Origin: a virus
Lineage: Duplodnaviria > Heunggongvirae > Uroviricota > Caudoviricetes
Direction: 5' to 3' (one strand)
IMG/VR virus record: IMGVR_UViG_2915331061_000005
Length of the DNA stretch: 64,000 nucleotides
In this document: piece after piece, positions 1-64,000 of the stretch
How positions within the stretch are numbered: position 1 is the first letter of the stretch
Layout: every line of letters starts with the position of its first letter
Made by a program: the position numbers and the translations under genes
Notes under the pieces: generated by a model
Told to the model about the DNA's origin: nothing
Seen by the model: only the letters and a program-made list of their open reading frames with translations
Databases searched by the model: none

Positions 1-114
1 GATAGCCGTCCATGCAGTAAAAGGCACTCCCCGTGCCGACAAAAATTCTGCCGCCGTTGTTGATTACCTCACAATGACCGCAGTTCTTGATCTGGGCAGC
101 CAGTGCAGAAAGTT

Positions 115-300
115 TCATCTTTTCACCACCTCCACGTCAGGATCACCGTCTTCGATGAACTCAGGATAGGCACTCTTTGCGCGTTTCCTCGCTTCGCGGA
201 CTGCCGCATTCGCATTTTTTGCTTCCAGCTTATACGGCAGATACATATTTTCTTTCGTATAGCTGTCAATGCCAAACAACATGATGCTGAACTTCGCCAT
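115..300 (-). CDS. Small conserved hypothetical protein (MAKFSIMLFGIDSYTK...), paralog at 53163..53369
   Basis: Internal ATG of ORF 115..411 preceded by GAAGGGAG RBS. The 61-aa product is ~60 % identical to the copy in module B. Confidence 0.5.
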   Translation of the reverse strand: MAKFSIMLFGIDSYTKENMYLPYKLEAKNANAAVREARKRAKSAYPEFIEDGDPDVEVVKR

Positions 301-380
301 CGTCTGCTCCCTTCTGTTTATTTTTCTTTCGGTGGGCATTTCCGGGCTTGAACCGGGTGGGGCCTGTCCCATGCTCATAT

Positions 381-410
381 AAAAAGAAGCCGCCGCGCCG
401 GGCGGCTCCA
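381..410 (-). terminator. Intrinsic terminator hairpin (GGAGCCGCCCGGCGCGGCGGCTTC then U-tract) upstream of the small gene
   Basis: GC-rich inverted repeat followed by TTTTTATAT on the minus strand. Conserved at 53431..53459. Confidence 0.4.
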
Positions 411-424
411 CGCTTTACCTATGC

Positions 425-652
425 TTATCTTCCCATGGGTTGATATCTATTTGCGCACTCCATATTCGTGCAAAATCGTTCTGTTCCAATGATTTTCAGC
501 GGTTTCCCGCAATACGGGCAAAACGTTGGCTTAGGTTGCGGTTGGCCTTCTCCCTCTAAACTCTGTTGCAACCGATAGAGTGCGCACATGAACGATCCCG
601 GCTGCACATACAGTACACATCGTTCCCTTGCTCTGCAAATATCGCAATTCAT
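425..652 (-). CDS. Zinc-ribbon protein (two CxxC pairs)
   Basis: 75-aa ORF with CDIC...CPYCG...C..C motifs. Confidence 0.45.
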   Translation of the reverse strand: MNCDICRARERCVLYVQPGSFMCALYRLQQSLEGEGQPQPKPTFCPYCGKPLKIIGTERFCTNMECANRYQPMGR

Positions 653-656
653 TTTT

Positions 657-839
657 TTACCTCATCAAATACAGCCAGCAGAATTTCACCAGCCCCGCCG
701 GGACAAGCACAGCCGCCACCAGCCAGAGAACAGCTGCCGCGATCACCAGCGCCGCGAAAATTCCGGTCGCTTCTATCTTTCCGATTTTTACTTTATGATC
801 CATGTTTTTAGCCATTTCCCCTATCTTTGAAGTCCACAA
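657..839 (-). CDS. Small membrane protein
   Basis: 60-aa ORF with one strongly hydrophobic helix (IFAALVIAAAVLWLVAAVLV). Confidence 0.35.
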   Translation of the reverse strand: MWTSKIGEMAKNMDHKVKIGKIEATGIFAALVIAAAVLWLVAAVLVPAGLVKFCWLYLMR

Positions 840-1065
840 ATCGATCTTCTTCGTCTATCATGAACTCGTCAGCGTTCCACACTTCTTTGCAATCCAGACA
901 GTATGCTGTCTGACATTCCATCGGACCCGATGTGCTTCTTGTTCTTTTCTTTAGGAGTTTTCCACGCTTTCCAAGTAACTGGTCATAAGAAAACATCCAG
1001 TGATCCGACACTATAATCTGCCCACCGCAAACCGGGCAGGCTTTGCATTCAGTTCCCTCTCTCAT
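808..1065 (-). CDS. Zinc-ribbon/zinc-finger protein
   Basis: CKACPVCG ... CLDCKEVW cysteine pairs. Confidence 0.45.
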   Translation of the reverse strand: MREGTECKACPVCGGQIIVSDHWMFSYDQLLGKRGKLLKKRTRSTSGPMECQTAYCLDCKEVWNADEFMIDEEDRFVDFKDRGNG

Positions 1066-1066
1066 T

Positions 1067-1606
1067 TTATTTTCCCTTTATGATCCAGACCCGGTGTTCG
1101 CCGTATCCTTCCCAGTTCAGTGCATCCTCATGGCTGCCAGAAACAGCCACGTCCAGCTTATTGCCTTGAATGGCTGCACCGCGATCCTGCACAACGCGCA
1201 CGCCAATGTTTTCTATGTACAGAACGGTTCCAAACGGCAGGCTTTCATCTGCTGCAACAGTCAGCCCCGCCGTCACCGGTGCGCCGCTGGCGGTGATTCC
1301 GTGTCCTTCTCCGCAAATGTGCGGGTATTCTTCTGTGCAGTACGCCGTACACAGAAATTCCCCGGCATATTCCTTTGTCAGTCCATCTGGCAGGGCATTT
1401 TCATTGGCGGCAGTCTGTAACTGGTCGATAACTTCTTCATCCTGAATTGCTCTGTCCTGCCAGTTTGCCAGACGGGCGGAATAGATAATACGCTGCCCTT
1501 CCAGATCATCAATGCGTCTCTGCATCACCGCAACTTTTGTGGCATTGACAATTTCCGCCGCAAAGAACAGTACCAGAATCGCCTTTGTTTTCGCTGTCAT
1601 TTCCAA
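1067..1606 (-). CDS. 3D-domain (MltA/YuiC-like) cell-wall binding/lytic protein with N-terminal signal/TM
   Basis: TAYCTEEYPHICGEGHGITASG...VAADESLPFGTVLYIENIGVRVVQDRGAAIQGNKLDV matches the 3D (Asp-rich) domain. Paralog at 55645..56181. Confidence 0.65.
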   Translation of the reverse strand: MEMTAKTKAILVLFFAAEIVNATKVAVMQRRIDDLEGQRIIYSARLANWQDRAIQDEEVIDQLQTAANENALPDGLTKEYAGEFLCTAYCTEEYPHICGEGHGITASGAPVTAGLTVAADESLPFGTVLYIENIGVRVVQDRGAAIQGNKLDVAVSGSHEDALNWEGYGEHRVWIIKGK

Positions 1607-3117
1607 ACCTCCTTTTCGTCACCGCGATTGGAAACTCTTCTATTTCACTTGCCCAGCGTGCCGTGCCTTTCCCGTATGTAGTCTCCCACACTAGAGGAAA
1701 GCCACCAATTCCGTCAAACAAGCTACCCAGCGTTGCGCCCGCCGGAAGGTATTGCTTCATTTTCTGGGCGATCCAGAACCATTGCGGAAGCGCGATGCTG
1801 TTTCCCAGTGCCTTATAACGCGGGCTGTCTGCCGCCTTGTGCTTTTTCCCTTTGGTGTCCGTCCATTCTCCAATGTCCGTCCACCCGTCCGGGTATCCTT
1901 GCAGGCGCTCGCACTCTGTCGGGGTCAACCTGCGCACGATCCATTGTATCGTCTTTTCTATCACCGCTGCGTCGTGTCTTTCCGCGTACAATGTGCCCAT
2001 TTTTTCCACTTCGTATCCAATTCCGTTCGCCTTTGCTCCTGCTTTATAGGCAAAGCCAGCGCATAGCCGTTCGCGTCGATACTCCAAAGCTACCGCCTGT
2101 GGGTCGTGCATTGTGGTTAACGTGCCGGATGTTTCTTTGCTTGCGGAAACATTCGTTTGCCCATTCCCAACGCCATAGCTCGCCGTCAGGATAGCGGTAT
2201 AGTCCGTCACTCTGCTTTCGTGATCCCCGGTAATGGTCGGCACTGTCTTGCCATCACCGTTTCCCCGTGCATCAAAGACCTTATACGCTACTGCTGGACG
2301 GTCAACAGTGTTCAGCGTGTAGCTCTGGTTTTCCTTCACGCCGGAACCATTTGCGCCGGCCGTTTCAGAGCGATCAATAATGTTTCCTGCCAGGCAATAG
2401 ACCGGCTGAAAAAGGGTCTGATCCTGTAGCGTCGAAAGTGTTCCTGTTTTTTCGGTCTGCACCAGTGCACCTTTGCCGCCCCCGGCACAGCCTGACCGGA
2501 TTTTCAAGGTGTAGGCTTGCCCCCCCTGCTGGCCCACCATTCGATCATTTCCAGTAGGGCGGTTTCCAGCAGTTCTTGTAGCTTCTTGCCACGTCGGGAT
2601 GCTCTGGTCAGGATGCCCCGGCAAGCTTTCGCGCTCAAATAGTATTTCTCCGGCACGTCCACCTGCAAAATCCACGACAAGAGCGATACGTTTTCTTCTC
2701 TGGGGCACTCCCCAATATTGAGCGTCAAGCTGTCGCCAAGCCAGAGACCATCCATTTCCGGCGATTGCTCCGGCTTTGCTCCATCTGCCCCCCCCTCGGA
2801 GGTCTAGGAATTGAAGCGTCTGGTTCTTCCACGCGGGCAAGTTCTTCCAGCACGGCGCGGAAGTCTTCTCCGCCGTTTGAACTGAACGCTCCGGGAACAT
2901 TTTCCCAAATAACGACAACTGGATAACTTCCATGTGTCGCCCTCCTCATTTCTTTGATGATCCGAACTGCTTCCATGAACAATCCCGACCGTTCTCCCGC
3001 AAGTCCCGCCCGCCGCCCAGCAATGGAAAGGTCTTGGCATGGGCTGCCGAAGGTGATGCAATACACGGGTTCTATCTGGTCGCCATGTATCTTTGTGATA
3101 TCTCCAAGGTGGATCAC
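1509..3117 (-). CDS. DNA (cytosine-5)-methyltransferase, circularly permuted (motif order IV-VI-VIII-TRD-IX-X-I-II), split into two frames at a G8 tract (plus-strand C8 at 2768..2775)
   Basis: ORF 2725..3117 has GDI...FGSPCQDLSIAG (motifs III/IV) and ENVPG (VI). ORF 1509..2933 has YWGVPQRRKRIALV (VIII), RLTPTECERLQGYPDGWT (IX), ALGNSIALP (X), then LFDGIGGF (I) and ASEIEEFPIAV (II) near its C-terminus. The frames differ by one nucleotide at the homopolymer. Confidence 0.7.
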
Positions 3118-3431
3118 TTCTTGTCACCCCACCTTGCTTTATGGGGTAAGTCCTGGCACGGGCTGCTGCCGATCAAATAATCCGCCACAATTTCGCCATC
3201 TTCTGCCCACTTCATTCCCAGAAAATCCGCAACGCCGAAACTGCCGTCTTCGCAGCAATGCGTTTCTTGTACAAGCGGTTGGTTTTCAAGTTTCTTCAAC
3301 GGCCCAATTCCACTGGCGGTAAACGCCGCATTTGCCGTTGCGGTCCAGGCTGTCTCTTTATCACCAGTTCCGCCGTTGGTGAAGGTCTTCCCGCACAGCC
3401 TGCACCTGAACGTCATGTAGTACCCTTTCAT
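3114..3431 (-). CDS. Zinc-ribbon protein
   Basis: Internal start MKGYYMTFRCRLCGK...; CRLC and HCC motifs. ATGA overlap with the MTase start. Confidence 0.4.
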   Translation of the reverse strand: MKGYYMTFRCRLCGKTFTNGGTGDKETAWTATANAAFTASGIGPLKKLENQPLVQETHCCEDGSFGVADFLGMKWAEDGEIVADYLIGSSPCQDLPHKARWGDKK

Positions 3432-3461
3432 TGTTCTTCTCCCTTCTGCTTTTTGTTCTTG

Positions 3462-3538
3462 CACGGGTGGCCGGAATCGAACCGGCTTGCCTGCCGCTGG
3501 GGGATCAGGACGGCAGGCAACTTCCTTACTACACCCGC
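3462..3538 (-). ncRNA. tRNA-like structured element (7-bp acceptor-like stem, 9-bp hairpin with 14-nt loop, canonical T-arm GCCGG-TTCGATT-CCGGC); non-canonical, no D-arm
   Basis: Minus strand GCGGGTG...TGCCTGCCG-TCCTGATCCCCCAG-CGGCAGGCA-A-GCCGGTTCGATTCCGGC-CACCCGT-G. Conserved copy at 57773..57849. Confidence 0.35.
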
Positions 3539-3539
3539 A

Positions 3540-3577
3540 TATCAAAACCCACCGCGCAAGAGAGGTGGCGCGGTGGG
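3540..3577 (-). terminator. Intrinsic terminator (CCACCGCGC-loop-GCGCGGTGG then GTTTTGATAT) immediately 5' of the tRNA-like element
   Basis: Perfect 9-bp stem plus U-tract on the minus strand. Conserved, with a G-U pair, at 57856..57890. Confidence 0.4.
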
Positions 3578-3955
3578 GCGACCCGTTGCGGTCGGGTCTG
3601 CTGCCTTTTGCCTGGGCAATTGGGACAGGGCGTTTCTGCGCTCACGCTGCGACGTGCCGTTCAGCTTATGCCGGACTGCCATGCGGGCACGGTTTAGGAA
3701 ATACGGACAGGTCGGATTTTCACCGCCTTATACGGAAGGTTAGCGCTGCTTTTTCAGCATCCGTATTTCCCTGCCAGTTTTGGAAGATGAAACCTTGACC
3801 GGCTTCCATGGAATATGCGAGCAAAGCGGCGCAGGCGGGGTTCGACCCCGCTCCCAGCGTGCTGCGGGCACACCCTGCGCCATATAAAAGCCGCCCGGCC
3901 TTCACACATGACAACTGCTGCTTATCTGCTGAAAACTCTGGCCGGGCGGCTACAT

Positions 3956-4402
3956 TCAGTTTGTTTTGTGGTGCGTCACACTGTATTCTTCGCATTCCTT
4001 GTTGTACCCGTCGCAGGGCGCGCACCGCTGCGACGTGATACGGAACGTGTGTTGGCACTGTTCGCCCTTCTTCGGGGCTGGATGGGTCTTTGTGGACCTC
4101 GCAAGATTTTTCATTTCTTTTGCTTTATATAAATAAGTAGCAGTGCCCAGCGGCACCGTGTTCAGATGGAGCTTTGGTTGAACCCTGCGTGTCCGGTAAC
4201 GGCGCTTGTTGTGAATGGCCCATCCGGGCGTTTCCGGCGGCAAAAGCGTGTATGTCAAATCGTCCAGACCTTCACAGAAGCGTTTGACGCTCTCTGTGAT
4301 TTTCTCAAACGAGTCTATAATTATCTGGCGCATTTTCATCAAATCGCCCACCGGATCTTCGGACCATTCCCGCGTGCCGTGCTCAGGATCGGTTACTATC
4401 AT
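3956..4402 (-). CDS. Hypothetical protein; C-terminal 52 aa is a conserved Cys-rich module (EQCQHTF..RCAPC.GY..C) that occurs as a separate small gene at 58248..58421
   Basis: ORF 3956..4429. Its C-terminal segment aligns with the module-B small protein. Confidence 0.4.
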   Translation of the reverse strand: MIVTDPEHGTREWSEDPVGDLMKMRQIIIDSFEKITESVKRFCEGLDDLTYTLLPPETPGWAIHNKRRYRTRRVQPKLHLNTVPLGTATYLYKAKEMKNLARSTKTHPAPKKGEQCQHTFRITSQRCAPCDGYNKECEEYSVTHHKTN

Positions 4403-4547
4403 GCGCTTCCTTTTCCTTCCGCGCCGCAAACTGTGCAGCGCCCTCCGGGTATCTGGTGGGCTTCCCGGTCAGGTCTGCCGTTGCGGCAAACTCCCGCAGG
4501 ATATGCAGCAGAGGGACAGCAACAACGCCGGTTACTTTCACGCTCAT
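4383..4547 (-). CDS. Small conserved hypothetical (KPTRYPEGAAQF motif), paralog at 58995..59147
   Basis: Internal start MSVKVTG... of ORF 4383..4595. RPTRYPAGRAEF is conserved in copy B. Confidence 0.35.
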   Translation of the reverse strand: MSVKVTGVVAVPLLHILREFAATADLTGKPTRYPEGAAQFAARKEKEAHDSNRS

Positions 4548-4551
4548 AGGT

Positions 4552-5040
4552 TCAGCCCCCGTTCTTGTCTTTCCGTGCCTGCTTGTCCACCGCACTGATG
4601 ATGTGCTTTACCACTTCTTCCATGGGCATATCACCTGCCGGGACCTTGAACATCACGCCCTGCGCCTGACCCGGATTTTCCTTTGCCTGCTTCATTGCAT
4701 CTGCAATAATTTTCTCCATCATGCTGTCCACGTCGCCGGGCTGGCTTGCGGAAGGATCATTCCGCTTTTCTGCCGTGGCGGCAGTGGCAACAGGTTCAGC
4801 GGCAGGTGCGTTGCCATACTCGCGCTTCCATATGGATTCAAACCGTTCGGCGATGATTGCTTTCGCTATGGTCATGACGGCTTCTGCCTTCTTGCGGTTG
4901 CCGTTGCTGGCATCTGCAACGGTGTGTGCAACTGCTATTGCCGCCATAAAAACTTGATCCGTACTGTCTCCCATTGTTTCCACGCTGAGCGAAGTTTCGC
5001 TCTTCATCTTCACGACCAGTTCTGCAATGTTCTTGCCCAT
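4552..5040 (-). CDS. Hypothetical protein
   Basis: 162-aa ORF, acidic, no recognisable motif. Confidence 0.45.
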   Translation of the reverse strand: MGKNIAELVVKMKSETSLSVETMGDSTDQVFMAAIAVAHTVADASNGNRKKAEAVMTIAKAIIAERFESIWKREYGNAPAAEPVATAATAEKRNDPSASQPGDVDSMMEKIIADAMKQAKENPGQAQGVMFKVPAGDMPMEEVVKHIISAVDKQARKDKNGG

Positions 5041-5054
5041 AACACGACTTCCTT

Positions 5055-5357
5055 TCAGGACGGCGCATTTCCGCCCACGTCACTAGTACCAGTGGCTTCA
5101 TACGAATATTCTTTCAGCTCAATGTCCTGTACGCTGTCTTCATCCAACCACTTATTGATGATGTTAAACAGGTATTGCTTGCGCATCTGAATAATGTTCT
5201 TGTTGGTGGTGCCCAGAGAAAACATCTTGATAGCAACGCTCGCTACAAGCCGGGTCAGTTCATCTCCCTGCCCGTTCATTTCCACATAGACACTTTTCTT
5301 CTCTGGCGCATCATGGCCCGTGAAAAACGCCAGAATATGCGTTTTGCTCTTATCCAT
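5055..5357 (-). CDS. Hypothetical protein (AF.HG...NGQGD family, homolog of 59526..59875)
   Basis: Start MDKSKTHILAFFTGHD with AAGGGAGACG RBS. Shares the pattern ILAFFTGHD...NGQGDEL with B copy YAFIHGE...GNGLDLL. Confidence 0.45.
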   Translation of the reverse strand: MDKSKTHILAFFTGHDAPEKKSVYVEMNGQGDELTRLVASVAIKMFSLGTTNKNIIQMRKQYLFNIINKWLDEDSVQDIELKEYSYEATGTSDVGGNAPS

Positions 5358-5370
5358 GTAGTCGTCTCCC

Positions 5371-5796
5371 TTACGAAGGCAGGCCGTCGTCTGCATCCTG
5401 CGGTCTGCTGCCGGTGCCCGCCCGGTCGTCCACAGCAGCGCCAGAGCAGGTAGCACAGTCACCGAAGCACCCGGTGTTCGTGTTCTCTTTCAGCTTTGCC
5501 ATCGCTTGCGCAATAGCGGTTGCCTTTTCGCCGTGCCACTGGACGCTATGGTCTTTGCCATATTCGATCTCGCTGTTGCGGGCGTTCCATGCATCATCCA
5601 GCATACCGTCCAGCTGGTTCTTCATGTCATCCAGCATCTTAATCGCCCGTTCCTTTTCCGGGCTGGACTGCACGATTACGTCAGCCAGCGCCATAGCCGC
5701 GATCTGTGCGATATCTCCCGCGTGGCCGTCAACCTGAATTTCGACATCATCGCCATCCAGAGCGACAGCCAAATAGGCATCCCATCTTTTCTCCAT
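5371..5796 (-). CDS. Hypothetical protein
   Basis: 141-aa ORF with RBS AAAGGACAAAAG. Confidence 0.45.
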   Translation of the reverse strand: MEKRWDAYLAVALDGDDVEIQVDGHAGDIAQIAAMALADVIVQSSPEKERAIKMLDDMKNQLDGMLDDAWNARNSEIEYGKDHSVQWHGEKATAIAQAMAKLKENTNTGCFGDCATCSGAAVDDRAGTGSRPQDADDGLPS

Positions 5797-5830
5797 CTTT
5801 TGTCCTTTCTATTGGTGTGAATCTTCGGTC

Positions 5831-5894
5831 TGGTGGAGCATCCCGGAATCGAACCGGTTCCGGGGCTACACCCCCGGACGCGCCTGCATACTCC
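5831..5894 (-). ncRNA. Minimal tRNA-like element ending in CTCCACCA (acceptor GGAGTAT/ATGCTCC, 7-bp hairpin, T-arm ACCGG-TTCGATT-CCGGG, discriminator A, CCA)
   Basis: Minus strand GGAGTATGCAGGCGCG-TCCGGGG-GTGTAG-CCCCGGA-ACCGGTTCGATTCCGGG-ATGCTCC-A-CCA. Only 64 nt, with no D-arm and no canonical anticodon loop. Confidence 0.35.
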
Positions 5895-5895
5895 A

Positions 5896-5927
5896 TAAAA
5901 CGGGCGGCTTGACAGGCTGCCGCCCAC
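5896..5927 (-). terminator. Intrinsic terminator (GGGCGGC-loop-GCCGCCC then GTTTTAT) immediately 5' of the tRNA-like element
   Basis: 7-bp GC stem plus U-tract. Same terminator-then-tRNA-like architecture as 3462..3577. Confidence 0.4.
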
Positions 5928-6066
5928 CCATGCGGGCCGCCCTATGTATTCTTTCAGTCCTCAGTAGGTAGGACCCCCGACTGTCGGAATGGCCGGGGCA
6001 GCCGTCTGCGTCCCCACGTTTCCGGCTGCATGGTGGGCGTGATTCGGTGCGCCCAGACCTTTGCGG

Positions 6067-6312
6067 CTAATCTCGTGGGTCTCTGCCGCCGATCAGCACG
6101 CCGCCCAGCAGTAGGATCAGCCACACCAACGCCACCACGCCCATGCCAAACTCCGTTATTACTTTGACCCAGTACAGCAGCGCTGTCAGGATGACGGCCA
6201 GAACCAGCGTTCCCGCCAGAACGGCCACCAGAATAATCAGGTTCATTTCGCTTTTCGCCCTTTCTTCTGCTTGTGCTGCCGCGTCTGCCGGGACTTCCGG
6301 CGGTCTTTGCAC
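6067..6312 (-). CDS. Small membrane protein (two TM helices)
   Basis: LIILVAVLAGTLVLAVILTALLYW...VVALVWLILLLGGVLIGG. Confidence 0.45.
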   Translation of the reverse strand: MQRPPEVPADAAAQAEERAKSEMNLIILVAVLAGTLVLAVILTALLYWVKVITEFGMGVVALVWLILLLGGVLIGGRDPRD

Positions 6313-6363
6313 GGGCGGCAGTACAGCGTGGTCAGCGTGTCGAACCGGCGGTACGCCCCGCCG

Positions 6364-6711
6364 TCATGCCTTTTCTTGCTGTTGTTCATGTTCCTTCCGC
6401 TTCCTGTTCCTCTCGATCAGATTATCCAGCTCTTCCCAGGCCTTCTGCTCTTTCAGCAGTTCGTCTAAGCGCCAGTACCCGTATGACTTGCCCGCTGCGT
6501 CCGCCTTGCGCACATCGGCGGTCAGCGGATCAGCGGGCGGGTTCTTATACTTCTTGCGTACCCGTTCCGCAAATCGTTCTGCGCAAACGGGGCACCGCCG
6601 GGCGGTGACATTATTTGAAAGGATCACCGCCCCGCAGTCAACGCAGGTCTTGATTATCACCGGTCCATTCCCCCTTGTGGTTCTGGATGTAGCGCCGGAT
6701 ATCCTCCGCAA
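6364..6711 (-). CDS. Zinc-ribbon protein; conserved C-terminal DVRKADAAGKSYGYWRLDE motif (paralog 60039..60224)
   Basis: CVDCG...CPVC. The C-terminal region aligns with the B-copy protein. Confidence 0.45.
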   Translation of the reverse strand: MRRISGATSRTTRGNGPVIIKTCVDCGAVILSNNVTARRCPVCAERFAERVRKKYKNPPADPLTADVRKADAAGKSYGYWRLDELLKEQKAWEELDNLIERNRKRKEHEQQQEKA

Positions 6712-6798
6712 ACTTTTTGCGCTTCCTGCGCTCTATCACTTCAAAGATGGTGTACATCGCCGCACACACCACGACGACCGCCACCGCCGCCGCGCCCA

Positions 6799-7044
6799 TC
6801 ATCTGGCACGCTCCCGCTTCAGCTGCTTTTCCAGCTCTAAGCGTTCGCACTCCCAGCGATACCGCCGGACACGCTCTTCCAGCAGGTTCACCTTCTGTTC
6901 CAGCTTCGTGGTGTAGCTGATGCTGCACCAGCCCCATGTCAGCAGGGCAGCAATGGTGACGATCAGTGCAAACCACGCCACCGGCTCCCGTGCGGCTGCC
7001 TGGGCGGCATCCACGCCGTAGAACCACATAATAAAGTTCCTCAT
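6799..7044 (-). CDS. Membrane plus coiled-coil small protein
   Basis: N-terminal TM helix, C-terminal LEERVRRYRWECERLELEKQLKRERAR. RBS AAGGAGAG. Confidence 0.45.
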   Translation of the reverse strand: MRNFIMWFYGVDAAQAAAREPVAWFALIVTIAALLTWGWCSISYTTKLEQKVNLLEERVRRYRWECERLELEKQLKRERAR

Positions 7045-7200
7045 GCCTGTTCGCTCTCCTTCTTGTCTTCCGGTGCCTGTGCACCAGCCTTTGCCAGCTT
7101 CATGCCCTGAACCACGCCTGCGATATAGGTCGCTGCTTCCGGGTTCTCTGCCAGCAGTTCGGCCATTTCCTTGCTCTGGCTCTTGTCTTTCTCGCTCATG
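7041..7200 (-). CDS. Unlisted small ORF (MSEKDKSQSKEMAELLAENPEAATYIAGVVQGMKLAKAGAQAPEDKKESEQA), stop overlapping the next start (ATGA)
   Basis: RBS AAAGGAGCG eight nt upstream. Translationally coupled to 6799..7044. Confidence 0.3.
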
Positions 7201-7238
7201 CTCTCACGCTCCTTTGTTGTCTGCTCCTTCCCGTCGTG

Positions 7239-7490
7239 CTATAATATGGTGCCATTGGTGATAAGCAGCGCCGCCGGGAAGTCCGGGTCGTAGTTGAACT
7301 CGATCCGGGCTTTTGCTTTGTGGTCAATAAATCTCACGACTGCCCCGATTTCTCCCAACTTCTGAAACGCTTCTTCCTTGCGCCACACGCCGATTCCTAT
7401 GCCGTTGCAATGAATCTCTTCCGGCTTGTAGCCGTAGTGTTTCAGCACTTCGTCCACGTCGAGTTCATCAAATGCTTTTTTGTGGATCAC
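7239..7490 (-). CDS. Conserved hypothetical (DEVLKHYGYKPEE...KAKARIEFNYDPDFPAALLIT); paralogs at 60523..60810 and 61062..61372
   Basis: >70 % identity to the C-terminal half of the B-copy proteins. GTG start after GGGGGTGAAG. Confidence 0.5.
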   Translation of the reverse strand: MIHKKAFDELDVDEVLKHYGYKPEEIHCNGIGIGVWRKEEAFQKLGEIGAVVRFIDHKAKARIEFNYDPDFPAALLITNGTIL

Positions 7491-7574
7491 ACTTCTTCAC
7501 CCCCTTTTCTGTTGCTCTCGTGTTGCCCATCTCCTCCCGCCGTGGTACAATAGCCACAGAAAGGAGGTGTAAAA

Positions 7575-7943
7575 ATGAGCCTGTCGTTAACTAAAAAGGC
7601 TATCCTTGCCGGATACGCTCATTCCATTTCTCTTAAGGGATTTGAAACAAATCGCCTGTTTCTCGTCACCGCCGCTGGCATCATCAGCGGTATTCCTGTG
7701 TTTGATGAAAAAACAGACAATTTGAATGTTACCGTTGCACAGACGCTCAACTCTGCGGCTCTTGAAGCTGTTTCTAAGGCTGATAGCCCCGATGAAGAGC
7801 GTTCCGCTGGAAGCGGCGAGTTCATTCTGTTAAGGGATGCTCGGTTTGAAGCCACAACTCCCGTTGTGAACTTCCCCATTCTGACCGTGTTCTACGATCA
7901 GATCATTGCCGTGAGCCTTGGTACTGACCCCACCAATCGTTAA
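7575..7943 (+). CDS. Hypothetical protein
   Basis: Strong RBS AAAGGAGG 8 nt upstream, preceded by -10-like TACAAT. Confidence 0.45.
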   Translation: MSLSLTKKAILAGYAHSISLKGFETNRLFLVTAAGIISGIPVFDEKTDNLNVTVAQTLNSAALEAVSKADSPDEERSAGSGEFILLRDARFEATTPVVNFPILTVFYDQIIAVSLGTDPTNR

Positions 7944-8033
7944 GCTCTCGACCTTTTGCCGTCCTTGTACCGCTAATACAAGGGCGGCAATTTCTTTTGC
8001 GCTGCCAGTGATTACAATTTTCATCTCCTTCAC
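7830..8033 (-). CDS. Small hypothetical protein
   Basis: 67-aa ORF. Shares a duplicated 30-nt leader with 7239..7490. Overlaps the 3' end of 7575..7943. Confidence 0.3.
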   Translation of the reverse strand: MKEMKIVITGSAKEIAALVLAVQGRQKVESLTIGGVSTKAHGNDLIVEHGQNGEVHNGSCGFKPSIP

Positions 8034-8082
8034 CCCCCTTCTGTTGCTCTCGTGTTCGCTAAGTTAACTTTACGAGTTCATT

Positions 8083-8099
8083 ATAGTTTATCAAACTAT
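8083..8099. promoter_or_regulatory. Candidate operator: 7-bp inverted repeat ATAGTTT-ATC-AAACTAT upstream of the repressor promoter
   Basis: Perfect palindrome ~30 bp upstream of the -35 box. Confidence 0.35.
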
Positions 8100-8129
8100 C
8101 ATTGTCAACCCCTTTTTCTTCTTTTTTCG

Positions 8130-8158
8130 TTGACTTAATTAACGCGCCGTGCTATTAT
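8130..8158 (+). promoter_or_regulatory. Sigma-70-type promoter (TTGACT, 17 nt, TATTAT) for the XRE repressor gene
   Basis: Near-consensus boxes with 17-nt spacer, ~27 nt before ATG 8185 and RBS AAGGAGGTG. Confidence 0.55.
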
Positions 8159-8184
8159 TATAGTAAAGGAGGTGAAACAAAGGT

Positions 8185-8667
8185 ATGAAAGATAGAATCC
8201 GGGAGGTTCGAGAGCATTTTGGACTTAGTATGGAGAAGTTTGGTTCCCGCATTGGCATAGGCAAAGCGTCCATTAGTCTTTTGGAAAGCGGTAAGAACAA
8301 TCCATCCGTTCAGACCATTACTCTTATCTGCCGGGAGTTCGGTGTAAACGAACAGTGGCTCCGCACTGGTGAGGGCGAAATGCTTGAGCAGACCCGGGCA
8401 AGCGTGCTGGACAGGCTGTCCACGGAATACGATCTGAGCAGGGAGCAGCGTTCCGTAATTGAAGCGTTCCTTGATCTGGACCCGCAGGAACGGGACGTGA
8501 TTCTGAAGTATGTGCATAACGTTTTTGACCGTTCCGCAGAATCCGCAGCCCAGAGCATAGCAATACCCGATAAGGAAGCCCGGCGCATTGCCGAGAGCGA
8601 CGAGTTCAAAGCCCTTCGGGAAAAGAACGAGCCGCCGGAGAGCGAATCGTGTACTACCGCCGGTTAG
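8185..8667 (+). CDS. XRE-family HTH transcriptional repressor (CI-like)
   Basis: N-terminal HTH_XRE motif (LSMEKFGSRIGIGKASISLLESGKNNPSVQTITLICREFGVNEQWL). Sits next to the integrase at the prophage edge. Confidence 0.8.
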   Translation: MKDRIREVREHFGLSMEKFGSRIGIGKASISLLESGKNNPSVQTITLICREFGVNEQWLRTGEGEMLEQTRASVLDRLSTEYDLSREQRSVIEAFLDLDPQERDVILKYVHNVFDRSAESAAQSIAIPDKEARRIAESDEFKALREKNEPPESESCTTAG

Positions 8668-8723
8668 TTCTTCAACGTGCCGCTTCTGAGTGGCTGAAGA
8701 ATCACCAGTAAATCCGCGCAAAA

Positions 8724-8762
8724 AGAAAAAGCCCACCGGGGGACAGGCCCGGTAGGCTTTTT
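8724..8762. terminator. Bidirectional intrinsic terminator (A-tract, 13-bp stem, T-tract)
   Basis: AAAAAGCCCACCGGGggacagGCCCGGTAGGCTTTTT. Confidence 0.45.
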
Positions 8763-8797
8763 CGTGTATGCAAATTATTTTATGGAGGTATTATCTT

Positions 8798-9265
8798 ATG
8801 AGAAAAATTTCTGTCTTTGCTGTTTCCTGTGCCGCCGTTCTCCTTCTTTCCGCTTGTGGCAGTTCTTCCAGTTCCGTGCCTGCATCTAGCGGCGCTTCGT
8901 CTGCTGTGTCCAGTTCTTCGGAACCGGTTTCTTCCGTTTCCGTTTCATCTTCTGCATCGGTCGATGATGCGTTTTCCGATTTTGAAGCCGCGCTTTCCGA
9001 GAACGGTATTGCTTATACGGAAAAGGTTCGTATGGCTGCTGAACTTATCGGCGGCGTAGACGGTTACAAATACAAAACACCCGATTATAACATTGAGGTG
9101 TATACTTTCGATCCTTCGTCCGACGCTTATCTGACTACCGAAAAGGACGGCACCGTTATCATGGAAGGCTTTGGCTCATTCCCTGCTTATGCTCACAACG
9201 GCATGGTTCTTGTGCAGACCGACAATCTTCCCCAGGAAGTGATTGACCTGTTTGATGCCATGTAA
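8798..9265 (+). CDS. Lipoprotein (signal peptide with lipobox LLSAC, Ser-rich linker)
   Basis: MRKISVFAVSCAAVLLLSACGSSSSS... RBS GGAGG. Confidence 0.6.
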   Translation: MRKISVFAVSCAAVLLLSACGSSSSSVPASSGASSAVSSSSEPVSSVSVSSSASVDDAFSDFEAALSENGIAYTEKVRMAAELIGGVDGYKYKTPDYNIEVYTFDPSSDAYLTTEKDGTVIMEGFGSFPAYAHNGMVLVQTDNLPQEVIDLFDAM

Positions 9266-9301
9266 AGCTCCACATTGTCTTTCTGCAAAGGTGGTGTCCC
9301 T

Positions 9302-10912
9302 ATGAAGAAACAACCAACCGGCGGCAAGCGTCTTGTTGCCTACTACCGCTACAGCGGCGGCAGTCATCAAACGGAGCAGTCCATTGAGGGGCAGCGCCGG
9401 GACTGCGAAACTTACGCCCGTATCCATGGCATGGTCATCCTGCATGAATACATTGACCGGCATATCTCCGGCAAGACGGACGACCGCCCGGAGTTTCAGC
9501 AGATGATCGCCGATGCTGGGAAAGGGATGTTCGACTATGTGATTTGCTGGAAAACAGACCGCATTGCCCGCTCCCGGTATGACAGCATCGTCTATAAAAA
9601 GAAGCTCCGTGACAACGGCGTGGAGCTACTCTATGCCGCAGAAGCCAACGTTGAAGGCTCCGGCGGTATCATCGTGGAGGGCTTGATGGAAGCCCTTGCC
9701 GAATACTACTCTGCCGAACTGGCCGAGAAGGTGCGGCGCGGTATGCGGGAAAGTGCCTTGAAGGGCAAGGCTATCGGCAGTTCCCGTCCCCTTGGTCTTA
9801 CCGTGGACAAGGATAAGAAGTATATCATCGACCCCGCCGGGGCTGCCGCCGTGCGGTATATCTTTGAGCAGTACGCCGCCGGGGCTGCGTCCTCTGCTAT
9901 CGTTGCACACCTGAATGAACAGGGCTTGTGCACCAGCCGGGGCAACCCGTTCAATAAGTCCAGCGTGGTGCGTATCATCCAAAACGAGGTGTATCGGGGC
10001 GTGTATGTCAGCCCCAAGTTTGACGTGCGCATTGAGGGCGCAGTACCGGCCATTATTGACGACGATCTATGGGAGAGGGCGCAGAAGATGTTTATTCGTA
10101 ACCGTCAGAGCCGTTCCCCGCGCAATGACCGCGCGGACTACATCCTGTCCGGCAAGCTGTTTTGTGGCGAGTGCGGCACTGCCATGAAGGGCGTGTCCGG
10201 CCACAGCAGCAACGGCGAGGTGTACTTCTACTACAGCTGTCCGTGCAAGGACTGCCACCGCCGGAACATCCCGAAGGACGAGCTGGAAGGTCTGGTAATC
10301 CGCACCGTCTGTAACGACGTGTTGCAGCCGGACGTGATGGATCGCATTGCAGACAGTGTGATCGAAGCCCAGACCGCCGAACTGAACCAGCCAAACCCGG
10401 AGAAGGAAGCATTGCAGCACGAGCTTGCCGACGTGCAGCGCAAGGCAAAGAATCTGCTGTCTGCATTGGAGAACGGCACCGCCGGGGCTATGCTGACCAA
10501 CCGCCTTGCCGAACTGGAACAGCAGGCCAACACGCTGTCCTATCAGCTGTCGTCGCTGGAATCTGAGCCGAAGTTCCCGGTCTTCTCCAAGGAAGAAGTT
10601 CTGTACCTGCTGGAACAGTTCCTCATTGCCCCCAGCGAGAAAACCAAGGCATACCGCCGCCGCCTAATCGACACCTTTGTCAGCAAGATCGAGGTGAGCA
10701 ACACGGAACTGACCATCTATTTCAACATTGCCGAGGAAGATTGTGGAAAAATGAAAAAAGCTCCCCAGTCGAACCAGCCCGAAGGCTGTTCGACTGAGAA
10801 GCAAATGGTCCACCTTGCACATCAACAAGCGAACTATTCCCTTTATGCGGCTTCCGGCTACTTTTCACTGGTTGAACACCAATTTTCGGCCCGTTTGTGG
10901 CGCACCGCATAA
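9302..10912 (+). CDS. Large serine recombinase (phage integrase)
   Basis: Resolvase catalytic domain (VAYYRYSGG...EGQRRDC), recombinase domain, zinc ribbon (CGECG...CPCKDC) and C-terminal coiled coil. ~65 % identical to 62456..64000. Confidence 0.85.
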   Translation: MKKQPTGGKRLVAYYRYSGGSHQTEQSIEGQRRDCETYARIHGMVILHEYIDRHISGKTDDRPEFQQMIADAGKGMFDYVICWKTDRIARSRYDSIVYKKKLRDNGVELLYAAEANVEGSGGIIVEGLMEALAEYYSAELAEKVRRGMRESALKGKAIGSSRPLGLTVDKDKKYIIDPAGAAAVRYIFEQYAAGAASSAIVAHLNEQGLCTSRGNPFNKSSVVRIIQNEVYRGVYVSPKFDVRIEGAVPAIIDDDLWERAQKMFIRNRQSRSPRNDRADYILSGKLFCGECGTAMKGVSGHSSNGEVYFYYSCPCKDCHRRNIPKDELEGLVIRTVCNDVLQPDVMDRIADSVIEAQTAELNQPNPEKEALQHELADVQRKAKNLLSALENGTAGAMLTNRLAELEQQANTLSYQLSSLESEPKFPVFSKEEVLYLLEQFLIAPSEKTKAYRRRLIDTFVSKIEVSNTELTIYFNIAEEDCGKMKKAPQSNQPEGCSTEKQMVHLAHQQANYSLYAASGYFSLVEHQFSARLWRTA

Positions 10913-10995
10913 TCTGTAATTACTTTGTAATCTTTGTGCAAACAAAAAATGCCCCGCCAGCAATCCGTCAGGATGCCAGCGGGGCATTGCTTTAC

Positions 10996-11313
10996 TTAGT
11001 GGAGATACCTTGCCAATTCAGATGCAACAAAGCCTGCGATCACTGCCGCAATGACTGCCCACCAGAGTTTGTTTCCAAATACTCCGGGGGCTTTTTCCAG
11101 CGCGGTCAAGCGGTCGTCCTGCTTCTTGTTCTGTGCCGTCACAACTTCAAGGCTCCGGTTTGTGGTTTCGAGTTGCTGGATGGTCAACTTGATATTGGTG
11201 TTCATGCCGTTTACTGCATCGGTCAGCTTCCCCAGCTCGTCCAGCCGGTGGGTGTTGCTCTGTGCACGGTTTTCGACCGCTGTCAGGCGATGTTCCAGTT
11301 CCTCGTCAGTCAT
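10996..11313 (-). CDS. XhlA-like protein (coiled coil plus C-terminal TM), lysis accessory
   Basis: MTDEELEHRLTAVENRAQ... coiled coil then WWAVIAAVIAGFVASEL. Start with GGGGGAGAA RBS. Confidence 0.5.
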   Translation of the reverse strand: MTDEELEHRLTAVENRAQSNTHRLDELGKLTDAVNGMNTNIKLTIQQLETTNRSLEVVTAQNKKQDDRLTALEKAPGVFGNKLWWAVIAAVIAGFVASELARYLH

Positions 11314-11701
11314 TACGCTTGTTCTCCCCCACGTTACCGAAATGGGCCACAGTAGTGGTTTCTGCAGATTTCTTTGCCATGTAATCTTCGAGCTTCTTCT
11401 TGGTAAAGTCGAACACAAGTTGCACGATCCAATCCAGCGTCCGCTCATTGATTGCCCAGTCCAGCCAGTCCGGGGTGTACCCACGCAGTACGGCAATGAC
11501 ATGGGCTTTCTTTTCTGCACCCGCGCCACTGCCGAACTTTTCCTCTGCGTTGACGATCCACTTGTACACAGTCTTTGCGACCACAAGGCCGTAGCCCAGA
11601 CGTACCGCCGCCAGCGCCGTGACCACAAGGCCGACCATCATGAAGATACAGGCCAGCCATTCAGGGAATGCCATCAGAAAAACTTTCAGAATGTTCTCCA
11701 T
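11306..11701 (-). CDS. Holin (LL-H/Dp-1 family-like)
   Basis: N-terminal TM helices then NAEEKFGSGAGAEKKAHV motif typical of LL-H holins. Confidence 0.55.
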   Translation of the reverse strand: MENILKVFLMAFPEWLACIFMMVGLVVTALAAVRLGYGLVVAKTVYKWIVNAEEKFGSGAGAEKKAHVIAVLRGYTPDWLDWAINERTLDWIVQLVFDFTKKKLEDYMAKKSAETTTVAHFGNVGENKRND

Positions 11702-11719
11702 TTTGTTTTCCTCCTACTC

Positions 11720-12133
11720 TTAACCCACCCAACGGCTCTTTACCGCACGGGTGTCGATGTGTACCCAGCCAGCAGGACGACCAGTTTTTACCGGGTAACG
11801 TCCGATGCCGCCGGTGTTTTTCAGCAGCGTTTCGGCGTAGGTCGCGAGCGTTTCCACGTCCACGCCCTGAATCCGAATATCTGCCGCCATACCGTAGCAA
11901 TGCTGACTGTACGTTGCGCCCTTGACCGCCTTGTTATGGGCGGCAGTGCGATATGCGCTGGTGATCGTAACAGCCTTTCCAAAGTGATTCCGGATGTTCT
12001 GCAACAGTTTCACCAACACATCATCAATAAAGATGGGGTCAGTCCCATCCTTGCAGCGAAACTCTTTCACGGCAAAATTTGCGGACAGTTTCTTGTTACC
12101 ATCCTTTGCCAGTGAATAGGCTTTAATCGCCAT
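11720..12133 (-). CDS. Endolysin, peptidase M15 (VanY/D-Ala-D-Ala carboxypeptidase-like)
   Basis: TSAYRTAAHNKAV...SQHCYGMAADI zinc-binding motifs of Peptidase_M15. Confidence 0.75.
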   Translation of the reverse strand: MAIKAYSLAKDGNKKLSANFAVKEFRCKDGTDPIFIDDVLVKLLQNIRNHFGKAVTITSAYRTAAHNKAVKGATYSQHCYGMAADIRIQGVDVETLATYAETLLKNTGGIGRYPVKTGRPAGWVHIDTRAVKSRWVG

Positions 12134-12285
12134 TGTCGTTTTCTCCTTTCTGGCTCAATGCCATTTTGCAGCCGCTCGACCCGCACTCAGCCACCAGCAC
12201 GGCAAATTCGCCGCGCTCTGCGGTCGTGTCCGCACCACTGGTTTCCAGCCGGGTCAGCAGGCTTTCGCACAGATCGGGCCAGCTT

Positions 12286-12453
12286 TTATGCTGCATAGTC
12301 TTCGCCCGTGATGTCCTTGTAGTCGTCTGCGGTGATCTCGCCCTTGTTTATGCGCTCGGCCAGAACTTTCTTGACACCGGCGCGGCGGGATGCGGGCATC
12401 TCTGCCCAAGTCTTAGTGCCTGCAATCAGGCGGTTTGCCCAGATAATGTTCAT
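12286..12453 (-). CDS. XkdX-like small phage protein
   Basis: 55-aa ORF MNIIWANRLIAGTKTWAEMPASRRAGVKKVLAERINKGEITADDYKDITGEDYAA. The ITxxxYxxITGE motif resembles PBSX XkdX. RBS GGAGGT. Confidence 0.4.
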   Translation of the reverse strand: MNIIWANRLIAGTKTWAEMPASRRAGVKKVLAERINKGEITADDYKDITGEDYAA

Positions 12454-12465
12454 GGTGATACCTCC

Positions 12466-12669
12466 TTATTCCTTGTTCAGCGCTGCGTCCAGCTCACACA
12501 GCGCGGTTTCGATGTCGGTCAAGCGCTTCTCGTTGGCCGCGTCCTGTTCGCACAGGGCATCTTCCATTTCAGCCACACGGTCGGGCAACTGTTCGTGCTC
12601 CTGCTGCTTCTTGGCTGCGGCTTCCTTCTCCTGCCGGGTGGGCAGATTGTCCTTTTTCCACTGAATCAT
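12466..12669 (-). CDS. Small coiled-coil hypothetical
   Basis: 67-aa ORF with heptad-like repeats. Confidence 0.35.
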   Translation of the reverse strand: MIQWKKDNLPTRQEKEAAAKKQQEHEQLPDRVAEMEDALCEQDAANEKRLTDIETALCELDAALNKE

Positions 12670-12683
12670 GGTGACTGTCCTCC

Positions 12684-13943
12684 TTACTGGAATGCGCCGG
12701 AAACGGCCTCGATATAGCCGCCGGTGCCGGATTCGCCGCGCTCCACGCTGACGCGGAAGTTAAACGCCGCGCCGTTGGTGGCGGTCTTATTCTCAAAGAC
12801 GATGTTCACGCCTTTTTTTGCCTCGGTCGTGGCATCCTGCCAGACCGGGGAGCTGTCGAGTGCGTTGTTGGTCACTTCGGCTTTGAACTTCGCATCATCG
12901 GGGATGGAGCCGGTCACCTGAAGCACGGCAACGGTAATGTCGCCCTCAACGGCCAACGGTTCAGCCAGCGTCACGCTTGCGGCGTGGACGGCCTTGGTAA
13001 AGGTCGCGGACGTGCTGACGGTTTCCTTGCCGTCGCTCACCTCAACGGTGATGGTGTGGTTGCCGTTCAGGATTTTCTGGAATCCGGCAGCGCTGGCCGT
13101 CTGCTCAAAGGTCAGGGCCGTGCCGCTGGCAACGCCGGTGCGGATCTTGGTGGTCTTGCCGTCCAGCTTTTCGGTGACGGTCAAGGTGTCGCCGTCGGCA
13201 TCCCTGACGGTGTACTTCCACGCAAAGGCCGCGTTCTTCCGCCCCAGAGCTGCGTCGTCCGTGCTGACGGTAGGTGCAGTGTTGACACTGACCGTGCCAT
13301 CGTCAGAGACCACGAGTGTAGAGGGAAGAATGAAAGCGGGGCGAACACCATAGGAGTCGTTGTACCAGTCGTAGCTGCTGGAGCCATCGGTGTTGACGCT
13401 CCAGACGTTGTAGTTATTGCCGGTGTACGGAGAGCGCAGCCACCAAATGGCAGCGGAGCTGCCATTGTATGCAATACGCTTGCTGTTACCGCTGGAGCTG
13501 TTGCCAAAGTATGCCAGCCTCACACCGTCCTTCGGGAAATAGCCGTTGTCGCTGGTCGTCCAACCAACCTCATAACCAGACAGCAGGAACACTTTGGTGC
13601 TCAGGCCGTTGGAGCCGGTGGCAAGGCTGCCGCCGGAACCAGTGCCGTTCTGGTACGGGATTTTCACCTGCTTAATAGCCGCCCGGATGTTGCTGTCGAT
13701 GAGGTTGTAGAACGTTCCGTTCAGGTATGTGTGGATGCTGGAATCCTTGTAGGAGTTATTGCTGCCGAACGTGGACGTGGTGTAGATGTCCTTCATCAGC
13801 AGCCACGTTCCATTGCAACTCGAATCATAGGTGCTGGTGTTCGGGTTGCCCTGCTGCACAACAATAAAATCTTTGGACGCGCCGTTGACTTTGATTTTGA
13901 CAATGCTGCCAACGGCTTTCGTGCCCAGTTTTACGTTTGCCAT
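12684..13943 (-). CDS. Tail fibre / receptor-binding protein, DGR target 1 (VR1 encodes residues ~163-203, including YGVRPAF)
   Basis: Start MANVKLGTK with GGAGGT RBS. Contains VR1 with A-to-N mismatches against the TR. C-terminal Ig-like region. Confidence 0.7.
   Translation of the reverse strand: MANVKLGTKAVGSIVKIKVNGASKDFIVVQQGNPNTSTYDSSCNGTWLLMKDIYTTSTFGSNNSYKDSSIHTYLNGTFYNLIDSNIRAAIKQVKIPYQNGTGSGGSLATGSNGLSTKVFLLSGYEVGWTTSDNGYFPKDGVRLAYFGNSSSGNSKRIAYNGSSAAIWWLRSPYTGNNYNVWSVNTDGSSSYDWYNDSYGVRPAFILPSTLVVSDDGTVSVNTAPTVSTDDAALGRKNAAFAWKYTVRDADGDTLTVTEKLDGKTTKIRTGVASGTALTFEQTASAAGFQKILNGNHTITVEVSDGKETVSTSATFTKAVHAASVTLAEPLAVEGDITVAVLQVTGSIPDDAKFKAEVTNNALDSSPVWQDATTEAKKGVNIVFENKTATNGAAFNFRVSVERGESGTGGYIEAVSGAFQ
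13335..13455 (-). repeat. DGR variable repeat VR1
   Basis: 121 nt, ungapped alignment to TR 15364..15484 with 10 mismatches, all at TR adenines (minus strand). Confidence 0.8.
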
Positions 13944-13963
13944 TGTTACCTCCTTGTTTTCGT

Positions 13964-15193
13964 TCAGGCCCACGGCATGATCTCCGCGGGCCGCGTGTTC
14001 TGCGATACAGAGAGGGACAGGGCTTTGTGCTGCTTCTTGTAGATGCAGCGGCATTGCCTCGCCCGCCGTCTGTCACGCGCGAGTTTGTTCGAGTTGATTT
14101 TTCGATGGATAGGGATTTTACAGTCAAGCAATTTTTCGAGCCGGTCAGCGTACTTGCGGCGTAAAGAGTAAGTATCACCATGGGCGGCATGGGCATCCCA
14201 CGCATCAAAGCTCCGCAGGATTTCCTGCTTGGTCACTTCGCCTGCGGGGTATGCCGTCTCCCAATATCTGATCTTGTTCTTCATCCGCTTGGAGCTATCC
14301 CGGCGCAGCTTTTGGATGACCGCGCCGGTGTCGGTCAGGTAGCTATGGAATCCAAGAAAATCAATACCGTTCCGCAGCGGGAAAATGGCGGTTTTCTGGT
14401 TCAGCTCAAGGCCGTAACTGTCCATGAGCTCCCGAACATCCCGGAGAATGCACTGCAATTTCTTCTTGTCCGAACAGATGATATAGAAATCATCCATGTA
14501 TCGGCCATAGTATTTGATGCGGTACTTCTCTTTGATGATGTGGTCGAACTCATCCAAAAACATCAGCGCAAAGAGCTGGCTCGTCTGGTAGCCCAGCGGC
14601 AAGCCGTCCTCCATCACGTCGATGTAGATGCAAAGCAGCTCATAGACACGCGGGTCAACGCCGCGCTTGTCCAGCACGGCCTTGAGTTTGCGTTTTAACT
14701 TCCGGTGGTCGATGCTGGCAAAGAAATGCCGCACATCGCCTTTCAGCACCCAGCCGTCCGCGCCGTGGCCCTCACGGCGGTAATAGTCCACCATGTGAGT
14801 TTTCAGGCGCATCAGGCCGTCGTCTGTGCCTTTGCCGGTCTGGCTTGCGTGGCTGTCCCGGATAAAGCTCTTTGTCAGAGCATCATACAGGATGTTATCG
14901 ACCAGCGCGTGTAGCACCACCTTGTCCACAAATGCGGGGGCGTGTACCATGCGGCGCTTCGGCTCATAGACGGCAAAGACCTCAAACTTACTTGGCACAT
15001 AGCATATCTGCTGCCGGATGTCGCCGCCCGGCTGGCGTACATCACGCACAGCCAGCTTGCGGGACAGCTTTTCCGTGCAGGCCAGCGCCTGCGCCTCGTA
15101 CTCGATTGTTTTGCTTTTACTGCGCTTTCCCTTCCGGGCTTCAAGGTAGGCTTTGTAAAGCACCTCAAAGCTGCACAGTTCTTCGTATGTCAA
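13964..15193 (-). CDS. DGR reverse transcriptase
   Basis: LPLGYQTSQLFAL (DGR-specific [I/L]GxxxSQ motif 4) and YMDDF catalytic motif. 409 aa, adjacent to TR. Confidence 0.8.
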   Translation of the reverse strand: MTYEELCSFEVLYKAYLEARKGKRSKSKTIEYEAQALACTEKLSRKLAVRDVRQPGGDIRQQICYVPSKFEVFAVYEPKRRMVHAPAFVDKVVLHALVDNILYDALTKSFIRDSHASQTGKGTDDGLMRLKTHMVDYYRREGHGADGWVLKGDVRHFFASIDHRKLKRKLKAVLDKRGVDPRVYELLCIYIDVMEDGLPLGYQTSQLFALMFLDEFDHIIKEKYRIKYYGRYMDDFYIICSDKKKLQCILRDVRELMDSYGLELNQKTAIFPLRNGIDFLGFHSYLTDTGAVIQKLRRDSSKRMKNKIRYWETAYPAGEVTKQEILRSFDAWDAHAAHGDTYSLRRKYADRLEKLLDCKIPIHRKINSNKLARDRRRARQCRCIYKKQHKALSLSVSQNTRPAEIMPWA

Positions 15194-15363
15194 AATGACC
15201 CTCCGCTGGTTCGCGTTGCGGTAGTGGGCTGCATCCGGCAGGGATGGCCCACCTCAGCGGGATGTATTTATCACTTGCCTGCATCGGCAAGCGACAGGAT
15301 GCGGTTTCCTTTGATGGGCGCACTGCTTTCAGCTTATGCCTACTCGTCACACGGTTCCATCAG

Positions 15364-15484
15364 AGCGGGGCGAACACCATAGGAGTTGTTGTACCAGTTG
15401 TTGTTGTTGGAGCCATCGGTGTTGACGTTCCAGACGTTGTTGTTATTGTTGGTGTTCGGAGAGCGCAGCCACCAAATGGCAGCG
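15364..15484 (-). repeat. DGR template repeat TR (AAC-codon-rich)
   Basis: Minus strand is rich in AAC (plus strand gttgttgttgtt). Matches VR1 and VR2 except at A positions. Lies 170 nt upstream of the RT. Confidence 0.8.
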
Positions 15485-15534
15485 TCAGACAAACAAACCG
15501 CACCCTTTATGCAAAGCGGTTGCCCGCTGTGCGT

Positions 15535-16110
15535 TTACGGTTCCGGGTAAAGGACGGCTTTCAGGGCGGCAGCCTGTTCGGTCAGCCGTTTCCGTTCCGC
15601 TTCTGCCCGGAGTTTTTCGGCACGTCCGCGTTCCGACGTGAGCCACTTCATCGCCGGGTATTTTACGTCCGTGACCTTCTTTGTCCAGATACCGGCTTTC
15701 TTCGCACTGATGATACCTTCCTCCGTGCAGATGGCCAGGTATTCCAGCAGTAGAGAGCAACCGTCCACGACCGCGCCGATCTTCTCAACGCGCCTGTCGT
15801 AGTCGGTCTGGAAATTCACGTTGTTCGCCGCGTGTGCATCCAGCAGGATTTGCCGGGCGGTCAGCCGGATGCCCTCGCCGTACAGCCGGAAAGTGCTTTT
15901 GGAAAAGCCCTCCCTGTCCCGCGTGTCGAGTGCATGGACGGCAGTGCCACACACCTTCTGGATGTCGCGCACATCTTCGAGCGCTGCGACTTTCTGGATG
16001 ATCTTCCGGGCATCGCTCCGGCTGATGTCATCGGTGACGATGCGGGTTGCCCTCTGAGTGTAGCGCAACAGCTCCCGCGCATTCGCGCCGACCTTGAATG
16101 TTTCAGCCAT
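15535..16110 (-). CDS. Putative DGR accessory protein (Avd-like by position; helical, basic)
   Basis: Sits immediately upstream of the TR in the avd position. 191 aa, longer than the canonical ~130-aa Avd. Assigned by position only. Confidence 0.3.
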   Translation of the reverse strand: MAETFKVGANARELLRYTQRATRIVTDDISRSDARKIIQKVAALEDVRDIQKVCGTAVHALDTRDREGFSKSTFRLYGEGIRLTARQILLDAHAANNVNFQTDYDRRVEKIGAVVDGCSLLLEYLAICTEEGIISAKKAGIWTKKVTDVKYPAMKWLTSERGRAEKLRAEAERKRLTEQAAALKAVLYPEP

Positions 16111-16496
16111 CAGAACTCCACCCTCGCCTGTTCTGCGTTCCACACGCCAGTGACGGTCAGGCCGTCAAGGCTGCTGAACGTGGCGGAAAAAGGATTTTTC
16201 GTCACGTTTGTGCCGAACTTCAGCTCAATGGCCTTGATGCTGGCGTTCATAGCTGCCACACTGGCACGGATGTCGCTGTGGGCGTTCTCCGCACCGTTGT
16301 GAGCGTCCACGGCTGCGCTGATGCGCTGGTCGGTCTCGGCCTTTTTGTAGCCGTCCACTTCCCACCGCTGGCTCTCGGTCAGGTGGCCGTCTGCATCCAG
16401 CGTGGCAATGCCGCCCGGTACGCCGATCTGGTCAGTGCGGACAACATCTTCATCCGGCGCCTTGCCGGGGCCTGCGTTAAAAGAACCGTATGCCAT
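16110..16496 (-). CDS. Tail fibre protein (GIATLDADGHL motif)
   Basis: Conserved tail-fibre N-terminal motif. ATGA-type coupling with the downstream gene. Confidence 0.45.
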   Translation of the reverse strand: MAYGSFNAGPGKAPDEDVVRTDQIGVPGGIATLDADGHLTESQRWEVDGYKKAETDQRISAAVDAHNGAENAHSDIRASVAAMNASIKAIELKFGTNVTKNPFSATFSSLDGLTVTGVWNAEQARVEF

Positions 16497-16946
16497 TTAG
16501 GTTCCCCCTTCCTGTGCATCCGTGTATTTCACGGTGCTTGTAATGTGATACTGTGCAGAAATTTTCTCGGTCGGAGCTTTGGCGGCCCTCAGCCGCAGCT
16601 TTCCTTCGAGGCTTTCGGTCGCAATAAAGCCCACCGCACCCGCCACATCGTAAAATTCCGGCAGTACCGTAACATCCACAATGTCGGTAGCCAACAGGCC
16701 CGCAATGGGGATGTCACAATAAAAATAGCCGGGGGAGGAATCATCCTCGCCCCAGCCATCGACCGGAATCGTAAAAGACACCGCAGCCGTGACATCCTGC
16801 TTTTCGTGCAGGATGTCATCGGTTTCCTCGAATCCGTTTGCCGTTGCTTCGGAAAGGTCTCCGAGTGCGGTGTTGCACTGCTTGATGTGGCTGCAAAGCG
16901 CGGCAAGCCCTGTGCCCAAAAGCGTTTTGATCTTCGCTTTTGCCAT
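16497..16946 (-). CDS. Tail-associated hypothetical protein
   Basis: Position within the fibre/baseplate cluster. Confidence 0.35.
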   Translation of the reverse strand: MAKAKIKTLLGTGLAALCSHIKQCNTALGDLSEATANGFEETDDILHEKQDVTAAVSFTIPVDGWGEDDSSPGYFYCDIPIAGLLATDIVDVTVLPEFYDVAGAVGFIATESLEGKLRLRAAKAPTEKISAQYHITSTVKYTDAQEGGT

Positions 16947-16966
16947 AGAGCTTACCTCCTCATGTC

Positions 16967-17836
16967 TTAGTCAGCCAGCAGAGCGGCGATCTCCTCTGCG
17001 GAGAAGTCCTCCACATCCTCGTCGTGCAGAACATTCTCCGGCTCGGTGTACACGACGACTTCCTTGCCGTCAATGTTCACATTGCCGTTGGTGGAGCTGG
17101 CTGCGGTCTTGGTGGCACCCTCAGAGACACCGGCCAGCTTTTCGCCCTCGGCATCGGTCATCAGGCGCTTGCCAGCCTCGGCGGCCACAAAGTCGGCAGG
17201 CTTCTTGCCGCTGTCGGTCAGGTTGCCCTCGCCGTCCAGCGCAGCGAGGTTGCCGGTGGTAGCACCAGTGACCTTATCGGCCTTGCCGGAAATGTCCACT
17301 TCCTCAGGGGTGGGAACATACAGACCGTCGTCCTTCAGGGTCAGAGCGTTGCCCGCAGCAGCGGAAACATTGACCTTGACATCCACCTCATAGCCAGCGA
17401 TGGTAACGGTGGTGGAAGCATCCTTGCCGACGGCCTTAGCCTTGTAGGTATCCACCAGCGCAGCCATGCTCAGGAAAGAGTAGGTGCAGGAGTCAGGATT
17501 CTCGCCCTTGACGGCCAGCACCATGACGGGCTTGCCGTCCAGCTTGGGGTCGGTAGCGCCGGGATAGGTGGCGGCATCGAACTTGAACTTTGCCACGAAG
17601 GTGGTCTTGGTCTGGTCGAGGAACAGCTCAGAGGGGAAGTCAACGGAGAAAGCAGCAGTGCCGCTCTTGTCGGTAGAGGTGTAGAAGTTCACGGTGTTGC
17701 CGTCAACGCCAAGAGACTTGATAGCAGCGTTGGCTGCGGTCTGCACAGGGGTAAAGGCGTCCTTCTTGACGAAAGTCTTCTTGATCTCAGCGGTCAGGTT
17801 GCGGATGGTGGTCTTGGTAGAAATCTGCTTAGACAT
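16967..17836 (-). CDS. Tail fibre / baseplate-attached protein (XkdV-like)
   Basis: GNLAALDGEGNLTDSG fibre motif. Position. Confidence 0.4.
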   Translation of the reverse strand: MSKQISTKTTIRNLTAEIKKTFVKKDAFTPVQTAANAAIKSLGVDGNTVNFYTSTDKSGTAAFSVDFPSELFLDQTKTTFVAKFKFDAATYPGATDPKLDGKPVMVLAVKGENPDSCTYSFLSMAALVDTYKAKAVGKDASTTVTIAGYEVDVKVNVSAAAGNALTLKDDGLYVPTPEEVDISGKADKVTGATTGNLAALDGEGNLTDSGKKPADFVAAEAGKRLMTDAEGEKLAGVSEGATKTAASSTNGNVNIDGKEVVVYTEPENVLHDEDVEDFSAEEIAALLAD

Positions 17837-17855
17837 AATAGTGTCCTCCTAAAAA

Positions 17856-18980
17856 TTATTTCAGCATATCAACGATTTCCTGCTGCGTTTCTTCCTCGTC
17901 GAGCAGGTCTTCACTCGTCATAACGGTTTCTTTGCGGACGGTCAGCGCGTTTGCGCTGTCGAAGTCAAGACCTTCGCCGATGCGGACGGCAATAGCGCCG
18001 CTTGCGTCGCGCTTCAAGCCCTGACCGATGCTTACGCTACCGGTTTCACCCGAACCACCTCCTTTCCCGAACAGGGTTACGGTCGCCTGAATATCTGCTT
18101 CCGGGATGCGCTGAGCGAAAAATCTGATGAAACCATCATGCGTTTCGCACCCGTTCAGGACGCCCGCTTTGGTCGTAGTATAGAAGCTGCCGGGAGATAC
18201 AACGCCAACGGGTACAAGCTCGCTGGTGCTGTCCGACAGTTCTGCATCATAAATGCACTGGTAGTAATCCATACCGCCAGCGTTTTCGTAATCATCCTCG
18301 CTGCGGGCGGGCTTCCACCCGTCAGCCGCAAGGGTGAGTTCGTAGGAGCCATAGTAGCCGCCTGTTCCGCCGTCCACCTGTTCCTTGATAAGAGCCTTTA
18401 CCTGTTCTTCGTTCAGGATTTCCCCGGATTCAGACAGGTTCTTCACGGCTGCGCTGACCGCTGCCGTGATAGTCGCCGCATGGGCGTCGGCGGCGGCGTT
18501 GTGCTTCTCAATTTCGGCCTTGACCAGCTTCATCAAAGCCTGCATCTGCGGGCTGAGGGCAATTTCGATTTTTGCTTTGTTCGAGATTGCAATAAGGGCA
18601 GCAATCTCAATTTCAAAATCAGCGTTCACGCTGGATGCAGGGACTTCGATTCCACGTTCATCCTGCATGATGAACAGCAGCACTTCGGCATCATCATTCA
18701 GGCGGCCATATACGCCGATCTGGTGCATGATGTAAGTGCTTTCTGCTCCGGTAATCTGGATGCTGACTTTCCGGGCCGTTTCCTCTCCGTCCTTTACGGT
18801 GTCAATCGCAAGGATGGTCAGTTCGTGCGTTTCGCCGCTGACGGTCGTTTCTGCCGACAAGTCGGTTTCAACGATGCCGGTGCCGCTCACGGCGCGGGTG
18901 ATGGTGAGCGCGCCGCCGGAGAGGGATTCCGACAGGAGCGCGGCACCGGCAGTTGTATAACTGGATTTTTCCCAACTCAT
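17856..18980 (-). CDS. Tail fibre / baseplate protein
   Basis: 374 aa. Position after the baseplate I-like gene. Confidence 0.4.
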   Translation of the reverse strand: MSWEKSSYTTAGAALLSESLSGGALTITRAVSGTGIVETDLSAETTVSGETHELTILAIDTVKDGEETARKVSIQITGAESTYIMHQIGVYGRLNDDAEVLLFIMQDERGIEVPASSVNADFEIEIAALIAISNKAKIEIALSPQMQALMKLVKAEIEKHNAAADAHAATITAAVSAAVKNLSESGEILNEEQVKALIKEQVDGGTGGYYGSYELTLAADGWKPARSEDDYENAGGMDYYQCIYDAELSDSTSELVPVGVVSPGSFYTTTKAGVLNGCETHDGFIRFFAQRIPEADIQATVTLFGKGGGSGETGSVSIGQGLKRDASGAIAVRIGEGLDFDSANALTVRKETVMTSEDLLDEEETQQEIVDMLK

Positions 18981-19753
18981 GTTGTCTGTCCTCCAATCTT
19001 GATGGTTACGGTTTCGTGCGTGTGCGCAAGCCCGCCGGTGGCGTATGCCTGCGCGGTGATGTTTTTCGGGTGGATGGCTCCGGGCAGTTCAACGGTCGTC
19101 TGCATCCGCGCTGCGCTCATAGCACCGGCAACATAGCCACGAGCCGTGACGGCGCGGGGTTTGATGCTTCCGGGCAGCCAAACGGTGCAAAAGGCAGCCA
19201 TTCCGCAGGGTGCGGCGGCGATATAAGCGGGCGACCGTTCATGCGGTTCGACGATGTAGATGATGTGCTCAAGGTGAGCAGTGCAGCGTTTTGTGTAGCC
19301 CAGCAGCTTTTCCATTTCTGCTGCGGTGTGATATGTTTCCTGATCGTCGGTGATGTCAACATACAGTTTCCAGAATCCCGGTGTCCCCCCATACGAGAAC
19401 CATTCCTCAATTCTGGCTTTTTTGTAAATTGTCTCCACCTGTTCACGAACAGCCTTTACCGTTCCTGCATAACGCTGGATTTCAATTGCGGTTCTTACGA
19501 GCTTACGCTTCGTCTCAATATCGGCGGCAGAATCGTACCATTCGATTTTGAGATAGATTGCCATTTGATCCAGCATTCCCTCGCTACAGTTATCCACATC
19601 CGAGAACGTCATGCCCGTTGCCAGATATTCCAGCATCCGGCCTTGAAGTTCCCCGTATACTGCAGACAGCACCTTTGCCCACGGCTGTTCAGCAACGACC
19701 CGCGGCAGTCCATCTGCAATTCTCGCGTCCTGCAGCTTAATCATCCTCGACAC
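18977..19753 (-). CDS. Baseplate/tail protein I-like (XkdU/DUF2313-like)
   Basis: Position immediately downstream of baseplate J. Size 258 aa. Confidence 0.4.
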   Translation of the reverse strand: MSRMIKLQDARIADGLPRVVAEQPWAKVLSAVYGELQGRMLEYLATGMTFSDVDNCSEGMLDQMAIYLKIEWYDSAADIETKRKLVRTAIEIQRYAGTVKAVREQVETIYKKARIEEWFSYGGTPGFWKLYVDITDDQETYHTAAEMEKLLGYTKRCTAHLEHIIYIVEPHERSPAYIAAAPCGMAAFCTVWLPGSIKPRAVTARGYVAGAMSAARMQTTVELPGAIHPKNITAQAYATGGLAHTHETVTIKIGGQTT

Positions 19754-20918
19754 CTCCGTAGATGATCGTCGGGGTTCCGCTCAGTTTTGGGATTTGCACT
19801 GTTGCTTTTTCCAAATCCGAACCGCCTTCGACTACCATGTAAACCGGTTGTCTAAGCTCTACTCGTTTTACGCCAGCGACACGCAAGCGATAAATCAATT
19901 CCATCGGGCTAATGTCTCTCCCGATGGAGCGCTGCCACTGCTGAAATTCCTCAACAGCTTTTGTAACGTTTTCCTGAACAATACTTGCGCCCTTCGCGTT
20001 GCCCGCTCCGATATAATAGGTAAAGTCAATTCCGTACTCCACTTCTTCCGGGGCCTTACAGATCACCTGATCTGTCATGGGGCGTCGAGCTTCGTTCATC
20101 AGATATGCTTGCATTTCGCTCATATCCTTTTCACTCGGCATCCTTCCGCCCGTCAGCATGAAAAAGATATACACTGTGCAAGGCTGGCTCCGTGGACTGA
20201 CTGCAATTGCATTTTCCACATCAGAGCGGAAGCTCATTGCCCAATACTCGTAGGCGTCTCGCGGCCCTGCGCAACTATACGTTGTCGGTGACAGCCAAAT
20301 CCGCCGGGTCAAGCTATCGTCGCTTTCCGCGTCTGCGCCGCCGCTGGATGTATCCACATTCTCCACTGCCGCAACATAAGGAATGGCGTCTACCAGCGTA
20401 TCGACAACGCCGATTGGAACGTCGTTTCCGCTGGCTCCTACCACCTCGGCTTGCGCCAACACATCAACATAGGTCTCGCCAATGGCAATCTGTGCATAGG
20501 CCGCTGTGGCAAAATAAATACCCGCGGCAGTTCTGACGCGGGTTCCCTGTGGAATCATTACAACTGTTTTTTGTTCAGCCGAAAGATTAAATCGGATTGT
20601 CACCGTTGCATAGGTTGCTTCATTCCGCTTCACGCCGAACGGAAGCCCCATATTATCCAGCGCTGCACCCGTTGCTGTTTTCAGCAAGGCGCAGCGGGTT
20701 CTTTTTTCTGCAACCTGCAGCACCATGTAATACAGCTCAGAAATACTTTTCAGCGTAAGAGTGATTGGGTCAGCACTGTGCAACGGCGGGGTTGTTCCGT
20801 TTACCGCTTTGTAATTTCGGGTGTAAATTTCTGTCACCAGATTATTTACATCCTCAAGCGTCATATTATCTGTGACGCTATACTCCGGGATTTCGGCAAA
20901 TTCAGCGATATTAGACAA
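19737..20918 (-). CDS. Baseplate J-like protein (XkdT/gpJ)
   Basis: 393 aa. Order V-W-J-I as in P2/PBSX. Confidence 0.6.
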   Translation of the reverse strand: MSNIAEFAEIPEYSVTDNMTLEDVNNLVTEIYTRNYKAVNGTTPPLHSADPITLTLKSISELYYMVLQVAEKRTRCALLKTATGAALDNMGLPFGVKRNEATYATVTIRFNLSAEQKTVVMIPQGTRVRTAAGIYFATAAYAQIAIGETYVDVLAQAEVVGASGNDVPIGVVDTLVDAIPYVAAVENVDTSSGGADAESDDSLTRRIWLSPTTYSCAGPRDAYEYWAMSFRSDVENAIAVSPRSQPCTVYIFFMLTGGRMPSEKDMSEMQAYLMNEARRPMTDQVICKAPEEVEYGIDFTYYIGAGNAKGASIVQENVTKAVEEFQQWQRSIGRDISPMELIYRLRVAGVKRVELRQPVYMVVEGGSDLEKATVQIPKLSGTPTIIYGGVEDD

Positions 20919-21237
20919 TGTTTATCACCACCTTCGGTCGAATGTTCCCCTGCTGGCTTCGGCTGGTTTCATAGCTTACTTCCAGCACTTGTGCCCTCGG
21001 TTCGTACTTCTTTGTCTTTCGGATGATCTCTGCCGTGAGCTTCGCTTCGGCAGCTTCGGCTGGCAGGCTCAAGCAGTCCATGTTCAGGCCAAACTCCCGG
21101 TCAAGTGCCTGTTCACCTTCTCGGCTCCCATAAAGCGTCTTGAGACAGTTATATACATCCCGTTCTTCTGTGCTTTCGGACGGATTGATCTCTACATCAA
21201 TATCGCCCAGTATCAGCTTTTCCAGCTCACCGCTCAT
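20911..21237 (-). CDS. Baseplate wedge protein (gpW/gp25-like, XkdS-like)
   Basis: Internal start MSGELEKLILGDIDVEINPSE... ~108 aa. Position. Confidence 0.4.
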   Translation of the reverse strand: MSGELEKLILGDIDVEINPSESTEERDVYNCLKTLYGSREGEQALDREFGLNMDCLSLPAEAAEAKLTAEIIRKTKKYEPRAQVLEVSYETSRSQQGNIRPKVVINIV

Positions 21238-21644
21238 GTGTACTCCTTTAGCGTCAAGGTCAGCTTTCCGCTTGTCAGTCCCCAGAACCGATGTACCGCG
21301 CCCCATTCATCCGCTACTTTTTCAAGCATAAACGGATTTTGAGAAACCGGCCTGTTGTTGATGATGAAGTAGTCTACTGCTCCGGCTTCGCACAAATCCA
21401 TTAGGGCGTCAAAGACCTTTCGCGGATTTACTCCCAGCCTTGAACTAAGCGTAATGTTGAACTGATACTCTCGCAGGCCGGGACTTACATATTCGCTTTT
21501 ATCTTTTCCGCCGATCACGCTGTGCGTCGCCCAGTTGCTCGACGTACTTCCACTGATGTTGTCCGGCGTAAGAACTCGCCAACTTGATACCGTAAACACC
21601 AGTCCAGCAAAGCTACCGATGCTGCCCCATGCCATAAAGAACAC
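21234..21644 (-). CDS. Tail/baseplate hypothetical (XkdR-like position)
   Basis: 136 aa, between spike and wedge genes. Confidence 0.35.
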   Translation of the reverse strand: MFFMAWGSIGSFAGLVFTVSSWRVLTPDNISGSTSSNWATHSVIGGKDKSEYVSPGLREYQFNITLSSRLGVNPRKVFDALMDLCEAGAVDYFIINNRPVSQNPFMLEKVADEWGAVHRFWGLTSGKLTLTLKEYT

Positions 21645-21648
21645 CCCC

Positions 21649-22266
21649 TCACTTTACCGGGACGCCGGTATTCCCCGAAACAGTATACGGGCCAGCTTTT
21701 GCCGACCCGTCATGTTCGTGCTTGTGATTCACAAGGCTTACGCCATTGATTTTGCAGTCGCCAGAGCCGCCCGAAATATTCACCGTTGCTCCTGTGATTT
21801 TCACCGTCGTTCCGGTAATTTCAATCGTTCCGCTCTGGCAAACCTTGACGGTCGAAGCCCCGACCTTGAAGGTCACGTCCCCACCAACAGTGAAGTCCAG
21901 ATTTTTACCGATGGTCTCTTTTGCATTCCCGTCGATTTTTTCTTCATAGTCTCCGCTATCTCCATCGTATTGTTCAAAGGCTTTGCCCTTCTTATCGTTG
22001 TAGTCATACCGGTAACGTTGTTTCTTTCCACCGACCGGCTTGTTATCCTCATTCCAGAACGTTCCGATGCACGTTCCCATTTCCTGACTATCGGAATTGT
22101 GGAGAACGCAAACCATAGCACCGACAACCGGCATCCGGTACAGCGCATTTGAAACCACACAGATTTCATCGGTCACAGAACCGTCCCGATCTTCATATGC
22201 AACTTCAATTGTGCCATCCTCGTAATTCACTTTGGACACTGTGCCAATGCGAATGACGCTGCTCAT
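21649..22266 (-). CDS. Baseplate spike protein (gpV-like OB-fold plus beta-helix)
   Basis: N-terminal VIRIGTVSKVNYEDGTIEV...CVV and C-terminal ITGTTVKITGATVNISG repeats. Confidence 0.5.
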   Translation of the reverse strand: MSSVIRIGTVSKVNYEDGTIEVAYEDRDGSVTDEICVVSNALYRMPVVGAMVCVLHNSDSQEMGTCIGTFWNEDNKPVGGKKQRYRYDYNDKKGKAFEQYDGDSGDYEEKIDGNAKETIGKNLDFTVGGDVTFKVGASTVKVCQSGTIEITGTTVKITGATVNISGGSGDCKINGVSLVNHKHEHDGSAKAGPYTVSGNTGVPVK

Positions 22267-22270
22267 CGTG

Positions 22271-23269
22271 TCACCCTCCCACTCTGCTTGCTGAGACCTT
22301 CGTCACAAAACCGCCGGATTTATTCATGGTGTGCCCTACACTGTCCATGTAATATTTTCCGTCGATTTTCCCATATCCTTCCACGTCAATACACTGCGTC
22401 GCGCAATATGTCAGGTTTCCCATAGTCGTAAAGGAAATGGTTGTAGCCGAATGGTTTTTGTTGTCGATAGCCGCCTGCAGCTGCCGTTTTGCGTCCGCTT
22501 CACTTGATGCATACTGGTTTAGCTTCAACATCCGGTCTGCCGTTCCGATTGTCACCTTGATATTCACTTTTTTCTTTTGGTTGGAATAAGTGAACTCGCC
22601 TCCGGTGTATGTTCCTGCCAGCGTTGTGTTCCAGCTCAACGAGCCGGGCACAATGTCAATCGGTTTTACCGTTGCTACCGAATCCTTTTTCTTGTACTTT
22701 TCACGGTCAAAAATCCAGATTTTGTTCCGGTATGTTTTGAGGATCAGCCCGTATGTGCTGCAAATTTTCTGCAAGAAAGAGCTGTCATTATCGTCCTGTT
22801 CTTTCAGAGCGACGCTGACATCCTCTGCATCCATCTTGCATTCCAAGCCGTACCGCCCAGCAATGGTTTCTGCAATGCGTTTGATGCTCGTGTTCTTCCA
22901 AACCTGCTCTCTGTTTTTTTCATGAAAGCTCGTCCCGTTTGGCCGGGCGACCGCTCCAATCGTCAAAACATCCGGGCAGGCCGAAAAGCTCAGATCATCA
23001 ACTACCAGCGTTCCACAATCCAAAACGGTTCTATCCCCCTGCACGATCCAGTTTGTCGTGCAGAGGGTCGGGTGCAGCACAGCTTCCTTGTCTGGCATCC
23101 ACGAATCGATCCACTTGTGATCCATCGCGTTTACCTTAATAGAAAGGCTGTCACTCGAATCCGAACCGCTATCGGTGTATGTGAAGTTTTCCACATCTTT
23201 GCGGATGTCGCTTGAAATGTCCTTTCCGTCATATTCAAGCGTCAGGAACGCTTGACGTGGCGTAATCAT
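22271..23269 (-). CDS. Tail protein gpD/XkdQ-like
   Basis: 332 aa, directly downstream of tape measure and LysM genes as in P2/PBSX. Confidence 0.45.
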   Translation of the reverse strand: MITPRQAFLTLEYDGKDISSDIRKDVENFTYTDSGSDSSDSLSIKVNAMDHKWIDSWMPDKEAVLHPTLCTTNWIVQGDRTVLDCGTLVVDDLSFSACPDVLTIGAVARPNGTSFHEKNREQVWKNTSIKRIAETIAGRYGLECKMDAEDVSVALKEQDDNDSSFLQKICSTYGLILKTYRNKIWIFDREKYKKKDSVATVKPIDIVPGSLSWNTTLAGTYTGGEFTYSNQKKKVNIKVTIGTADRMLKLNQYASSEADAKRQLQAAIDNKNHSATTISFTTMGNLTYCATQCIDVEGYGKIDGKYYMDSVGHTMNKSGGFVTKVSASRVGG

Positions 23270-23279
23270 CCCTCACACC

Positions 23280-23483
23280 TCACCTTTTCCAAGGCGGCAG
23301 ACTTTCGTCTGTTTTTGCCTTAACTTCCACTTCCGGCGTGGCAAGCACCACCCCGGAATCAAACTTGTACACCTCGATATACTCCCGGTTGGCAGTCATC
23401 AGCACATCGGCTTTCAACTCGTCACCGTAGACAGTTTTTGCAATACCATCCCAAGTGTCACCGCTCTTTGTCGTGTAAGACAT
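23280..23483 (-). CDS. LysM-like tail protein X (XkdP-like)
   Basis: YTTKSGDTWDGIAKTVYGDE LysM-like motif. 67 aa. Confidence 0.5.
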   Translation of the reverse strand: MSYTTKSGDTWDGIAKTVYGDELKADVLMTANREYIEVYKFDSGVVLATPEVEVKAKTDESLPPWKR

Positions 23484-23495
23484 CAGGCCACCTCC

Positions 23496-26400
23496 TTATG
23501 CATACCGGGTTCGATTGTTTTCTCGGTTGTATTTGTCCATAAAGGCTTTGAACTTTTCGTACTCGTCCTCCATAATCGAAGCAATCTGCTGGCGGTCTGC
23601 ATCACCAGTGATTGTGATGTTCGGGGCAAATACAAACTGCGGAGAGCTTCCGCCGTTTCCGCCGGGTGCAGGTGTATTCTGATATGCGCTCACCGGGATT
23701 TCGGACAGCGTGCGCCCGGTATCCCTCGGCGGCAGCACATAAAGCGGCGTTCCGGTGTCTGTAAGAACGCCGTCCTGCCAGCTTGAAAGCACCGTTCCGC
23801 CGTTGTAGTTTTTGGCTGCTTCGGTCAGTGCAGTGGTTACAGGGCTGTCACTTCCGAGGTACTTGTTCAGCAGAAGCGGAGCAACATCAGCTGCAATGCT
23901 GGTCGCCGCCAGTGCAAGTGAAGCGTCACCAGACATTGAGTTGTTGGCGACCGTCCATAGCATCGACAAAGCGTCGCCGGTGGTTCGGATGCCATTGGAA
24001 CGCAGTGCGTACTTACCGTATGCTTTGGAGAAATCAATCAGGTTGTCCAGTTTTTCCTTGCTCCCGTCGGTGAAACCGCCGTTTGCAAAATACCGTACAC
24101 CCGCCGCACGAGTTGCATCCTCGCCAGACACTCCCAGCATCCGGCCTGCACGCACCCAGTTTTCGACGTTGCTATCATGAACGCTAGGCTTGAAGCTGAT
24201 AACCGCCTCTGTTCCAGCTTCGCCCGCAATGCTGACACCGTGAGTAAAACCGCCGTTCGCAAAGGCAGGCATTGCAACTTCTTTCAGGTTGAAGCCGAAT
24301 TTTTTTCCACCGAGGGCATGCACCCAATCAGGCACCGTAAAAGACACTTTGTTTAGCGTGCCGATGATTGCATTCACAACCGTAATCGTCACCGATACAA
24401 TGCCCTTTATCAATCCGACAATGCCCTGAATAACAGGTTCAATCACCGGCAACAGTCCATGGATCACATCGACGACGAGCTTGATTGCGTTTATCAGGGT
24501 TGTACCAACCAGACTGATAATCATGCTTATCAGCGGCGACACTGCGGGGAACAATTCGTTTACAGCGAAGCTCATAATATCAGCCAGCAGCGGCTTAATA
24601 TGATTCACTCCGAGGTCTACGATCTGTCCAATCAGCCCTTTCACCGATTCGATAATCGGTATCACTGCCCCGAAGGTGGTTCCCAAGTCGTCGATGCCGA
24701 AAATGCTCTTTCCGCTCAAGCTCTGCTGGATGTTTTGCAGGTTTTCCAAAGAGAATGCATTGCTCACCGAATCTCGGACGTTGCCTGCAATATCGTGGAT
24801 TTTACTCGTAAATCCATCAAACATCGCCAGTCCCTTTTCGCCGAACACGTTCCCGACGATCTGGCGGATGTCCTCAAAGTGATCTCCCAGCAGACTGACC
24901 ACTGCGATGATTCCACCGATTCCGGTAATCACCGGGCCGAAGGTGCCGAGCAATCCCATAAATGCACCGCCCAATTTACCGGCTATCGGGCCTACCGCCG
25001 TGTTGGCTAGGCTCAGTCCAGAACCAAGGAACTTGAACGTGTCCCCTGTTCCTTTCGCAATTCCCCCGCCAACCTTTAAGGCAAATTGTCCAGCTTTAGT
25101 AGATGCCGCGCGGCCTGCCAGATTTTTTACGCCGCCAATTGCCGTTCCTGCAATGTTTTTTGCTCCGCCCAGCAATCCTTGTCCAAAGCCCATAGCCTTT
25201 TGGCCCATGTTCCCTACAAAGCCGCCAAGTTGTGTACCGGCAACTTTTTGGCCGATCCACTTTCCAACGCCGACCGTGTTCTGAATAAAGTCTGTCCCCG
25301 CCAGATTTTTTGCAGACCTTGCAACTCTGGCTCCGTATTGCCCTATCGAACTGCCTTTCAACAGTCCGATTATTCCGCCGGAAGCCTGTGCCTGCTGAAT
25401 GCTGCCAAACAGCGCACTCGTTGCCTTTGCCATCCCAGCAGGTGTCTTTGCTCCAAACAGCTTCTTGCTGTTTTGCATTCCAAGGACGCTACCAAGTATG
25501 GTGTTCTGCACTCTCTGCCCGAAGCTAGGATTGCTGCCCGCCGGAACAGCGCTGTTTGCCAGCTGTGTTCCAAGTTTTGCAGCCTGCCACAGATTGCCAG
25601 CTTTTCCTGCACCAGACACGCCCTTCTGTACAAGCCCCACAGGGCTTGCCGCCCCGCTTGCAAACTTCGTCGCGCTGGATACCACCTGCAGGATTTGCGG
25701 TGCAAACCGCATTCCTGCCCATGCCGTGCCGATACCCGCGATGGTCGCAGCTACCTTATCGCCATTATTCAGCAGATACTCAATTACCTGCCTTACACGT
25801 TCTGCAATATCCGGCAGAGCGGCGCGGAGGTCATTCAGCTTTTCGATGCCAAACCCGGCTACATCTTTCAGCACCGGAAGGAAATTATTTCCAACCTCAA
25901 TGCGGACGGCCCGCCATACGCTCCCAAGCATCGTCAATACAGATTCAGAGGTTTCGCATTTCAGCATAAACTCTTTATACATACTGCCGTTATACTTAGA
26001 AGCATCGCCTACGTCGTCCAGCGTTTTCACAAACAAGTCAAGATTGCCGGTTAGTTTTGCGCCACTCTCAATGGCCCACTGACCGAGCAGAGTTTTCAGA
26101 TAGCCCACTTGCTTGTCTTTCGGCTGAGTACCGATAGCGGTAAACAAACTTTTCAATGCTGCCGGGGCGTCTTTTTGCATATCCTTTGCAAACTGTTCCG
26201 CGGTAAATCCCAGCTGTTCAAAAGCCGCAGACTGTGCATCTGTAGCTTTTGAACCCATAGAAAGGTTCGTATACATCCGGCGGATGGATGTTGCCACTTT
26301 ATCAGAATCAACGCCCATTGCCAGCAGTGCTGTAGAAAGCGCTGCCGTGCTCTGAACATCCATGCCAGCGATTTGACCCAGAGAGCCGGTGTCGTTTACG

Positions 26401-26999
26401 GTCTGGGCAATTTCAGCGGCGGTCGTTGCGTAGTGGGCACCCAGATAGTTAATCTGGTCTGCCAGCTCCATGACCTGATTGTGGTTCATGTTGAATGCAA
26501 CTTCCCACTTTGCTGCCCAGTCGCCTGCCTGATCCGCAGAAATATCCATGGCCGTGCCCATTTCGGCAACGTCCTTTAGAAACCCGCCGCTTATTAGGTC
26601 ATCCATGCTCTTTCCGGACTGACCAGCCGCAGCTGCCAGACGTGTCAGCTCTTTGGCGGTGTACGGAATTTGTGTGCTCAAGTCAAGAATGTCTTTCGAC
26701 ATTTCCGCATAAGCGTCCGTTTTGACCTTTCCGTTCGCGTCCGTCAGACCGCCAACGTACTTCGTCACATCAAGCATTTCGCTTTCAAATGCAACTGCTT
26801 CTTTTGTTGCATCTACCAGCCCCGCTGTAATGCCGCTTGCTATGCCCACCGTTACTTTTGCGATATTCGCTGCCAGTTTCGATGCGCCGTTCGCCATACT
26901 GCTGAGCTGAGTATTCGCAGACTTTACAGCCTGCGTCAGCGAGTTATCAACGTGACCGCCGATCAAAATAGAAAGCTCTAGGGTTTGATTTTTTGCCAC
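23496..26999 (-). CDS. Tail tape measure protein
   Basis: 1167 aa, Ala/Gly-rich helical repeats, position after the chaperone. Confidence 0.85.
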   Translation of the reverse strand: MAKNQTLELSILIGGHVDNSLTQAVKSANTQLSSMANGASKLAANIAKVTVGIASGITAGLVDATKEAVAFESEMLDVTKYVGGLTDANGKVKTDAYAEMSKDILDLSTQIPYTAKELTRLAAAAGQSGKSMDDLISGGFLKDVAEMGTAMDISADQAGDWAAKWEVAFNMNHNQVMELADQINYLGAHYATTAAEIAQTVNDTGSLGQIAGMDVQSTAALSTALLAMGVDSDKVATSIRRMYTNLSMGSKATDAQSAAFEQLGFTAEQFAKDMQKDAPAALKSLFTAIGTQPKDKQVGYLKTLLGQWAIESGAKLTGNLDLFVKTLDDVGDASKYNGSMYKEFMLKCETSESVLTMLGSVWRAVRIEVGNNFLPVLKDVAGFGIEKLNDLRAALPDIAERVRQVIEYLLNNGDKVAATIAGIGTAWAGMRFAPQILQVVSSATKFASGAASPVGLVQKGVSGAGKAGNLWQAAKLGTQLANSAVPAGSNPSFGQRVQNTILGSVLGMQNSKKLFGAKTPAGMAKATSALFGSIQQAQASGGIIGLLKGSSIGQYGARVARSAKNLAGTDFIQNTVGVGKWIGQKVAGTQLGGFVGNMGQKAMGFGQGLLGGAKNIAGTAIGGVKNLAGRAASTKAGQFALKVGGGIAKGTGDTFKFLGSGLSLANTAVGPIAGKLGGAFMGLLGTFGPVITGIGGIIAVVSLLGDHFEDIRQIVGNVFGEKGLAMFDGFTSKIHDIAGNVRDSVSNAFSLENLQNIQQSLSGKSIFGIDDLGTTFGAVIPIIESVKGLIGQIVDLGVNHIKPLLADIMSFAVNELFPAVSPLISMIISLVGTTLINAIKLVVDVIHGLLPVIEPVIQGIVGLIKGIVSVTITVVNAIIGTLNKVSFTVPDWVHALGGKKFGFNLKEVAMPAFANGGFTHGVSIAGEAGTEAVISFKPSVHDSNVENWVRAGRMLGVSGEDATRAAGVRYFANGGFTDGSKEKLDNLIDFSKAYGKYALRSNGIRTTGDALSMLWTVANNSMSGDASLALAATSIAADVAPLLLNKYLGSDSPVTTALTEAAKNYNGGTVLSSWQDGVLTDTGTPLYVLPPRDTGRTLSEIPVSAYQNTPAPGGNGGSSPQFVFAPNITITGDADRQQIASIMEDEYEKFKAFMDKYNRENNRTRYA

Positions 27000-27139
27000 T
27001 CCTCCGCCACCTCCTCGTTGATTTCCACCAGCTCACGCACGGGCAGATTCAGGTAGAAATCTGCGCTCGTGTGTGTAGCCGTGGCGAGGGCTATCGCCGC
27101 CTTTCTGATGGTTTTGTATCCGCCCTTTAGGCGAAAAAA
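26977..27139 (-). other. Predicted -1 frameshift extension of the tail assembly chaperone (slippery heptamer T-TTT-TTC at 27133..27139 on minus strand)
   Basis: Zero-frame codons GAT-TTT-TTC-GCC-TAA. The -1 frame continues ~50 aa (FFRLKGGYKTIRKAAIALATATHTSADFYLNLPVRELVEINEEVAEEWQKIKP) to a stop overlapping the tape-measure start. Confidence 0.5.
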
Positions 27140-27792
27140 TCCTTGTGGTTCACCCCTGCGCGAAGCTGTACAGCCTCCGCCAGCGGCAGGCCGAGGAAGA
27201 ATGCCACATCCTTACCGGTGGCCATAGATGCGATCAGGCAGCAGTAATAGTAGTTCAGGGTCTTTTCCGCTGCGCGAATATCTTCTTCCTCCATGCGGTT
27301 TTCCGCCTGACGGACGTTCATGCCGGTAAGGTTCGCCACGCCTGACAGGTCAACTTCGGTGTATTTTTCGCCCTTGTAGGTGTAGGGCTTGCCGAACTTC
27401 ATGATGTGGCTGTGCTCGTCCTCGTCGCCATCTTCCTCTGCGGCGGCGCTACGGAGCGACGCCTGAACAGTCTGGCGAACCTTCTTGCTTGCGCCGATGG
27501 GAAGCAGCTGGAAAAACTCGATGGGGAGCTTCGTTGCGGCAGCGGCCAGAGCGTCGGTGTATGCAGTCGCAGTTTCAGGGGTAATCATCACGGCCATTTC
27601 GCCCTCGTTGTACAGTTTCTTGATGATGAGCACCGCATCCTTGATGGTCAGATCATCCAGACCGGACAGGTCGATCTCGGTATACTCCTTATCATCAAAC
27701 TTGTACGGGCGGGCCAACTCGATCAGCTTCGGGTTCTTCTTAACCTCAGCGGTCTTGTCCTGTTCTGCGACGGAAGAAACATTCTTTTCCAT
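27127..27792 (-). CDS. Tail assembly chaperone (XkdN/gpG-like) with internal duplicated motif
   Basis: Located between tube and tape measure. YKFDDKEYTEIDLSG and YTYKGEKYTEVDLSG repeats. Confidence 0.55.
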   Translation of the reverse strand: MEKNVSSVAEQDKTAEVKKNPKLIELARPYKFDDKEYTEIDLSGLDDLTIKDAVLIIKKLYNEGEMAVMITPETATAYTDALAAAATKLPIEFFQLLPIGASKKVRQTVQASLRSAAAEEDGDEDEHSHIMKFGKPYTYKGEKYTEVDLSGVANLTGMNVRQAENRMEEEDIRAAEKTLNYYYCCLIASMATGKDVAFFLGLPLAEAVQLRAGVNHKDFFA

Positions 27793-27868
27793 GGTGGTTT
27801 TCCTTTCTGTTCAGATATAAAAATTGACCGCCCCGGTCTTTCGGGGCGGTCGCTTCATTTCTTTGGCG

Positions 27869-28396
27869 TTAGATCAGCGCGGTAACGTCTGCCAGCATAT
27901 CCTCGCCCTGAACGCGGTATACGCCGTTCAGCTTGTCGATGGCAATGATTTCCTCGCCGTCGTTCTCGATCATGATGTAGGTCAGTTCCAGCTTAACCTT
28001 GGCTTCCATGCCCTCGCCCGCCTTGATCTTGCCGGGAGTAAACTCCTTGACGCGGCCAACCTCAACGATGCGCAGGCCCTTATAGGCATAGCCGAGGCTC
28101 TTATCCACCGCCTGCTGTGCAACGCGGAAGGTAAGGTTCACCTGACGCTTCGGAGAAAGGACGTTGACAAAGCTCGAATATACGAGGTTGAAGGAAACTT
28201 CCTGCTCGATGGATTCAAACTGGCCGATGTTCGGTGCGGAAATCTTACCGAGGATACCAGCGCCGGAAACGTCGATAGTCTCCGAGGTGATCTGCGGCAG
28301 AGTGATTTCCGGTGCAGTGCCAATTGCTTTCACGCCGTCAATGTAAACGTTGAAGCTGTTGACGATTTCCGGGGTCAGATTCGTGTCCAGTGCCAT
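27869..28396 (-). CDS. Tail tube protein (XkdM-like)
   Basis: 175 aa downstream of the sheath. Confidence 0.65.
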   Translation of the reverse strand: MALDTNLTPEIVNSFNVYIDGVKAIGTAPEITLPQITSETIDVSGAGILGKISAPNIGQFESIEQEVSFNLVYSSFVNVLSPKRQVNLTFRVAQQAVDKSLGYAYKGLRIVEVGRVKEFTPGKIKAGEGMEAKVKLELTYIMIENDGEEIIAIDKLNGVYRVQGEDMLADVTALI

Positions 28397-28417
28397 TATT
28401 TATTCCTCCTTTCTGGG

Positions 28418-29866
28418 TTAGCCCGCCAGCGCGGTAGAAATCGCGTTGGGATCAAACTCCACAATTTCCTCGATGTCCTCCGCCGGATTAAACGGAGACA
28501 TATACTTGTGGAACTTCACCGTGCCATTCAGCAGATCGGTCGTGGGGTTTTCGGATTCGATGTACTGCAGCTCATAGCGGGCGCAAATGCCACGGCTGAC
28601 AAAGCTGTTGCCGCGCACGTTCTCGCTGTCAACCAGAGCCTCGATCAGGCGCTTGTTCAGCGGGTCGCTGACCTTCTGGAAATAGGTCTGGATGAAGGTG
28701 TTATCATCCCAGCAGAAGAACCTGCGGACGCTGAACCAGCGATCCTTCGGGTCAGTGTTGCCGGGATAACAGGCAGTGTTGTTGCCCCACAGACGGAAGC
28801 CGTTCATGTTCAGCCACGTTGCAACGCCGAAGGAGTTGACCACATTGGCCTGCTCCTGATCCAGCAGAACTTCCGTTCCATCTTTCAGGCAGGCAGCAGA
28901 AATAGAGATAGGCTTGTTATCCGGGCTTACGTTGGGAATATCGCCGTTGTTCGCATCGGTCGCCACGGTCGCCGCAGCAGCCATTGCCGAACCCGCATAG
29001 ATCACGTCGCCAACCTTTGCGTACAGCCACACAGCGTAGCAATTCGCACTGGTCACAGCCTGCTTTTCCTTCTGACGCTTCACGTCGTCATACTTGGTTG
29101 CACCGGCAGTAGAGCTGTCGATGTCCACGATGCACACGCAGTTGAAAACACCGTTGATGTGGCTTGTCTTTGCCTGCAGGCCAGCCGACACCAGTGCATT
29201 CTCCGACCAGCCCGGAGCAAGCAGAATGCCGGGGGTCATGTTCAGCTTCGGGAAAATCTGGCGAATGACTTCCATGCCGCTCTCAACACCATCTGCAGTA
29301 ACCGCACCAACGATGTCTGCCGGGGTAACAGCAGTCGGGTCGATCTGGACACCGCTCACAGTCAGGCTCGTTGCGCTGTCGCCAGCACCGCCGGGGATCA
29401 CCACGATGTTCACATAACCGTTATCGTCAAATGCTGCGGTGTAGTCCGTACCAGCCGCCAGCGGAGTTTCCTCTGCCTTAACGGTCAGCTTGTCCAGCAG
29501 GATGTCCTTTTCCTCCACCACTGCAACGCCGTCATTGACCTGCACAGTTTTTTCCGGCAGATTTTTCTTGTGCTTGTTGGGATCAAGCACGTTAATCAGG
29601 ATCATCGGCGACACGCCGACGACCTTGAAACTTGCGCCCATGCTCTGGCAGACGGTGTACTTCTCATAATCATCGTCGTAACCCACTGCGGCAGTTGCGC
29701 CTGCCAGCGTATTTGCCAGCATGGGGGTATTCGTGCAGTGATACGGATCACTTGCGCGGTTGATCGGCGCAGTGCCGATAACGACCTGCAGGCCAGCAGT
29801 TGCCGTCACGGGTGCCACGATACTGGTTCCCTGCTCGGCAACATAAACGCCATGCTTGTATGCCAT
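28418..29866 (-). CDS. Contractile tail sheath protein
   Basis: 482 aa; order sheath-tube-chaperone-tape measure. Confidence 0.8.
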   Translation of the reverse strand: MAYKHGVYVAEQGTSIVAPVTATAGLQVVIGTAPINRASDPYHCTNTPMLANTLAGATAAVGYDDDYEKYTVCQSMGASFKVVGVSPMILINVLDPNKHKKNLPEKTVQVNDGVAVVEEKDILLDKLTVKAEETPLAAGTDYTAAFDDNGYVNIVVIPGGAGDSATSLTVSGVQIDPTAVTPADIVGAVTADGVESGMEVIRQIFPKLNMTPGILLAPGWSENALVSAGLQAKTSHINGVFNCVCIVDIDSSTAGATKYDDVKRQKEKQAVTSANCYAVWLYAKVGDVIYAGSAMAAAATVATDANNGDIPNVSPDNKPISISAACLKDGTEVLLDQEQANVVNSFGVATWLNMNGFRLWGNNTACYPGNTDPKDRWFSVRRFFCWDDNTFIQTYFQKVSDPLNKRLIEALVDSENVRGNSFVSRGICARYELQYIESENPTTDLLNGTVKFHKYMSPFNPAEDIEEIVEFDPNAISTALAG

Positions 29867-29879
29867 GTTCTCTCCCTCC

Positions 29880-30176
29880 TTAGTTCAGTGCCGCTTTCAC
29901 TGCGGCAAAAAGAATACCCGCGCTGCTCTTGGGGTTCTCAAGAGCCACGCGAGTATCTTTGAATTTATCAAGAGGCACCAGCAGGCCCCTTGCCATCGGT
30001 ACGGCATCAAGGAAACGGTTCACCGCATCCGGCACCGCCTTACTGTCATGGTACACCGTGTACTGCTTCACCGTGTTTTTTACCGTCGGGCCGCAGTAAA
30101 CCATCGGCCCATCCTTCTTGACCGGAGTTTCGGTCGCAGCCGCCTTTTCGGTCTGAGTATTTTTTGCATTGCTCAT
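29880..30176 (-). CDS. Hypothetical protein
   Basis: Internal start MSNAKNT... of ORF 29880..30224. Confidence 0.35.
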   Translation of the reverse strand: MSNAKNTQTEKAAATETPVKKDGPMVYCGPTVKNTVKQYTVYHDSKAVPDAVNRFLDAVPMARGLLVPLDKFKDTRVALENPKSSAGILFAAVKAALN

Positions 30177-30709
30177 ATAAGTTCCTCGATTTCCGGGTTG
30201 TTTTCGCTGCTCATGCTCGGACAAGTAACATCCATCTGCACCGTAGCGAAGTAATACGGGCTTGTATCGTCCTGTTGAATTGCGCAGTCAATGGGAAGCA
30301 ACACGTTGAAATAATCGCCAAAGATGTTGTAGACGCGGAAATGCTGTCCAATATCCTGCATGATGTTGTACAAATCCAGAACGGCGGGAGCTTTTTTATC
30401 CCGCACACCTTCCTCTTTGTTGCGAATAGGTGTCTGATATGTGCAAATAATCAGGCTCATGTCCACCATTTCAGGTTCTTCCATCTTATCAATGCTCCAA
30501 CCTGCTGCCTTGACCAGAATAAACGGAGCCGCTGCAGCCACAGTATCCACATCCTCGTCATTGCCGAAGTCGGTCGGAAATTCAAAATCGAAAATGTTGA
30601 GCGGCTTATTTTTGCCTTGACCACTGAATGTCTTTCCTGCAAAGAGCTTGTCCAGTTCTTCATGCAGCTTTTTCACAGCGTCAACCGGTGTGTAATTACT
30701 CGCTCTCAC
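30173..30709 (-). CDS. Tail completion / neck protein (XkdJ-like position)
   Basis: 178 aa between head-tail joining and sheath genes. Confidence 0.35.
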   Translation of the reverse strand: MRASNYTPVDAVKKLHEELDKLFAGKTFSGQGKNKPLNIFDFEFPTDFGNDEDVDTVAAAAPFILVKAAGWSIDKMEEPEMVDMSLIICTYQTPIRNKEEGVRDKKAPAVLDLYNIMQDIGQHFRVYNIFGDYFNVLLPIDCAIQQDDTSPYYFATVQMDVTCPSMSSENNPEIEELI

Positions 30710-31389
30710 TTTGTTTTCCTCCCGGCCTGCGTCAGAATTTTGGATACTTCATGCTGCAGCCGTTCCTGCAAGATAATCTCGCTGTCCGGCTCGACTTCCT
30801 CTCTCCATACGGTGCTATGCATCGCACTGGCAGACGGGCTGGACATGGTGTAGAGTTTTTCTACGACGCCATTCTTACTGCGCCATCTGGTCGATTTCGG
30901 ATTTGCCGCCGGACGACCGATCAACCTCTGCACCATGCCGACGTGCCCACTGTCAAACTTCACAAGAAAGCCCTTGCTTGCCTGTCCCAGCGCCGTATGT
31001 CCGCCGGTCAATGCTTCCATCGGCGATTTTTTCAAAACACGCGATGTGTGGAACTCCGGCGACAACACCCAGTCCCTTCCCATATGCGGAACAGACGGGT
31101 TCGACTGGAAGTCGCCCAGATCATTTCTCCGGCTGGAAATAAAAATCTCCGCCGTCGGGTTCTGCGTTGTCGCCCTGTTGCGAACTTTCAGCGCATTCAG
31201 GTGACGACGGCCAGCAGAATTGACAGCATACCGAAGCCGCGCTTGCCGGATCATCATGTTTTTGGCTCTCGTCGCAGTCTGGTTGACAGCGTTTTTCATG
31301 GCCCGCGGGGCCTTATCCCGCATATCTCCCAGTGCACGTTCCACTTCACCGATGTTCGGCACCTGCACGTCATAGATTGCCTTTGCCAT
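30706..31389 (-). CDS. Head-tail joining protein (HK97 gp10-like)
   Basis: 227 aa. Position. Confidence 0.4.
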   Translation of the reverse strand: MAKAIYDVQVPNIGEVERALGDMRDKAPRAMKNAVNQTATRAKNMMIRQARLRYAVNSAGRRHLNALKVRNRATTQNPTAEIFISSRRNDLGDFQSNPSVPHMGRDWVLSPEFHTSRVLKKSPMEALTGGHTALGQASKGFLVKFDSGHVGMVQRLIGRPAANPKSTRWRSKNGVVEKLYTMSSPSASAMHSTVWREEVEPDSEIILQERLQHEVSKILTQAGRKTK

Positions 31390-31724
31390 TACTGCCGCAC
31401 CCTCTCCAACGTGACCAGATACAGTCCATGCTCATTTTGACAGCTTTTTATCGTGTAGCTGATTCGGTCGTACTCCATCGGCTTTCCAATCTTTGGAGCA
31501 GGGCCATAGTCAGCCGCCCGGATAAAGAACTGCTTTTGCGAGATGTACAAGCCTTGGTCAAAGTTTTGCTTGGCACCGGCTTCCCAGTGTGACTTGCGCT
31601 CTTTCAGTCCGGTTTCATACGGCACCACATCAAACGTTTCTCCGTCGATGGTATGCTGTTCTACAAACTCCTGAAAAAACACATCGTCAATATCAGCCAT
31701 TGCCATTTCCAAAAAGTCGGTCAT
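31389..31724 (-). CDS. Head-tail adaptor protein
   Basis: 111 aa. Position. Confidence 0.35.
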   Translation of the reverse strand: MTDFLEMAMADIDDVFFQEFVEQHTIDGETFDVVPYETGLKERKSHWEAGAKQNFDQGLYISQKQFFIRAADYGPAPKIGKPMEYDRISYTIKSCQNEHGLYLVTLERVRQ

Positions 31725-31736
31725 GGTAATACCTGC

Positions 31737-32015
31737 TTACTCTGCTGCAGTCTTGCGGCCTTTTCTGCCGGGCTTTTCCTCGGCTTCGGATGCTTCTTCC
31801 TGCGTTTCCACATCGTTGCTGTCGGCGTCAGCCTGCTCCACAATGGCCTTAGTTTCCGCATCCAGTTCCGCTTCAGCGGCAACGCCCAATTTCACAAGGC
31901 GTTCCGCCTCTGCATCATCAACGCAAACGACCTCGCCCGCCAGAATCAGCTTCGTGGGTGCACCAGCTTTCGCCCGGAAGCCATAGCCGCCGGAAATGAT
32001 CTGAACGACCTTCAT
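31737..32015 (-). CDS. Hypothetical acidic protein
   Basis: 92 aa, acidic tail, between capsid and connector genes. Confidence 0.35.
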   Translation of the reverse strand: MKVVQIISGGYGFRAKAGAPTKLILAGEVVCVDDAEAERLVKLGVAAEAELDAETKAIVEQADADSNDVETQEEASEAEEKPGRKGRKTAAE

Positions 32016-32032
32016 ATTCCTGCTCCTTTCTC

Positions 32033-33109
32033 TTAGCCCACAACTTTAGCTGCATAGATGTAGGGGCAGTAGGTCTTGGGTGCGGCCAGAGGACGGCAGC
32101 CCAGACGGAGCTTGCGGGTATCCTTGTCCTGATCCACAACCAGCTTTGCAACACGCTTTGCGGCATAGGTCGTGTAGTCGGTCTTGCCGTAGTCCATCTG
32201 AGTAATGGAGCCGTACATCATATGGCCGCAGTCCGGCGCAGTCACCATAGCTGCCGTAGCCGGGAAGTATCTGGCGCTCTTGCCGGTCTCGTCCTCATAG
32301 GTTTCGTCCACGCTGAACACGTTCAGCATGAAACCGCCGAAGTTTAGCGTACCCATAAACACAACGCCGTCGTACTGGGTGAGCTGCTGGCGAATCTCGC
32401 CTACGATGATGCCGCTGTTCTTATCGAGCAGCTGGCGGGTTCTTTCGTCAGTCAGGATGTAGTCGGCCACATCAGTGCCGAGAATCAGGTCTTTTGCAGG
32501 CAGACCACGAGCAGACAGCATACGGCACATGGCCTTAACGTCGCCCCAGAAGTCACCACCGTTCTCGTTCCACTTCTTGGAAGCGGTATAGGTATGATCG
32601 CTGGTGCCGTCGTAGAACTTCACAACCAGAGAATCGCCCTTGGTTGCACCGTCGATGTACTCCTGCATAACGCAGCCGTTGCCGATCATGGTTTCCGCCG
32701 CCATCCATTCCTCGCGGCGGGCAATGCGGTTTTCCATGTCGTTCATGTCGTCTGCCAGCAGGCGGGCGGCACGCTGTGCTTCATCCATGCCCGGATACAG
32801 AGCCTCACCGAAGCCACGCTTAGTCAGCTCGTCGAGGGTCAGCAGACGAGACGGGGCGATATAGGCGGGCTTATAGGAATGCACCTCATAGCTCCGGCGA
32901 CCAATGGGAATGTCGCCCGCTTTCTGATCCACGAATGCCGCCAGCTTACGGTCGCCGCTACGGTACTCGGTCAGAACTTCGTTCGCCTTGAAGATGTCAC
33001 CTGCCCCGGTGGGGAAATAGCGATCCTTGAAAAAGCTGACCTTCGGGACAATTTCCTCGGAAATTGCCTGAAGGATAACATTATCAAAGAAGTTAATCAG
33101 AATTGCCAT
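32033..33109 (-). CDS. Major capsid protein (lambda gpE-like, HK97 fold)
   Basis: 358 aa directly after the decoration protein, lambda-like order. Confidence 0.75.
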   Translation of the reverse strand: MAILINFFDNVILQAISEEIVPKVSFFKDRYFPTGAGDIFKANEVLTEYRSGDRKLAAFVDQKAGDIPIGRRSYEVHSYKPAYIAPSRLLTLDELTKRGFGEALYPGMDEAQRAARLLADDMNDMENRIARREEWMAAETMIGNGCVMQEYIDGATKGDSLVVKFYDGTSDHTYTASKKWNENGGDFWGDVKAMCRMLSARGLPAKDLILGTDVADYILTDERTRQLLDKNSGIIVGEIRQQLTQYDGVVFMGTLNFGGFMLNVFSVDETYEDETGKSARYFPATAAMVTAPDCGHMMYGSITQMDYGKTDYTTYAAKRVAKLVVDQDKDTRKLRLGCRPLAAPKTYCPYIYAAKVVG

Positions 33110-33124
33110 TGAAACGTCCTCCTG

Positions 33125-33523
33125 TTACATTTCGACCACAGGCAGCAGAACGATGTCCCGCATCCGCAGTGCGTCTTTGTCTGCCTCGGTCATGGTGTAG
33201 CTGTCCTTGACGGTCAGCTTGTCCGAGTTGAAACAGCCTGCCAGATAGACTGCAACGGTTTCATCCATGCTGGCCTTCATAGTCACATCCTCAATCAGGA
33301 TGCAGTCAGCGGTCAGAGTATCGCCGCCGGACGCCTTGGTTCCCAGAATGTGCAGCTTTCCATCCTTTGCGCTCTTGGCAAACACCGTGCCACGCACAAA
33401 GGTGGTTTCTGCTTCCGGGCCAGCAATCACGCCGGGGCCGACGCGCTTTTTCGGGTTCACGCCTGCGATCAGGCCGTCGTACTCAACCTCGCCCAGCTTT
33501 TCACTCAGCATTTTTTCAGCCAT
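33125..33523 (-). CDS. Head decoration protein (lambda gpD-like)
   Basis: 132 aa, between protease and capsid. Confidence 0.55.
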   Translation of the reverse strand: MAEKMLSEKLGEVEYDGLIAGVNPKKRVGPGVIAGPEAETTFVRGTVFAKSAKDGKLHILGTKASGGDTLTADCILIEDVTMKASMDETVAVYLAGCFNSDKLTVKDSYTMTEADKDALRMRDIVLLPVVEM

Positions 33524-33526
33524 CGT

Positions 33527-34747
33527 TTAGCCCTCCTTCTTCGGGTGGAACAGGTTCTTGACCATCGCACGCTTTTCGGCGTCGGTCTGGTTCTTGTTCT
33601 TCGTGCCAGTGCCAGAGACACCGTCCGGGGCAGCACCGCCAACGCTGTTTGCGCCGCTGGTATCTGCATCATCTTCGGTATCATCCAGCAGTTTGTGGCC
33701 CTTCTTCTTTGCATCCAGCGCCGCACGGTAAGCAAGCTGCTCCGCAGAACAAGCCTTGTCACCATACTTTGCCTCGGCCACCAGATCGGACGGGACTGCA
33801 TCCGCGATCTCGTCAATGGCAGCCAAACGATCACGCTCCTGCTTCTGTGCCTCCGCATGGGCTTCGTCCACAATCTCTTTCACCAGATCAGGACAGCCGT
33901 TGCGCAGTTCATCTGCGTTCTTGAACTCCATGTCGTTACCTCCATCGTTCTTGTCCGGCTTTCCTGCCGGGTCAGTGTTATTTACAAAACCCTCAGTCGT
34001 GGCAGGGGCCACCACGGCGCGGTTTCGTACAAATTCAGGGGCATCATCAAATGTGCCCGGAACGGCAATGCTGTTGACAAACAGCGCACCATTCCTGTTT
34101 TCGATTTTTGCAGTCTGGTTGCTTTCCGTGATTTCGTCGATGAAGCCATTTTCTTTTGCTTCTGCCGCCGTCCACCACGATGTAGCGTCCATCCACGCCG
34201 CCACTTCTTCGACGGTGTGTCCTGTCTTTTTCGCATACTGGTTCAAGACATTGGTGCGCATCACGGTCAGTGCATCCATGAGCTGCTTCAAGCCCTCCAT
34301 GTCCACAAACCCGTTCGGGTTTACCTTGATGGGGTGGATCATGTAGGTTGCATCCTCTGCCGCCTTGACCACTTTGCAATGGCTGGCGACGATGGTCGCC
34401 GCGCTGGCACAGATACCTTCGATTTGCGCTGTCACCGTGCCAAGCCTGTTTTCCAACATTGCGCCAATGGCTTGTGCGGCCCAGACATCCCCGCCGCCGC
34501 TGCAAATACGGACAGTCAGGTCATCCATAGCCGGAATCGTCGCAAGGTCTGCGGCGAACGCCTGCGGGGTCACTTCATCACCCCACCAGCTCGTACGGCT
34601 AATATCACCGTAAAGCAGAAGTTCCGCCGTGCCGCCGGTCTCGGCTGCATTGCGGAACTCCCAAAACTTCTTGTTACTCGGACTTGCCGGGGTCGCCGCC
34701 GCTCCGTTGAGGAACAGCGGTTTGCTGTTGCACTTGTGCTCCCGCAA
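33527..34747 (-). CDS. Head maturation protease (ClpP/S14 family) fused to scaffold-like C-terminus (lambda gpC-like)
   Basis: ClpP-like region LLLYGDI...ICSGGGDVWAAQAIGAML...EGICASAATIVAS. Acidic/Lys-rich C-terminus. Confidence 0.7.
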   Translation of the reverse strand: MREHKCNSKPLFLNGAAATPASPSNKKFWEFRNAAETGGTAELLLYGDISRTSWWGDEVTPQAFAADLATIPAMDDLTVRICSGGGDVWAAQAIGAMLENRLGTVTAQIEGICASAATIVASHCKVVKAAEDATYMIHPIKVNPNGFVDMEGLKQLMDALTVMRTNVLNQYAKKTGHTVEEVAAWMDATSWWTAAEAKENGFIDEITESNQTAKIENRNGALFVNSIAVPGTFDDAPEFVRNRAVVAPATTEGFVNNTDPAGKPDKNDGGNDMEFKNADELRNGCPDLVKEIVDEAHAEAQKQERDRLAAIDEIADAVPSDLVAEAKYGDKACSAEQLAYRAALDAKKKGHKLLDDTEDDADTSGANSVGGAAPDGVSGTGTKNKNQTDAEKRAMVKNLFHPKKEG

Positions 34748-36296
34748 TTTCGTCCACCTCCCGTTTCAGTGCGGCTTCGGCTTTCCGCTGCCGCATATTT
34801 GCCTCATAGCTTCCGCCCGTCATCTGAGCGGTTTCCTGTGCCGCCGTGGAGAATCCGCTGTTCACCCGCATCTGGGCTGCTTCGGCTTCATCCTTGGGGT
34901 TCAGGTTTGTTCTTGCCGGGCCATTCCAGTTGCAGTTCATGTAGGCCGCTGCAACCGCCGGGTTTGTCAGGAAGCCCGGCGCTTTGATCCGTCCCTTGCA
35001 CACGGCTTCCCGGAACCATGCCTCATAGACCGGCTGGCAGAAAGAATCCGCGAACCAGTCTCGGTGCATTCCCGTGGTTCTCCAAAATTCATTCAAAGCG
35101 CCGCGGGCTGCAGAATAGCTGGTGCTGAACTGCTTGTACAGCACCTCAGACGGAATTTCCAACGCCGCCGCCATCTGCTTTACAATGGCGTTCATGAACG
35201 CTTCAAACCCGGTCGTTGGGTGCTTCGGGTCTGCGAACTGCACTTCCTCTCCGGGGTTCAGGTCGATAAACGCGCCCGGTGCCAGCTCCACACTGGTCTT
35301 ATCAGGCGTATCTACCTGCACATCCGGGGGAAGCATTTCGCCAAACGGCACCTCGTCAGATTGATCCGACTTCTTGATAAACACTGTGAACATCGCGGAG
35401 ATCACCGCGGCTGTCAGCTCTGCGTCCGTAAAACGCCCAAGCTGTTTCAGGCTTTCCAGCACCGGTGCCAGCAGTGGTACGCCGCGCAGCTGACCGGCAC
35501 GTTCGCGCTGCATCAGACAGAGAACATTCTGCCGCCCGGTCTTTTTGCCGTAGGCTTCCACTCTTGTCCAGTGCGAGGCCGTCAATCCCGTCACGCTGGT
35601 AGACGCCAGCGGGTGCCGGTCGCAAACCCAGTACGCAATGACCATGCCGTCTGCATCGGTTTCAACACCTTGCACGATCTTTTCAACATGATGCTCGTTA
35701 ATGTCCGTCGGCGAAAGGATGTCCATAAACGCAGGAGAACAAATGCGGTCGGCTTCGATGATCCGCACACGCAGGTCATACGGTACACCGGGCGTCTTTT
35801 TGTTCTGCAGGACTGCCCATGAATCACCATTCAGCAGAAATCCCGTAAATGCCAACTGCTGCAACATATAGAAATTGTCGATGCGGTCTGCATCACAGGT
35901 CGGCTTATTGGCCCACAGAGCAAATTCTCTTGCGATTTGTTCATTGATTTTCTGGGCTTCCTCGTCTGAAATACCCAAAAATGCGTTGTCGATCTGCGGT
36001 GTCGGTGTCAGACCGCCGCACACTACATTGGTGCGCATGGTCTTGATGGCACCGGTTGCCAGCGGGACGCCCATATAAGCGTCCCTGCTCCGCTCTCTCA
36101 GGACGCGAAGATTATCTTCGATGTCCTCTTTCGGGCTTCCACCGTGCCACATCCAGCCCCGCATAGATTTCTTGTGCAGACTTGCGCCATAGTTGGAATA
36201 TCCCGAATTGATTGCCCGTATTGCCGTCTGTGCGGCAACACGTTTTACTGCCCGCTCCGGGGCAATCGCCGTGAGCAGGGTATCGAAGAATCCCAT
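34674..36296 (-). CDS. Portal protein (lambda gpB family)
   Basis: 540 aa between gpW-like and protease genes. Confidence 0.8.
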   Translation of the reverse strand: MGFFDTLLTAIAPERAVKRVAAQTAIRAINSGYSNYGASLHKKSMRGWMWHGGSPKEDIEDNLRVLRERSRDAYMGVPLATGAIKTMRTNVVCGGLTPTPQIDNAFLGISDEEAQKINEQIAREFALWANKPTCDADRIDNFYMLQQLAFTGFLLNGDSWAVLQNKKTPGVPYDLRVRIIEADRICSPAFMDILSPTDINEHHVEKIVQGVETDADGMVIAYWVCDRHPLASTSVTGLTASHWTRVEAYGKKTGRQNVLCLMQRERAGQLRGVPLLAPVLESLKQLGRFTDAELTAAVISAMFTVFIKKSDQSDEVPFGEMLPPDVQVDTPDKTSVELAPGAFIDLNPGEEVQFADPKHPTTGFEAFMNAIVKQMAAALEIPSEVLYKQFSTSYSAARGALNEFWRTTGMHRDWFADSFCQPVYEAWFREAVCKGRIKAPGFLTNPAVAAAYMNCNWNGPARTNLNPKDEAEAAQMRVNSGFSTAAQETAQMTGGSYEANMRQRKAEAALKREVDEIAGAQVQQQTAVPQRSGGDPGKSE

Positions 36297-36308
36297 CTTC
36301 TACTCTCC

Positions 36309-36539
36309 TTACAGGTCACGCGGCACAAAATGCCCCATCCGGTTCCGTCCCTTTCTCTGCTGAGAAAGTTCCGTCACCTTGTTCGACCAATAATCAATCC
36401 GCTTTCCAATCTGCGTCAGGTCTGCGTAGGTCAATGACCTATTGCCGATCTGGTAGCTTTGCCCGTGTGTCACCTTTTCCTCGGCGGCAATCCAAAGGTC
36501 AAGCTGTTTCTGTGCCGTTTCCAGCGTAATTCCTGCCAT
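36309..36539 (-). CDS. Head-tail joining protein gpW-like
   Basis: 76 aa between terminase large subunit and portal, exactly the lambda W position. Confidence 0.5.
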   Translation of the reverse strand: MAGITLETAQKQLDLWIAAEEKVTHGQSYQIGNRSLTYADLTQIGKRIDYWSNKVTELSQQRKGRNRMGHFVPRDL

Positions 36540-38399
36540 TTAGATACCTCCCGAAAGCTGACGACGGCCCCGTGATTTCTTGACCGGCTGGGCAGGCGTT
36601 CCGTCTGCATCCGGTTTTTTCAGCACAGGGCGAGAAATAGCAAGAGCCGCGGTTGCGTAATTGCGCAAATCCAGCGGCTCGTTTCGTTTATGCTCTTTAT
36701 CTTTGATTTCCCAGTATTCTTTCAAATGACCCTTGACGAACCGCACCACTTTCTTCTCAGCTGTTAGGCCCTTGAAGTATTCTTCGGTGTAGCCTGCTTC
36801 CTCATTTGACGGGAAGTGGCAGTAGTTCGGGCCGGGCGTCTTGACTTCCAAACGCTGATAGATGGTCGTTTTGCCCGCATCAACGCCCAGAATGAACAGG
36901 TCTGCCCGAACACGATTGTTCTTGGACGGGTTGCGGATAAACGGCACTCCTGCGCCGCCCATGCCCTTAATGGCAAAGATGCGCCGGTTGAGCCGTTCCT
37001 TTGCAAACCGGTAAACTTCATCGGTGTGGTGTCCACCGGAATCAATGCAGGTCGCCAACAGCGGGTATGCCGTTCCGTCTGCCTTGTGCCATGTCCGAAG
37101 TAGAAAGTTGTCCAGATCGTCCCATACCTGATCCGAAAGCATATCGCCGAAGATTTTCTGGTAGCGAACGCCCCAGCTCTCTGTGCCCTCGCCCCAGCCG
37201 ACCACTTCAACTTCAAAGCGATCATCCTGCACGTCAACACCAGCAGTGAGGTACAGAACATCATCCGGCACCTCTGCGGCGTAGATTTCGCGGCGGTTGA
37301 ACAGCTCGATGTCCTCCAACTGAATGCCGCGTTCCTCCCACGTCTCGCCCAACTCTGTGTTCACCCAGACCTTCATTTGTTCCGGGTTGCCATGATCGAG
37401 GGCAATTTTCGCTTCGATGAACTTCGTCACGATCTCTTTCCAGCCAACAAAGGTTGAAGCCAGCGTGTTCAGGTGGAAGCCTCTGGATTCTGCACCGGGA
37501 TTGGCGGCAACATACTTACCGTATTTCCCCTGCTCTTTCCAGCGGTATTCATTTGATACACAGCCGCATTCCCTGCAGACATATCCAATTCCCTTGTCGA
37601 GGTCGTCTTTGTCGAACTTGACATTCTCCCAAAGGAACGGCTGGTATGCCCCACATTCCGGGCAAGGCACGTTCCATTCTTCTTGTGTAGAAAGTAGGTA
37701 GGCGTCCTCAATGCGGCTGTCTCCCTTGATGGTGGGCGTGCTGACCATGACGGTCTTGTAATCCCAAAAGGTCGTCTGGCGTTTCTTTGCCAGATCAAGA
37801 GGGTCGCCCTCTGTTCCTGCGCTCTTGGGGTAGCGGTCGATCTCGTCCGCCAGCAGCACTTTGATGGGGCGGCTGGCAAGGCTCGACGGGCTGTTTGCGC
37901 CAACAATGGTGATGTGCCCGCCGGGGAAGTTCTTCTTCATGACGGTATTTCCAGCGTACCGGCTTTTGGTATCCACCAGACCGGTAAGCCGGGGCGTGTC
38001 CCGGATCATGGGAGCGATACGGTCTTTTGAGAGCGTCTGCCCCATGTCAAGGGTAGGCTGCATACACATCACCGGGCAGGGTGCATAGTCCATGTAGTAG
38101 CCCAGCGGGTTCAGAATGAAAGCATCCGTCTTTCCGATCTGCGCCGCCGACATGACGACGACAGAACGGACGTGAGGATCACCGATGGCATCCATGATAG
38201 CCCGCTGATACGGGGCTTTCTCGGTGTGCCACCGCCCCGGTTCTGCGCTGGATTCTGCGGACAACACCCGGTATCTGTCCGCCCACTGGCTGACTGTCAG
38301 GGGCGGCGGCGGGCGTAGTTTGCTTAGAACCTCGGCGAACAGTTCCACGGTCTGCGGTTCAAGTTTCACGATCCGTTTTTTCTTCACGTTTCGGTTCAC
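36540..38399 (-). CDS. Terminase large subunit (lambda gpA family)
   Basis: 619 aa. N-terminal ATPase region (VVMSAAQIGKTD Walker A-like) and nuclease C-terminus. Confidence 0.85.
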   Translation of the reverse strand: MNRNVKKKRIVKLEPQTVELFAEVLSKLRPPPPLTVSQWADRYRVLSAESSAEPGRWHTEKAPYQRAIMDAIGDPHVRSVVVMSAAQIGKTDAFILNPLGYYMDYAPCPVMCMQPTLDMGQTLSKDRIAPMIRDTPRLTGLVDTKSRYAGNTVMKKNFPGGHITIVGANSPSSLASRPIKVLLADEIDRYPKSAGTEGDPLDLAKKRQTTFWDYKTVMVSTPTIKGDSRIEDAYLLSTQEEWNVPCPECGAYQPFLWENVKFDKDDLDKGIGYVCRECGCVSNEYRWKEQGKYGKYVAANPGAESRGFHLNTLASTFVGWKEIVTKFIEAKIALDHGNPEQMKVWVNTELGETWEERGIQLEDIELFNRREIYAAEVPDDVLYLTAGVDVQDDRFEVEVVGWGEGTESWGVRYQKIFGDMLSDQVWDDLDNFLLRTWHKADGTAYPLLATCIDSGGHHTDEVYRFAKERLNRRIFAIKGMGGAGVPFIRNPSKNNRVRADLFILGVDAGKTTIYQRLEVKTPGPNYCHFPSNEEAGYTEEYFKGLTAEKKVVRFVKGHLKEYWEIKDKEHKRNEPLDLRNYATAALAISRPVLKKPDADGTPAQPVKKSRGRRQLSGGI

Positions 38400-38485
38400 C
38401 TCTTACGCAAGCTGGGAACATACACAGGATCAGCCTTTGGTGGATGCGTTTGCCCCACGGGCAGTGCTTGCAAGCGCCGCCGGGC

Positions 38486-38989
38486 TTATCCGGTTTCTTC
38501 TCCGTCTTGTTCATCTTCTTCATCATCCTTCGGCGGCTGCAACGCCACCTGATAATTAGAAAATTCCTCCATGATCTCATAGAGGGAACTTTGCAATAAG
38601 TCCATGATCTTGCCCTCATCACCGTCCAGCTTGGCAATGTTTGCAGCCAACTTGTTGGGCAGGGCAAGGAGCCTTGAGCGCAGGTTCATAACAACGGTGG
38701 TCATGCCAACCGTGATGTCAGATTTCCGGTACAGTTCCCCATTGCGAACTTTATTCTCGGTTTCGGCGGCGATCCGTTTTTCCTTGGTCAGCTTCGCCCG
38801 TTCCTCGTTGAGGTCAGCTTTGCCGCCCTCGTCGCCCCGCAGGTAGTTGATGTACCGTCGGACGCTGGAACGCAGGTCGTAAAGGCCGGGGGCCTTTTCT
38901 TCCAGCACGCCCTCGTCTCGGAGCTGCCGCACCCGGCGTTCGGACAGGTCGAGATACTGTGCAACGATCTTAGTCGTGTACAGTTTCAT
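38486..38989 (-). CDS. HTH DNA-binding packaging protein (Nu1-like winged helix), possible second terminase small component
   Basis: N-terminal KIVAQYLDLSERRVRQLRDEGVL HTH, coiled coil, acidic tail. Confidence 0.4.
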   Translation of the reverse strand: MKLYTTKIVAQYLDLSERRVRQLRDEGVLEEKAPGLYDLRSSVRRYINYLRGDEGGKADLNEERAKLTKEKRIAAETENKVRNGELYRKSDITVGMTTVVMNLRSRLLALPNKLAANIAKLDGDEGKIMDLLQSSLYEIMEEFSNYQVALQPPKDDEEDEQDGEETG

Positions 38990-39731
38990 CCTCTGTCCCT
39001 CCCTCCGGGTCTACATCCACCTCACCGGTCGCCCGCGTCTTTGCAATGTCAAGGCGTTCCAGTTCCAGAGCGTACCGTTTTTCAAATTCTTCCTGCTGAC
39101 GGATTTGTGTGGTCAGGGAAATAATTCTGCCGGAGACCTTGTTCAGGGCCTCCCGCAGCTGGGTCACTCGAACAAAGGCACTGTCCTTGTTATCCATGAC
39201 CATCTTCTGCACAGCTCCGTCCGCCTGCTTCCCGTCTTTGTCCTTTCCCGGTTTTCGCATATCGGTGATGGATGCAGTGAACAGCTTTTCCGGGTCGCAG
39301 CTTTCATACTCTGCGATCCGTTCCATGATGTGCCGCTGCTGAATCCGAAGCAGCTTCAACTCATAAATGTTGTTCTCGTTTGCACCGGTCGGCATTTGAT
39401 CCAGCCAGTCCCGTTCCTCTTGGTTCAAACGTTCAAGGTGAACCGTGCTATATGCACCGTCCTTCTCTGCGTTGGTGTTTCCGTTCGGCGCACCGCCGCC
39501 GGGATTGCCCTTGGCATTCCTCTTGCCCCGGCTGTTTTTGTTTCCGGGCTGTCCCCCGCGCTTGCGCTCCACCGCATCGTCCCATTGGTCAATGCGTTTC
39601 CAGTTGCGGACGGTTCCGTATGTCACGCCCAGCTTTTCGGCAAGGTCTTTGAGATTTACTTTCTCGCCCGACCGCCGCCGCTTGATGTACTCAGCCTTGG
39701 CGGTGTCGCGCTTGTCGTTCCGCTTCGGCAT
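38970..39731 (-). CDS. Terminase small subunit
   Basis: LGVTYGTVRNWKRIDQWDD...GGQPGNKN motif typical of phage small terminase subunits. Confidence 0.6.
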   Translation of the reverse strand: MPKRNDKRDTAKAEYIKRRRSGEKVNLKDLAEKLGVTYGTVRNWKRIDQWDDAVERKRGGQPGNKNSRGKRNAKGNPGGGAPNGNTNAEKDGAYSTVHLERLNQEERDWLDQMPTGANENNIYELKLLRIQQRHIMERIAEYESCDPEKLFTASITDMRKPGKDKDGKQADGAVQKMVMDNKDSAFVRVTQLREALNKVSGRIISLTTQIRQQEEFEKRYALELERLDIAKTRATGEVDVDPEGGTEDETVHD

Positions 39732-39971
39732 CCGGCATCACTCCTGCACCCCGTTTCCAAAATACACGCAAAAGAAAAAGCCCCACGACGGAATGTCATG
39801 GAGCTTCGCACCTATCACTGTACCGATTATAGCAGGAAAAAGGCATCACGATACATCATTTTGAAAATTTTCTTCAAAAAATCCCCCTAAATTTTTTCAG
39901 ACCCCCTTCTGGGGAAGGGCAAAAATCCGTTTATACCTAGAAAATTTTCGGGCTTTCGGACCCGTAAAGGA

Positions 39972-40550
39972 TTGAAACGCCGCTCCCAGTACCTACGGGC
40001 GCGGTGCGGGCGGGCCGTGGTCATCGGCCCAGCGCCGGGCGGCGGGCGCGGGGTCATTGCAAGAGGCGGCGCGGCGGGCCGGGCAGCGCCAGCGCGGCGG
40101 CGATCCGGCAGGCGGGCGGGGCCAGCGGGCCAGCGATCCGCCCCAAAGCAGGCCGGGCGCGGCGGCGATCTGGCAGGCGCGGCAAGGCGGCGGGCGGTGC
40201 TGGCTGCTGCATGGCTGGCAGTGTGCAGGCGGTGCAGTAGGGCGCGGCGGTCTGCTGTATGCTGGCATAGGGCAGGCGGGCGGCGCTGGCATGGTATGCA
40301 GCAGGCAGGGCGGCGGCGGAATGCCCTGTGCAGCCGGTGCGCGGCGGGCGCTGGCTGCTGCAGGCGGTGCAGTGTGAGCGGCCCGGCAGAGCGGGCAAAA
40401 GGAAAAAAGGCCGGGCGGCGGCGCGTTGTGCGTCGGTCGTCCCGGCCTTTTCTGCTGCTGTTGTCGCCCCGGTGCAGGGCTGTTTTTGCCGTTTGCCGGA
40501 GGGGTCAGATTCTTCACTTAACGGCATATCGCTGCAGTGGTAAGGGTTAA
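39972..40550. repeat. Extremely GC-rich (~75 %) non-coding island with degenerate direct repeats (GCGCGGCGGCGATC(C/T)GGCAGGCG x2, GCTGGCTGCTGCA...GGCGGTGCAGT x2); candidate cos/pac packaging region
   Basis: Immediately upstream of the packaging genes. All ORFs here are Arg/Gly/Pro-rich artefacts. Confidence 0.45.
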
Positions 40551-40604
40551 CTAGGCTATATGCCGCCCTAGTAACCCCCTATAGTCCCCCTTCTTCCCCG
40601 CTTT

Positions 40605-40835
40605 TCACGGTTTCACGGAATCAGCCCCCGGCAAATCGTCCAGCGTCAACGGCTGGCCCTCTTTTGCCATACGTTCCCGCACAGCCTGTAAAATATATCC
40701 TTGCAGACTTTGCCCCGCAACCGCGGCGGCGGCGCGAATCGCTGCCCCCTCTTGCTTGAGCGGCCAAACTGTAATGCGGTCACACTTTGCGTTGTATTTA
40801 TCGTTGTTACGTCTTTTTGCGTCAGATACCGGCAT
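40605..40835 (-). CDS. Ribbon-helix-helix (CopG/Arc-like) DNA-binding protein
   Basis: N-terminal KRRNNDKYNAKCDRITVWPLKQE beta-strand then two helices. Divergent from the repeat-laden promoter. Confidence 0.5.
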   Translation of the reverse strand: MPVSDAKRRNNDKYNAKCDRITVWPLKQEGAAIRAAAAVAGQSLQGYILQAVRERMAKEGQPLTLDDLPGADSVKP

Positions 40836-40886
40836 ATTATTACCCCTTGCTTATTTATTAAATATAATATAGCACAACCCAGCAGA

Positions 40887-41018
40887 CACCGCAACGTGCA
40901 AATTGCACAACACCGCAACGTGCAATTTGTGCAGAACGCCAAAAACACCGCAACGTGCTTGACATGCGACACGTTGCGGTGCTAGAATACAGCCACGGCA
41001 AGCGACACCGCAACGTGC
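40887..41018. repeat. Array of five 13-bp repeats CACCGCAACGTGC (four direct, one inverted) spanning the early promoter
   Basis: Copies at 40887, 40911, 40946, ~40968 (inverted) and 41006. Confidence 0.7.
40959..40988 (+). promoter_or_regulatory. Early promoter (TTGACA, 18 nt, TAGAAT) embedded in the repeat array
   Basis: Consensus -35 and near-consensus -10. One inverted repeat lies in the spacer. Confidence 0.5.
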
Positions 41019-41053
41019 TAGCAAGCCGAATAAGCCGAAAGGAGAAAAGCCGC

Positions 41054-41161
41054 ATGAATAAGCACTTTTTCGAGCTGCCAAAAGCCGTCAAGCGTGCCGT
41101 TTGGGCCGCGCTCATGGCTGAATGGGCAAAGAAAAAAGCCGCCAACCGCACCACCGGTTGA
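41054..41161 (+). CDS. Small basic protein (35 aa)
   Basis: RBS GAAAGGAGAAAAG, first gene of the early operon. Confidence 0.35.
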   Translation: MNKHFFELPKAVKRAVWAALMAEWAKKKAANRTTG

Positions 41162-41321
41162 CAGCTCGCAAGATGGGATTTGAACAGCTCATCTTGCAAT
41201 GATTTTACCAGTTTTCGCCGGTAAAGTCAAGCGGACACTTTGCAAGGGCTGCACCGCTCAACAAAGCAACCCATGCCCACCACCCCGCCGGGGTGATTCA
41301 AAAGAAAAGAGGTTTTGAAGT

Positions 41322-41711
41322 ATGACCACATTCGACCGCAAAATAAACCAGATCGCCGCCCGCCACGGGTGGAGCATCGAGAAACAGCCCCGCGCCGCTG
41401 TCCCTTGCTACATCATCGCCGCCCCAACTTATGAGGATACCGGGAAGATCGTTGCCGTTCTGAACCGCTGCAAGGGCTTGCACCATGAAACATTGACCCC
41501 GATTCACTATGAATCGTGGGCGGTCAAGGTGTATGACGCCGGACAGATCGCCGCATATCGGGAACGCGAACGGCAAAAAGCCGCCCTTGTTGATGCTTTC
41601 TATATGGCATTGAAAGCCAACGGCGGCGACCAGAACGCCGCGAAAGCTGCCCAGCGTGAAAAGGCGGTGCAATGGAACGCCGTCGAAGTGTTCAATGAAA
41701 TTTACGCATGA
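41322..41711 (+). CDS. Hypothetical early protein
   Basis: 129-aa ORF with RBS. Confidence 0.45.
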   Translation: MTTFDRKINQIAARHGWSIEKQPRAAVPCYIIAAPTYEDTGKIVAVLNRCKGLHHETLTPIHYESWAVKVYDAGQIAAYRERERQKAALVDAFYMALKANGGDQNAAKAAQREKAVQWNAVEVFNEIYA

Positions 41712-41824
41712 CCCCCGGATACCTTGACGGGCCGCACCACGAAAAGCGACCCGATCCCACGCCCCGACAATAGCCGGGGAAAAGCACGAAAAGCCACACC
41801 ACGAAACGAAAAGGAGAAACAACC

Positions 41825-42169
41825 ATGAAACGAATTTTGACCGCCGCCGCACTTTCCGCCGCGCTGCTGTCCAGCGCACCCCGCGCCGCTGCCGCCTGTC
41901 CCTACAAAGTCGGCCCTTTGGGGCGGTATATCGCCCCGGCCATTGTGCAGGGCATGACCGCCACCGACGACGGGAACGCCGTTGAAGTCTGGTGCACCGA
42001 CGCGCTGGACGGTGACGACTGGTTTTTTACCGTGGACAACGAAACCGAATTGAAGATTTACAGCCGTGTAAATCTGGTGATCGACGCCAACGGCACCCCG
42101 GACGACTTCACCGACGACCGCGTTATTGATGCCCTGTATTGTCACGATTGCGACGGGATCGACGATTGA
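41825..42169 (+). CDS. Secreted small protein (signal peptide, Asp-rich)
   Basis: MKRILTAAALSAALLSSAPRAAAA signal peptide. Confidence 0.5.
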   Translation: MKRILTAAALSAALLSSAPRAAAACPYKVGPLGRYIAPAIVQGMTATDDGNAVEVWCTDALDGDDWFFTVDNETELKIYSRVNLVIDANGTPDDFTDDRVIDALYCHDCDGIDD

Positions 42170-42187
42170 ACGAAAGGAGCGCACAAC

Positions 42188-42400
42188 ATGAAAACCCTTG
42201 AAGAAATCCGCAACGAATGCCGCAACGAAAACCACGCCGCCCGCCGCCTGTTGTCCGCCGGGTTCCGGCTTGAGGGGTGGGACATGAACACGGGGCGGCG
42301 GATCGTCGCCCGCATCACGAACGAGAACACGAACGACGAACAGCGCGCGTTCTACGAGTTTCCCGACTATCAAACCGCCGCCGCTGAACTTCTCGCATGA
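42188..42400 (+). CDS. Hypothetical early protein
   Basis: 70 aa with RBS GAAAGGAG. Confidence 0.4.
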   Translation: MKTLEEIRNECRNENHAARRLLSAGFRLEGWDMNTGRRIVARITNENTNDEQRAFYEFPDYQTAAAELLA

Positions 42401-42504
42401 TCCCCGCCGGATACCTTGACGGGCCGCACCGAAAAGCGACCCGATCCCATCCACCCGGCCCCGCCGGGAAGAACCACAACAAAAATTGAAAGGAAGTATT
42501 TACC

Positions 42505-43446
42505 ATGACGAACAATCAGATCATCCGCAACGAAGCCGCCCGGCTTGACCCTGCCACCCTGCACGCCATCGCCACCGCGCACCACACCCCGGACGAGATC
42601 GCCGCCATTGCCGCCGCTTGCAAGACCACCGACGAGAACGGCAACGAACAGCCCGCCACCGTGGCCGATGTCGAAATCATGCTTGCAGCCGACGAGCTGC
42701 ACACGTTCGACCACTGGAAGAAAGAGGGTAAGAGCGTCAAAAAGGGTGAAAAGCATCTTGTTTGCTGCTACCTCTGGAAGTACACCACGAAGCCCAGCAA
42801 AGAGCAGCGAGAAAAAGCAGCGGCAGAGGGCAAGGAAGCGGCCCCCGATCCGCATTACTACCCCACGAAATCGCACCTGTTCAGTTGCTTACAGGTTGAA
42901 AGCAGCAAGCCCGCCCCGGCTGGCCGGTTTGGATCGACCGCTGCAATCATCGAGTATAACAAGAAGCTGGCAGCCGAACGGAAAGCAGCGAAAGCCGCCG
43001 CCGAAAAGGCAAAGGCCGAAGCCGCCGCCCCGATCATCACCGAAGAACACCACGAGTTGCCGGAACTGGTGCACGCCGATCCGCTTCCCACGAAAAAGGC
43101 CACGAAGCGCACCGCCAAAAAGGCCCCGGCAAAGAAAGCCGAAACGAAACCCGCCGGGCCAGACATGGAAGAGTTGAAAAACGCTTTCGTCAAGAACTAT
43201 TCCCGCCTGTACCAGACCGACGACGACCACGAAAGCGGCGAGTTTTACGACGCCGTGGACAAGTTCGACGAAATGAGCGCCAACAATGCCCAGTTTACCG
43301 CCACCGTCCAGAAGTTCAATAAATACATGGGCGACCTTATCAGCAGTGACCGCGAAGCCGCCGCGTTTGTGATGGCCCTTGACGATCTGGAAAAGGCAAA
43401 GACCCCCGAAATGGTTCCCACCGTGCAGCAGCTTTGCTTTGCATAA
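42505..43446 (+). CDS. Hypothetical early protein with Lys/Ala-rich linker
   Basis: 313 aa. Central KAAKAAAEKAKAEAAAP low-complexity linker. Confidence 0.45.
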   Translation: MTNNQIIRNEAARLDPATLHAIATAHHTPDEIAAIAAACKTTDENGNEQPATVADVEIMLAADELHTFDHWKKEGKSVKKGEKHLVCCYLWKYTTKPSKEQREKAAAEGKEAAPDPHYYPTKSHLFSCLQVESSKPAPAGRFGSTAAIIEYNKKLAAERKAAKAAAEKAKAEAAAPIITEEHHELPELVHADPLPTKKATKRTAKKAPAKKAETKPAGPDMEELKNAFVKNYSRLYQTDDDHESGEFYDAVDKFDEMSANNAQFTATVQKFNKYMGDLISSDREAAAFVMALDDLEKAKTPEMVPTVQQLCFA

Positions 43447-43566
43447 CACGAAACGGAGACCCCAGCAGGGCCGCACCGCTCAAAGCGGCCCCGCCCCACT
43501 TCCCACCGGCACCCCGCCGGGGGATCGTCACGAAACACGAAAAACGAAAACAGGAGGCTTGAATTT

Positions 43567-44052
43567 ATGTCTTGCATGATGCTTTCCCCCGCCCACATCG
43601 CCACCGTTGCGCACGGTCTGGCGTACCTGCTCAATCAATCCGAAATGTGCCAGCTTTCCGCCGCCGACGAATTGCGCGACGCTCTGGGCGCTTGCAGATA
43701 CCCGCACGATTTTCTGTATGACGACCGCCGAATCTACCCCGTTCTGTACCGGCACAACGAAGCCGCGTATGAAGGGCGCTATAAGGCAGAGCCGGACGAA
43801 ACCGACGAAGTGCCAGCCATGCCGGACAATGTGCCGCACCTGCTGCACCGTCTGGACTACAACGAGCATTATTTTCTCGATGCTGATTTCTTCAAATTTC
43901 TGAAGCTGCTTGACTGCTACATTTACCAGTGCGAAGAACAGGCCACGGCAGACACGAATTTACAGAAAGCGCTTGTAAAGACTTCAAACCACTTGTACGC
44001 ATTCGCCGCCCAGCAGAATGCAGCATACAACGCCGCGCCGTGGTGCATCTGA
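43567..44052 (+). CDS. Hypothetical early protein
   Basis: 161 aa with RBS CAGGAGG. Confidence 0.45.
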   Translation: MSCMMLSPAHIATVAHGLAYLLNQSEMCQLSAADELRDALGACRYPHDFLYDDRRIYPVLYRHNEAAYEGRYKAEPDETDEVPAMPDNVPHLLHRLDYNEHYFLDADFFKFLKLLDCYIYQCEEQATADTNLQKALVKTSNHLYAFAAQQNAAYNAAPWCI

Positions 44053-44144
44053 TCCGCGCCGGATACCTTGACGGGCCGCACCGTAAAGCGACCCGATCCC
44101 AGCCGAAAGGCACAACACGAAACGCGAAAAGGAGCAAACGAATT

Positions 44145-45065
44145 ATGACAACATACTATCCCATCAACGAAAATCTGGCCCGTGCTTCCCACGATATGCG
44201 CAGCATGAGCACCTATCCGGACGGCTATGCAACCAGAGAATACCGTGCCAGCGTGGACAAAGCCGCCGCTCTGGTCGAAGAAAAGAAGCAGAAAGTCAGC
44301 CCCTACTATCACGAAAAGCTGGACGCGCTTCTTGACAGCTACGCCCGCCGCCTTGCACAGTGGACGGACGACCACAACCGGAACGGCGCAAGCTGCCCCT
44401 CTGTGCTTGTGTGCGGTGCTGGCAACTTCCCGGTGCGGAAGAAGCAGAAGCAGAACGCCCGCGAGGATACGCTTTGGCACGAATATGAAGAAATCGAAGC
44501 CATCTTGACGAAAATCAAGGCGGTTGGCACCGGCCCCGTTGATCTGGCCGACCCCCACGCCCGCGAACTGCTCACGGATCAGCTGAACAAAGAGCAAGAC
44601 CTTCTCGAATATTGCAAGGGTGCCAATGCCTATTACCGGAAGCACAAAACCTTGCGCGGCTATTCCAACATGAGCGACGCGGCAGCCGACGCGCTCACCA
44701 ACCCGGACGCCTTTTCAATGAGCCTGTACCGCAAGCCCTACGGCGATTTTGAGTTAACCAGTATCCGCGGCAAGATCAAGCGGATTCAGACCCGCCTTGA
44801 CGAACTCGACAAGGTACAGGCCGCCGCTGCATCCGGCCCCGTTGAAGATCAGCACGACGGCTACACCTACCGTGAGAACAACGAAATCATGCGCGTGCAA
44901 TTCATCTTTCCCGGAAAGCCGGACGACGAAACCCGCGCCATGCTCAAAGAGAACGGTTTCCGGTGGGCACCCAGTCAGGGCGCTTGGCAGCGCCAGCTTA
45001 CCGCAAACGCCAAATATGCAGCGCACCGTGTCATGGAGTTTCTGGACGGCAACGAAAACGAATAA
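44145..45065 (+). CDS. Hypothetical early protein
   Basis: Internal start MTTYYPINEN (RBS AAAGGAGCAAACG) of ORF 43929..45065. Confidence 0.45.
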   Translation: MTTYYPINENLARASHDMRSMSTYPDGYATREYRASVDKAAALVEEKKQKVSPYYHEKLDALLDSYARRLAQWTDDHNRNGASCPSVLVCGAGNFPVRKKQKQNAREDTLWHEYEEIEAILTKIKAVGTGPVDLADPHARELLTDQLNKEQDLLEYCKGANAYYRKHKTLRGYSNMSDAAADALTNPDAFSMSLYRKPYGDFELTSIRGKIKRIQTRLDELDKVQAAAASGPVEDQHDGYTYRENNEIMRVQFIFPGKPDDETRAMLKENGFRWAPSQGAWQRQLTANAKYAAHRVMEFLDGNENE

Positions 45066-45171
45066 TAAAAGCGGACACCCCAGCAGGGCCGCACCGATTC
45101 AAAGCGGCCCCGCCCCATCTTCCCGGCATAAATGTCGGGAACATCACGAAAACGAAAAGGAGCTATGAACC

Positions 45172-45429
45172 ATGACAGCCAAACAGCAAAGCACCGAATC
45201 CGGCGGCGGTCTGCGCACCGTCACCCTCACCGCTGACCAGTGGAACACCCTGTATTTCTACCTTCTCACTTCCACGAAGTACCGCAACGGTGAAATTGAA
45301 GCGTGGGAAAGGCTGGCCCTTGAAACGAACGAGGACGGTTCCCCAAAGTTCATCCACGCCGCCGACAATGCGCGTTATCTCCGGGATCAGGAAAAGACGC
45401 TGCACGAAATTGCGCAAAGCATCTGCTAA
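45172..45429 (+). CDS. Hypothetical early protein
   Basis: 85 aa with RBS AAAGGAGC. Confidence 0.4.
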   Translation: MTAKQQSTESGGGLRTVTLTADQWNTLYFYLLTSTKYRNGEIEAWERLALETNEDGSPKFIHAADNARYLRDQEKTLHEIAQSIC

Positions 45430-45532
45430 CAGACCGCTCCGCCGGGGAAAATAGGAGAATTGACTTCATTTTGTAGTCGGTTGAATGCCGATCCACTGCC
45501 CCGCCGGGGTGAATCACGAAAGGACGAAACGA

Positions 45533-45721
45533 ATGTACTACTTCATTTACTGCAAAGGCCCCAACGAAAAGCGCTTCACGCTTTGCAATCCATGGAAAGG
45601 CACACGCGGCATGGGCAAAGTATATGCGCCGCGCTTCCTCAAGGATCAAGCCGACTATGCCGTTGCATGGATGGCCGAGCACAACCCCGGCTTTATCTTC
45701 CAGCGCCGCCCGGCACGCTGA
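45533..45721 (+). CDS. Small hypothetical protein
   Basis: 62 aa, internal start MYYFIYCKG. Confidence 0.3.
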   Translation: MYYFIYCKGPNEKRFTLCNPWKGTRGMGKVYAPRFLKDQADYAVAWMAEHNPGFIFQRRPAR

Positions 45722-45752
45722 ACATCACCACCACGAAAAGGAGCAACGAACC

Positions 45753-46070
45753 ATGACAACCAACGAACGCTTTCTCTCAGTCCTGCACAGGATCACTTCC
45801 TGCCGCCACTTAGCCACCGTCAACATAACGATCTGGAACAGACGCATTGAAGTCCGGCACACCGTTTTCGATGAAATGTACATCCTGCGCAGCTTTCCCC
45901 TGCCCAACACCCACAACGAATATTGCGTCTGCATGGCGGCTGCCTGCCGGTGTCTGTCCGACAAGCTGCTTTCGTGGGCAAGCGAGTACGACCACGGCAA
46001 CGACGTTCTGAACAAGCAGTACGACACTGTGAACAAAGCCTTTCGCAAGCGCTTAGAGGAACAAGAATGA
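45753..46070 (+). CDS. Hypothetical Cys-containing protein
   Basis: Internal start MTTNERFLSV with RBS AAAGGAGCAACG. Confidence 0.4.
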   Translation: MTTNERFLSVLHRITSCRHLATVNITIWNRRIEVRHTVFDEMYILRSFPLPNTHNEYCVCMAAACRCLSDKLLSWASEYDHGNDVLNKQYDTVNKAFRKRLEEQE

Positions 46071-46293
46071 CCCGTGCCCCGGTTCCATGCCGGGGCATCT
46101 TGTGATATACTTTCACTAACGAAATTGGACTTTTCAAGCACGAAAAGTTCAATTCCAGCAACGAATTTGCAAAAAAGGGGGCATTTTTACGAACGAAGTC
46201 GAATTTTTTGCACCTTGGCGTCTGGTTGCCAGTTTTGCCGACGGCACACGCGCCACGTTCGACGGACTGACCGAGGAACAGGCCCACGCCGCA

Positions 46294-46551
46294 ATGGAAG
46301 CTGCCCAGACCGAGCACGGCGACATTGGCTATTGGAACCGTGTCACGGATGTAAACTATGAGGACGGCCAGTATTGCGGCACCCTGCAGGAACCGCCCAC
46401 GGTTCATGTTGTGGATTTTTCCGGGTATGACGGGCCGCTGGACGAAAACGGCTTTCCTGTTGGCCTGCCGAACGAAATCGCCGAGTACATGAAGCAGCAC
46501 GGCGAACCGCCCACCGTTCCGAAAATCATCATCAAGAAAAACGAACCATAA
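46294..46551 (+). CDS. Hypothetical early protein
   Basis: 85-aa ORF, last gene before the terminator. Confidence 0.35.
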   Translation: MEAAQTEHGDIGYWNRVTDVNYEDGQYCGTLQEPPTVHVVDFSGYDGPLDENGFPVGLPNEIAEYMKQHGEPPTVPKIIIKKNEP

Positions 46552-46566
46552 ACGCACGAAATCCCT

Positions 46567-46612
46567 CGACGGAATTACCCGCCGGGGGATTTCTGTTTTT
46601 GACGATTCGCAA
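46567..46612 (+). terminator. Rho-independent terminator ending the early operon
   Basis: GAAATCCC-loop-GGGGATTTC followed by TGTTTTTG. Confidence 0.55.
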
Positions 46613-46799
46613 GTTTGTTTTTCTGAGCGGTTCGGAGGTTTCGCGGAAGCCCTTCATTCTGCACGCGCATAAATTCGCTTCATTCTCTACCCTATAGTGT
46701 CTTTCCGGCACGAATTAAGATCGCTGAAGTTCGATTCTAAGGGCCTGTTTTTGCAGGTTTTCTGTCAAAAATCAGGCATAAGCCATTTTACAGCCCCTT

Positions 46800-47300
46800 T
46801 TAATCGCGCGCGTCATACGCGCGTGAGAGCAGTTCTTCGACCATCGGGACTTCATCCAGCATGGAACCCAGAACGACCAGCGCGAACTTTTCCCACCGCT
46901 GGGCTGTGATCTCTGTTTTTCTCAGTTCGCGGGCTATGGTTTTCCAGCCTTTTTGTAACGACGGATCACTGTAGACATACCGCCCGCACAGGATCGTTTT
47001 GTAACGACTGTTCAGCCGGTCTAATTGCCCCCGGATTGTTGTCTGATCCGCACGGAGAACATCCTGCCGAACACGAAGTTCATTTTCCCGGCGCTGGCAC
47101 TCCACATCATCGGCCAGTTTCACAGCCAGCGACGCGGTACTATCTCCCGGCGTGCTGCCGTGCGGCATACCGTCCATAGCAATGCCCTTGATGGGATTGT
47201 AGCGATCTCGCAGTTCTGCCAGCTCAATGTTGACATCATCAAGCTGCGCTTCAATCCCGCCAAAGTAGCGCAAAATCATTTTCGTTTCTTCTGCCTGCAT
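46800..47300 (-). CDS. Putative transcriptional regulator with C-terminal sigma-70 region-4-like HTH (possible RinA/ArpU-type late activator)
   Basis: C-terminal GWKTIARELRKTEITAQRWEKFALVVLG resembles a sigma region 4 HTH. Assignment tentative. Confidence 0.3.
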   Translation of the reverse strand: MQAEETKMILRYFGGIEAQLDDVNIELAELRDRYNPIKGIAMDGMPHGSTPGDSTASLAVKLADDVECQRRENELRVRQDVLRADQTTIRGQLDRLNSRYKTILCGRYVYSDPSLQKGWKTIARELRKTEITAQRWEKFALVVLGSMLDEVPMVEELLSRAYDARD

Positions 47301-47447
47301 TTTGCCCTCCTACGCTCCGTACCGTCAAAATTCTGTCGAGAAGATAGGCCCTGCACCGGGCACACGCGCAACCTCCGTACTGCCGCCGGTCATCTGGGCG
47401 ACACACCGGCCCAGTTTGGTATACGCCACATACTCCCCGTCTTTTGC

Positions 47448-47942
47448 TCATTCGAGGAACTGTTCATAGTTTTTTCTGGCTTCTTCCACGGTGCTGTTGA
47501 TCTGGGCACGATCATAGCCCATAGAATCCAGCGCTTCGATGAAGAACCGGATCACGAGATCACCAGCGGCACGCCGTTCGGCCAGCGCGTCTTTTTCACG
47601 CTGTTTGCGCGGGTATTGTCCCGCCGGGAGGACAAACGGCTTATCCAGCATCGGTGCTGTGCGCTCTCTCAGCTTCTCGCGGGCTTTCGGCTGCCCGTAG
47701 GCGCTCATTTCAACCGTGTATACCTCTGCCCTGTGGTTCATTTCCGTGCAAAGCCGCTCCTGCTTGTCCCGGTCAAAATCCAACGTGTCATTGGCTGCGA
47801 TCATGGTGCAGTAGCTCACCACCTCGCCAACGGCCTGCCGATTCAGCGTCAGGTTCTTTCTGGTGTTTACCTTTTCGGCGCACCGGGCAAAGGCATTCTG
47901 TGCCATATGCATAGACACTGCCCTTGGGATTCTTCTGCTCAT
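47448..47942 (-). CDS. Hypothetical protein
   Basis: 164-aa ORF. Confidence 0.4.
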   Translation of the reverse strand: MSRRIPRAVSMHMAQNAFARCAEKVNTRKNLTLNRQAVGEVVSYCTMIAANDTLDFDRDKQERLCTEMNHRAEVYTVEMSAYGQPKAREKLRERTAPMLDKPFVLPAGQYPRKQREKDALAERRAAGDLVIRFFIEALDSMGYDRAQINSTVEEARKNYEQFLE

Positions 47943-47948
47943 GATGTT

Positions 47949-48458
47949 TCATCCTTTCCTTTCGGTCTGTTGGGCGCACTTCTTCCATGCTTTGATTTCT
48001 GCTGCAGTATCAGGGGTAATGTGCTCCACAAAGCGCCAGCCCCGCGGCTCCGCCACAAGGTCGATGAATATACGGCGGCGGTGGATGTAATCGCGCTGCT
48101 GCCGCCGGGTGAATTTGCTTTTCACCTCTACAACCTCAACTGTGCCATCTGCATAAGTCAGCACAAAATCCGGGGTATAGTGCATCGCCGGTAGTTTCAC
48201 ATTGCCGTATTCTTTTTCGGGCAGCATGGTAAACCTGCGGTGCGATTCCACCTTCACGATCTCCCCGCGCTGGACTTTTGGCAGAATCATTCCCATGTAG
48301 TAGTCGTACTCGCCCCTGCTGTCAAACTCCCGTCCTGTTTTCTTGGCGGCTGCAGCCACGGCTTCCAGCGTCGGTGCTTTTGCTCTGCATCTGGCCGCAA
48401 TCTGTGCTTCCGCCTGTGCCCGATACTTTGGTGGCAGGTCAGAAAGTTCCATCCTCAT
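47949..48458 (-). CDS. DUF1064/PD-(D/E)xK nuclease-like protein (possible Holliday-junction resolvase)
   Basis: Start MRMELSDLPP with CAGGAGGAA RBS. D..E.K-type motif (TPDFVLTYADGTVEVVEVKS). The upstream 119 codons of the ORF-track entry are rejected. Confidence 0.45.
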   Translation of the reverse strand: MRMELSDLPPKYRAQAEAQIAARCRAKAPTLEAVAAAAKKTGREFDSRGEYDYYMGMILPKVQRGEIVKVESHRRFTMLPEKEYGNVKLPAMHYTPDFVLTYADGTVEVVEVKSKFTRRQQRDYIHRRRIFIDLVAEPRGWRFVEHITPDTAAEIKAWKKCAQQTERKG

Positions 48459-48460
48459 AC

Positions 48461-49321
48461 TCAAGGCCGGTTCCTCCTGTTCTGCTGCATCCCAGTCTCT
48501 TTGCGATATAGGCGCACGATCAGGTGCCGGGTGTTGTTGCCGGTGATTATGGGTTCGCAGTAGTGCAGGGTGTATCCGGGGTACATCTTCTCCCAGAATG
48601 CACGATCTTCCAGACGGTTCTCGCAAACATCTTTCAACTTGGTGCGGCTCATTTTCCCATCGTTCGGGCGGGGCATTTTCGGCGGTTTCAGCCCGCGGCT
48701 CTGCCGCCAATGGCGCTTGCACCTCACATTCTTCATGATGTACTTTGCAAGGCTCGTGATGTAGCCATGATCGAAGTGTAGAGGTTCGCAACGGGCCATG
48801 CCGCGCCCGCTCCACGCTTCCTCTACCATTTCACGGGTCAGACCGTAAACGCGCTGCATAATGACATGGTGATGGTGCTTTCCCACCCACACCCCGTCAA
48901 CATACGTCGAGTATTCATGCACGACGATCCACTTCGGGTGCCGAATGCCTTTTTTATCGCACATCCGGTATAGCTTTTTCATGGCGGCGGAAAAATCCTT
49001 ATCCACACGCTTTGTGTCCGCCGGGTCGGGCCGGTGTTCATCGTCATAGGTGTATGTAACAGAATAATCGCTCTTGTGGAAGTTGCGCTGAACCAACAGC
49101 TCTAAATACCGTCCACTTTTTCGCAAATTGTACGCTTCCTTCGCAATGGAGCTTGCCAGCTCTTTTTTCTTGCGGGTGCTGGCCTTGTGCTGCTGTTCCG
49201 TGATCTCGAAAAAATCCACCTGCATGGTGTCAGCCGTGGCATAGTCTTTGCCGCAGATAAATTTTTGCTCTCGTACTCTGAAACCCGCGGTCATGCTCTC
49301 CACGTCCTCCTTTCCGTACAC
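48461..49321 (-). CDS. Replication initiation protein (Rep_trans/HUH rolling-circle type)
   Basis: HUH-like GKHHHHVIM and Y-motif LAKYIMK. 286 aa. Confidence 0.5.
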   Translation of the reverse strand: MYGKEDVESMTAGFRVREQKFICGKDYATADTMQVDFFEITEQQHKASTRKKKELASSIAKEAYNLRKSGRYLELLVQRNFHKSDYSVTYTYDDEHRPDPADTKRVDKDFSAAMKKLYRMCDKKGIRHPKWIVVHEYSTYVDGVWVGKHHHHVIMQRVYGLTREMVEEAWSGRGMARCEPLHFDHGYITSLAKYIMKNVRCKRHWRQSRGLKPPKMPRPNDGKMSRTKLKDVCENRLEDRAFWEKMYPGYTLHYCEPIITGNNTRHLIVRLYRKETGMQQNRRNRP

Positions 49322-49607
49322 GTCATGGAATTTTCTGAATCTTGAACCACAAACACGAGAAGGGAACGATGCAGAGGAACAACACCGGGCCGCGTTCCCT
49401 ACGATCCTGCTTCCGGCAAGCCATCAGAACGCTGCCCTCGTTTTCCCTCTGCACTCCCTTTCCCCGCCGGGGGAAAGCTCCTGTTTTTCTCTGATTTCTC
49501 AGAATGTCCCTTAGTTTAGCTCCGATATACAAGCCCCTTGCCGCCTCGTCAGGGCGGCAATTTAACGACGGACGCTCTTTATATATAAGGTAGAGGGCTT
49601 GTCTTGC

Positions 49608-49760
49608 TTATTTCAGCAGGGCGAATTTGAACCAATCCGGCAGGTCGGATGCTGCAATAAAATACTTTACCACCAGCACCACGGCAAGAATAATCACCGG
49701 TGCCAGCAGGTACAGCCAGCCGATAGCGTAAGCGCCGAACTCACTTTTCTTCTTTTTCAT
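49608..49760 (-). CDS. Small membrane protein
   Basis: Start MKKKKSEF then hydrophobic helix. Confidence 0.35.
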   Translation of the reverse strand: MKKKKSEFGAYAIGWLYLLAPVIILAVVLVVKYFIAASDLPDWFKFALLK

Positions 49761-49895
49761 CACTATCTTCCCTTCCTTCCCACACAGGGCAGCTATCTTC
49801 CGGGTCTGTGAAATCCGCCCGATGCTCAGAATTTCCATTGAAGCACACCCATGAAAAGTTATCATGCCATGCGCAGGTGAAACACTCTTTTTCCA

Positions 49896-50360
49896 TCACT
49901 CACGTTCCTCCCAGTTCCAGCAGGAAGCTTCCCGGCCTGTCACGGGCTGAGAATGATGTTTGTTGAAACACGTCCCGTCCTGCAAATGCCACCTGCAAAA
50001 TTCACAGCTTTTGTGTGAAGTGACTTTTGCGCCGCACTCTGGGCAGTGCTTAAACTTGTACTCGCAAAGTTCTTTCTCCCCGTCGTCCGGGTCGATTTTG
50101 ATTTGCTTCCAGTCCTCAACGTGAATGCCGCACTTGTGGCAAATAAATTCGTCGCAGTCTATGTAGTCCCGGTTCTCGTTGTATGTCAGCGGTTGCAGGC
50201 TCTCCGGGGCAATGGTCGGTTCGGCATTCAAACTGCCCTCGATCATCTGCACTACACTGGTTTTGATTTTCCCGTGTGTCAGCTCCCCTTTCAGTGCATA
50301 CTCTATGTTCTTGAGTACCTGCATGAAATGGTTTGCATCAACCAGACGTTTTTCTTTCAT
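49896..50360 (-). CDS. Cys-rich zinc-binding hypothetical protein
   Basis: CHKCG...CPECG...CEFC motifs. Confidence 0.4.
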   Translation of the reverse strand: MKEKRLVDANHFMQVLKNIEYALKGELTHGKIKTSVVQMIEGSLNAEPTIAPESLQPLTYNENRDYIDCDEFICHKCGIHVEDWKQIKIDPDDGEKELCEYKFKHCPECGAKVTSHKSCEFCRWHLQDGTCFNKHHSQPVTGREASCWNWEERE

Positions 50361-50583
50361 TTTCTTTTCCCGCTTTCTTTCTTGGCGTTCGCTTCTTCTT
50401 TGGCAAATCCGGTATCGTCACCACAATATCCCTTTGTTTCTCCATTTCCGCCGGGATTGCCTCGACCAGACTTTTGAATTTTTGCAAGGTTTGAACCTCC
50501 GTCGCCGCGAAAATGAACTGCGCCAGTTCTTCCGGTGTTCCCTGCTGGACGGAATGACCGTCCGGGTATGTTGTGATCGTCAT
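50338..50583 (-). CDS. Hypothetical protein
   Basis: 81 aa. Confidence 0.35.
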   Translation of the reverse strand: MTITTYPDGHSVQQGTPEELAQFIFAATEVQTLQKFKSLVEAIPAEMEKQRDIVVTIPDLPKKKRTPRKKAGKENERKTSG

Positions 50584-51071
50584 TTTTCTTCGCCTTTCAG
50601 TTTCAGTTCCACTTTCGGCATGGGCTGATCCGAACGGTTCATCGGTTCATAGAAATCGACCCACTGTCCACCCTCCGGGAAGTCGTGCCACGCAAGCGCG
50701 TACCGGATCGTCAGCCAAACGGTTTCTGCTCTGTATGCTTCTTTCATGGTTGTGTCGATAGATGCAGGCGGAACATTCTGCCTCCAAAGTGCGTCCATGC
50801 CCTGCCGCATCTGGTTACGAAGCCGCATACACTTGAGAAAATCCGCTTCGTGGTCTTTATGAAACTGCTTTCGTTCTTCGGTCGTGTGGCACCGCTTTTC
50901 CATCTTGTCCACATAATCCCAGCAGCAAACCTCATTGGTGAAGTCCTCAAACTGGCCCATGCGGAACCGGAGGTATTCTTCGCACGCCTGCTTCACGGCC
51001 TGTGCTGTCTCCCGGCTCATGGTGATGGTCACGGCCTCAACCTCTGCCGGGGTCTTATTTTTTGTTACCAT
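50580..51071 (-). CDS. Hypothetical protein
   Basis: 163 aa. Confidence 0.4.
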   Translation of the reverse strand: MVTKNKTPAEVEAVTITMSRETAQAVKQACEEYLRFRMGQFEDFTNEVCCWDYVDKMEKRCHTTEERKQFHKDHEADFLKCMRLRNQMRQGMDALWRQNVPPASIDTTMKEAYRAETVWLTIRYALAWHDFPEGGQWVDFYEPMNRSDQPMPKVELKLKGEEK

Positions 51072-51080
51072 TCTGTCACC

Positions 51081-51473
51081 TCAACAAATCCTGACAGCCG
51101 GGGCACCGTAGCCATCCCGTACCAGAACCCCCTCTTTTTCCGTAAAAAACATTGTCGTCTTGAACGGAAAGTTTGCTCTGTCGATGCCAGCTTCGGCGGC
51201 AGCATCGGCCAGCATTTTGCACGGGCCGTAATCACTCCCGATGGAAAAGCCGAAAGCTTGAATGCTTTTCGCGTATTCCTCAATGCTTTTTGCCAATGCC
51301 GCCTTGAATGTGTTCAGCTGATCCAGCGTAACGCTCTGTCGCATCGTATCCGCAAGGAAGCACACTGCAACAGAGGTAAAACTATCGTCTCCGTTGCTAT
51401 GCGGCTGGTGATCCATCAGCTTTCCAGCCCACCAGCTGACAGCCTTTTCAATATCATCCTTTGCCAAAATCAT
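51081..51473 (-). CDS. Hypothetical protein
   Basis: 130 aa. Confidence 0.4.
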   Translation of the reverse strand: MILAKDDIEKAVSWWAGKLMDHQPHSNGDDSFTSVAVCFLADTMRQSVTLDQLNTFKAALAKSIEEYAKSIQAFGFSIGSDYGPCKMLADAAAEAGIDRANFPFKTTMFFTEKEGVLVRDGYGAPAVRIC

Positions 51474-51856
51474 ACCGTTTCCCCGCCTTTCTTTTTCAGA
51501 GGTTCAGGCCCCGTTCCATAGTCCGGCACCCAGCCGCCCGGCCAGTCGTGCCGCTGGCTGCGTTCGTATTTCTTGACCATTGCGGCCAGCTGAATAGCTT
51601 CCACCGCTGCGTGGATTGCCACATCATAAATGAGATTCAGGTGCTCCCGCTTCATGGGTTCGTTTCTCTTGACATCTCGCCACAGCCGGATTGTCAAGCC
51701 AAAGTGGAGCTTCCGCACCTCGTCTATCAGTTCGTCCAGTTCTTCCCGGATCACCGCATACCCTTCATGCGGACTTGCGAACATCCGAAAGCGGCGGTTT
51801 GCTGCCGCCAGCTCCTTCTTTGCCAGAGCACGGACATCTTTTGTGATAACGTCCAT
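51470..51856 (-). CDS. Hypothetical protein
   Basis: 128 aa. Confidence 0.4.
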   Translation of the reverse strand: MDVITKDVRALAKKELAAANRRFRMFASPHEGYAVIREELDELIDEVRKLHFGLTIRLWRDVKRNEPMKREHLNLIYDVAIHAAVEAIQLAAMVKKYERSQRHDWPGGWVPDYGTGPEPLKKKGGETV

Positions 51857-51858
51857 GG

Positions 51859-52506
51859 TTATTCCTCCGCCCGGCTCTTGATTTCAGCCAGCAGATCATC
51901 CAATGGAACATCGGCGAGGCAAAACCCGGCTTCTCCTTCATCCTCGGTAGAGACCCAGAGTGTAGAGGGAAAGTACAAAGCGGGGCGAACACCATAGGAG
52001 TAGTAGTACCAGTAGCGGTGGCTGGAGCCATCGGTGTCGACGTACCAGACGTAGTAGTCACTGTCGGTGAGCGGAGAGCGATTCGGCGTACCGTAAGGCG
52101 TCGCCAACCACCACGGCGTATCTACCTTCGGGATCAGCCGCCAATACTTTCCATACTGACGCAGGGTCAACAGGCCGATTCTGTATTCAACGGTTCCGTA
52201 TTCGGTCTGTCCGGTTGTGTCCTGCAGGTCGATCTTGAACGGAATAAAAGTATCCAGCGGCGTACCCTTCTCGGTAAACTCTGCCAGACAGTTACCCAGA
52301 TACTTCATAACATCGCTCCGGCGCAGATCGTTGGGACACTCCGGGTCGTCGCCGTCACGGAACGGCATTTTCGTCCAAATGTCCTTTGCCAGCACCAGAC
52401 AACCGTGTTCGTCTGCATCCAGCTTCACAAGCTCTTTGCCCAGCGCCTTGAAGATGCCGCCATTTTTCACATTGCCCAAAGTTGTGCTTTTCAAAATCTT
52501 GCTCAT
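51859..52506 (-). CDS. DGR target 2: small protein with C-terminal variable repeat VR2 (…YYYSYGVRPALYFPSTL)
   Basis: Contains VR2, a 102-nt match to the TR with 16 mismatches, all at TR adenines. 215 aa. Confidence 0.65.
   Translation of the reverse strand: MSKILKSTTLGNVKNGGIFKALGKELVKLDADEHGCLVLAKDIWTKMPFRDGDDPECPNDLRRSDVMKYLGNCLAEFTEKGTPLDTFIPFKIDLQDTTGQTEYGTVEYRIGLLTLRQYGKYWRLIPKVDTPWWLATPYGTPNRSPLTDSDYYVWYVDTDGSSHRYWYYYSYGVRPALYFPSTLWVSTEDEGEAGFCLADVPLDDLLAEIKSRAEE
51979..52080 (-). repeat. DGR variable repeat VR2 (remote, ~36.6 kb from TR)
   Basis: Ungapped alignment to TR 15364..15465. Every difference is at a TR A (plus-strand T). Confidence 0.75.
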
Positions 52507-52524
52507 GGTCGTTTCTCCTTCTTA

Positions 52525-53166
52525 TTACTCCTGCTGCTCGGAATCCTTTTCGGCGTTCAAATCATCGAACGTCTGTTCCGGTTCTTCCTGTTCACCGATG
52601 TGAGTTTCTGCCAGCATTGCAACCAGTTCTTGCAGCTTTGCTTCTGCGTAGTCCGGCACCGTATATGCCATAACGGCGGCTCGTACCCTCATGCCGTTCT
52701 TCACGACATAATAAACCGTTCCGTCGGTTTGTTTTCTCTGGTAATAGCGGATAAAACCGTTATTCTTAATTTCATCCTCCAGCGGCGCAAGGTGCGACTG
52801 ACAGATAATGCCGACCATGTGGCGATCCTCGGTCACAAGCGGGATAAGGATTTCTCCACTGCAGTAAATACCGATGCCCAGTTTCTTCACTTCGACTTCA
52901 TCCTTAATTGTGTCGTCAAGATTGAAACCATAAAAATCAATTTTGTATGCACAGTCGAAGTCGTTGTAAACCACCTTTTCGATCATGGTATCCTCGCTGA
53001 TTCCCAGCATAGCGCCCATCTGGTTGCGGTTCAGCGGACGCGGGAAACCGGTAGCGCAGTAAATCGCCGACGCAGTTCCAATGTAGAAATCATCACTCTC
53101 GTCGTTATGGAAAACATTGCAGACAAGCTGCCGCTTGACCATCTTTGTCAGCCCTGAAAGTTTCAT
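52525..53166 (-). CDS. Hypothetical protein
   Basis: 213 aa, acidic C-terminus. Confidence 0.45.
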   Translation of the reverse strand: MKLSGLTKMVKRQLVCNVFHNDESDDFYIGTASAIYCATGFPRPLNRNQMGAMLGISEDTMIEKVVYNDFDCAYKIDFYGFNLDDTIKDEVEVKKLGIGIYCSGEILIPLVTEDRHMVGIICQSHLAPLEDEIKNNGFIRYYQRKQTDGTVYYVVKNGMRVRAAVMAYTVPDYAEAKLQELVAMLAETHIGEQEEPEQTFDDLNAEKDSEQQE

Positions 53167-53369
53167 CTTTTGACCACCTCCACGTCCGGTTTTTCCGTTT
53201 CACTAAACCTCGGATAAAAGGTCATTGCGCACATCCGTGCCTCACGGAGTGCTGCATCTGAGCTTTTTGCGTCCAGCTTGTACGGTAGCTGCATCTTGTT
53301 TTTCGTGTAGCTGTCAATGCCGAACAGCATGATACTGAACTTTGCCATTTTCTGCTCCTTTCTGCTCAT
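53163..53369 (-). CDS. Small conserved hypothetical (MAKFSIMLFGIDSYTK...), paralog of 115..300
   Basis: Same gene plus downstream terminator/leader arrangement as module A. Confidence 0.5.
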   Translation of the reverse strand: MSRKEQKMAKFSIMLFGIDSYTKNKMQLPYKLDAKSSDAALREARMCAMTFYPRFSETEKPDVEVVKR

Positions 53370-53464
53370 TTTCTTTCGGTGGGCACTTCCGGGCTTGAAC
53401 CGGGCGGGGCCTATTCCCTATGCTCATATAAAAAGGAGCCGCCGCTCTGGGCGGCTCCAAAAGA

Positions 53465-54376
53465 TCAGTTGATGCCGTTGATAATGGGGATGCTGTTACC
53501 ATCGCCAACATAGGCAGGCAGTTCACCGTTCCAGCGGGATTCCACGTCGGTGATCTTGTAGTATTCCAGCAGGTTGCTGTTCAGACTGTCGTTCAAGGCG
53601 CGGTTTGCTTCCGCCTTTTTCTCTGCAACGTACAACTCTGCGTCCGCTGCAACCTTAGACTTTTCCGCTTCCGCATTGGCTGCGATCAGGTCAGCGTCCG
53701 CCGTGGCCTGTGCTTCGACACGGCGCTTGTCGGCGTCAGTCTCGGCTTTTTCCTTTTCCTGCTGGGCCTTGACCTTTGCTTCCACCGCATCGGTAAAGGT
53801 ATCAGTGAAGTCAAAATTGGTTACGCTGATATACTGCAGGTCGATGTTGTACTGTGCCAGCACTTCCCGCAGTTTCGTGTCCATCTTGGAAGCGACTGCA
53901 TCCCGGTTAGAAATCAGGCTGCTTGCATCGTAGTGGGCAACTACAGCTTTCACCGTTTCAAGGACACGGGGAGTAATCAGGGTGTCCTCATACTTTTTGC
54001 CGACCTCTTTGTAGATGGTCATTGCATTTGCCTGATTGATCCGGTAGCCAACCGCCACACTGGTGGAGACTTCCTGAATGTCAGAACTGAACGCTGACAA
54101 GTCCATGCTCATTTCCTGAACACGGTTATCCATCTTCACGATGGACTGCCACGGGGCCTTGAACACCACACCTGCGTCCTTCGTGCCATCCTCGACTTTG
54201 CCAAAGGTTGTGACGATGCCGGTATAACCGGTAGGGACATAGGACACACAGGAAATGCCGATAAAAATGACGGCCACCACCGCCGGGATGATTGCAGTTC
54301 TTTTTGCATCATCCGAGAAAATCAGGATAGCCAGCGCGATCAGTACAAACAGTGCGCCGATAATAAAAAGAATCAT
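53465..54376 (-). CDS. SPFH/band-7 (prohibitin/HflC-like) membrane protein
   Basis: N-terminal TM, then SPFH core (GYTGIVTTFGKV...), then C-terminal coiled coil (EAKVKAQQEKEKAETDADKRRVEAQA). Confidence 0.7.
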   Translation of the reverse strand: MILFIIGALFVLIALAILIFSDDAKRTAIIPAVVAVIFIGISCVSYVPTGYTGIVTTFGKVEDGTKDAGVVFKAPWQSIVKMDNRVQEMSMDLSAFSSDIQEVSTSVAVGYRINQANAMTIYKEVGKKYEDTLITPRVLETVKAVVAHYDASSLISNRDAVASKMDTKLREVLAQYNIDLQYISVTNFDFTDTFTDAVEAKVKAQQEKEKAETDADKRRVEAQATADADLIAANAEAEKSKVAADAELYVAEKKAEANRALNDSLNSNLLEYYKITDVESRWNGELPAYVGDGNSIPIINGIN

Positions 54377-54468
54377 GTTTCCTCAACTTTCGCTCATGCG
54401 TTTATGTACGGGCGAAAGCTGGATTAAATCGGATCGTGGTAAATAGGGACGCCACTTTGATAATCCCA

Positions 54469-54690
54469 TTACAGGAAGCTCACCTGCCCCTCTGGATTCT
54501 TATTTTTCGTTTCGCGCGGCTTGTAGTCCTTTTCTTCGTTCAGGACATCAACCGGATTAAATTCAAACTGCTTGCAGCGGTTCGGGCTGACAATTTTCTT
54601 TTTATCCCGGATTTCTTTTCTTGCTTCACAGTAAATTAGATCGTCGTCCTGCAGGGACGCCAGTGAACAATATCTGCAATACTGGGTCAT
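54469..54690 (-). CDS. Zinc-ribbon small protein
   Basis: CRYC...C..RC motifs. Confidence 0.4.
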   Translation of the reverse strand: MTQYCRYCSLASLQDDDLIYCEARKEIRDKKKIVSPNRCKQFEFNPVDVLNEEKDYKPRETKNKNPEGQVSFL

Positions 54691-54691
54691 T

Positions 54692-54901
54692 TCACAGCTC
54701 CAATGCGTCGATAATCTCCGCTACCATATCATTTAGAAAAGCAGCAAGCCTACGCAGAAGTGACCTTTTGGGCTGGTTGTCGTTCGGCTTGCGGCTGTCG
54801 TTCTCAATTTCAATTCCGACAACATAGTTATTGTCTCCGACAACCGTTTGCTGGATTTGAATTGCATTATTTCCTGCCTTTTGAGACTGCTTCACATCCA
54901 T
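54692..54901 (-). CDS. Hypothetical small protein
   Basis: 69 aa, specific to module B. Confidence 0.35.
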   Translation of the reverse strand: MDVKQSQKAGNNAIQIQQTVVGDNNYVVGIEIENDSRKPNDNQPKRSLLRRLAAFLNDMVAEIIDALEL

Positions 54902-55143
54902 ACTTCGTCCCTCTCGTATTGATCTTTCAGGGCAAAGTAAGTATCGAAAATGAGCTTGTGCCCCGTCCCGGACGTTTCATGCTCGACCACTTCCCTGACG
55001 GGTAAAGTCACCCTTTCGCCAAATCGTCCCTTGAAAATTCTCATTTCAAGCGATCCATCCCGGATGTTTCGCATATATTCAAACCCATACCCATCCTTCT
55101 GGGCCTCTGCTGCAACTTCTTCCAGTGCTCTTTTTATCTTCAC
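54892..55143 (-). CDS. Hypothetical small protein
   Basis: 83 aa, overlaps its neighbours by a few nt. Confidence 0.35.
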   Translation of the reverse strand: MKIKRALEEVAAEAQKDGYGFEYMRNIRDGSLEMRIFKGRFGERVTLPVREVVEHETSGTGHKLIFDTYFALKDQYERDEVWM

Positions 55144-55146
55144 CGC

Positions 55147-55641
55147 TCACCCTCCAAGCGTCGGATCAGGGCATTCCCATTTGTAGTCCTTAAATTTGAT
55201 TCTCCGGTTCGTGACAAGTCTGCCCTCCACGATCTCAATTTCCCTGTTGAACTCCAAACCCATTTCATATCCATACACGCGGAAATCCACATTGTACTTT
55301 TTGGACATTTCAATGTAGGGCGTTTCATCAACGTTCCATGCTGCTTTCATGCTTACAACAAGGATCGGCTTTTCATCTTCTCTGTAAGAATCCCCGTAGA
55401 CCCCCTTTTCAACAAAGTTTCTTTTCGTTCCTTCGATATAAGCGTCCTCGATCGTATCCAAACGCATCTCGCGGGCTTTCGGATCATGTTCAAATACGAC
55501 AGCGTCATCTACAAGTTCATCTTCGTATGAGCCATCTCTAAACCACTTTGTGAAGTAGCAGTGCAGGCATTCTTCCACCCACCGCTTAATATCTTCCGGC
55601 TTTCCGCGGATTTTAAGTTTTCCTTTTACCCAGTTCGCCAT
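55147..55641 (-). CDS. Hypothetical protein
   Basis: 164 aa, specific to module B. Confidence 0.4.
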   Translation of the reverse strand: MANWVKGKLKIRGKPEDIKRWVEECLHCYFTKWFRDGSYEDELVDDAVVFEHDPKAREMRLDTIEDAYIEGTKRNFVEKGVYGDSYREDEKPILVVSMKAAWNVDETPYIEMSKKYNVDFRVYGYEMGLEFNREIEIVEGRLVTNRRIKFKDYKWECPDPTLGG

Positions 55642-55644
55642 AGT

Positions 55645-56181
55645 TTATTCCTCCTTCAAAACCCATACTCTATGATTTCCACAGCCGTTCCACTTCTCGG
55701 CATTCTCGTGAGTGTCCACAGCTACATCAAGGTGTTTTCCCTGAATGGCGGCTCCTTTGTCCTGCACAATGCGGATTCCTACGCCCTCAATGTACAGAAC
55801 CGTTCCATACGGAAAGATGGACGTGTCCGCTGCCACAGTGACGCCTGCCTGTATAGGCTGGCCGCTGGCCGTAATTCCGTGTCCTTCTCCGCAGATATGT
55901 TCGTACTGTTCTGTGCAATATGCCGTGCAGAAAAATGTACCTGCCTCTGTCAGCTCGATTTTCCTGTCCGCTGTTTCATCAAGGCGAATTTGCAGAGAAT
56001 CAATAACTTCTTCGTCCTCTACAGCCCGGTCAAGCCAGTTCTGGGCACGGCTTGCGTAAATATCCCGCTGGGTCTCAAGGTCTGCAATACGGCCTTTCAG
56101 TACGCCGACCTTTGCGCTGTTGACGATCTCAGCCGCGAAGAACAGCACCAGAATTGCTTTCATTTTCCGTGTCATTTCCAA
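55645..56181 (-). CDS. 3D-domain (MltA/YuiC-like) protein, paralog of 1067..1606
   Basis: TAYCTEQYEHICGEGHGITASG...VAADTSIFPYGTVLYIEGVGIRIVQDKGAAIQGKHLDV. Confidence 0.65.
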   Translation of the reverse strand: MEMTRKMKAILVLFFAAEIVNSAKVGVLKGRIADLETQRDIYASRAQNWLDRAVEDEEVIDSLQIRLDETADRKIELTEAGTFFCTAYCTEQYEHICGEGHGITASGQPIQAGVTVAADTSIFPYGTVLYIEGVGIRIVQDKGAAIQGKHLDVAVDTHENAEKWNGCGNHRVWVLKEE

Positions 56182-57539
56182 ACCACCTTTTTGTTACTGC
56201 AATTGGAAATTCTTCAATTTCAGACGCCCACACTGCTGTACCTGCTCCATATGCCGTCTCCCACACAAGCGGGAAACCGCCAATTCCATCAAACAGGCTT
56301 CCCAGTGTTGGCTTATCTTTCAGGTATGGCCGCATCTTCTGGGCAATCCAGAACCACTGCGGAAGGGCAATGCTGTTTCCCAGTGCCTTATAGCGCGGCG
56401 TATCTGCCGGTTTATGCTTTTTCCCTTTGGTGTCCGTCCATTCCCCGATGTCTGTCCATCCGTCCGGGTATCCCTGCAGGCGCTCACATTCCGTCGGGGT
56501 CAATCTTCGGACGATCCAGCGCACGACACGTTCCGCCACAAGGCATTCCCCACCGTTTCCGATATTTCCCGTTTTCGCTTTCAGTGTTGCACTGCTGTCG
56601 CTTTCCTTGTATGTAGAGAAAGTCTGCTCGCTATAGGTTTTTCTTTCAGCAACCTGCGGCCCCGCTGTCGTCCCGGTATTCTTGCAACTCAAGGCTGCCG
56701 CCTTGCTTCCGGTAACAGCTCCGTTGTACAGATCGACCGCAATAGCCGTATAGTCTGTGACGCGGCTCTCATGATCCCCGGTAATGGTCGGAACTGTCTT
56801 ACCGTTGCCATTTCCACGAGCGTCAAAGACGATTGGCTGGAAAAGGGTCTGGTCTTGAAGCGTCGAGAGCGTTCCCGTCTTTTCTGTCTGCACCAGTGCG
56901 CCTTTCCCGCCTCCTGCACATCCCGAACGGATTTTCAAGGTGTAGGCTGCCTCCCCTGCCACCACTCGATCATGTCCAGCAGGGCAGTTTTGAGTAAATC
57001 CGGTAACGCTTTGCCACGTCGGGATGCTCTTGTCAGGATTCCCTGACAGGCCCGTGCGCTCAAAAAGTATCTCTGCGGCACATTGACCTCTAAAATCTGC
57101 GACAACTGCGATACGCTTTCTACGCTGGGGCACTCCCCAACGTTCAGCGTTGAGCAACCGCCATGCCAGAGACCAGCCGTTTCCGATGATTGCTCCGGCC
57201 TTGCACCATCGCCCCCCCCGCAGGTCGAGGAATTGAAACGTCTGGTTGTGCCGCGTGGGCAAGTTTTTCCAGCACGGTTCTGAAATCTTCTCCGCCGTTT
57301 GAGCTGAAAGCTCCGGGAACATTTTCCCAGATAGCGAAAGCTGGATACATTCCATTTGTGGCAACCCTCATTTCTACAATAACTCTTATGGCTTCTGTGA
57401 ACAGACCGGAATTTTTCCCCTCAAGGCCAGCTCTCAAGCCTGCCATGGACAAATCCTGACAAGGCGAACCAAACGTGATGCAGTCCACGGGTTCAATCTG
57501 GTCTCCATGGATTTTAGTAATGTCGCCCAAATGAATCAT
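56129..57539 (-). CDS. Circularly permuted DNA (cytosine-5)-methyltransferase, second copy, split at a G8 tract (plus-strand C8 at 57212..57219)
   Basis: Same motif order and same frame offset as 1509..3117. ORFs 57144..57539 and 56129..57364. Confidence 0.7.
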
Positions 57540-57736
57540 TCTTCTGCCTCTTTAGATTTAATTGCCATCCACCACAGTGCGGCATGAAGCGCGAAGCCCG
57601 GACAAGCCTGAACCGTTACCTGACTTGCCACAACCTTAATCGCTTCTTCGATTTCTTCTTGTTTCGGCATTGTCGCGTGAAGGAATCTCGCCTGTGCAAT
57701 TTTCTCCAAAATCCTTATTGCATCGACGTAAAGCAC
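57536..57736 (-). CDS. Small hypothetical protein
   Basis: 66 aa, ATGA overlap with the MTase start. Confidence 0.3.
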   Translation of the reverse strand: MLYVDAIRILEKIAQARFLHATMPKQEEIEEAIKVVASQVTVQACPGFALHAALWWMAIKSKEAEE

Positions 57737-57772
57737 TCTTTTTACCTCCTATTGATTTTTTCATAGTTCTTA

Positions 57773-57849
57773 CACGGGTGGCCGGAATCGAACCGGCTTG
57801 CCTGCCGATGGGGGATCAGAACGGCGGACAACTTCCTTGCTACACCCGC
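57773..57849 (-). ncRNA. tRNA-like structured element, second copy
   Basis: ~90 % identical to 3462..3538. Differences in the long hairpin partly preserve pairing. Upstream terminator at 57856..57890. Confidence 0.35.
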
Positions 57850-58247
57850 ATATCAGAACCCACCGCGCAAGAGAGCAGCGCGGCGGGCCGGTCTTGGTCA
57901 AGCAGACCTTCCACCTTTGGCTTGGGTGGATCGGACAAGGCATTTCTTCGCTCATGCGGCGTGCACGCCCAAATCGGTTTCCGCACCGTCATGCGGGCGT
58001 AGCTTGGCAGAAAGGCAGCGTGGTCTTGCACCAGCTTACACGGGAGAAACGCCGCCATACGGCACCCTCTGCCCCTGTCGGTGCGTCAAATTATGGACAA
58101 ACGCACCGGCTTCCATGAATACCTGCTGCAAAGCGGCGCGGACGGGGTGTGGCCCCGCTGGCGGTTTCCCCCTGCGTCGTTTCAAGGTTCAGCCCCGCGC
58201 CATATAAAAGCCGCCGCGCTGACGCGGTGCGTGGCGGCTCATTCATA

Positions 58248-58421
58248 CCTTAGATGTTTTTGTATCAGCAGCACCCTTGGTTTTTTCGTAACGTTCACAG
58301 TTCGTATCATAGCCACTGCACGGTGCACACCGTTTGTGGGTGATCTCGAACGTGTGCCTGCACTGTTCATTTTTGTGCAGGTCTTTTTCGGTGGGACTTC
58401 TGTTATGTACCTTCATTTACA
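58248..58421 (-). CDS. Small Cys-rich protein (EQCRHTFEITHKRCAPCSGY..C)
   Basis: 57 aa. Homologous to the C-terminus of 3956..4402. Confidence 0.35.
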
Positions 58422-58424
58422 GCC

Positions 58425-58991
58425 TCAGAAAGGAACTTCATCGTAGTGTGTAGCGATCATATCCGCGAAGTGCAGACACAGGGCTTCCGGGTAGCGGTCA
58501 TAAACAGCACTGAGCGTATCCCAGTCCTGCGACCCGCTGTATGCTCCCATGTGCCAGCGAATCGCCACGATCTCCCGCGCCGTCAGCTTGATGTACTGCT
58601 GTGCCATGATGACGCTTCCTTCTCCATGGCCTACCAGACCGGCGTCAAAGTATTCGTACTCACCTTTGCCTTTATCGCGGTACTTGCCCACCTTGCAATA
58701 GTCGTGCAGAAGCGCTGCCGCAAGAACTTCATTCCGGTGACATTTCTTGAAAGCGTGATTCGTTCTGCACAGTTCCATTGCCGCCTCTGCCACACAAACC
58801 GAGTGCTCACACAGACCGCCGGGATGGTTGGAATGGTGCTTAATGCTTGCAGGCTTTTCAAAGAACCCCAAAGCCACCATCTGCTGCCAAAGGTTTTCCG
58901 CTCCCGGACGATTAGCAAGGCCGCTCTCCGCCCAGAGAACCTCAAACTTTTCTTTCGGCTTCATGTCCTCATACAGTTTTTCGTTATCCAT
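58425..58991 (-). CDS. HD-domain phosphohydrolase
   Basis: HHSNHPGGLCEH...ALLHDYCK metal-binding H..H...HD motif. No counterpart in module A. Confidence 0.65.
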   Translation of the reverse strand: MDNEKLYEDMKPKEKFEVLWAESGLANRPGAENLWQQMVALGFFEKPASIKHHSNHPGGLCEHSVCVAEAAMELCRTNHAFKKCHRNEVLAAALLHDYCKVGKYRDKGKGEYEYFDAGLVGHGEGSVIMAQQYIKLTAREIVAIRWHMGAYSGSQDWDTLSAVYDRYPEALCLHFADMIATHYDEVPF

Positions 58992-58994
58992 GGT

Positions 58995-59147
58995 TCGGCT
59001 CCTTCTGTTTCAAAAATTCTGCCCGGCCTGCCGGGTATCTTGTCGGTCTGTCGAAAATCTCCGGGTGCTTTTCGAGCATATCCAAAAGCATCTCCCGCAT
59101 GGACGCCGCCACAAAGGGCGTAAATTCACTGCTCACGCTTCCCCGCC
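58995..59147 (-). CDS. Small conserved hypothetical (RPTRYPAGRAEF)
   Basis: ~50 aa. Paralog of 4383..4547. Confidence 0.3.
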
Positions 59148-59212
59148 TTTCCACTTGTATTTCTGGCAGCGGGTTTTATTTTCGTTCCTCCCGCCATTGG
59201 AACCGCCTTGTG

Positions 59213-59509
59213 TTAGTCCTCCGGTTCAAAGAACATTGCCACAAAGGCTTTCAGCTGGCTCACCGCCGCTTCTTTTTCAGCTTCCGTCTTGGCCGTCTTT
59301 TCTGCCCAGCAGTCCTTGACCATTTCATTGATGATCTCAAACATGCTGTCTTTCAGGTCTGACAGATTTTTCTCGTCGTCGGCCACCTCCATAAGGACAC
59401 GGGCCACAATAAGCTCTGCCGCCGTCATCATGCCAACCGAACCGCCGTGAATGCTGACTTCCAGACCATCAGCCGTTCCCACGGCTGTAATTTCCACATT
59501 ACAGTTCAT
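59213..59509 (-). CDS. Hypothetical protein
   Basis: 98 aa. Confidence 0.4.
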   Translation of the reverse strand: MNCNVEITAVGTADGLEVSIHGGSVGMMTAAELIVARVLMEVADDEKNLSDLKDSMFEIINEMVKDCWAEKTAKTEAEKEAAVSQLKAFVAMFFEPED

Positions 59510-59525
59510 GCTCTATCCTTCAAAG

Positions 59526-59875
59526 TCAACCGTTCTGCAGTTTGTTTGCCAGCGCCACAATGAAGTCCTTGAAGCCCGGCTCTGTCTCTGCAAACTGCCG
59601 TGCCATGCGGAACCCTACCGTCTCGCCAACAGGAGGCTTTTCCTTCTTCTCTGCCGGAGCCGCCTTTCCCTGCGCTTCCAAATCGTTCTGCACTGCATCA
59701 GGAATTTTGTCCTGAATCTTCTTGATAACGTACGGACGAAGCGGTTCGTGAACTTCTGCTACAACGCTGCCCACGATCTGGATCGTCAAATCCAGCAGAT
59801 CAAGCCCGTTTCCCTTGAACTCGACCGACGCACCGCTGCCCTTGACCTCTCCGTGAATAAATGCGTATGCCATAC
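59526..59875 (-). CDS. Hypothetical protein (AF.HG...NG.D family)
   Basis: Start MAYAFIHGEVKG with RBS AAAGGACAAAGAG. Homolog of 5055..5357. Confidence 0.4.
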
Positions 59876-60038
59876 TCTTTGTCCTTTCTGCTTGCAGGTA
59901 AATTTTCGGATATGGGGGTGCGCCCCGGAGTTGACACCGGGCGGCGGGGCTTGACACTCCCCGCCTGCACTGGCCGCACCATATAAAGGCGGTGTCGGAC
60001 ATACCGCCTGCCCATGCGGGCCGCTCTGGCGTGTTCTT

Positions 60039-60224
60039 TCAGCCCTTGCCAGATAAGGCTTCATCTCGCCGACGCCGCCGTTCTTCGCACTGACGGCGGA
60101 TGATCTCTTTTCCCTTGCGAATACGCTCGGTTTCTTCATATCTCCACCTGCCGTAGGACAGCCCCGCGGCGTCGGCCTGCCGGACATCCAGCATCAGCTT
60201 GTCCGGCTTCATCCTTTCGGCCAT
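60039..60224 (-). CDS. Small protein with DVRQADAAGLSYGRWRYEE motif
   Basis: Paralog of the C-terminus of 6364..6711. Confidence 0.4.
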   Translation of the reverse strand: MAERMKPDKLMLDVRQADAAGLSYGRWRYEETERIRKGKEIIRRQCEERRRRRDEALSGKG

Positions 60225-60310
60225 TTGCTCATACCCTCGTGCTCCTTGTTGTGCTTGTACTCCCCGCCGTGCTATAATTTGAACATATAAAATGGGGAGG
60301 GGGTGAATTT

Positions 60311-60520
60311 ATGAAATACTACTTTGTCGATCTTCGCGCACTACCCATATCTGAACGTATAGCAGCTTGTAAGAAAATGGAACAGTACGCATGGGAAGTC
60401 TTTGAAAAGGTTGGAACATCCGGCCTTGAATCCGCAGAGGTTTGCTGGACATCGCCAGAGGACTTTGAATCTTCTCCTTGTTTTCCTCAAGGATGCAAAT
60501 GCACGCTTCTGGGAAACTGA
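60311..60520 (+). CDS. Hypothetical small protein
   Basis: Preceded by CCGCCGTGCTATAAT promoter-like box and RBS GGGGAGGGGG. Confidence 0.35.
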   Translation: MKYYFVDLRALPISERIAACKKMEQYAWEVFEKVGTSGLESAEVCWTSPEDFESSPCFPQGCKCTLLGN

Positions 60521-60522
60521 TC

Positions 60523-60810
60523 TTACGTCTTTGTGGCGGCGTGCGTAATAAGCAACGCCGCCGGAAAGTCCGGGTCGTAGTTGAACTCGATCCGGGCTTT
60601 TGCTTTATGGTCAACAAACCTCATGAATGCCCCGATGTCCCCCAACTTCTGAAACGCTTCTTCCTTGCGCCATACACCGATCCCGACGCCGTTGCAACGA
60701 ACTTCTTCCGGCTTGTAGCCGTAATGTTTCAGAACTTCGTCCGGGTTGATTTCATCAAACGTCTTTTTGTTCAGCGCTTCTTCAATGTGTTCAGGTCTCA
60801 GCGTCATGCG
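60523..60810 (-). CDS. Conserved hypothetical (MTLRPEHIEEALNK...KHYGYKPEE...KAKARIEFNYDPDFPAALLIT)
   Basis: Start with GCAGGAGGGCGG RBS. Paralogs at 61062..61372 and 7239..7490. Confidence 0.5.
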   Translation of the reverse strand, partial: RMTLRPEHIEEALNKKTFDEINPDEVLKHYGYKPEEVRCNGVGIGVWRKEEAFQKLGDIGAFMRFVDHKAKARIEFNYDPDFPAALLITHAATKT

Positions 60811-60882
60811 CTCCGCCCTCCTGCTTGTTGTCTCTCCCCTCCCCGCCGTGCTATAATCAGTCGGAAAGGAGGCGTTATAAAT

Positions 60883-61098
60883 ATGTGGGTCTACCATTCT
60901 TCTATCGGCCCGTTGTATATCGTCCCAACCGGTGACGGCCTGTTCGGATTTCTGTACAACGGCATTATCTGGGAAGCCTGCCCCACTCCACAGATTGAAG
61001 CAGACAATGTATACTGCCGTGCCACCGGCTGCCCCGATGCTTCAAATCTGGAAGAACTCCCTCACGATTTATCGGAGTGGACATACATTTCCAAATAA
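60883..61098 (+). CDS. Hypothetical small protein
   Basis: Preceded by CCGCCGTGCTATAAT box and RBS AAAGGAGG. Confidence 0.35.
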   Translation: MWVYHSSIGPLYIVPTGDGLFGFLYNGIIWEACPTPQIEADNVYCRATGCPDASNLEELPHDLSEWTYISK

Positions 61099-61372
61099 GT
61101 TCCTCTCGCCCGGTTCAATGCTTCTTCGGCATCGTCCGGGCGAACTTTGTTTTTGTGGAACAGCCGCACGATGATCTGCGCCAGTTCTTCGCGTACCTTT
61201 TCCCTATACTCCGGTGAAGCCTCTGCCGCTGCCGGGTCATACAAGCGCGGGTACGCTTCCATAAAGGCTTCGCTGTCCAGCAGTTCTTCCATGATCCGCA
61301 GGATCAGGCGACGTTTCAGCTCCGGCGTTTTGTTCAGCGCTTCTACAATGTGTTCAGGTTTCAGCGTCATGC
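61062..61372 (-). CDS. Conserved hypothetical (MTLKPEHIVEALNK...), paralog of 60523..60810
   Basis: Identical N-terminal motif and RBS context. Confidence 0.45.
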
Positions 61373-61599
61373 GCTTCGCCCTCCTGCTTTTCGGGTTCGT
61401 CGCTGCGTGCAAAGAGCTTTTCAATGCTTTCCTCTGCACCCAAAGCCGCCTTGACCTTGATAGCCATTTCCACGCTCATGTCTGAGCCGCCATTCAGTTT
61501 GTAGTACATCGTACTGCGGGAAGTCCCGACTTCTTCCGCCAGTTCTTCTACCGTTTTGCCACTGATACGCAGATACTTTTCAGCCAGCGGATATACCAT
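61354..61599 (-). CDS. Cro-like HTH regulator
   Basis: RISGKTVEELAEEVGTSRSTMYYKLNG HTH. RBS GGAGG. Divergent from the CI-like gene. Confidence 0.55.
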   Translation of the reverse strand: MVYPLAEKYLRISGKTVEELAEEVGTSRSTMYYKLNGGSDMSVEMAIKVKAALGAEESIEKLFARSDEPEKQEGEAHDAET

Positions 61600-61771
61600 T
61601 GCGCCATCCTCCAATCCTAAGTTTCGTATTTGCGACCACTATAGCACTAGAATTAGTATTTGTCAACCGTTTCAATACTATTTTTAGAAAATTCTTTTTA
61701 TTTTCGGATGTTCGGCATTGATTTTTCCTAATTCTAGGACTACAATATAAATAAAGAAGGGAGCCTACACT

Positions 61772-62125
61772 ATGACCAGAGAAGAACTTTTGAAATCCTA
61801 CATCCTGAAACAATATAGGACTGTAAAAGATTTCTCCGTTGCAATCGGATTGCCTTATACAACCATTGACGGTATCCTTCGCCGTGGTGTAATGAATACT
61901 CGCGTCGAAAATATGATCCGCGTATGTCAGTTTCTCGGAATCTCACTGGATGCTCTTGTTGCCGGGCGCATTGAGCCGTATTCTGACAGGCCGTCTTTCT
62001 CCATCGACGATGTATCCGCGCTGGAAAAATATCACAACCTTCCTGCGTCCGATAAAGAAACCGTGGACTTCGTTTTGAACCGTCATGCTCAACGCGCAGA
62101 AAGCGCAGAAACTACCAAAGTGTAA
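61772..62125 (+). CDS. XRE-family HTH repressor (CI-like) of the next prophage
   Basis: TVKDFSVAIGLPYTTIDGILRRG HTH. Unrelated in sequence to the 8185 repressor, which suggests heteroimmunity. Confidence 0.65.
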   Translation: MTREELLKSYILKQYRTVKDFSVAIGLPYTTIDGILRRGVMNTRVENMIRVCQFLGISLDALVAGRIEPYSDRPSFSIDDVSALEKYHNLPASDKETVDFVLNRHAQRAESAETTKV

Positions 62126-62455
62126 GCGAATAGAATCCATGATGTTCCCTTGTCAAGCAAGGGAACATCCTGCGTGCTATCCTCTCCTTCCGATAGTTAG
62201 GATAGCACGCGGGCGCTCATTACTTTTTTGAAGCATTTTCTGAAAGTCCCTCAGTTTATTCCGTTTTGCTTCATTTATTCTTTATTTTCGTAAAATTTGC
62301 AAAAAGAAAAAGCCCGCCGGGCCGAAGCCTGACGGGCTATAAATGAAACTGTATTTATATGATCCTGCAGTGATTTATGATTTTTCGTCTCACGCCTTGC
62401 GCTTTCGTCTAATCCGCAGGCCAATGAGACGATTACCTGAAAGGACACTCAAGGT

Positions 62456-64000
62456 ATGGCAAAAAGAAAATTCAACAAGGGCGGCGAAGTGCGGCTGGTC
62501 GCCTATTACAGATACAGCGGCGGCAGCGGGCAGACCGAGCAGTCCATTGAGGGCCAGCGCCGGGACTGCGAGACCTACGCCCGCCTGCACAACATGACCA
62601 TTCAGAAAGAATATGTGGATCGCCACATCAGCGGCAAGACCGATGATCGTGCAGCGTTCCAGCAAATGATTACTGACAGCGACAAGGGCGCATTCGATAT
62701 GGTGATTTGCTGGAAAACAGACCGCTTCGCCCGGAACCGCTATGATTCTGCCGTGTACAAGAAACGCCTGCGTGACAACGGCGTTGAGATCGTTTATGCC
62801 GCAGAATCCAATATCGCCGGTGCGGAAGGTATCATCATTGAGGGCGTGATGGAAGCGCTGGCCGAATACTACTCTGCCGAGCTGGCCGAGAAGATGCGCC
62901 GCGGCATGAGAGAAAGTGCCCTCAAGGGGCAGGCCATCAGCCGATGCCGTGCCCTTGGCCTGAAAACGGACGAACACAAACGGTTTGTCATTGATGAAAA
63001 GACCGCTCCCACCGTCCGCTTCATCTTTGAGCATTACGCCGCCGGGGAATCCGCCACCTCTATTGTAGATAAGCTCAACGCCAAAGGTCTGCGTACCAGT
63101 CAGGGCAACCCCTTCAACAAGAGCAGCATTCCCCGGATCATCCAGAACGAAGCCTATCGCGGCGTGTACATCAGCAAATCGTATGACGTGCGCATTGAAG
63201 GAGCCATTCCGGCCATTATCGACGATGAACTTTGGGAGAGGGCACAAACCATGTTGAAACTGAACCGTCAGCTCAAGGCAAAGAATGAACCAAAAGCGGA
63301 CTACATCCTGTCCGGCAAGCTCTACTGCTCCTGTGGTTCCCTCATGCGCGGTATGAGCGGCCACAGTGCCACCGGCGAAGTCTACCGCTACTACACCTGC
63401 CCCAATAAGGACTGCCACCTGCGGAACATCCCGAAGGACGATCTGGAAGGAAAGGTCATGCAGTCCATCGTGGATCACCTCTTGCAGCCGGAATCTATGG
63501 AAGCACTGGCCGAAGCCATGGTCGAGGTGCAAAAGGCCGACGTTGAAAAGCCCAACGCCGAACGTGTAGCCATCGAACAGAGCCTTTCCGATGTCCGCCG
63601 CCGCAGTAAAAACATTTTGGACGCCATTGAAAACGGCACCGCTAATGCGCAGCTGTGCGCCCGTCTGGATGATCTGACCGAACAGGAGCAGACCTTGAAC
63701 TTCCAGCTTTCTTCTCTGGAAAAGGAGAAGCCTGTTGTGTTCACAAAAGAGCAGTACCTTTTCCTGCTGGAACAGTTCTTGATGGAGCCGTCCGAGCGCA
63801 CACCGGAGTATGGTCGCCGTCTTGTTAACACTTTCGTAACAAGTATGGTAGTTAGCGGTCGTGAACTGGTTATCAATTTTAATGTTTCGGACGAAACCGT
63901 TAACAAAAACAAAAAAACATCCCAGACAAACTTACAAAAAGAAAGTTCGTCTGGGATGCGTCTGGTCCGAGTGGCGAGAATCGAACTCACGGCCTCTTGA
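62456..64000 (+). CDS. Large serine recombinase of the next prophage (3' end runs off the window)
   Basis: ~65 % identical to 9302..10912 (VAYYRYSGGSGQTEQSIEGQRRDCETYARLH...). Confidence 0.85.
   Translation: MAKRKFNKGGEVRLVAYYRYSGGSGQTEQSIEGQRRDCETYARLHNMTIQKEYVDRHISGKTDDRAAFQQMITDSDKGAFDMVICWKTDRFARNRYDSAVYKKRLRDNGVEIVYAAESNIAGAEGIIIEGVMEALAEYYSAELAEKMRRGMRESALKGQAISRCRALGLKTDEHKRFVIDEKTAPTVRFIFEHYAAGESATSIVDKLNAKGLRTSQGNPFNKSSIPRIIQNEAYRGVYISKSYDVRIEGAIPAIIDDELWERAQTMLKLNRQLKAKNEPKADYILSGKLYCSCGSLMRGMSGHSATGEVYRYYTCPNKDCHLRNIPKDDLEGKVMQSIVDHLLQPESMEALAEAMVEVQKADVEKPNAERVAIEQSLSDVRRRSKNILDAIENGTANAQLCARLDDLTEQEQTLNFQLSSLEKEKPVVFTKEQYLFLLEQFLMEPSERTPEYGRRLVNTFVTSMVVSGRELVINFNVSDETVNKNKKTSQTNLQKESSSGMRLVRVARIELTAS

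Follow-up and report, generated by a model that had tools for sequence, protein, structure and literature searches.

The closest described relatives of the locus analyzed here are the diversity-generating retroelements (DGRs) of the phage genus Toutatisvirus. The element has been published for FP_Toutatis, Lelie, and 173 Toutatisvirus genomes (Cornuault 2018; Baykov 2023; Egorov & Atkinson 2024; the 2024 Lelie paper). The published Toutatis-type DGR has an Avd, two variable repeats (VRs), a tentaclin target downstream of the reverse transcriptase (RT), and a small core-genome target containing DUF6273. The FP_Toutatis group is also listed as tentaclin-bearing (Baykov et al. 2023, PMC10743442). 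The DGR, both of its targets, and its unusual layout are thus already known from at least four papers on the same phage genus. Two other systems invite comparison. In the gut phages nd4 and nd12 (PMC10743442), the large target has a VR-bearing N-terminal DUF6273 followed by Ig-like domains, while a second, small target is a lone DUF6273 domain with a C-terminal VR. In the prototype DGR, that of Bordetella phage BPP-1, the order is mtd-avd-TR-brt (TR, template repeat). The RT-10 RNA motif has been placed in the BPP-1 spacer, and other RT motifs have been proposed to serve DGRs (Weinberg et al. 2017).

We analyzed 64,000 nucleotides of viral DNA (IMG/VR record IMGVR_UViG_2915331061_000005; hereafter the window) containing a cassette that is, with high confidence, an intact DGR of the Toutatisvirus type in a Faecalibacterium prophage. 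Positions 10806-64000 of the window are 97-98% identical to FP_Toutatis (NC_047915 / MG711466), and the cassette is 94.5% identical to that of Toutatis and 97.5% identical to that of Lelie (PP479942). Both phages share the order of Avd, TR, RT, and large DUF6273 plus Ig target, and both have the second VR within a small DUF6273 protein of the core genome; VR sequences and minor indels alone differ. The window prophage has a tandem neighbour, a second Toutatis-like prophage that is diverged.

Results

On the minus strand, the cassette is arranged as accessory gene, TR, RT, and large target (Table 1). This bears out the original prediction of an Avd-TR-RT-target order in which the target is downstream of the RT.

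Table 1. Positions in the window of the DGR components, RNA elements, and targets
Feature	Position	Strand	Description
Accessory gene, probable extended remote Avd homologue	15535..16110	-	191 aa; directly upstream of TR
Putative Stop-duplex 5′ strand, AGGGUGCGGUUU	15495..15506	-	in avd-TR intergenic gap; brackets TR with 15296..15307
TR	15364..15484	-	121 nt; 34 adenines; 14 AAY codons
TR 3′ flank UGAUGG, candidate template strand of template:primer duplex	15357..15362	-	
TR-RT spacer (Sp)	15194..15356	-	
Stem-loop H1	15323..15345	-	spacer
Candidate primer strand CCAUCA plus invariant CAAAGGA, CCAUCAAAGGA	15307..15317	-	spacer; CCAUCA is 15312..15317
Putative Stop-duplex 3′ strand	15296..15307	-	spacer
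Hairpin H2	15270..15295	-	spacer
Conserved GAUAAAUACAU	15262..15272	-	spacer
Long-range helix	15255..15261 with 15199..15208	-	encloses hairpin H3
Hairpin H3	15223..15253	-	spacer
DGR reverse transcriptase	13964..15193	-	409 aa; TTG start; GGAGGG ribosome-binding site
Large target ("tentaclin" / "Hoc-like")	12684..13943	-	419 aa; N-terminal DUF6273 plus two beta-sandwich regions
VR1	13335..13455	-	codons 163-203 of large target
Small target	51859..52506	-	215 aa; DUF6273 C-terminal part; early-gene region
VR2	51979..52080	-	~codons 143-176 of small target

The RT had been assigned to the DGR type from two motifs, and the translation contains both of them, LGYQTSQ and YMDD. RTs of the DGR clade carry [I/L]GxxxSQ where other RTs have QGxxxSP, together with a YxDD catalytic site. 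Profile searches matched the protein to RVT_1 (3e-19) and phrog_1423 (7.5e-123). Its top match in PDB, and the closest solved RT, was Bordetella bRT (8ub7_A, E=2.8e-25). Since Cas6-RT-Cas1, group II intron, and retron RTs in PDB scored 1.3e-8 or weaker, the bRT match is ~17 orders of magnitude better than that to any other RT class. The catalytic aspartates and SQ motif of bRT (D138, Q187, and D215/D216, numbered as in the Handa preprint) are conserved in the alignment. No DGR-specific NCBIfam model matched; hits in this library were to group II intron RT (89.5 bits, with a cut-off of 300 bits), Drt3a, and retron models, all sub-threshold. A search of positions 12000-17000 for intron or retron RNA families found none. 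The RT protein is 100% identical to the RTs of two other contigs (L004 and L005).

Re-alignment reproduced the predicted TR and VR1 coordinates exactly. The 121 nt align without gaps, and all 10 mismatches are at TR adenines, for which the chance probability is 1.0e-6 given 34 adenines in 121 positions. VR2, to which the original prediction had alluded, was located in the small target gene; here 16 mismatches are spread across a 102-nt core, and 16/16 are at TR adenines (P = 6e-10). Tabulating the substitutions by TR base thus gave adenine only for both VRs, as proposed for adenine-specific transfer from TR to VR. When the entire window was scanned on both strands with tolerance at adenines, no TR or VR copies beyond these three were recovered.

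The TR itself is non-coding, as it is covered by just one spurious 50-aa ORF without the N-terminal part of DUF6273, and it ends 170 nt upstream of the RT start codon. Half of its codons (20/40) are variable and none can mutate to stop, giving a theoretical protein diversity of ~1e20. TR, VR1, and VR2 have a GC-rich 3′ end, GTTCGCCCCGCT, in common, right after which the sequences part: the 3′ flanks of the two VRs are alike, and the TR lacks that flank. In DGRs such as that of BPP-1, an IMH marks the VR 3′ end and an IMH* the TR 3′ end; here, beyond the common 3′ end, nothing was definable as such a pair. A search for a BPP-1-like hairpin or cruciform 3′ of VR1 or VR2 gave nothing significant (z 0.37 and 0.08, respectively), unlike in BPP-1.

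Comparison with relatives from different samples, rather than with reads of a single sample, revealed that VR heterogeneity is confined to the adenine sites. The TR is identical in 53 of 57 public relatives, and the TR in the window is the consensus. In contrast, all 56 VR1 copies are distinct and all 34 columns corresponding to TR adenines vary, with an entropy of 1.31 bits at these columns versus 0.034 elsewhere. For VR2, all 41 copies are distinct (1.305 bits at adenine columns versus 0.049 elsewhere).

The avd-TR-RT transcript contains covarying RNA elements that mirror those of the BPP-1 DGR RNA: a primer duplex between TR and Sp, a Stop duplex that brackets the TR, and a stem-loop immediately 3′ of it. 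The two strands that bracket the TR pair perfectly (11/11) in 17 of 21 related loci, at a consistent distance and with compensatory changes, and by analogy this duplex probably corresponds to the BPP-1 "cPRT Stop" duplex. The TR flank UGAUGG is complementary to CCAUCA in the spacer, with covariants across loci of UGGUGG:CCACCA, GGUGG:CCACC, and GGCUG:CAGCC. For the spacer structure in 16 loci, 91% of cells pair, whereas shuffles give 74% (0/500) and slid partners 29-43%. Compensatory changes occur in 14 of 21 spacer pairs, so the hairpins too are backed by covariation. A local hairpin proposed by RNAalifold (GGA...UCC, A4 columns 77-89) was rejected; it never covaries, and its second half (15296..15307) pairs in the covarying long-range duplex.

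The full-length Rfam RT-2 model (RF03077) matches the spacer with E=0.004 on 501 nt, but the score of 22 bits falls short of the gathering score of 40. A search of the 16 related loci with Rfam at gathering thresholds gave no hits, to RT-2 or otherwise. Thus, the spacer is a relative of RT-2 and not a member. Like RT-2, it has AGUAG-hairpin-GAAA, AAAGGA, and nested 3′ helices. For its RT-2 outer helix, the only support comes from visual inspection and the Rfam alignment; an ungapped 9-nt search was too crude.

Our searches support the proposal that the gene upstream of the TR encodes an Avd, in the form of a probable remote and extended homologue. Avd is a four-helix-bundle pentamer (PF22296 / PF05635). 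The accessory protein matches phrog_3206, "Avd protein of DGR" (E=1.3e-35). It has no direct sequence match in Pfam, NCBIfam, or PDB, and neither phmmer nor a 24-sequence profile found anything relevant in PDB. A profile search from the protein reaches proteins of 120-136 aa, of which 5 of 10 tested match PF22296 bAvd and/or PF05635 with E from 5.5e-5 to 2.7e-7. These matches do not reach the gathering scores, making the bridge to Avd sub-threshold. The AF2 model of the accessory protein was unusable (pLDDT 52). Although Toutatis was described as having no Avd homologue (Cornuault 2018), later annotation and the present analysis favor a remote, extended Avd.

The large target contains DUF6273 (Pfam PF19789, 1.4e-39) at amino acids 44-208, followed by beta-sandwich or Ig-like domains, and its gene closes the tail module, right before XkdX and the lysis genes. 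It had been called a tail-fibre protein. The tail-module location holds, but the fibre label is putative; VR-bearing N-terminal DUF6273 with downstream Ig-like domain(s) is the published tentaclin/Hoc-like architecture. In tentaclins as described by Baykov et al. 2023, DUF6273 has a C-type-lectin fold and presents the VR as a surface beta-hairpin. VR1 is in the N-terminal half of the protein, as predicted, because the Ig-like domains come after DUF6273. This position is not odd, however, since it is the C-terminal end of DUF6273, as in other DGR targets. The small target, which matches phrog_9958 (2.5e-83) and scores 23.4 bits against PF19789 (cut-off 23.5), is orthologous to Toutatis gp24 and is encoded between a prohibitin-like gene and replication genes. 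NCBIfam returned nothing for Avd or either target.

Discussion

The RT, TR, two VRs with adenine-only substitutions, lineage-wide VR hypervariation, and covarying RNA are all documented for this element, as the predicted DGR identity would have it. Could the RT instead be of the group II intron, retron, or defence type, with the repeats being paralogous DUF6273 segments shaped by ordinary diversifying selection or gene conversion? The MG711466 record does call the RT "retron-type", and the sub-threshold NCBIfam matches are to group II intron, Drt3a, and retron models. Those models came up because none specific to DGRs was matched in that library, whereas the margin by which bRT surpasses other RT classes in PDB and the lack of intron or retron RNA families around the cassette argue against such an RT. 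Moreover, the TR is outside any gene, and the mismatches fall on one base of one copy, a pattern that selection or conversion does not yield. The adenine-only mismatches therefore refute the paralogue reading, and we consider an RT of another class to be exceedingly improbable.

It is harder to dismiss the idea that the cassette is silent or conditionally inactive in this prophage, the differences between VRs and TR then being a legacy of past activity in the lineage. In Lelie, which is nearly identical over the cassette, reads from culture and post-induction have no peaks of variation at VR1 or VR2 (PMC11792537). In addition, some Toutatisvirus genomes that lack the DGR retain both targets (Egorov & Atkinson 2024), and the targets therefore work without continual diversification. 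Against this, we see no decay: the RT is full length and unchanged in other contigs, the TR matches the consensus, and the RNA duplexes and accessory ORF are all intact. Furthermore, every VR1 and VR2 copy is distinct among near-identical phages, which implies frequent recent activity. We therefore regard a silent cassette as unlikely and favor an intact DGR.

A mechanism for this DGR can be drawn by analogy with BPP-1. A transcript would extend from ~15506, just upstream of the TR, through the spacer to ~15194. Pairing of UGAUGG in the TR 3′ flank with CCAUCA would position an adenosine, the probable priming nucleotide, at the invariant CAAAGGA or adjacent to it, where it would act as a cis-primer. 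The RT, presumably aided by the Avd-like protein, would copy the TR from ~C15363 toward its 5′ end, misincorporating opposite adenines, and cDNA synthesis would halt at the putative Stop duplex. The mutagenised cDNA, perhaps from a single pool, would then replace both VRs, namely VR1 of the large target (DUF6273 plus Ig) and VR2 of the small one (DUF6273). The outcome would be up to 20 variable codons, including the 14 AAY codons, on the ligand-binding face, with no stop codons possible. The targets presumably bind host or mucosal ligands.

The resemblance to BPP-1 includes adenine-specific transfer from TR to VR, an RT homologous to bRT, a probable avd directly upstream of the TR, and the RNA elements described above. 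The systems differ in several respects. The target is downstream of the RT here and upstream of avd in BPP-1; there are two targets here, one of them ~36.5 kb away in the prophage; and the target domains are DUF6273 then Ig, as opposed to trimeric Mtd. The accessory protein has 191 aa and only sub-threshold similarity to Avd, the 5′ strand of the putative Stop duplex is intergenic rather than inside avd, and the spacer is RT-2-like rather than RT-10. Both target architectures resemble those of nd4 and nd12, but the large target is shorter (419 aa versus 569-579 aa) and has fewer Ig domains, the phages are of another genus, and the small target is in the early-gene region.

The gene for the small target sits with early rather than structural genes, and its product, which has no obvious tie to the virion, may not be a virion protein that binds receptors. 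We think it unlikely that it is instead an early-expressed binder diversified by the DGR, for example one directed at host factors, defence proteins, or components of a superinfecting phage. If true, phage DGR function would extend past tropism and adhesion.

As a discovery the locus carries little weight, since the element is already published for Toutatisvirus. It is, however, a clean natural example, with hundreds of near-identical Toutatisvirus genomes in which the TR is constant while the VRs, in two different proteins, are unique. Because the primer duplex, Stop duplex, and stem-loops can be read from covariation, it is a convenient non-Bordetella model for the generality of BPP-1 priming. 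The system could also reveal what a gut phage gains from diversifying an early-region protein and a tail-module protein together.

Adenine-specific divergence of two target genes

The diversity-generating retroelement (DGR) of the original prediction proved real and correctly read. A repeat search of the window matched 13330-13455 to 15359-15484 at 90% identity, and the template repeat (TR) and first variable repeat (VR1) lie exactly where predicted, aligning without gaps over 121 nt with all 10 mismatches at TR adenines (P = 1.0e-6 for 10 random mismatches all on A, given 34 A in 121 nt). The proposed second variable repeat, VR2, was also borne out; when substitutions were tabulated by TR base, 16/16 mismatches in its 102-nt core fell on adenines (P = 6e-10). 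An adenine-tolerant scan of both strands revealed no further copies in the window.

The TR codes for the peptide AAIWWLRSPNTNNNNNVWNVNTDGSNNNNWYNNSYGVRPA. Of its codons, 20/40 can vary, 14 are AAY and a stop codon is reachable from 0, allowing a theoretical protein diversity of ~1e20. A 50-aa ORF at 15340-15492(-) (MSDAAIWWLRSPNTNNNNN...) runs through the TR, and RefSeq annotates its equivalent in Faecalibacterium phage FP_Toutatis as gp80, a "DUF6273 domain-containing protein". This annotation is almost certainly spurious, as the TR imitates the last part of its target domain.

Features of the DGR (nucleotide positions in the window)
Feature	Position	Strand	Description
Large target	12684..13943		419 aa; strong AAGGAGG site; DUF6273 at aa 44-208 (1.4e-39)
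VR1	13335..13455	-	codons 163-203 of large target; C-terminal end of DUF6273 domain
Reverse transcriptase (RT)	13964..15193	-	LGYQTSQ and YMDD motifs in ORF
Primer duplex	15357..15362 : 15312..15317		TR 3' flank UGAUGG : CCAUCA; CCAUCA immediately before invariant CAAAGGA
TR	15364..15484	-	121 nt, 34 A
Stop duplex	15495..15506 : 15296..15307		12 nt between avd stop codon and TR : spacer
Accessory ORF	15535..16110		191 aa; phrog_3206 "Avd protein of DGR" 1.3e-35
Small target	51859..52506		215 aa; phrog_9958 2.5e-83
VR2	51979..52080	-	third repeat copy, inside small target

Variation across relatives

With the RT protein as query, we obtained 238 IMG/VR stretches (80 retained) as well as GTDB loci; a small-target search retrieved 52 loci and yielded 41 VR2 copies. 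Among loci of the window's TR lineage, the TR was identical in 53/57 and all 56 VR1 copies (56/56) were distinct. All 34 TR-A columns of VR1 vary (mean entropy 1.31 bits); the mean over the 87 non-A columns is 0.034 bits, and a recurring minor allele is present in only 4 of these. The recovered VR2 copies were likewise all distinct (41/41), with an entropy of 1.305 bits at A columns versus 0.049 elsewhere (35 sequences of the window's TR lineage, window included). These figures are evidence, at the level of the lineage, that adenine mutagenesis of both targets recurs; they are no proof that the window's own prophage is active. The authors describing phage Lelie (PMC11792537) could not gather such evidence, as near-complete cognate genomes were too scarce.

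In a sister lineage (loci L059, L062-L068, L073 and others; RT ~88% identical), the TR has diverged, sharing 75/87 non-A positions. These loci carry their own VR1 and VR2 variants matching their TR, and compensatory changes have altered both strands of their primer duplex (GGCUG:CAGCC). TR, VRs and RNA elements thus evolve together as one unit.

The RT and accessory protein

The DGR motifs reported for the RT are present in its ORF, and profile searches returned RVT_1 (3e-19) and phrog_1423 (7.5e-123). Its best solved relative was 8ub7_A (328 aa; E=2.8e-25), with Cas6-RT-Cas1, group II intron and retron RTs next at 1e-8 or weaker. Since residues numbered D138, Q187 and D215/D216 in 8ub7_A are those that Handa et al. 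(bioRxiv 10.1101/2023.10.23.563531) named in bRT, the RT of Bordetella phage BPP-1, 8ub7 is bRT; all are conserved in the window RT.

Sequence searches of Pfam, NCBIfam and the PDB gave no match for the accessory ORF, and its AF2 model was unusable (pLDDT 52). A profile search covering 1.84 billion representatives reached 120-136-aa proteins aligned to residues ~65-170. Of 10 tested, five match PF22296 (bAvd-like) and/or PF05635, at E values of 5.5e-5 to 2.7e-7, all below gathering scores. That this ORF is a remote, extended Avd is thus supported but not proven.

A covarying DGR RNA

The sole Rfam match, full-length to RT-2 (RF03077), covers exactly the TR-RT spacer (15180..15356(-)), at a sub-threshold 22 bits (gathering score 40). 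Weinberg et al. 2017 (PMC5737381) assigned the BPP-1 spacer to RT-10 and proposed DGR roles for other RT motifs. An alignment of 16 spacers, from loci whose RTs are as little as ~44% identical, revealed the invariant blocks AGUAG, GAAAGCAG, AUCAAAGGA, AUCCYGUC and GAUAAAYACAU, with covarying hairpins between them. These hairpins pair in 91% of cells, versus 74% after shuffling (0/500) and 29-43% when the partners are slid, and 14/21 spacer pairs show compensatory changes.

The primer duplex covaries across loci (UGGUGG:CCACCA, GGUGG:CCACC, GGCUG:CAGCC). The Stop duplex pairs 11/11 at the same relative position in 17/21 loci, with many compensatory changes. Such RNA elements were predicted in 207 other DGRs (Handa et al.). 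We infer which adenosine acts as primer and where the cDNA ends lie.

At 15199-15208(-), the 3' strand (CAGCGGAGGG) of a long-range spacer helix contains the ribosome-binding site of the RT gene (GGAGGG, 7 nt upstream of the TTG start), so a folded DGR RNA could block translation of the RT. In more distant loci, additional nucleotides separate this helix from the RT start codon.

The target proteins

Besides DUF6273, the large target weakly matches Big_9; the small target matches the C-terminal part of DUF6273, at the Pfam threshold. An AF2 model of the large target (pLDDT 85), built on 36 aligned sequences (35-96% identity), shows an alpha/beta domain at the N-terminus and two beta-sandwich regions; the VR is on strands 167-206, which include a hairpin at 179-193. 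In BFVD, the matching structures are of phage proteins with DUF6273, some of which carry the name tail endopeptidase or tail-collar fibre protein. The gene follows a tail fibre gene (17856..18980) and precedes XkdX and lysis genes. This position makes the predicted "tail fibre" label plausible, and that identity stays putative.

In 29 more remote loci of the RT search (RT identities ~30-64%), the RT is likewise followed directly by a DUF6273-first protein. Thus, RT-then-target order is typical of this RT clade.

Relation to known phages

The cassette shares 97.5% identity with Faecalibacterium phage Lelie, which the VR2 region matches at 99%, and 94.5% with FP_Toutatis. Window 10806-64000 is collinear with Toutatis 53724-1 (97-98% identity), broken at 42190-42398, where ~200 nt replace ~720 nt of Toutatis (21613-22331). 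Short direct repeats are dispersed among small minus-strand genes at 41706-45763: a 55-nt unit present three times (41706, 42398 and 44050; up to 95% identity) and a 44-nt unit with AAAGGAG...ATG at 42472, 45139 and 45720. Both may represent regulatory or translation-initiation regions that recur among paralogous small genes.

Comparing 1-10912 with 53149-63501 shows that the window holds a tandem pair of Toutatis-like prophages. The early region next to the integrase recurs at 1-10341 with only 72-82% identity, and this second prophage closes with a large serine recombinase of its own (9275..10912, phrog_95), followed directly by holin and lysis genes. Two prophages integrated head to tail at a single attachment site would give this order, which is also that of the Lelie genome record, assembled from virion DNA.

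The element is already known from four papers. In these prophages, Cornuault et al. 2018 (PMC5883640) reported RTs with TR/VR pairs, assigning the Toutatis target no function and finding no Avd homologue. The 2024 Microbiology Spectrum paper (PMC11792537) reported a Lelie DGR with two VRs in large and small DUF6273 targets and saw no read-level variation at them. Baykov et al. 2023 (PMC10743442) gave the name "tentaclin" to the architecture with DUF6273/C-lec at the N-terminus plus Ig, and included the FP_Toutatis group in their list. Analysing 173 Toutatisvirus genomes, Egorov and Atkinson 2024 (bioRxiv 10.1101/2024.10.15.618418) reported Avd and RT, a C-lec-like DUF6273 fold, VR1 in a "Hoc-like" gene downstream of the RT and, 17,480 nt away from the TR, VR2 in a gene of the core genome; the 36.5-kb TR-VR2 gap here is the same arrangement in an integrated, linearised genome. 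The downstream target, correctly noted in the original prediction, is no oddity: like the VR in the N-terminal half of its protein, also true here, and the second VR, it is a published trait of Toutatisvirus and tentaclin DGRs. New here, as incremental additions, are a cross-genome test of A-site variation for both VRs of the lineage, a sub-threshold link by homology between the accessory protein and Avd, and a DGR RNA map backed by covariation.

Follow-up and report, generated by a model that had tools for sequence, protein, structure and literature searches.

A shared 3' flank of two variable repeats as a candidate part of an IMH-like element in a Faecalibacterium phage DGR

Of the steps of mutagenic homing, the least understood is how the cDNA of a DGR reaches and enters its target; it has been studied essentially only in BPP-1, with its IMH and hairpin. 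There, the IMH acts together with IMH* to set the direction of homing (PMC3240598, PMC5703328). The window analysed here, meaning the whole 64-kb stretch of DNA, is a Faecalibacterium phage Lelie/Toutatis-type prophage with a DGR. Together with its relatives, this locus offers a natural contrast: two targets per element, no hairpin, no near-copy of the IMH* kind, and a sharply bounded block of conserved silent sites by every variable repeat (VR). An original prediction, made from the letters of the window, held that the two VRs share a 3' flank that the template (TR) lacks, and read this flank as the asymmetry between IMH and IMH*.

The retroelement and its two targets

The element itself has been described: a retroelement with two VRs is already published from Lelie and FP_Toutatis (PMC11792537; Cornuault 2018, PMC5883640), and it is the same element as that of the window, with DUF6273 in both targets and the VR at the C-terminal end of this domain. 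The published account covers the TR, the VRs, the RT and the target domains, and holds no analysis of the IMH, the VR flank or the spacer RNA. The DGR region of the window has 97.5% identity with that of Lelie and 94.5% with that of Toutatis, and its RT is 99% identical to the RT of phage Lelie. A-specific differences between TR and VR, together with adjacent RT and Avd genes, identify the locus as a DGR; its parts run in the order Avd, TR, spacer, RT, large target, with the small second target 36.6 kb off (Table 1). The Avd gene product has no Pfam match, and its orthologue in the Toutatis RefSeq record is annotated as Avd.

The large target, whose MANVKL start we infer from orthologues, matches Pfam DUF6273 over the entire profile (1.7e-39, 135.9 bits against a cut-off of 23.5; ORF residues 81-245 correspond to profile positions 1-172 of 172), and the small target matches only the last part of the profile, with 23.4 bits, just under the same cut-off. 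By BLASTP the two proteins are homologous only over WWL...VS (E=3e-15), with an 8-codon insertion following WWL in the VR2 gene; upstream, outside the part covered by TR, the two genes cannot be aligned as DNA. Past the flank described below, Ig-like domains follow in the large target, of which ~210 codons remain, and the small target protein soon ends.

Table 1. Features of the DGR and its targets, as positions in the window
Feature	Coordinates	Strand	Basis or description
Large target gene, start at MANVKL	12684..13943	minus	N-terminal DUF6273, then Ig-like domains; PHROG 'Hoc-like head decoration' 8e-146
VR1 3' flank, candidate VR-specific part of IMH-like element	13305..13334	minus	shared with VR2; silent-site constraint; TR/RT linkage
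VR1	13335..13455	minus	repeat comparison with TR
DGR reverse transcriptase gene, 409 aa	13964..15193	minus	Pfam RVT_1 3.3e-19; PHROG reverse transcriptase 7.5e-123
TR-RT spacer, structured part of DGR RNA	15194..15363	minus	layout conserved across lineages
Predicted primer strand CCATCA, then invariant AAAGG	15312..15317	minus	by analogy with BPP-1 Sp47-56/A56/G57
Short stem-loop just past TR, GGC-ATAA-GCT	15331..15340	minus	covariation; relatives have longer GNRA-capped stems
TR flank +2..+7, TGATGG, template strand of predicted template:primer duplex	15357..15362	minus	pairs with CCATCA
TR, 121 nt	15364..15484	minus	repeat family D6; mismatches to both VRs only at TR adenines
Avd gene (accessory variability determinant)	15535..16143	minus	PHROG phrog_3206 'Avd protein of DGR', E=4.9e-36
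Small target gene, 215 aa	51859..52506	minus	phrog_9958 2.5e-83; also supported by phrog_32827
VR2 3' flank	51949..51978	minus	sequence TTGTACTTTCCCTCTACACTCTGGGTCTCT
VR2	51979..52080	minus	TR homology begins later, at CGCTCTCCG
A-free GC-rich 3' end TGGTGTTCGCCCCGCT, 16 nt	13335..13350 (VR1), 15364..15379 (TR), 51979..51994 (VR2)	minus	identical in all three

Sequences beyond the repeats

Read along the minus strand, TR (15484..15364), VR1 (13455..13335) and VR2 (52080..51979) all end ...GGTGTTCGCCCCGCT, and the last base of their common 3' end ...TCCTATGGTGTTCGCCCCGCT is 13335 in VR1, 15364 in TR and 51979 in VR2. Inside the repeats, mismatches of TR to VR1 and to VR2 occur at TR adenines without exception. 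Most related viral contigs have a TR that is 100% conserved and VRs that are variable: VR1 differs among these contigs at TR-adenine positions, and 23 occurrences of the GTTCGCCCCGCT anchor of VR2 yielded 22 distinct sequences. The last mutable TR adenine lies 17 nt from the repeat end; the GC-only core of the 16-nt end that all three repeats share is CGCCCCGC (8 nt), and the codons CCC GCT in this end are invariant in 19/19 lineages.

The VR flank begins right after ...CGCCCCGCT. Following VR1 it reads TTCATTCTTCCCTCTACACTCGTGGTCTCT (13334..13305; TTC ATT CTT CCC TCT ACA CTC GTG GTC TCT, or F-I-L-P-S-T-L-V-V-S), and following VR2 its codons are TTG TAC TTT CCC TCT ACA CTC TGG GTC TCT, or L-Y-F-P-S-T-L-W-V-S. 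Aligned without gaps the two agree at 23/30 bases, with uninterrupted matches of 14 and 7 bases (CCCTCTACACTC, GGTCTCT), which bears out the predicted common flank, placed correctly at 13300..13334 and 51948..51978 with the plus-strand reading GAGTGTAGAGGGAA...AAGCGGGG. The motif CCTCTNNNCTCNNGGTCTC has only two sites in the 64-kb window, both of them at VR ends (0.03 expected).

From 15363 onward TR continues into unrelated sequence (CTGATGGAACCGTGTGACGAGTAGGCATAA), diverging as immediately as had been claimed: over +1..+7 it matches the flank of VR1 at 3/7 and that of VR2 at 2/7 positions, and further out at 7-8/23, which is the chance level. Allowing gaps, a check that the prediction itself had named, left TR still without the VR flank, as local alignments of each VR flank with the TR flank, extended by 170 nt of spacer, scored no better than shuffles (418/500 and 425/500 shuffles, for the two VR flanks, scored at least as high as the real alignment). 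Family-wide, the flanks of TR and VR agree at 50% of positions over +1..+7 and at 22% over +8..+30.

How far does this resemble an IMH as defined in BPP-1? Firstly, the flank region lies at the VR 3' end, at the 3' limit of A-to-N changes; secondly, the initial GC-rich segment, 8 nt of it GC-only, is identical in TR and VR; thirdly, what comes next at the VR differs from what comes next at the TR. The VR-only asymmetry of the original reading is thus real; its IMH* half did not hold, as TR carries no near-copy of that type beyond the partial identity at +1..+7 and enters the spacer RNA structure after 7 nt. The proposed GC-rich element with a hairpin fared likewise: the A-free 16 nt indeed precede the flank, and DNA folding of the 95-110 nt past each VR revealed no GC-rich hairpin or cruciform after either repeat and no stem common to VR1 and VR2, with z-scores against shuffles of about zero (+0.09, +0.54, -0.20 and +0.48). 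The BPP-1 IMH is followed, 4-34 bp on, by a GC-rich inverted repeat with a stem of 7-10 bp and a 4-nt GRNA loop, and these folds gave none of that kind; such repeats are present in only 34% of DGRs (PMC5758913). A weak CAGTG/CACTG stem after VR1 was discarded, having no VR2 counterpart and, by inspection, not being kept in the L056 lineage.

A recent event of duplication or gene conversion might have carried the flank along with the repeat from one VR to the other, unrelated to homing, and a match this close within one genome is what such an event would leave behind. Against this longer duplication, which the prediction had listed as an alternative, similarity stops ~30 nt past the repeat, the genes upstream are unalignable as DNA, and VR2 is set apart by its 8-codon insertion. 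Moreover, the flank is kept across lineages with RTs only 54-64% identical, and in both small-target subtypes, so that conversion within one genome cannot account for it. We consider this origin highly improbable.

Silent sites and the TR/RT cassette

The first reading of the locus missed that in both targets the flank lies in frame within coding sequence, where it encodes the end of the DUF6273 domain, L-P-S-T-L-x-V-S. Part of the similarity between VR1 and VR2 is therefore explained by protein homology, and protein homology could in principle explain all of it, with no role for the DNA: the Pfam DUF6273 profile extends into the flank, and BLASTP aligns both targets across it.

The codons argue otherwise. 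When 19 DGR-linked lineages (<93% nt identity) were aligned by codon, mean pairwise codon identity at conserved residues was 0.91 for flank codons +1..+10 as compared to 0.57 elsewhere in the gene (sd 0.17, n=87; Mann-Whitney p=1.2e-5, in lineages that are related, so that p-values overstate independence). For residues with four or more codons the values were 0.96 and 0.50, and the highest 9-column run outside the flank reached 0.71. Position by position, TCT is fixed in 19/19, CTC in 19/19 and CTT in 18/19 lineages. In the rest of these genes the fixed codons (TCT, CTT, CTC, TTG) are in the minority and AGC/TCC and CTG prevail; codon bias as the source of the identical flank codons is ruled out on this ground. 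The constraint ends sharply at GAY GAY (+11, +12) and leaves codon +6 free, and since the VR before the flank and the codons after it are both synonymously diverged, the flank forms a conserved island. Its family consensus, TTG ATA CTT CCC TCT nnn CTC TTG GTC TCT, is ~30 nt long and pyrimidine-rich, with a strict core of CCTCTnnnCTC. Between the small and large targets, 6/6 identical flank residues have identical codons, in proteins that are otherwise unalignable. These comparisons support a nucleotide-level constraint on the flank that exceeds the demands of the protein.

The flank also goes with the presence of the TR/RT cassette. In a genome sample drawn by an amino-acid pattern covering flank residues +1..+4, the motif was present at 24/24 genome loci with adjacent TR and RT (RT identity 54-99%). 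By contrast, 20 DUF6273 homologues without TR/RT in the available sequence have a similar amino-acid pattern in other codons and lack the motif, even though their domain identity of 42-64% overlaps the DGR-linked range. In IMG/VR, the motif lies 9 nt after the RPA-coding end ...CGNCCNGCY in 109/109 evaluable matches, nearly all of them with CGCCCCGCT. The MT837771 DGR, whose RT identity is only 45%, still has CTT..TCT..TTG GTA TCT GAC. The flank of FP_Brigit has two synonymous differences, and MT835552 (RT 57% identical), although its VR/TR differences are A-specific, carries a recoded flank, CTC CCC TCC ACC CTC TCT GTG AGC, still pyrimidine-rich in its first half; the exact flank sequence is thus not strictly required across the clade.

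That homologues without a DGR retain the peptide pattern [LF][IV]LP..L.V, and that the active MT835552 DGR keeps the peptide with other codons, is as protein homology would have it. Near-invariant silent positions in non-preferred codons, within genes that are otherwise synonymously diverged, and the use of other codons by equally diverged homologues without TR/RT are not, and we judge it unlikely that protein homology is the whole explanation.

A nucleotide element might also serve a purpose other than homing, as a slow-codon cluster for folding of the hypervariable domain, as an mRNA element or as a recombination junction for cassette exchange. Such roles would suit the minority codons, the position of the block exactly at the DUF6273 domain end, and the pyrimidine-rich first half of the recoded MT835552 flank. 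A rare-codon pause, however, would allow any rare synonym, whereas one specific codon is fixed per position; the block persists in the large and the small target alike, whose downstream contexts differ; and it is absent from homologues without a DGR and has no predicted RNA or DNA structure. A role of this kind is conceivable but, in our view, rather doubtful.

The spacer RNA, BPP-1 and a candidate recipient signal

The sequence that takes the place of the VR flank at TR is itself conserved as RNA. TGATGG pairs with CCATCA (+47..+52) in every lineage, with 97.5% of cells paired, and the L056 lineage has three compensatory pair changes in this duplex (CGGCTG:CAGCC). Between the two strands sits a covarying stem-loop, in which 6/6 pairs have changed on both sides (16 lineages); stem-loops just downstream of TR are found in many DGRs (bioRxiv 10.1101/2023.10.23.563531), and the one in the window matches them in position and form. 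The pairing of the TR flank with the spacer accounts for the absence of the VR flank from TR. The Rfam RT-2 RNA model (RF03077) matches the spacer only below its gathering score of 40, with 22 bits in the window (15180..15356, E=0.0047) and 29.1 bits in the L153 lineage, in both cases over the full-length model. The arrangement resembles that of the BPP-1 DGR RNA, with its TR118-129:Sp47-56 duplex and priming at A56/G57 (PMC6182149; bioRxiv 10.1101/2023.10.23.563531): TGATGG:CCATCA likewise lies just before AAAGG, ~50 nt downstream, and encloses a tetraloop-type stem-loop. With 5-6 bp the duplex is shorter than that of BPP-1, and its priming site is predicted by analogy.

At the target, too, the element has the layout of the BPP-1 IMH, in that it lies at the VR 3' end, consists of a GC-rich stretch common to TR and VR and then VR-distinguishing sequence, marks the 3' limit of adenine mutagenesis, and has a TR counterpart in duplex with the spacer at the cDNA priming site, predicted in our case. 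The parts themselves differ. The GC-only run of BPP-1 is 14 nt, (GC)14, as compared to 8 nt within 16 A-free nt here; the BPP-1 TR carries an IMH* identical to the IMH at 16/21 positions, as compared to 3/7 and then chance; a GC-rich hairpin with a GRNA loop follows the BPP-1 VR and none follows here; and, unlike in BPP-1, the element lies inside coding sequence and the predicted primer RNA does not favour the VR flank in pairing. The last point concerns the model of PMC5703328, in which primer RNA would favour the VR flank over the TR flank. By inspection, primer RNA in the main lineage forms 4-5 bp with the VR flank and 5-6 bp with the TR flank, and its pairing with the window's own VR1 and VR2 flanks is poor, so that the sole published idea of an IMH mechanism does not fit here. 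A search for guide-like pairing of either VR flank strand with the DGR RNA, over -160 to +185 relative to the TR end, gave nothing significant; duplex energies had z values of -2.4 to +1.0 at inconsistent positions, and the recurrent site was the purine-rich RBS of the RT gene.

On balance, we think it somewhat more likely than not that this common flank makes up the VR-specific half of a target-site element of the IMH kind, overlapping the coding sequence for the DUF6273 end. In the mechanism we propose, which draws on sequence comparison and on BPP-1, the duplex of TR flank and spacer would prime cDNA synthesis at about the boundary of TR/VR homology, and the 5' end of the cDNA would integrate by way of the GC-rich 16 nt that TR and VR have in common. 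The VR-only flank would act in cis to mark the repeat as recipient, with the RT-Avd-RNA particle or a host factor recognising its DNA sequence without base pairing; as TR is without it, information would flow only from TR to VR. More tentatively, the ~30-nt block, whose CCTCTnnnCTC core is usually CTTCCCTCTnnnCTCTTGGTCTCT, could be a hairpin-less homing signal of the whole Oscillospiraceae-phage DGR clade, one that the particle or a host factor might read as sequence and not by primer pairing.

If the block is the recipient signal, remote DGR targets in gut phage genomes would be predictable from sequence, the minimal target for re-aiming these DGRs in protein engineering would be known, and the proposed pairing of IMH and primer RNA would not be general, leaving a second, mechanistically different type of IMH. 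If it is not, what is left is coding conservation in a DGR that is already in the literature. For DGRs whose IMH and IMH* are the same, Wu et al. 2017 (PMC5758913) noted that recognition 'would have to extend downstream'; they added that the IMH of an internal VR has to overlap, or be constrained by, coding sequence. The locus in the window fits their description of DGRs with identical predicted IMH and IMH*, and it goes beyond that survey in the candidate downstream part identified here, which is under apparent synonymous constraint in one clade.

The retroelement and the flanks of its repeats

The window carries a complete DGR on the minus strand, made up of Avd, template repeat (TR), spacer, reverse transcriptase (RT) and two targets holding the variable repeats VR1 and VR2, with all TR/VR mismatches falling at TR adenines. 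The prophage spans ~10806..63969, so TR and both VRs are part of one phage; its DGR region shares 97.5% identity with Faecalibacterium phage Lelie and 94.5% with FP_Toutatis. A published account of the Lelie DGR (PMC11792537) describes two VRs and DUF6273 targets and does not discuss the initiation of mutagenic homing element (IMH) or the VR flanks; the retroelement has been described before, and the possible novelty lies in delimiting a candidate IMH for the clade. The left ~10 kb (1-10341) matches the integrase-proximal end of the prophage (53149-63501) at 71-94% identity, block by block, and seems to be the end of another, related prophage in tandem with the Lelie-like one. In FP_Toutatis (locus L182, 2212-2364; NC_047915.1 49048-49200), RefSeq annotates TR as a 50-aa CDS, 'DUF6273 domain-containing protein' (HOS68_gp80), a gene call that is almost certainly spurious.

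Features of the DGR in the window
Feature	Position	Strand	Remark
Avd gene	16143..15535	-	PHROG 'Avd protein of DGR', 4.9e-36
TR	15484..15364	-	
Spacer, TR to RT		-	170 nt
RT gene	15193..13964	-	RVT_1
Large target gene	13943..12684	-	start ~20 nt past RT gene
VR1	13455..13335	-	within large target gene
Small target gene	52506..51859	-	
VR2	52080..51979	-	within small target gene

TR, VR1 and VR2 share a common end, ...TGGTGTTCGCCCCGCT, past which VR1 reads TTCATTCTTCCCTCTACACTCGTGGTCTCT, VR2 reads TTGTACTTTCCCTCTACACTCTGGGTCTCT and TR reads CTGATGGAACCGTGTGACGAGTAGGCATAA. Aligning the three flanks confirmed, at the coordinates given there, the original claim of a 3′ flank common to the VRs and absent from TR: VR1 and VR2 agree at 23/30 bases and TR is unlike either. 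Gapped alignment of the VR flanks to the TR flank and spacer scored no better than shuffles, which removes the possibility that TR has the same flank once gaps are allowed. The motif CCTCTNNNCTCNNGGTCTC occurs in the window only at the two VR-end sites (0.03 expected).

The flank is also coding sequence, a point the original prediction overlooked. In each target the VR sits at the C-terminal end of DUF6273; the Pfam profile, matched over 1-172 of 172 in the large target, reaches ORF residue 245, within the flank, and BLASTP alignment of the two proteins is confined to the stretch from WWL to ...PSTLxVS (E=3e-15). The flank peptides are F-I-L-P-S-T-L-V-V-S (VR1) and L-Y-F-P-S-T-L-W-V-S (VR2). 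Because the flank is coding and DUF6273 homologues without a DGR retain a similar pattern, [LF][IV]LP..L.V, protein homology is enough to account for some of the flank similarity.

Compared with TR and VR1, eight extra codons (ATPYGTPN) separate WWL from RSP in the small target, just upstream of VR2 (52081-52110, minus strand), so that VR2-TR homology begins later (102 nt vs 121 nt); the 5′ limits of mutagenesis differ between the two targets. In a related viral contig (L052, 5741-5863), the VR-TR alignment needs an indel (123 nt vs 119 nt) and the frame through VR is shifted relative to the remaining domain; the target may be disrupted, or the assembly may mix VR variants.

Silent-site conservation in the flank

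We collected 80 viral contigs via RT, 52 via the small target and 49 genome loci via an amino-acid pattern, and aligned the codons of 19 DGR-linked large-target lineages (<93% nucleotide identity, and sharing as little as 48% domain identity with the window), scoring mean pairwise codon identity at residue-conserved columns. This was 0.57 (sd 0.17, n=87) outside VR and flank, 0.65 in the TR-covered VR and 0.91 over flank codons +1..+10, counted from the shared repeat end; for residues with at least four codons it was 0.96 in the flank vs 0.50 elsewhere, and the best nine-column run elsewhere reached 0.71. Since the lineages are related, the p-value for flank vs elsewhere (Mann-Whitney, 1.2e-5) is indicative only. 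The conserved codons are CCC (-1) and GCT (0), each 19/19; TTG (+1, 15/15); CTT (+3, 18/19); CCC (+4) and TCT (+5), each 19/19; and, after a free position at +6, CTC (+7, 19/19), TTG (+8, 14/15), GTC (+9, 17/17) and TCT (+10, 18/19). At +11 (GAC in 10, GAT in 9) variation returns to background. TCT, CTT, CTC and TTG are in the minority elsewhere in the target genes. Silent-site conservation in the flank thus forms an island with sharp borders between two synonymously diverged stretches, and this speaks against a recent transfer or a gene conversion event.

Association with TR and RT

The motif was present at every genome-sample locus with an adjacent RT and a TR showing A-specific mismatches (24/24; RTs 54-99% identical to that of the window). 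Twenty DUF6273 homologues lack a TR or RT in the sequence available, which for some contigs falls short of several kb on either side; they use different codons, and frequently different residues, at domain identities (42-64%) whose divergence overlaps that of the DGR-linked loci. Four of the five remaining motif-bearing loci lie on contigs too short to include TR. At the fifth, L176, a DUF6273 gene (~6267) carries the canonical VR-type flank, CTT CCC TCT ACA CTC TCG GTC TCT, but neither a TR nor an RT lies in the 6 kb upstream or the 5 kb downstream; this gene is a candidate remote (VR2-like) or orphan DGR target. Both subtypes of the small target retain YCC TCT nCA CTC TkG GTC TCT, and in IMG/VR all evaluable motif matches (109/109) sit 9 nt past the RPA-coding end ...CGNCCNGCY, which is CGCCCCGCT in nearly all.

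There are exceptions among related DGRs. FP_Brigit (RT 58.5% identical) differs synonymously at two positions and reads TTG CCC TCT ACT CTC TTG GTG TCT. MT835552 (RT 57%) has A-specific TR/VR differences, yet its flank is recoded to CTC CCC TCC ACC CTC TCT GTG AGC, the first half still pyrimidine-rich; this related active DGR speaks against a strict requirement. Two more distant DGRs keep the motif in part: MT837771 (RT 45%; CTT AAA TCT TCT ATC TTG GTA TCT GAC) and phage nd4 (RT 41%; CTG TCC TCT GAT CTC CTG ATC TCC). These variants indicate that the wider clade has no absolute need for the exact sequence; the signal could be a degenerate one or could be co-evolving with its RT.

Spacer RNA and comparison with known homing signals

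The divergence of TR past the shared end is accounted for by its flank being the beginning of a structured spacer RNA. In all lineages TR +2..+7 (TGATGG) can pair with a CCATCA ~50 nt downstream that directly precedes an invariant AAAGG; in the L056 lineage, CGGCTG pairs with CAGCC, amounting to three compensatory pair changes. In a 16-lineage alignment this helix is paired in 97.5% of cells, and the stem-loop between its strands has both-side changes at 6/6 pairs; slid controls collapse. The spacer matches Rfam RT-2 below threshold. In BPP-1 a TR118-129:Sp47-56 template:primer duplex primes at A56/G57, and stem-loops are reported just after TR in many DGRs (PMC6182149; bioRxiv 10.1101/2023.10.23.563531); the helix and stem-loop here mirror both. 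By analogy with BPP-1, cDNA synthesis would start near the TR/VR homology boundary. At +45..+62 after TR most lineages (L138, L149, L077 and others) read CCATCATCAAAGG, with the ATCA unit doubled, so the predicted primer strand has two possible registers against the TR flank; the window reads CCATCAAAGG.

Like the BPP-1 IMH, the element lies at the VR 3′ end, where VR-specific sequence adjoins a GC-rich segment common to TR (8 GC-only nt inside 16 A-free nt). Unlike BPP-1, TR has no IMH* near-copy (identity 50% over +1..+7, 22% over +8..+30) and neither VR is followed by a GC-rich hairpin. Wu et al. (PMC5758913) argue that where IMH equals IMH*, recognition must extend downstream, and that internal VRs need an IMH constrained by coding sequence; they find inverted repeats in no more than 34% of DGRs. 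Their survey predicted the situation at this locus. The one mechanistic proposal for IMH, pairing with cDNA-linked primer RNA (PMC5703328), does not fit here: by inspection, the VR flank is no better a pairing partner for the primer strand than the TR flank is. No significant complementarity of the flank to any part of the DGR RNA was found. Judged from sequence, the flank encodes the end of the target domain and in most related elements doubles as a DGR-target-linked block conserved at the nucleotide level. It looks as a recipient-site signal should, and its interpretation as a candidate IMH-like element is partly supported.

Two further observations concern other elements. A related prophage locus (L142) has two type II hammerhead ribozyme matches ~280 nt apart (10055-10119 and 10332-10396), one scoring 42.3 bits, above the Rfam gathering threshold of 37, and the other 33.9, just below. 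Short intergenic blocks are repeated in the window (41706-44104, 42472-45763 and 60760-61389): respectively a 55-nt GC-rich element in three copies; a 44-nt block ending AAAGGAG...ATG, also in three copies, which resemble repeated translation-start regions; and a 67-nt pair 93% identical and 563 nt apart.

Follow-up and report, generated by a model that had tools for sequence, protein, structure and literature searches.

The window analysed here, a stretch of 64,000 nucleotides of a Toutatis-like Faecalibacterium prophage, carries a non-coding, G-rich island next to the predicted cos site, on the side away from the small-terminase genes, and this island is kept at the same place in all full-length relatives. 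It probably has a role in DNA packaging or end processing. The reading that I put forward, tentatively, is that the island is a DNA-level packaging accessory array, forming the outer arm of cos on the right-end side. The phage is taken to be a temperate Faecalibacterium myophage of the lambda type, with a gpA terminase and predicted 5' overhangs. The features of the region are collected in Table 1. The left flank of the window (1-9800) is a separate mobile element, and no part of the window is host chromosome.

A sequence-only reading of this DNA had described a GC-rich anomaly at 39740-40560 whose composition differs sharply from that of its flanks. The anomaly is borne out: the 400-nt window 40001-40400 has 77.8 % G+C, as compared with a mean of 53.9 % (sd 4.2) for the whole window (z = 5.7), and the next-highest value in any 400-nt window of the 64 kb is 63 %. 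Its limits, however, had been drawn too wide. The anomalous block spans 39980-40470 (491 nt, 76 % G+C versus 54 % overall; G 46 %, C 30 %, A 11 %, T 12 %), while the left 240 nt of the interval are AT-rich (44-46 % G+C) and hold the packaging-operon leader and cosN. The degenerate direct repeats that it had described exceed chance: the top-scoring ungapped direct repeat reaches 20, whereas 100 dinucleotide shuffles give 11.6 ± 1.4 (maximum 17), and 26 10-mers are repeated in the island, against 3.4 ± 2.7 in shuffles. Two copies lying 65 nt apart (40083-40130 and 40148-40195) are 75 % identical over 48 nt and share a 23-nt core at 22 of 23 positions; Tandem Repeats Finder gives a period of 33 nt with 2.1 copies. 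The ATC-centred motifs GGTCATCGGCC, GGCGATCCGGCAGG and GGCGATCTGGCAGG sit within GGCGGCG / GGCGCGG runs. A role of GATC as a Dam site was considered and dropped, GATC being only mildly enriched and seemingly one variant of the ATC-centred box. No copy of the island occurs elsewhere in the 64-kb window, the palindromic module TCCTATATAGCTATGTAGGG was not found outside these islands, and neither the Toutatis paper (PMC5883640) nor the Lelie paper (PMC11792537) describes the island.

Table 1. Features of the packaging region and its right flank (window coordinates)
Feature	Position	Strand	Basis
Large terminase, lambda gpA family (TerL)	36540..38399	-	Pfam GpA_ATPase E 3e-80, GpA_nuclease E 2e-93
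TerS2, second small-terminase-like protein, 167 aa, N-terminal HTH	38486..38989	-	PHROG 57 (terminase small subunit) E 5e-36
TerS1, small-terminase-like HTH protein, 253 aa	38970..39731	-	Pfam Phage_terminase E 6e-11; PHROG 1889 (terminase small subunit) E 4e-65
terS-cosN spacer	39732..39932	-	near-identical across clades
Leader terminator hairpin	39807-39777	-	-20 kcal/mol, z -4.3
Candidate late promoter, extended -10 TGcTATAAT	39826-39834	-	inferred from the sequence
Inverted repeat CCCTTC-N4-GAAGGG, in the terS-cosN spacer	39904-39919		
Candidate cosN core, 32 nt, ATACCTAGAAAATTTTCGGGCTTTCGGACCCG	39933..39964	.	conservation and Lelie record ends
CAGTACCT box, right of cosN	39987..39994	.	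alignment of 36 upstream regions
GC-rich island proper, non-coding array of degenerate direct repeats	39995..40398	+ (G-rich strand)	composition, repeats, relatives
Bidirectional intrinsic-terminator hairpin: A-run, GGCCGGG...CCCGGCC stem, T-run	40399..40456	.	inverted repeat, folding
Ribbon-helix-helix-like regulator, 76 aa	40605..40835	- (transcribed toward island)	weak ParD/TacA Pfam matches
Early promoter	40959-40988	+	

The sequence-only reading had also placed the island exactly where a lambda-like phage would carry cos, upstream of Nu1/A-like genes. A gene for a gpA-family large terminase does adjoin a candidate cos site. In phage Lelie, whose TerS is 99 % identical to that of the window, PhageTerm predicted cohesive ends with 5' overhangs, and the authors rearranged the record to start there (PMC11792537). 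Position 1 of the Lelie record corresponds to window position 39962 and its last base to 39963. Since these ends meet inside a conserved core, the predicted cos falls within the interval of the earlier reading, in the AT-rich part at its left. Cleavage is thus not expected within the GC-rich repeats, and the island, which starts ~30 nt right of cosN, lies on the opposite side of cosN from terS, unlike the cosB of lambda. The position of cos is based on this one PhageTerm prediction, made for a relative, together with sequence conservation. The 32-nt core is located upstream of terS, within the AT-rich segment left of the island; it is nearly invariant in three clades, is found 230-236 nt from the terS ATG in 34 of the 34 relatives that reach it, and contains a dyad, CGGG-N8-CCCG (39949-39964), that gives it the partial two-fold symmetry of a cosN. 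Nicks placed symmetrically about the dyad centre (39956/39957) would leave a 12-nt 5' overhang, 5'-GGTCCGAAAGCC, on the minus strand. No metagenomic contig ends exactly at the core, and independent terminus data were not found in the literature searched. A search for cores devoid of a terminase, as in satellites, was negative in 185,579 representative genomes and in IMG/VR; the matches were one F. intestinale prophage among the former and members of the same phage group only in the latter.

Alignment of 36 upstream regions further revealed that the octamer CAGTACCT is kept in three clades while the ~20 nt separating it from the core differ; this box may be a cosQ-like flank. The segment 39951-39978 (...GGATTGAAAC) bears what I take to be a resemblance to type I-C CRISPR repeats. 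A solitary CRISPR repeat or RNA anti-CRISPR was nevertheless rejected, for clades B and C have unrelated sequence in place of the GGATTGAAAC segment, although they retain the cos core and the CAGTACCT box on either side. On the terS side of the core, the spacer contains three to four ATCA[CT] motifs at conserved positions, all in a single orientation with none reversed, and this orientation is that of the island motifs described below. With conserved motifs of its own, the spacer 39732-39932 seems a better cosB candidate than the island. Its weak Rfam matches to PyrR and ctRNA correspond to the leader terminator. A Q-type antiterminator is annotated in Toutatis. The recognition helices of the HTHs of both TerS1 and TerS2 do not vary across clades, and neither do the cos core and the shared motifs.

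Relatives were compared at 21 full-length loci, representing three clades and TerS1 identities down to 62 %, and 16 of their islands were examined in detail. The island is present in 21 of 21, with a length of 340-735 nt and a G+C content of 68-76 %; in every one G exceeds C on the same strand, and the terminator closes the island. An additional locus, L041, has an island of roughly 300 nt as assessed by eye. The only relative that lacks it, L027, has lost the whole cos region. Retention goes together with rapid turnover. Relative to Toutatis, the island differs by 24 mismatches and two 1-nt indels in 400 nt (6 % divergence), whereas the terminase genes are mismatched at 4 of 3106 nt and the 231-nt spacer at a single position (~0.1-0.4 %), and 1-nt indels separate the islands of the window and of relatives that are otherwise 99.6-100 % identical. 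The variable zone extends from 40000 to 41100. Units of 79-117 nt are duplicated in tandem, and their number differs between relatives. The Lelie island shares its first 240 nt with the window and then continues with different modules. The sequence-only reading had held that variability or absence in closely related functional phages would speak against it; Lelie shows that the island is highly variable, whereas absence was not what was found. Lelie, L005 and L008 combine a window-type TerS with clade-B-type island modules. Island modules are thus exchanged independently of the TerS type, indicating that no specific island sequence co-evolves with the terminase. Mosaic junctions fall exactly at cosN in L004, L005, L008 and L026, and inside the island in Lelie. 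In clade B, a stretch of 150-200 nt separates the island from cosN and contains 11-12 A-tracts phased at 10.5 bp (coherence 0.82), the sort of predicted intrinsic bend that packaging signals have between their cleavage and binding sites. Outside the group, the island is absent from Clostridium phage Saumur, the nearest outgroup (same two TerS-like genes, TerL 56 % identical), which has a 177-nt AT-rich spacer instead, and from the more distant gpA-terminase phages Lagaffe, Shimadzu and Taranis.

The element common to these fast-changing islands is a set of oriented short motifs. Across the 16 islands there are 41 forward copies of TCATCGG, ~98-fold more than expected from composition, and no reversed one; TCATCGG and GGCGGCG keep to one orientation in 16 of 16, and CATC is found 1-12 times per island against 0-2 times for its complement.

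A separate observation concerns the octamer CCCGGCGG, which occurs 30 times on one strand and not once on the other and is clustered near the right genome end. This distribution is Chi-like, making it a candidate Chi or polar motif of Faecalibacterium; none of the 12 best-ranked of 87 papers matched in a literature search contains it. In its genome-wide orientation it is absent from 16 of 16 islands. The islands of some relatives carry exact reversed copies, and near-matches in the islands are reversed in 82 cases and forward in 7, an excess that the (GGC)n bias itself produces and that carries no weight of its own. These 30 octamers are co-directional with the presumed packaging direction, and the island, immediately before the terminal cosN, is the only block whose motifs point the opposite way. 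On that basis the island could be conceived as a polarity-reversal element at which a direction-sensing DNA motor would stop or converge, comparable to the KOPS polarity switch at dif, the motor being either the terminase arriving for the terminal cut or AddAB degrading the concatemer tail toward the first packageable unit; I regard this as improbable.

The terminator-like hairpin with which the island had been said to end is real. Its core at ~40405-40451 has a predicted folding energy of -36.7 kcal/mol on the plus strand (z -4.8) and -31.1 kcal/mol on the minus strand (z -5.6), and it is preceded by an A-run and followed by a T-run, so that T-runs are present on both strands as in an intrinsic terminator. 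An automatic search recovered an equivalent A-run/hairpin/T-run in 13 of 21 relatives; in the others inspected by eye, an A-run and hairpin can be seen at the end of the island. It is, though, best read as belonging to the neighbouring gene: most likely, the hairpin ends the minus strand transcript of the 76-aa gene and bounds the island. The operators of the 76-aa regulator are likely to be the ACACCGCAACGTGC repeats at ~40880-41030, around the early promoter. A role of the island as a binding array for this adjacent ribbon-helix-helix (RHH) protein was rejected. The window and Toutatis differ in the N-terminal half of the protein and in its operator repeats, yet their islands are 94 % identical, which makes the RHH protein an unlikely island binder; in addition, two different RHH types occur with the same island module types.

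How might a packaging array of this sort work? Many short ATC-centred boxes, such as TCATCGG(G/C), are loosely spaced in one orientation within GGCGGCG / GGCGCGG sequence, and the HTH small-terminase proteins, or the terminase complex as it translocates, would bind or sense them. Such contacts would serve to assemble, or to arrest, the nucleoprotein complex responsible for cutting cosN. The array could vary freely in its number of copies, in its exact sequence and in how far it lies from cosN, as is expected of an element of this type. If packaging proceeds from terS towards terL as in lambda, a direction that I infer, the island would be the last DNA packaged. In favour of this array, the island abuts the predicted genome terminus of a phage whose TerL belongs to the lambda gpA family; its presence, its same-strand G bias and its closure by a terminator are kept in 21 loci; its motifs are oriented, with ATCA[CT] in the same orientation in the terS-cosN spacer; and the coding and RNA readings fail (see below). 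The putative bend formed by the phased A-tracts of clade B and the invariance of the predicted TerS recognition helices are consistent with it. Against it, the island is on the side opposite to that of lambda cosB and exceeds cosQ in length ~70 times, its rate of change is far above that of its flanks, its modules are swapped regardless of TerS type, and Saumur, Lagaffe, Shimadzu and Taranis do without it.

The fast turnover is what a second explanation accounts for, namely that the island is an end-processing and recombination zone, the first DNA met by a host helicase-nuclease (AddAB/RecBCD type) entering the free right cos end. The island would then be an expendable buffer and microhomology-rich crossover region between the right end and the first correctly oriented CCCGGCGG, and its hypervariability would reflect many rounds in which it was degraded and copied anew from co-resident phages. 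Divergence is indeed raised locally, identity returns to ~100 % just before the first octamer at 41285, mosaic junctions occur at cosN and inside the island, the number of tandem units varies, and CCCGGCGG is strand-exclusive and clustered near the right end. Moreover, Toutatis has no annotated recombinase or Gam (PMC5883640), and lambdoid phages without a Rec module provide a precedent in their oriented right-end Chi clusters (PMC12315714). This explanation leaves the 76 % G+C, the one-strand G richness and the one-orientation motifs unaccounted for: a buffer requires no particular composition, GC-biased repair does not produce strand asymmetry, and the octamer is a putative Chi. I consider it possible, with more doubt than confidence. 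A selectively neutral minisatellite, slippage-prone GC-rich junk persisting at a module boundary where nothing selects against it, would also fit the rapid turnover, the 1-nt indels and the 79-117-nt units duplicated in tandem. Sequence-specific conservation is limited to short motifs, more distant relatives manage without the island, and assemblies break in it (14 of 32 contigs stop within the island, and 6 more end there from the other side). But neutral junk in compact, deletion-biased phage genomes is hard to reconcile with an island kept in all 21 full-length relatives although TerS identity drops to 62 %, never shorter than 340 nt there (roughly 300 nt in L041), and always with the same G > C bias and motif orientation; this option is rather unlikely.

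The orientation of the motifs bears directly on the proposal that Chi-like sites are clustered in the island itself and tame the host nuclease. The island oligomers GCGCGG, GGCGCGG and AGCGG presumably resemble known Firmicute Chi sequences, and oriented G-rich oligomers near the right cos end of a Rec-less phage recall those of phages LLS and MD8 (PMC12315714). With terS at the left, the strand ending 3' at the right terminus is, however, the C-rich one, so that the G-rich motifs, carried by the strand with its 5' end at the terminus, are in the inactive orientation according to the rule given for those phages (PMC12315714). The motif that does have the active orientation genome-wide, CCCGGCGG, is missing in that orientation from every island examined, and a Chi function of the island is accordingly very improbable. 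A G-rich non-coding RNA or R-loop-forming transcript of the plus strand, ended by the 40405-40451 hairpin, has just as little to commend it. A terminator with a T-run does follow the island on that strand, and some clade-B relatives have a plausible plus strand promoter just right of cosN (TTGCCG-16-TGgTAGAAT), but the window and clades A and C lack such a promoter, and no island contains one. Rfam gave no match in the island, either at the gathering score with the whole window or at E <= 10 with 39700-40700, folding energy is like that of shuffles (z -1.2 on the plus and 0.0 on the minus strand), G-quadruplex motifs number 0-1 per island, as in shuffles, and turnover is too fast for a fold to be kept. 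As for a protein-coding gene of biased composition, ORFs of 71-192 aa run across the island on both strands, and the FP_Toutatis record has a glimmer3 CDS, 'hypothetical protein', at this place. Long ORFs are nevertheless expected by chance at 76 % G+C. Those of the island have no Pfam or PHROG match, lack a coherent 3-nt periodicity (period-3 signal of 1.5-5, against 3.5-17 in neighbouring genes), are disrupted by 1-nt indels between near-identical phages and read through the terminator hairpin; neither peptide evidence nor a frame conserved across clades was found. The probability of a gene here is close to nil, in agreement with the earlier statement that there is no credible ORF.

Comparison with known systems places the region closest to lambda cos in its gpA-family TerL, in the 5'-overhang cohesive ends predicted for Lelie, in a partially symmetric nick region upstream of small-terminase genes that are transcribed away from it, and in the presence of accessory DNA on both sides of cosN. 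It departs from lambda in that the R sites of cosB and the IHF bend lie there between cosN and Nu1, whereas the large array is here on the other side, and in that cosQ is ~7 bp long while the island measures 0.3-0.7 kb. I know of no 70-76 % G+C block or hypervariability at lambda cos. The SPP1 pacL/pacR boxes with their intrinsic bends and the hexamer repeats of P1 pac offer another parallel, short repeated boxes flanking the terminase cleavage site with bent DNA in between (here the A-tracts of clade B); the GATC-/ATC-centred boxes enriched in the island loosely recall the TGATCA/G repeats of P1. SPP1 and P1 package by headful, however, while cos is predicted here, and their pac arrays measure tens of bp, are conserved and are not GC-rich. 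Repeat-rich non-coding leaders also exist at the first-injected ends of T5 (injection stop signal region) and T7 (left-end promoter array), phages that have terminal repeats and not cos ends. The island is likewise a non-coding repeat-rich stretch at the end presumed to enter first, and early genes are then read inward (early promoter, and a plus strand block from 40955), but it contains no promoters. Finally, the right-end Chi clusters of LLS and MD8 share with this phage one-orientation G/C-rich oligomers and the lack of an annotated recombination module, and CCCGGCGG fits their pattern; by contrast, the island motifs are oppositely oriented, CCCGGCGG avoids the island, and the Chi sites of LLS and MD8 are spread over kilobases of coding DNA and not gathered in one dedicated non-coding block (PMC12315714).

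The island has practical consequences, since short-read assemblies break at it (20 IMG/VR contigs) and it gives rise to spurious gene calls in deposited genomes. With the octamer CCCGGCGG there is a specific candidate to examine as the Chi or polar motif of Faecalibacterium, and the island is a marker of module exchange in a prevalent genus of human-gut phages. Cos sites are poorly defined beyond lambda and a few model phages, and the phages of gut Firmicutes are almost unstudied experimentally. A dedicated, fast-evolving repeat array that is defined by its composition and sits at the end of the chromosome would represent a novel kind of accessory element, one that could act in packaging termination or end protection.

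For the Faecalibacterium phage Lelie, reads from virus particles led PhageTerm to predict 5′-overhang cohesive ends, and the deposited sequence was rearranged so that the record begins at the predicted cos site (PMC11792537). On the window, Lelie position 1 maps to 39962, and the record's final base (53400) maps to 39963. This junction falls in a 32-nt core of the predicted nick region (cosN), 6 nt off the centre of the dyad, so that symmetric nicks would leave a 5′ overhang of 12 nt, the same length as at lambda cos. The 33 relatives retrieved from IMG/VR with TerS1, one of the two small-terminase-like proteins, form three clades (A, B and C), with TerS1 identity down to 62%. The core is near-invariant in every relative that reaches that far, across the three clades, and always lies 230–236 nt from the terS start codon. 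The sequence-only reading had pointed to a GC-rich repeat island at 39740–40560, lying where a lambda-like phage would carry cos. The Lelie junction and the conserved core, both in the AT-rich part, place the predicted cos inside that interval, but not in the repeats: the island begins only past cos, on the side facing away from terS.

In L004, L005, L008 and L026, recombination has joined clade-A and clade-B sequence types precisely at the core's right-hand edge (39962/39963), and both combinations of the two types were seen; a further mosaic junction lies within the island of Lelie. With junctions at its edge, the conserved cos core acts as a site of crossover between the late-gene and right-end modules. 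The segment cgggctttcggacccgtaaaggattgaaac at 39951–39978 (+) is similar to the 3′ portion of type I-C CRISPR repeats. This candidate was rejected: the resemblance is taken as coincidence because the GGATTGAAAC tail, at the left edge of the island, is not conserved in other clades and the segment overlaps cosN.

Features of the cos region, the right end and the polar octamer (window positions)
Feature	Position	Strand	Remarks
cosN core	39933-39964		ATACCTAGAAAATTTTCGGGCTTTCGGACCCG, 32 nt; contains Lelie end junction; dyad CGGG-N8-CCCG
Second conserved box	39987-39994		CAGTACCT; right of core; sequence between the boxes variable
A-tract insert	~20-200 nt right of cos core		clade B (L012, L016, L020, L041, L060); absent from window
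Hairpin closing island	40405-40451	both	A-run before, T-run after; z -4.8 and -5.6
Small-terminase-like HTH proteins	left of island	-	253 aa and 167 aa
Large terminase	left of island	-	lambda gpA-type
RHH-like (ribbon-helix-helix) gene	40605-40835	-	76 aa; right of island, transcribed toward it
Candidate late promoter	39826-39834	-	extended -10 TGcTATAAT; ahead of terS
Leader terminator hairpin	39807-39777	-	-20 kcal/mol, z -4.3; between late promoter and terS
Early promoter	40959-40988	+	five ACACCGCAACGTGC repeats around it, ~40880-41030
RAGATH-5 (Rfam RF02685), six	41231-41286, 41715-41766, 42407-42456, 43453-43505, 44059-44108, 45071-45124	+	above gathering score
CCCGGCGG copies	9834, 9876, 10479, 20301, 23659, 29388, 34955, 37918, 38477, 39496, 41285, 42255, 42461, 43151, 43514, 45439, 45501, 46579, 47621, 48102, 49018, 49464, 50448, 54280, 58816, 62314, 63039	-	
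CCCGGCGG copies in left flank	695, 6595, 7271	-	

The GC-rich block itself spans 39980–40470, the left 240 nt of the interval first proposed being AT-rich and a separate thing. It contains 76% G+C with sharp borders, against a window average of 54%, with 46% G and 30% C on the + strand. The highest 400-nt G+C in the window, 77.8% (z = 5.7), lies here, and values everywhere else are at most 63%. Direct repeats are degenerate but exceed chance: the top repeat score is 20 versus 11.6 ± 1.4 in dinucleotide shuffles, repeated 10-mers number 26 versus 3.4 ± 2.7, and one copy pair, spaced 65 nt, has a 23-nt core matching at 22 of 23 positions. The compositional repeat island and its terminal hairpin, both put forward earlier, are thus confirmed.

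The same reading saw no credible ORF, and this is borne out. Long ORFs of the island match nothing in Pfam or PHROG, their period-3 signal is 1.5–5 versus 3.5–17 in neighbouring genes, and 1-nt indels separate otherwise near-identical phages; a coding function was therefore rejected. The CDS AUV56763.1 of FP_Toutatis (equivalent to window 40296–40544, +), within the island, is probably spurious, and Lelie orf79 and orf80 were likewise deposited as 'hypothetical protein' genes. Such genes are placed in the island, across the terminator and on the strand opposite the RHH gene, and are probably high-G+C artefacts. A recognizable or unusually structured RNA was rejected as well, since Rfam gave no match in the island, folding z-scores are −1.2 and 0.0, and neither the window nor clades A and C have a promoter pointing into it. 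A G-quadruplex array was also rejected. Finally, the island is not an array of RHH operators: between the window and Toutatis, the RHH N-terminal half and the early-promoter repeats switch jointly while the island stays 94% identical.

The window contains a Toutatis-like Faecalibacterium prophage spanning about 9815–64000, with 94–98% identity to FP_Toutatis across aligned segments and 99.9% to Lelie across the terminase genes. The left flank (1–9800) is another mobile element, not host chromosome; it carries a cytosine methyltransferase with 81% similarity to a Toutatis gene, an XRE-type repressor (8185–8667) and a second large serine recombinase (9275–10912, +). Genes flanking the island are all on the − strand. 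The late promoter and leader terminator suggest antitermination control, and the Toutatis annotation has a Q-type antiterminator about 7.5 kb away; weak PyrR and ctRNA Rfam matches at 39777–39834 are the leader terminator hairpin itself. Right of the island, 40605–41040 is a mosaic regulatory module, in which the RHH N-terminal half is replaced jointly with the ACACCGCAACGTGC repeats, giving CGGTACAGGG repeats in Toutatis and GCATGATTCATGC in Lelie, as would be expected of a repressor with its operators. The RAGATH-5 matches occur one per gap between small + strand ORFs, in a block transcribed inward from the right end, and several are directly followed by the palindromic CCCCGCCGGGG, which includes the octamer CCCGGCGG.

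An island occupies the equivalent place in all 21 full-length relatives, where it measures 340–735 nt, contains 68–76% G+C and always has more G (39–47%) than C (27–32%) on the window + strand. The closing A-run, hairpin and T-run were found automatically at 13 of these loci and, on visual inspection, in those of the others that were viewed. In clades A and C, a sliding G+C criterion of 60 nt puts the start of the island 0–10 nt past the core; in the window the start comes about 30 nt past the core, immediately behind the CAGTACCT box. In clade B, 150–200 nt with 11–12 A-tracts at 10.5-bp phasing (coherence 0.82) separate cosN from the island, an intrinsic bend; some of these inserts carry a possible + strand promoter, TTGCCG-16-TGgTAGAAT. 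The sole relative without an island, L027 (IMGVR_UViG_3300014790_000054), is likely a defective remnant: up to terS, late leader, cosN and island are replaced by one gene for a 365-aa lipoprotein-like product. Its terS1-terS2-terL block is 84% identical to clade B. The island is absent in the more distant gpA-terminase phages examined, including Clostridium phage Saumur. It also breaks assemblies, since 14 of 32 contigs end within it from the terS side and 6 further from the other.

Its motifs are strongly polar. In the 16 islands compared, TCATCGG has 41 copies, all in one orientation, which is about 98-fold the composition expectation; CATC is present 1–12 times per island, versus 0–2 for its complement, and GGCGGCG and GGCGCGG are 9–13-fold over-represented. 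The terS–cosN spacer has related boxes, ATCA[CT], that share this orientation and occupy conserved positions. Repeat modules vary in number between relatives: clade B and Lelie have 2–5 copies of the near-palindrome CCTATATAGCTATGTAGG within 79–117-nt units, and three CCACGGAAAA repeats ahead of the terminator. Window and Toutatis differ at 0 of 1860 nt in terL, 4 of 1246 in the two terS genes and 1 of 231 in the spacer, versus 24 mismatches and two 1-nt indels in 400 nt of island. Island variants are common to independent assemblies (the window shares one with L006, and Toutatis shares another with L009 and with Lelie over its island's first 240 nt) and are therefore haplotypes rather than sequencing errors.

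A second polar element is genome-wide. 5′-CCCGGCGG-3′, the commonest octamer in the phage, occurs 30 times on the − strand of the window and never on the +, with about 1.8 per strand in dinucleotide shuffles. Gene strand does not account for the bias: 13 copies lie within 41285–50448, where genes are on the + strand. The bias is kept in relatives (23:0 in Toutatis). Oriented as in the virion, the genome carries the octamer on the strand whose 3′ end is the right terminus, and copies cluster there: the nearest 10.5 kb hold 13 of 27 (p = 7e-4). It was not found, in the genome-wide orientation, in any island. The bias is missing from two Faecalibacterium phages with Gam-like end-protection genes, Lagaffe (6:4), which has a recombination module too, and Epona (1:2). 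The octamer is a candidate Chi-type or other polar motif.

The island, at the other end of the chromosome from terS, is interpreted as a DNA-level element in which selection maintains composition, polarity and motifs, not exact sequence. The first-ranked reading, held tentatively, is an accessory array for packaging, whose oriented boxes the HTH small-terminase proteins, or the terminase complex on its arrival, would bind or sense. This reading agrees with several observations: the island abuts cosN, clade B carries the bend, the motifs are polar, changes in copy number and spacing are tolerated, and the TerS recognition helices are invariant. However, the island lies on the side of cosN unlike lambda's, shows no co-variation with TerS type, and is missing from Saumur, which has the same TerS-like gene pair.

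A zone of end processing and recombination is possible, if less probable: it would fit island turnover, the mosaic junctions at cosN and within the island, and Toutatis having no recombination module, and lambdoid phages without a Rec module provide a precedent in their right-end Chi clusters (PMC12315714). That the island itself is such a Chi cluster is very improbable, since the strand carrying its G-rich motifs has its 5′ end at the terminus, the inactive orientation by the rule of that study. Universal retention and constant polarity make a neutral minisatellite rather unlikely. The island flanks cos; it is hypervariable, lineage-specific and so far undescribed.
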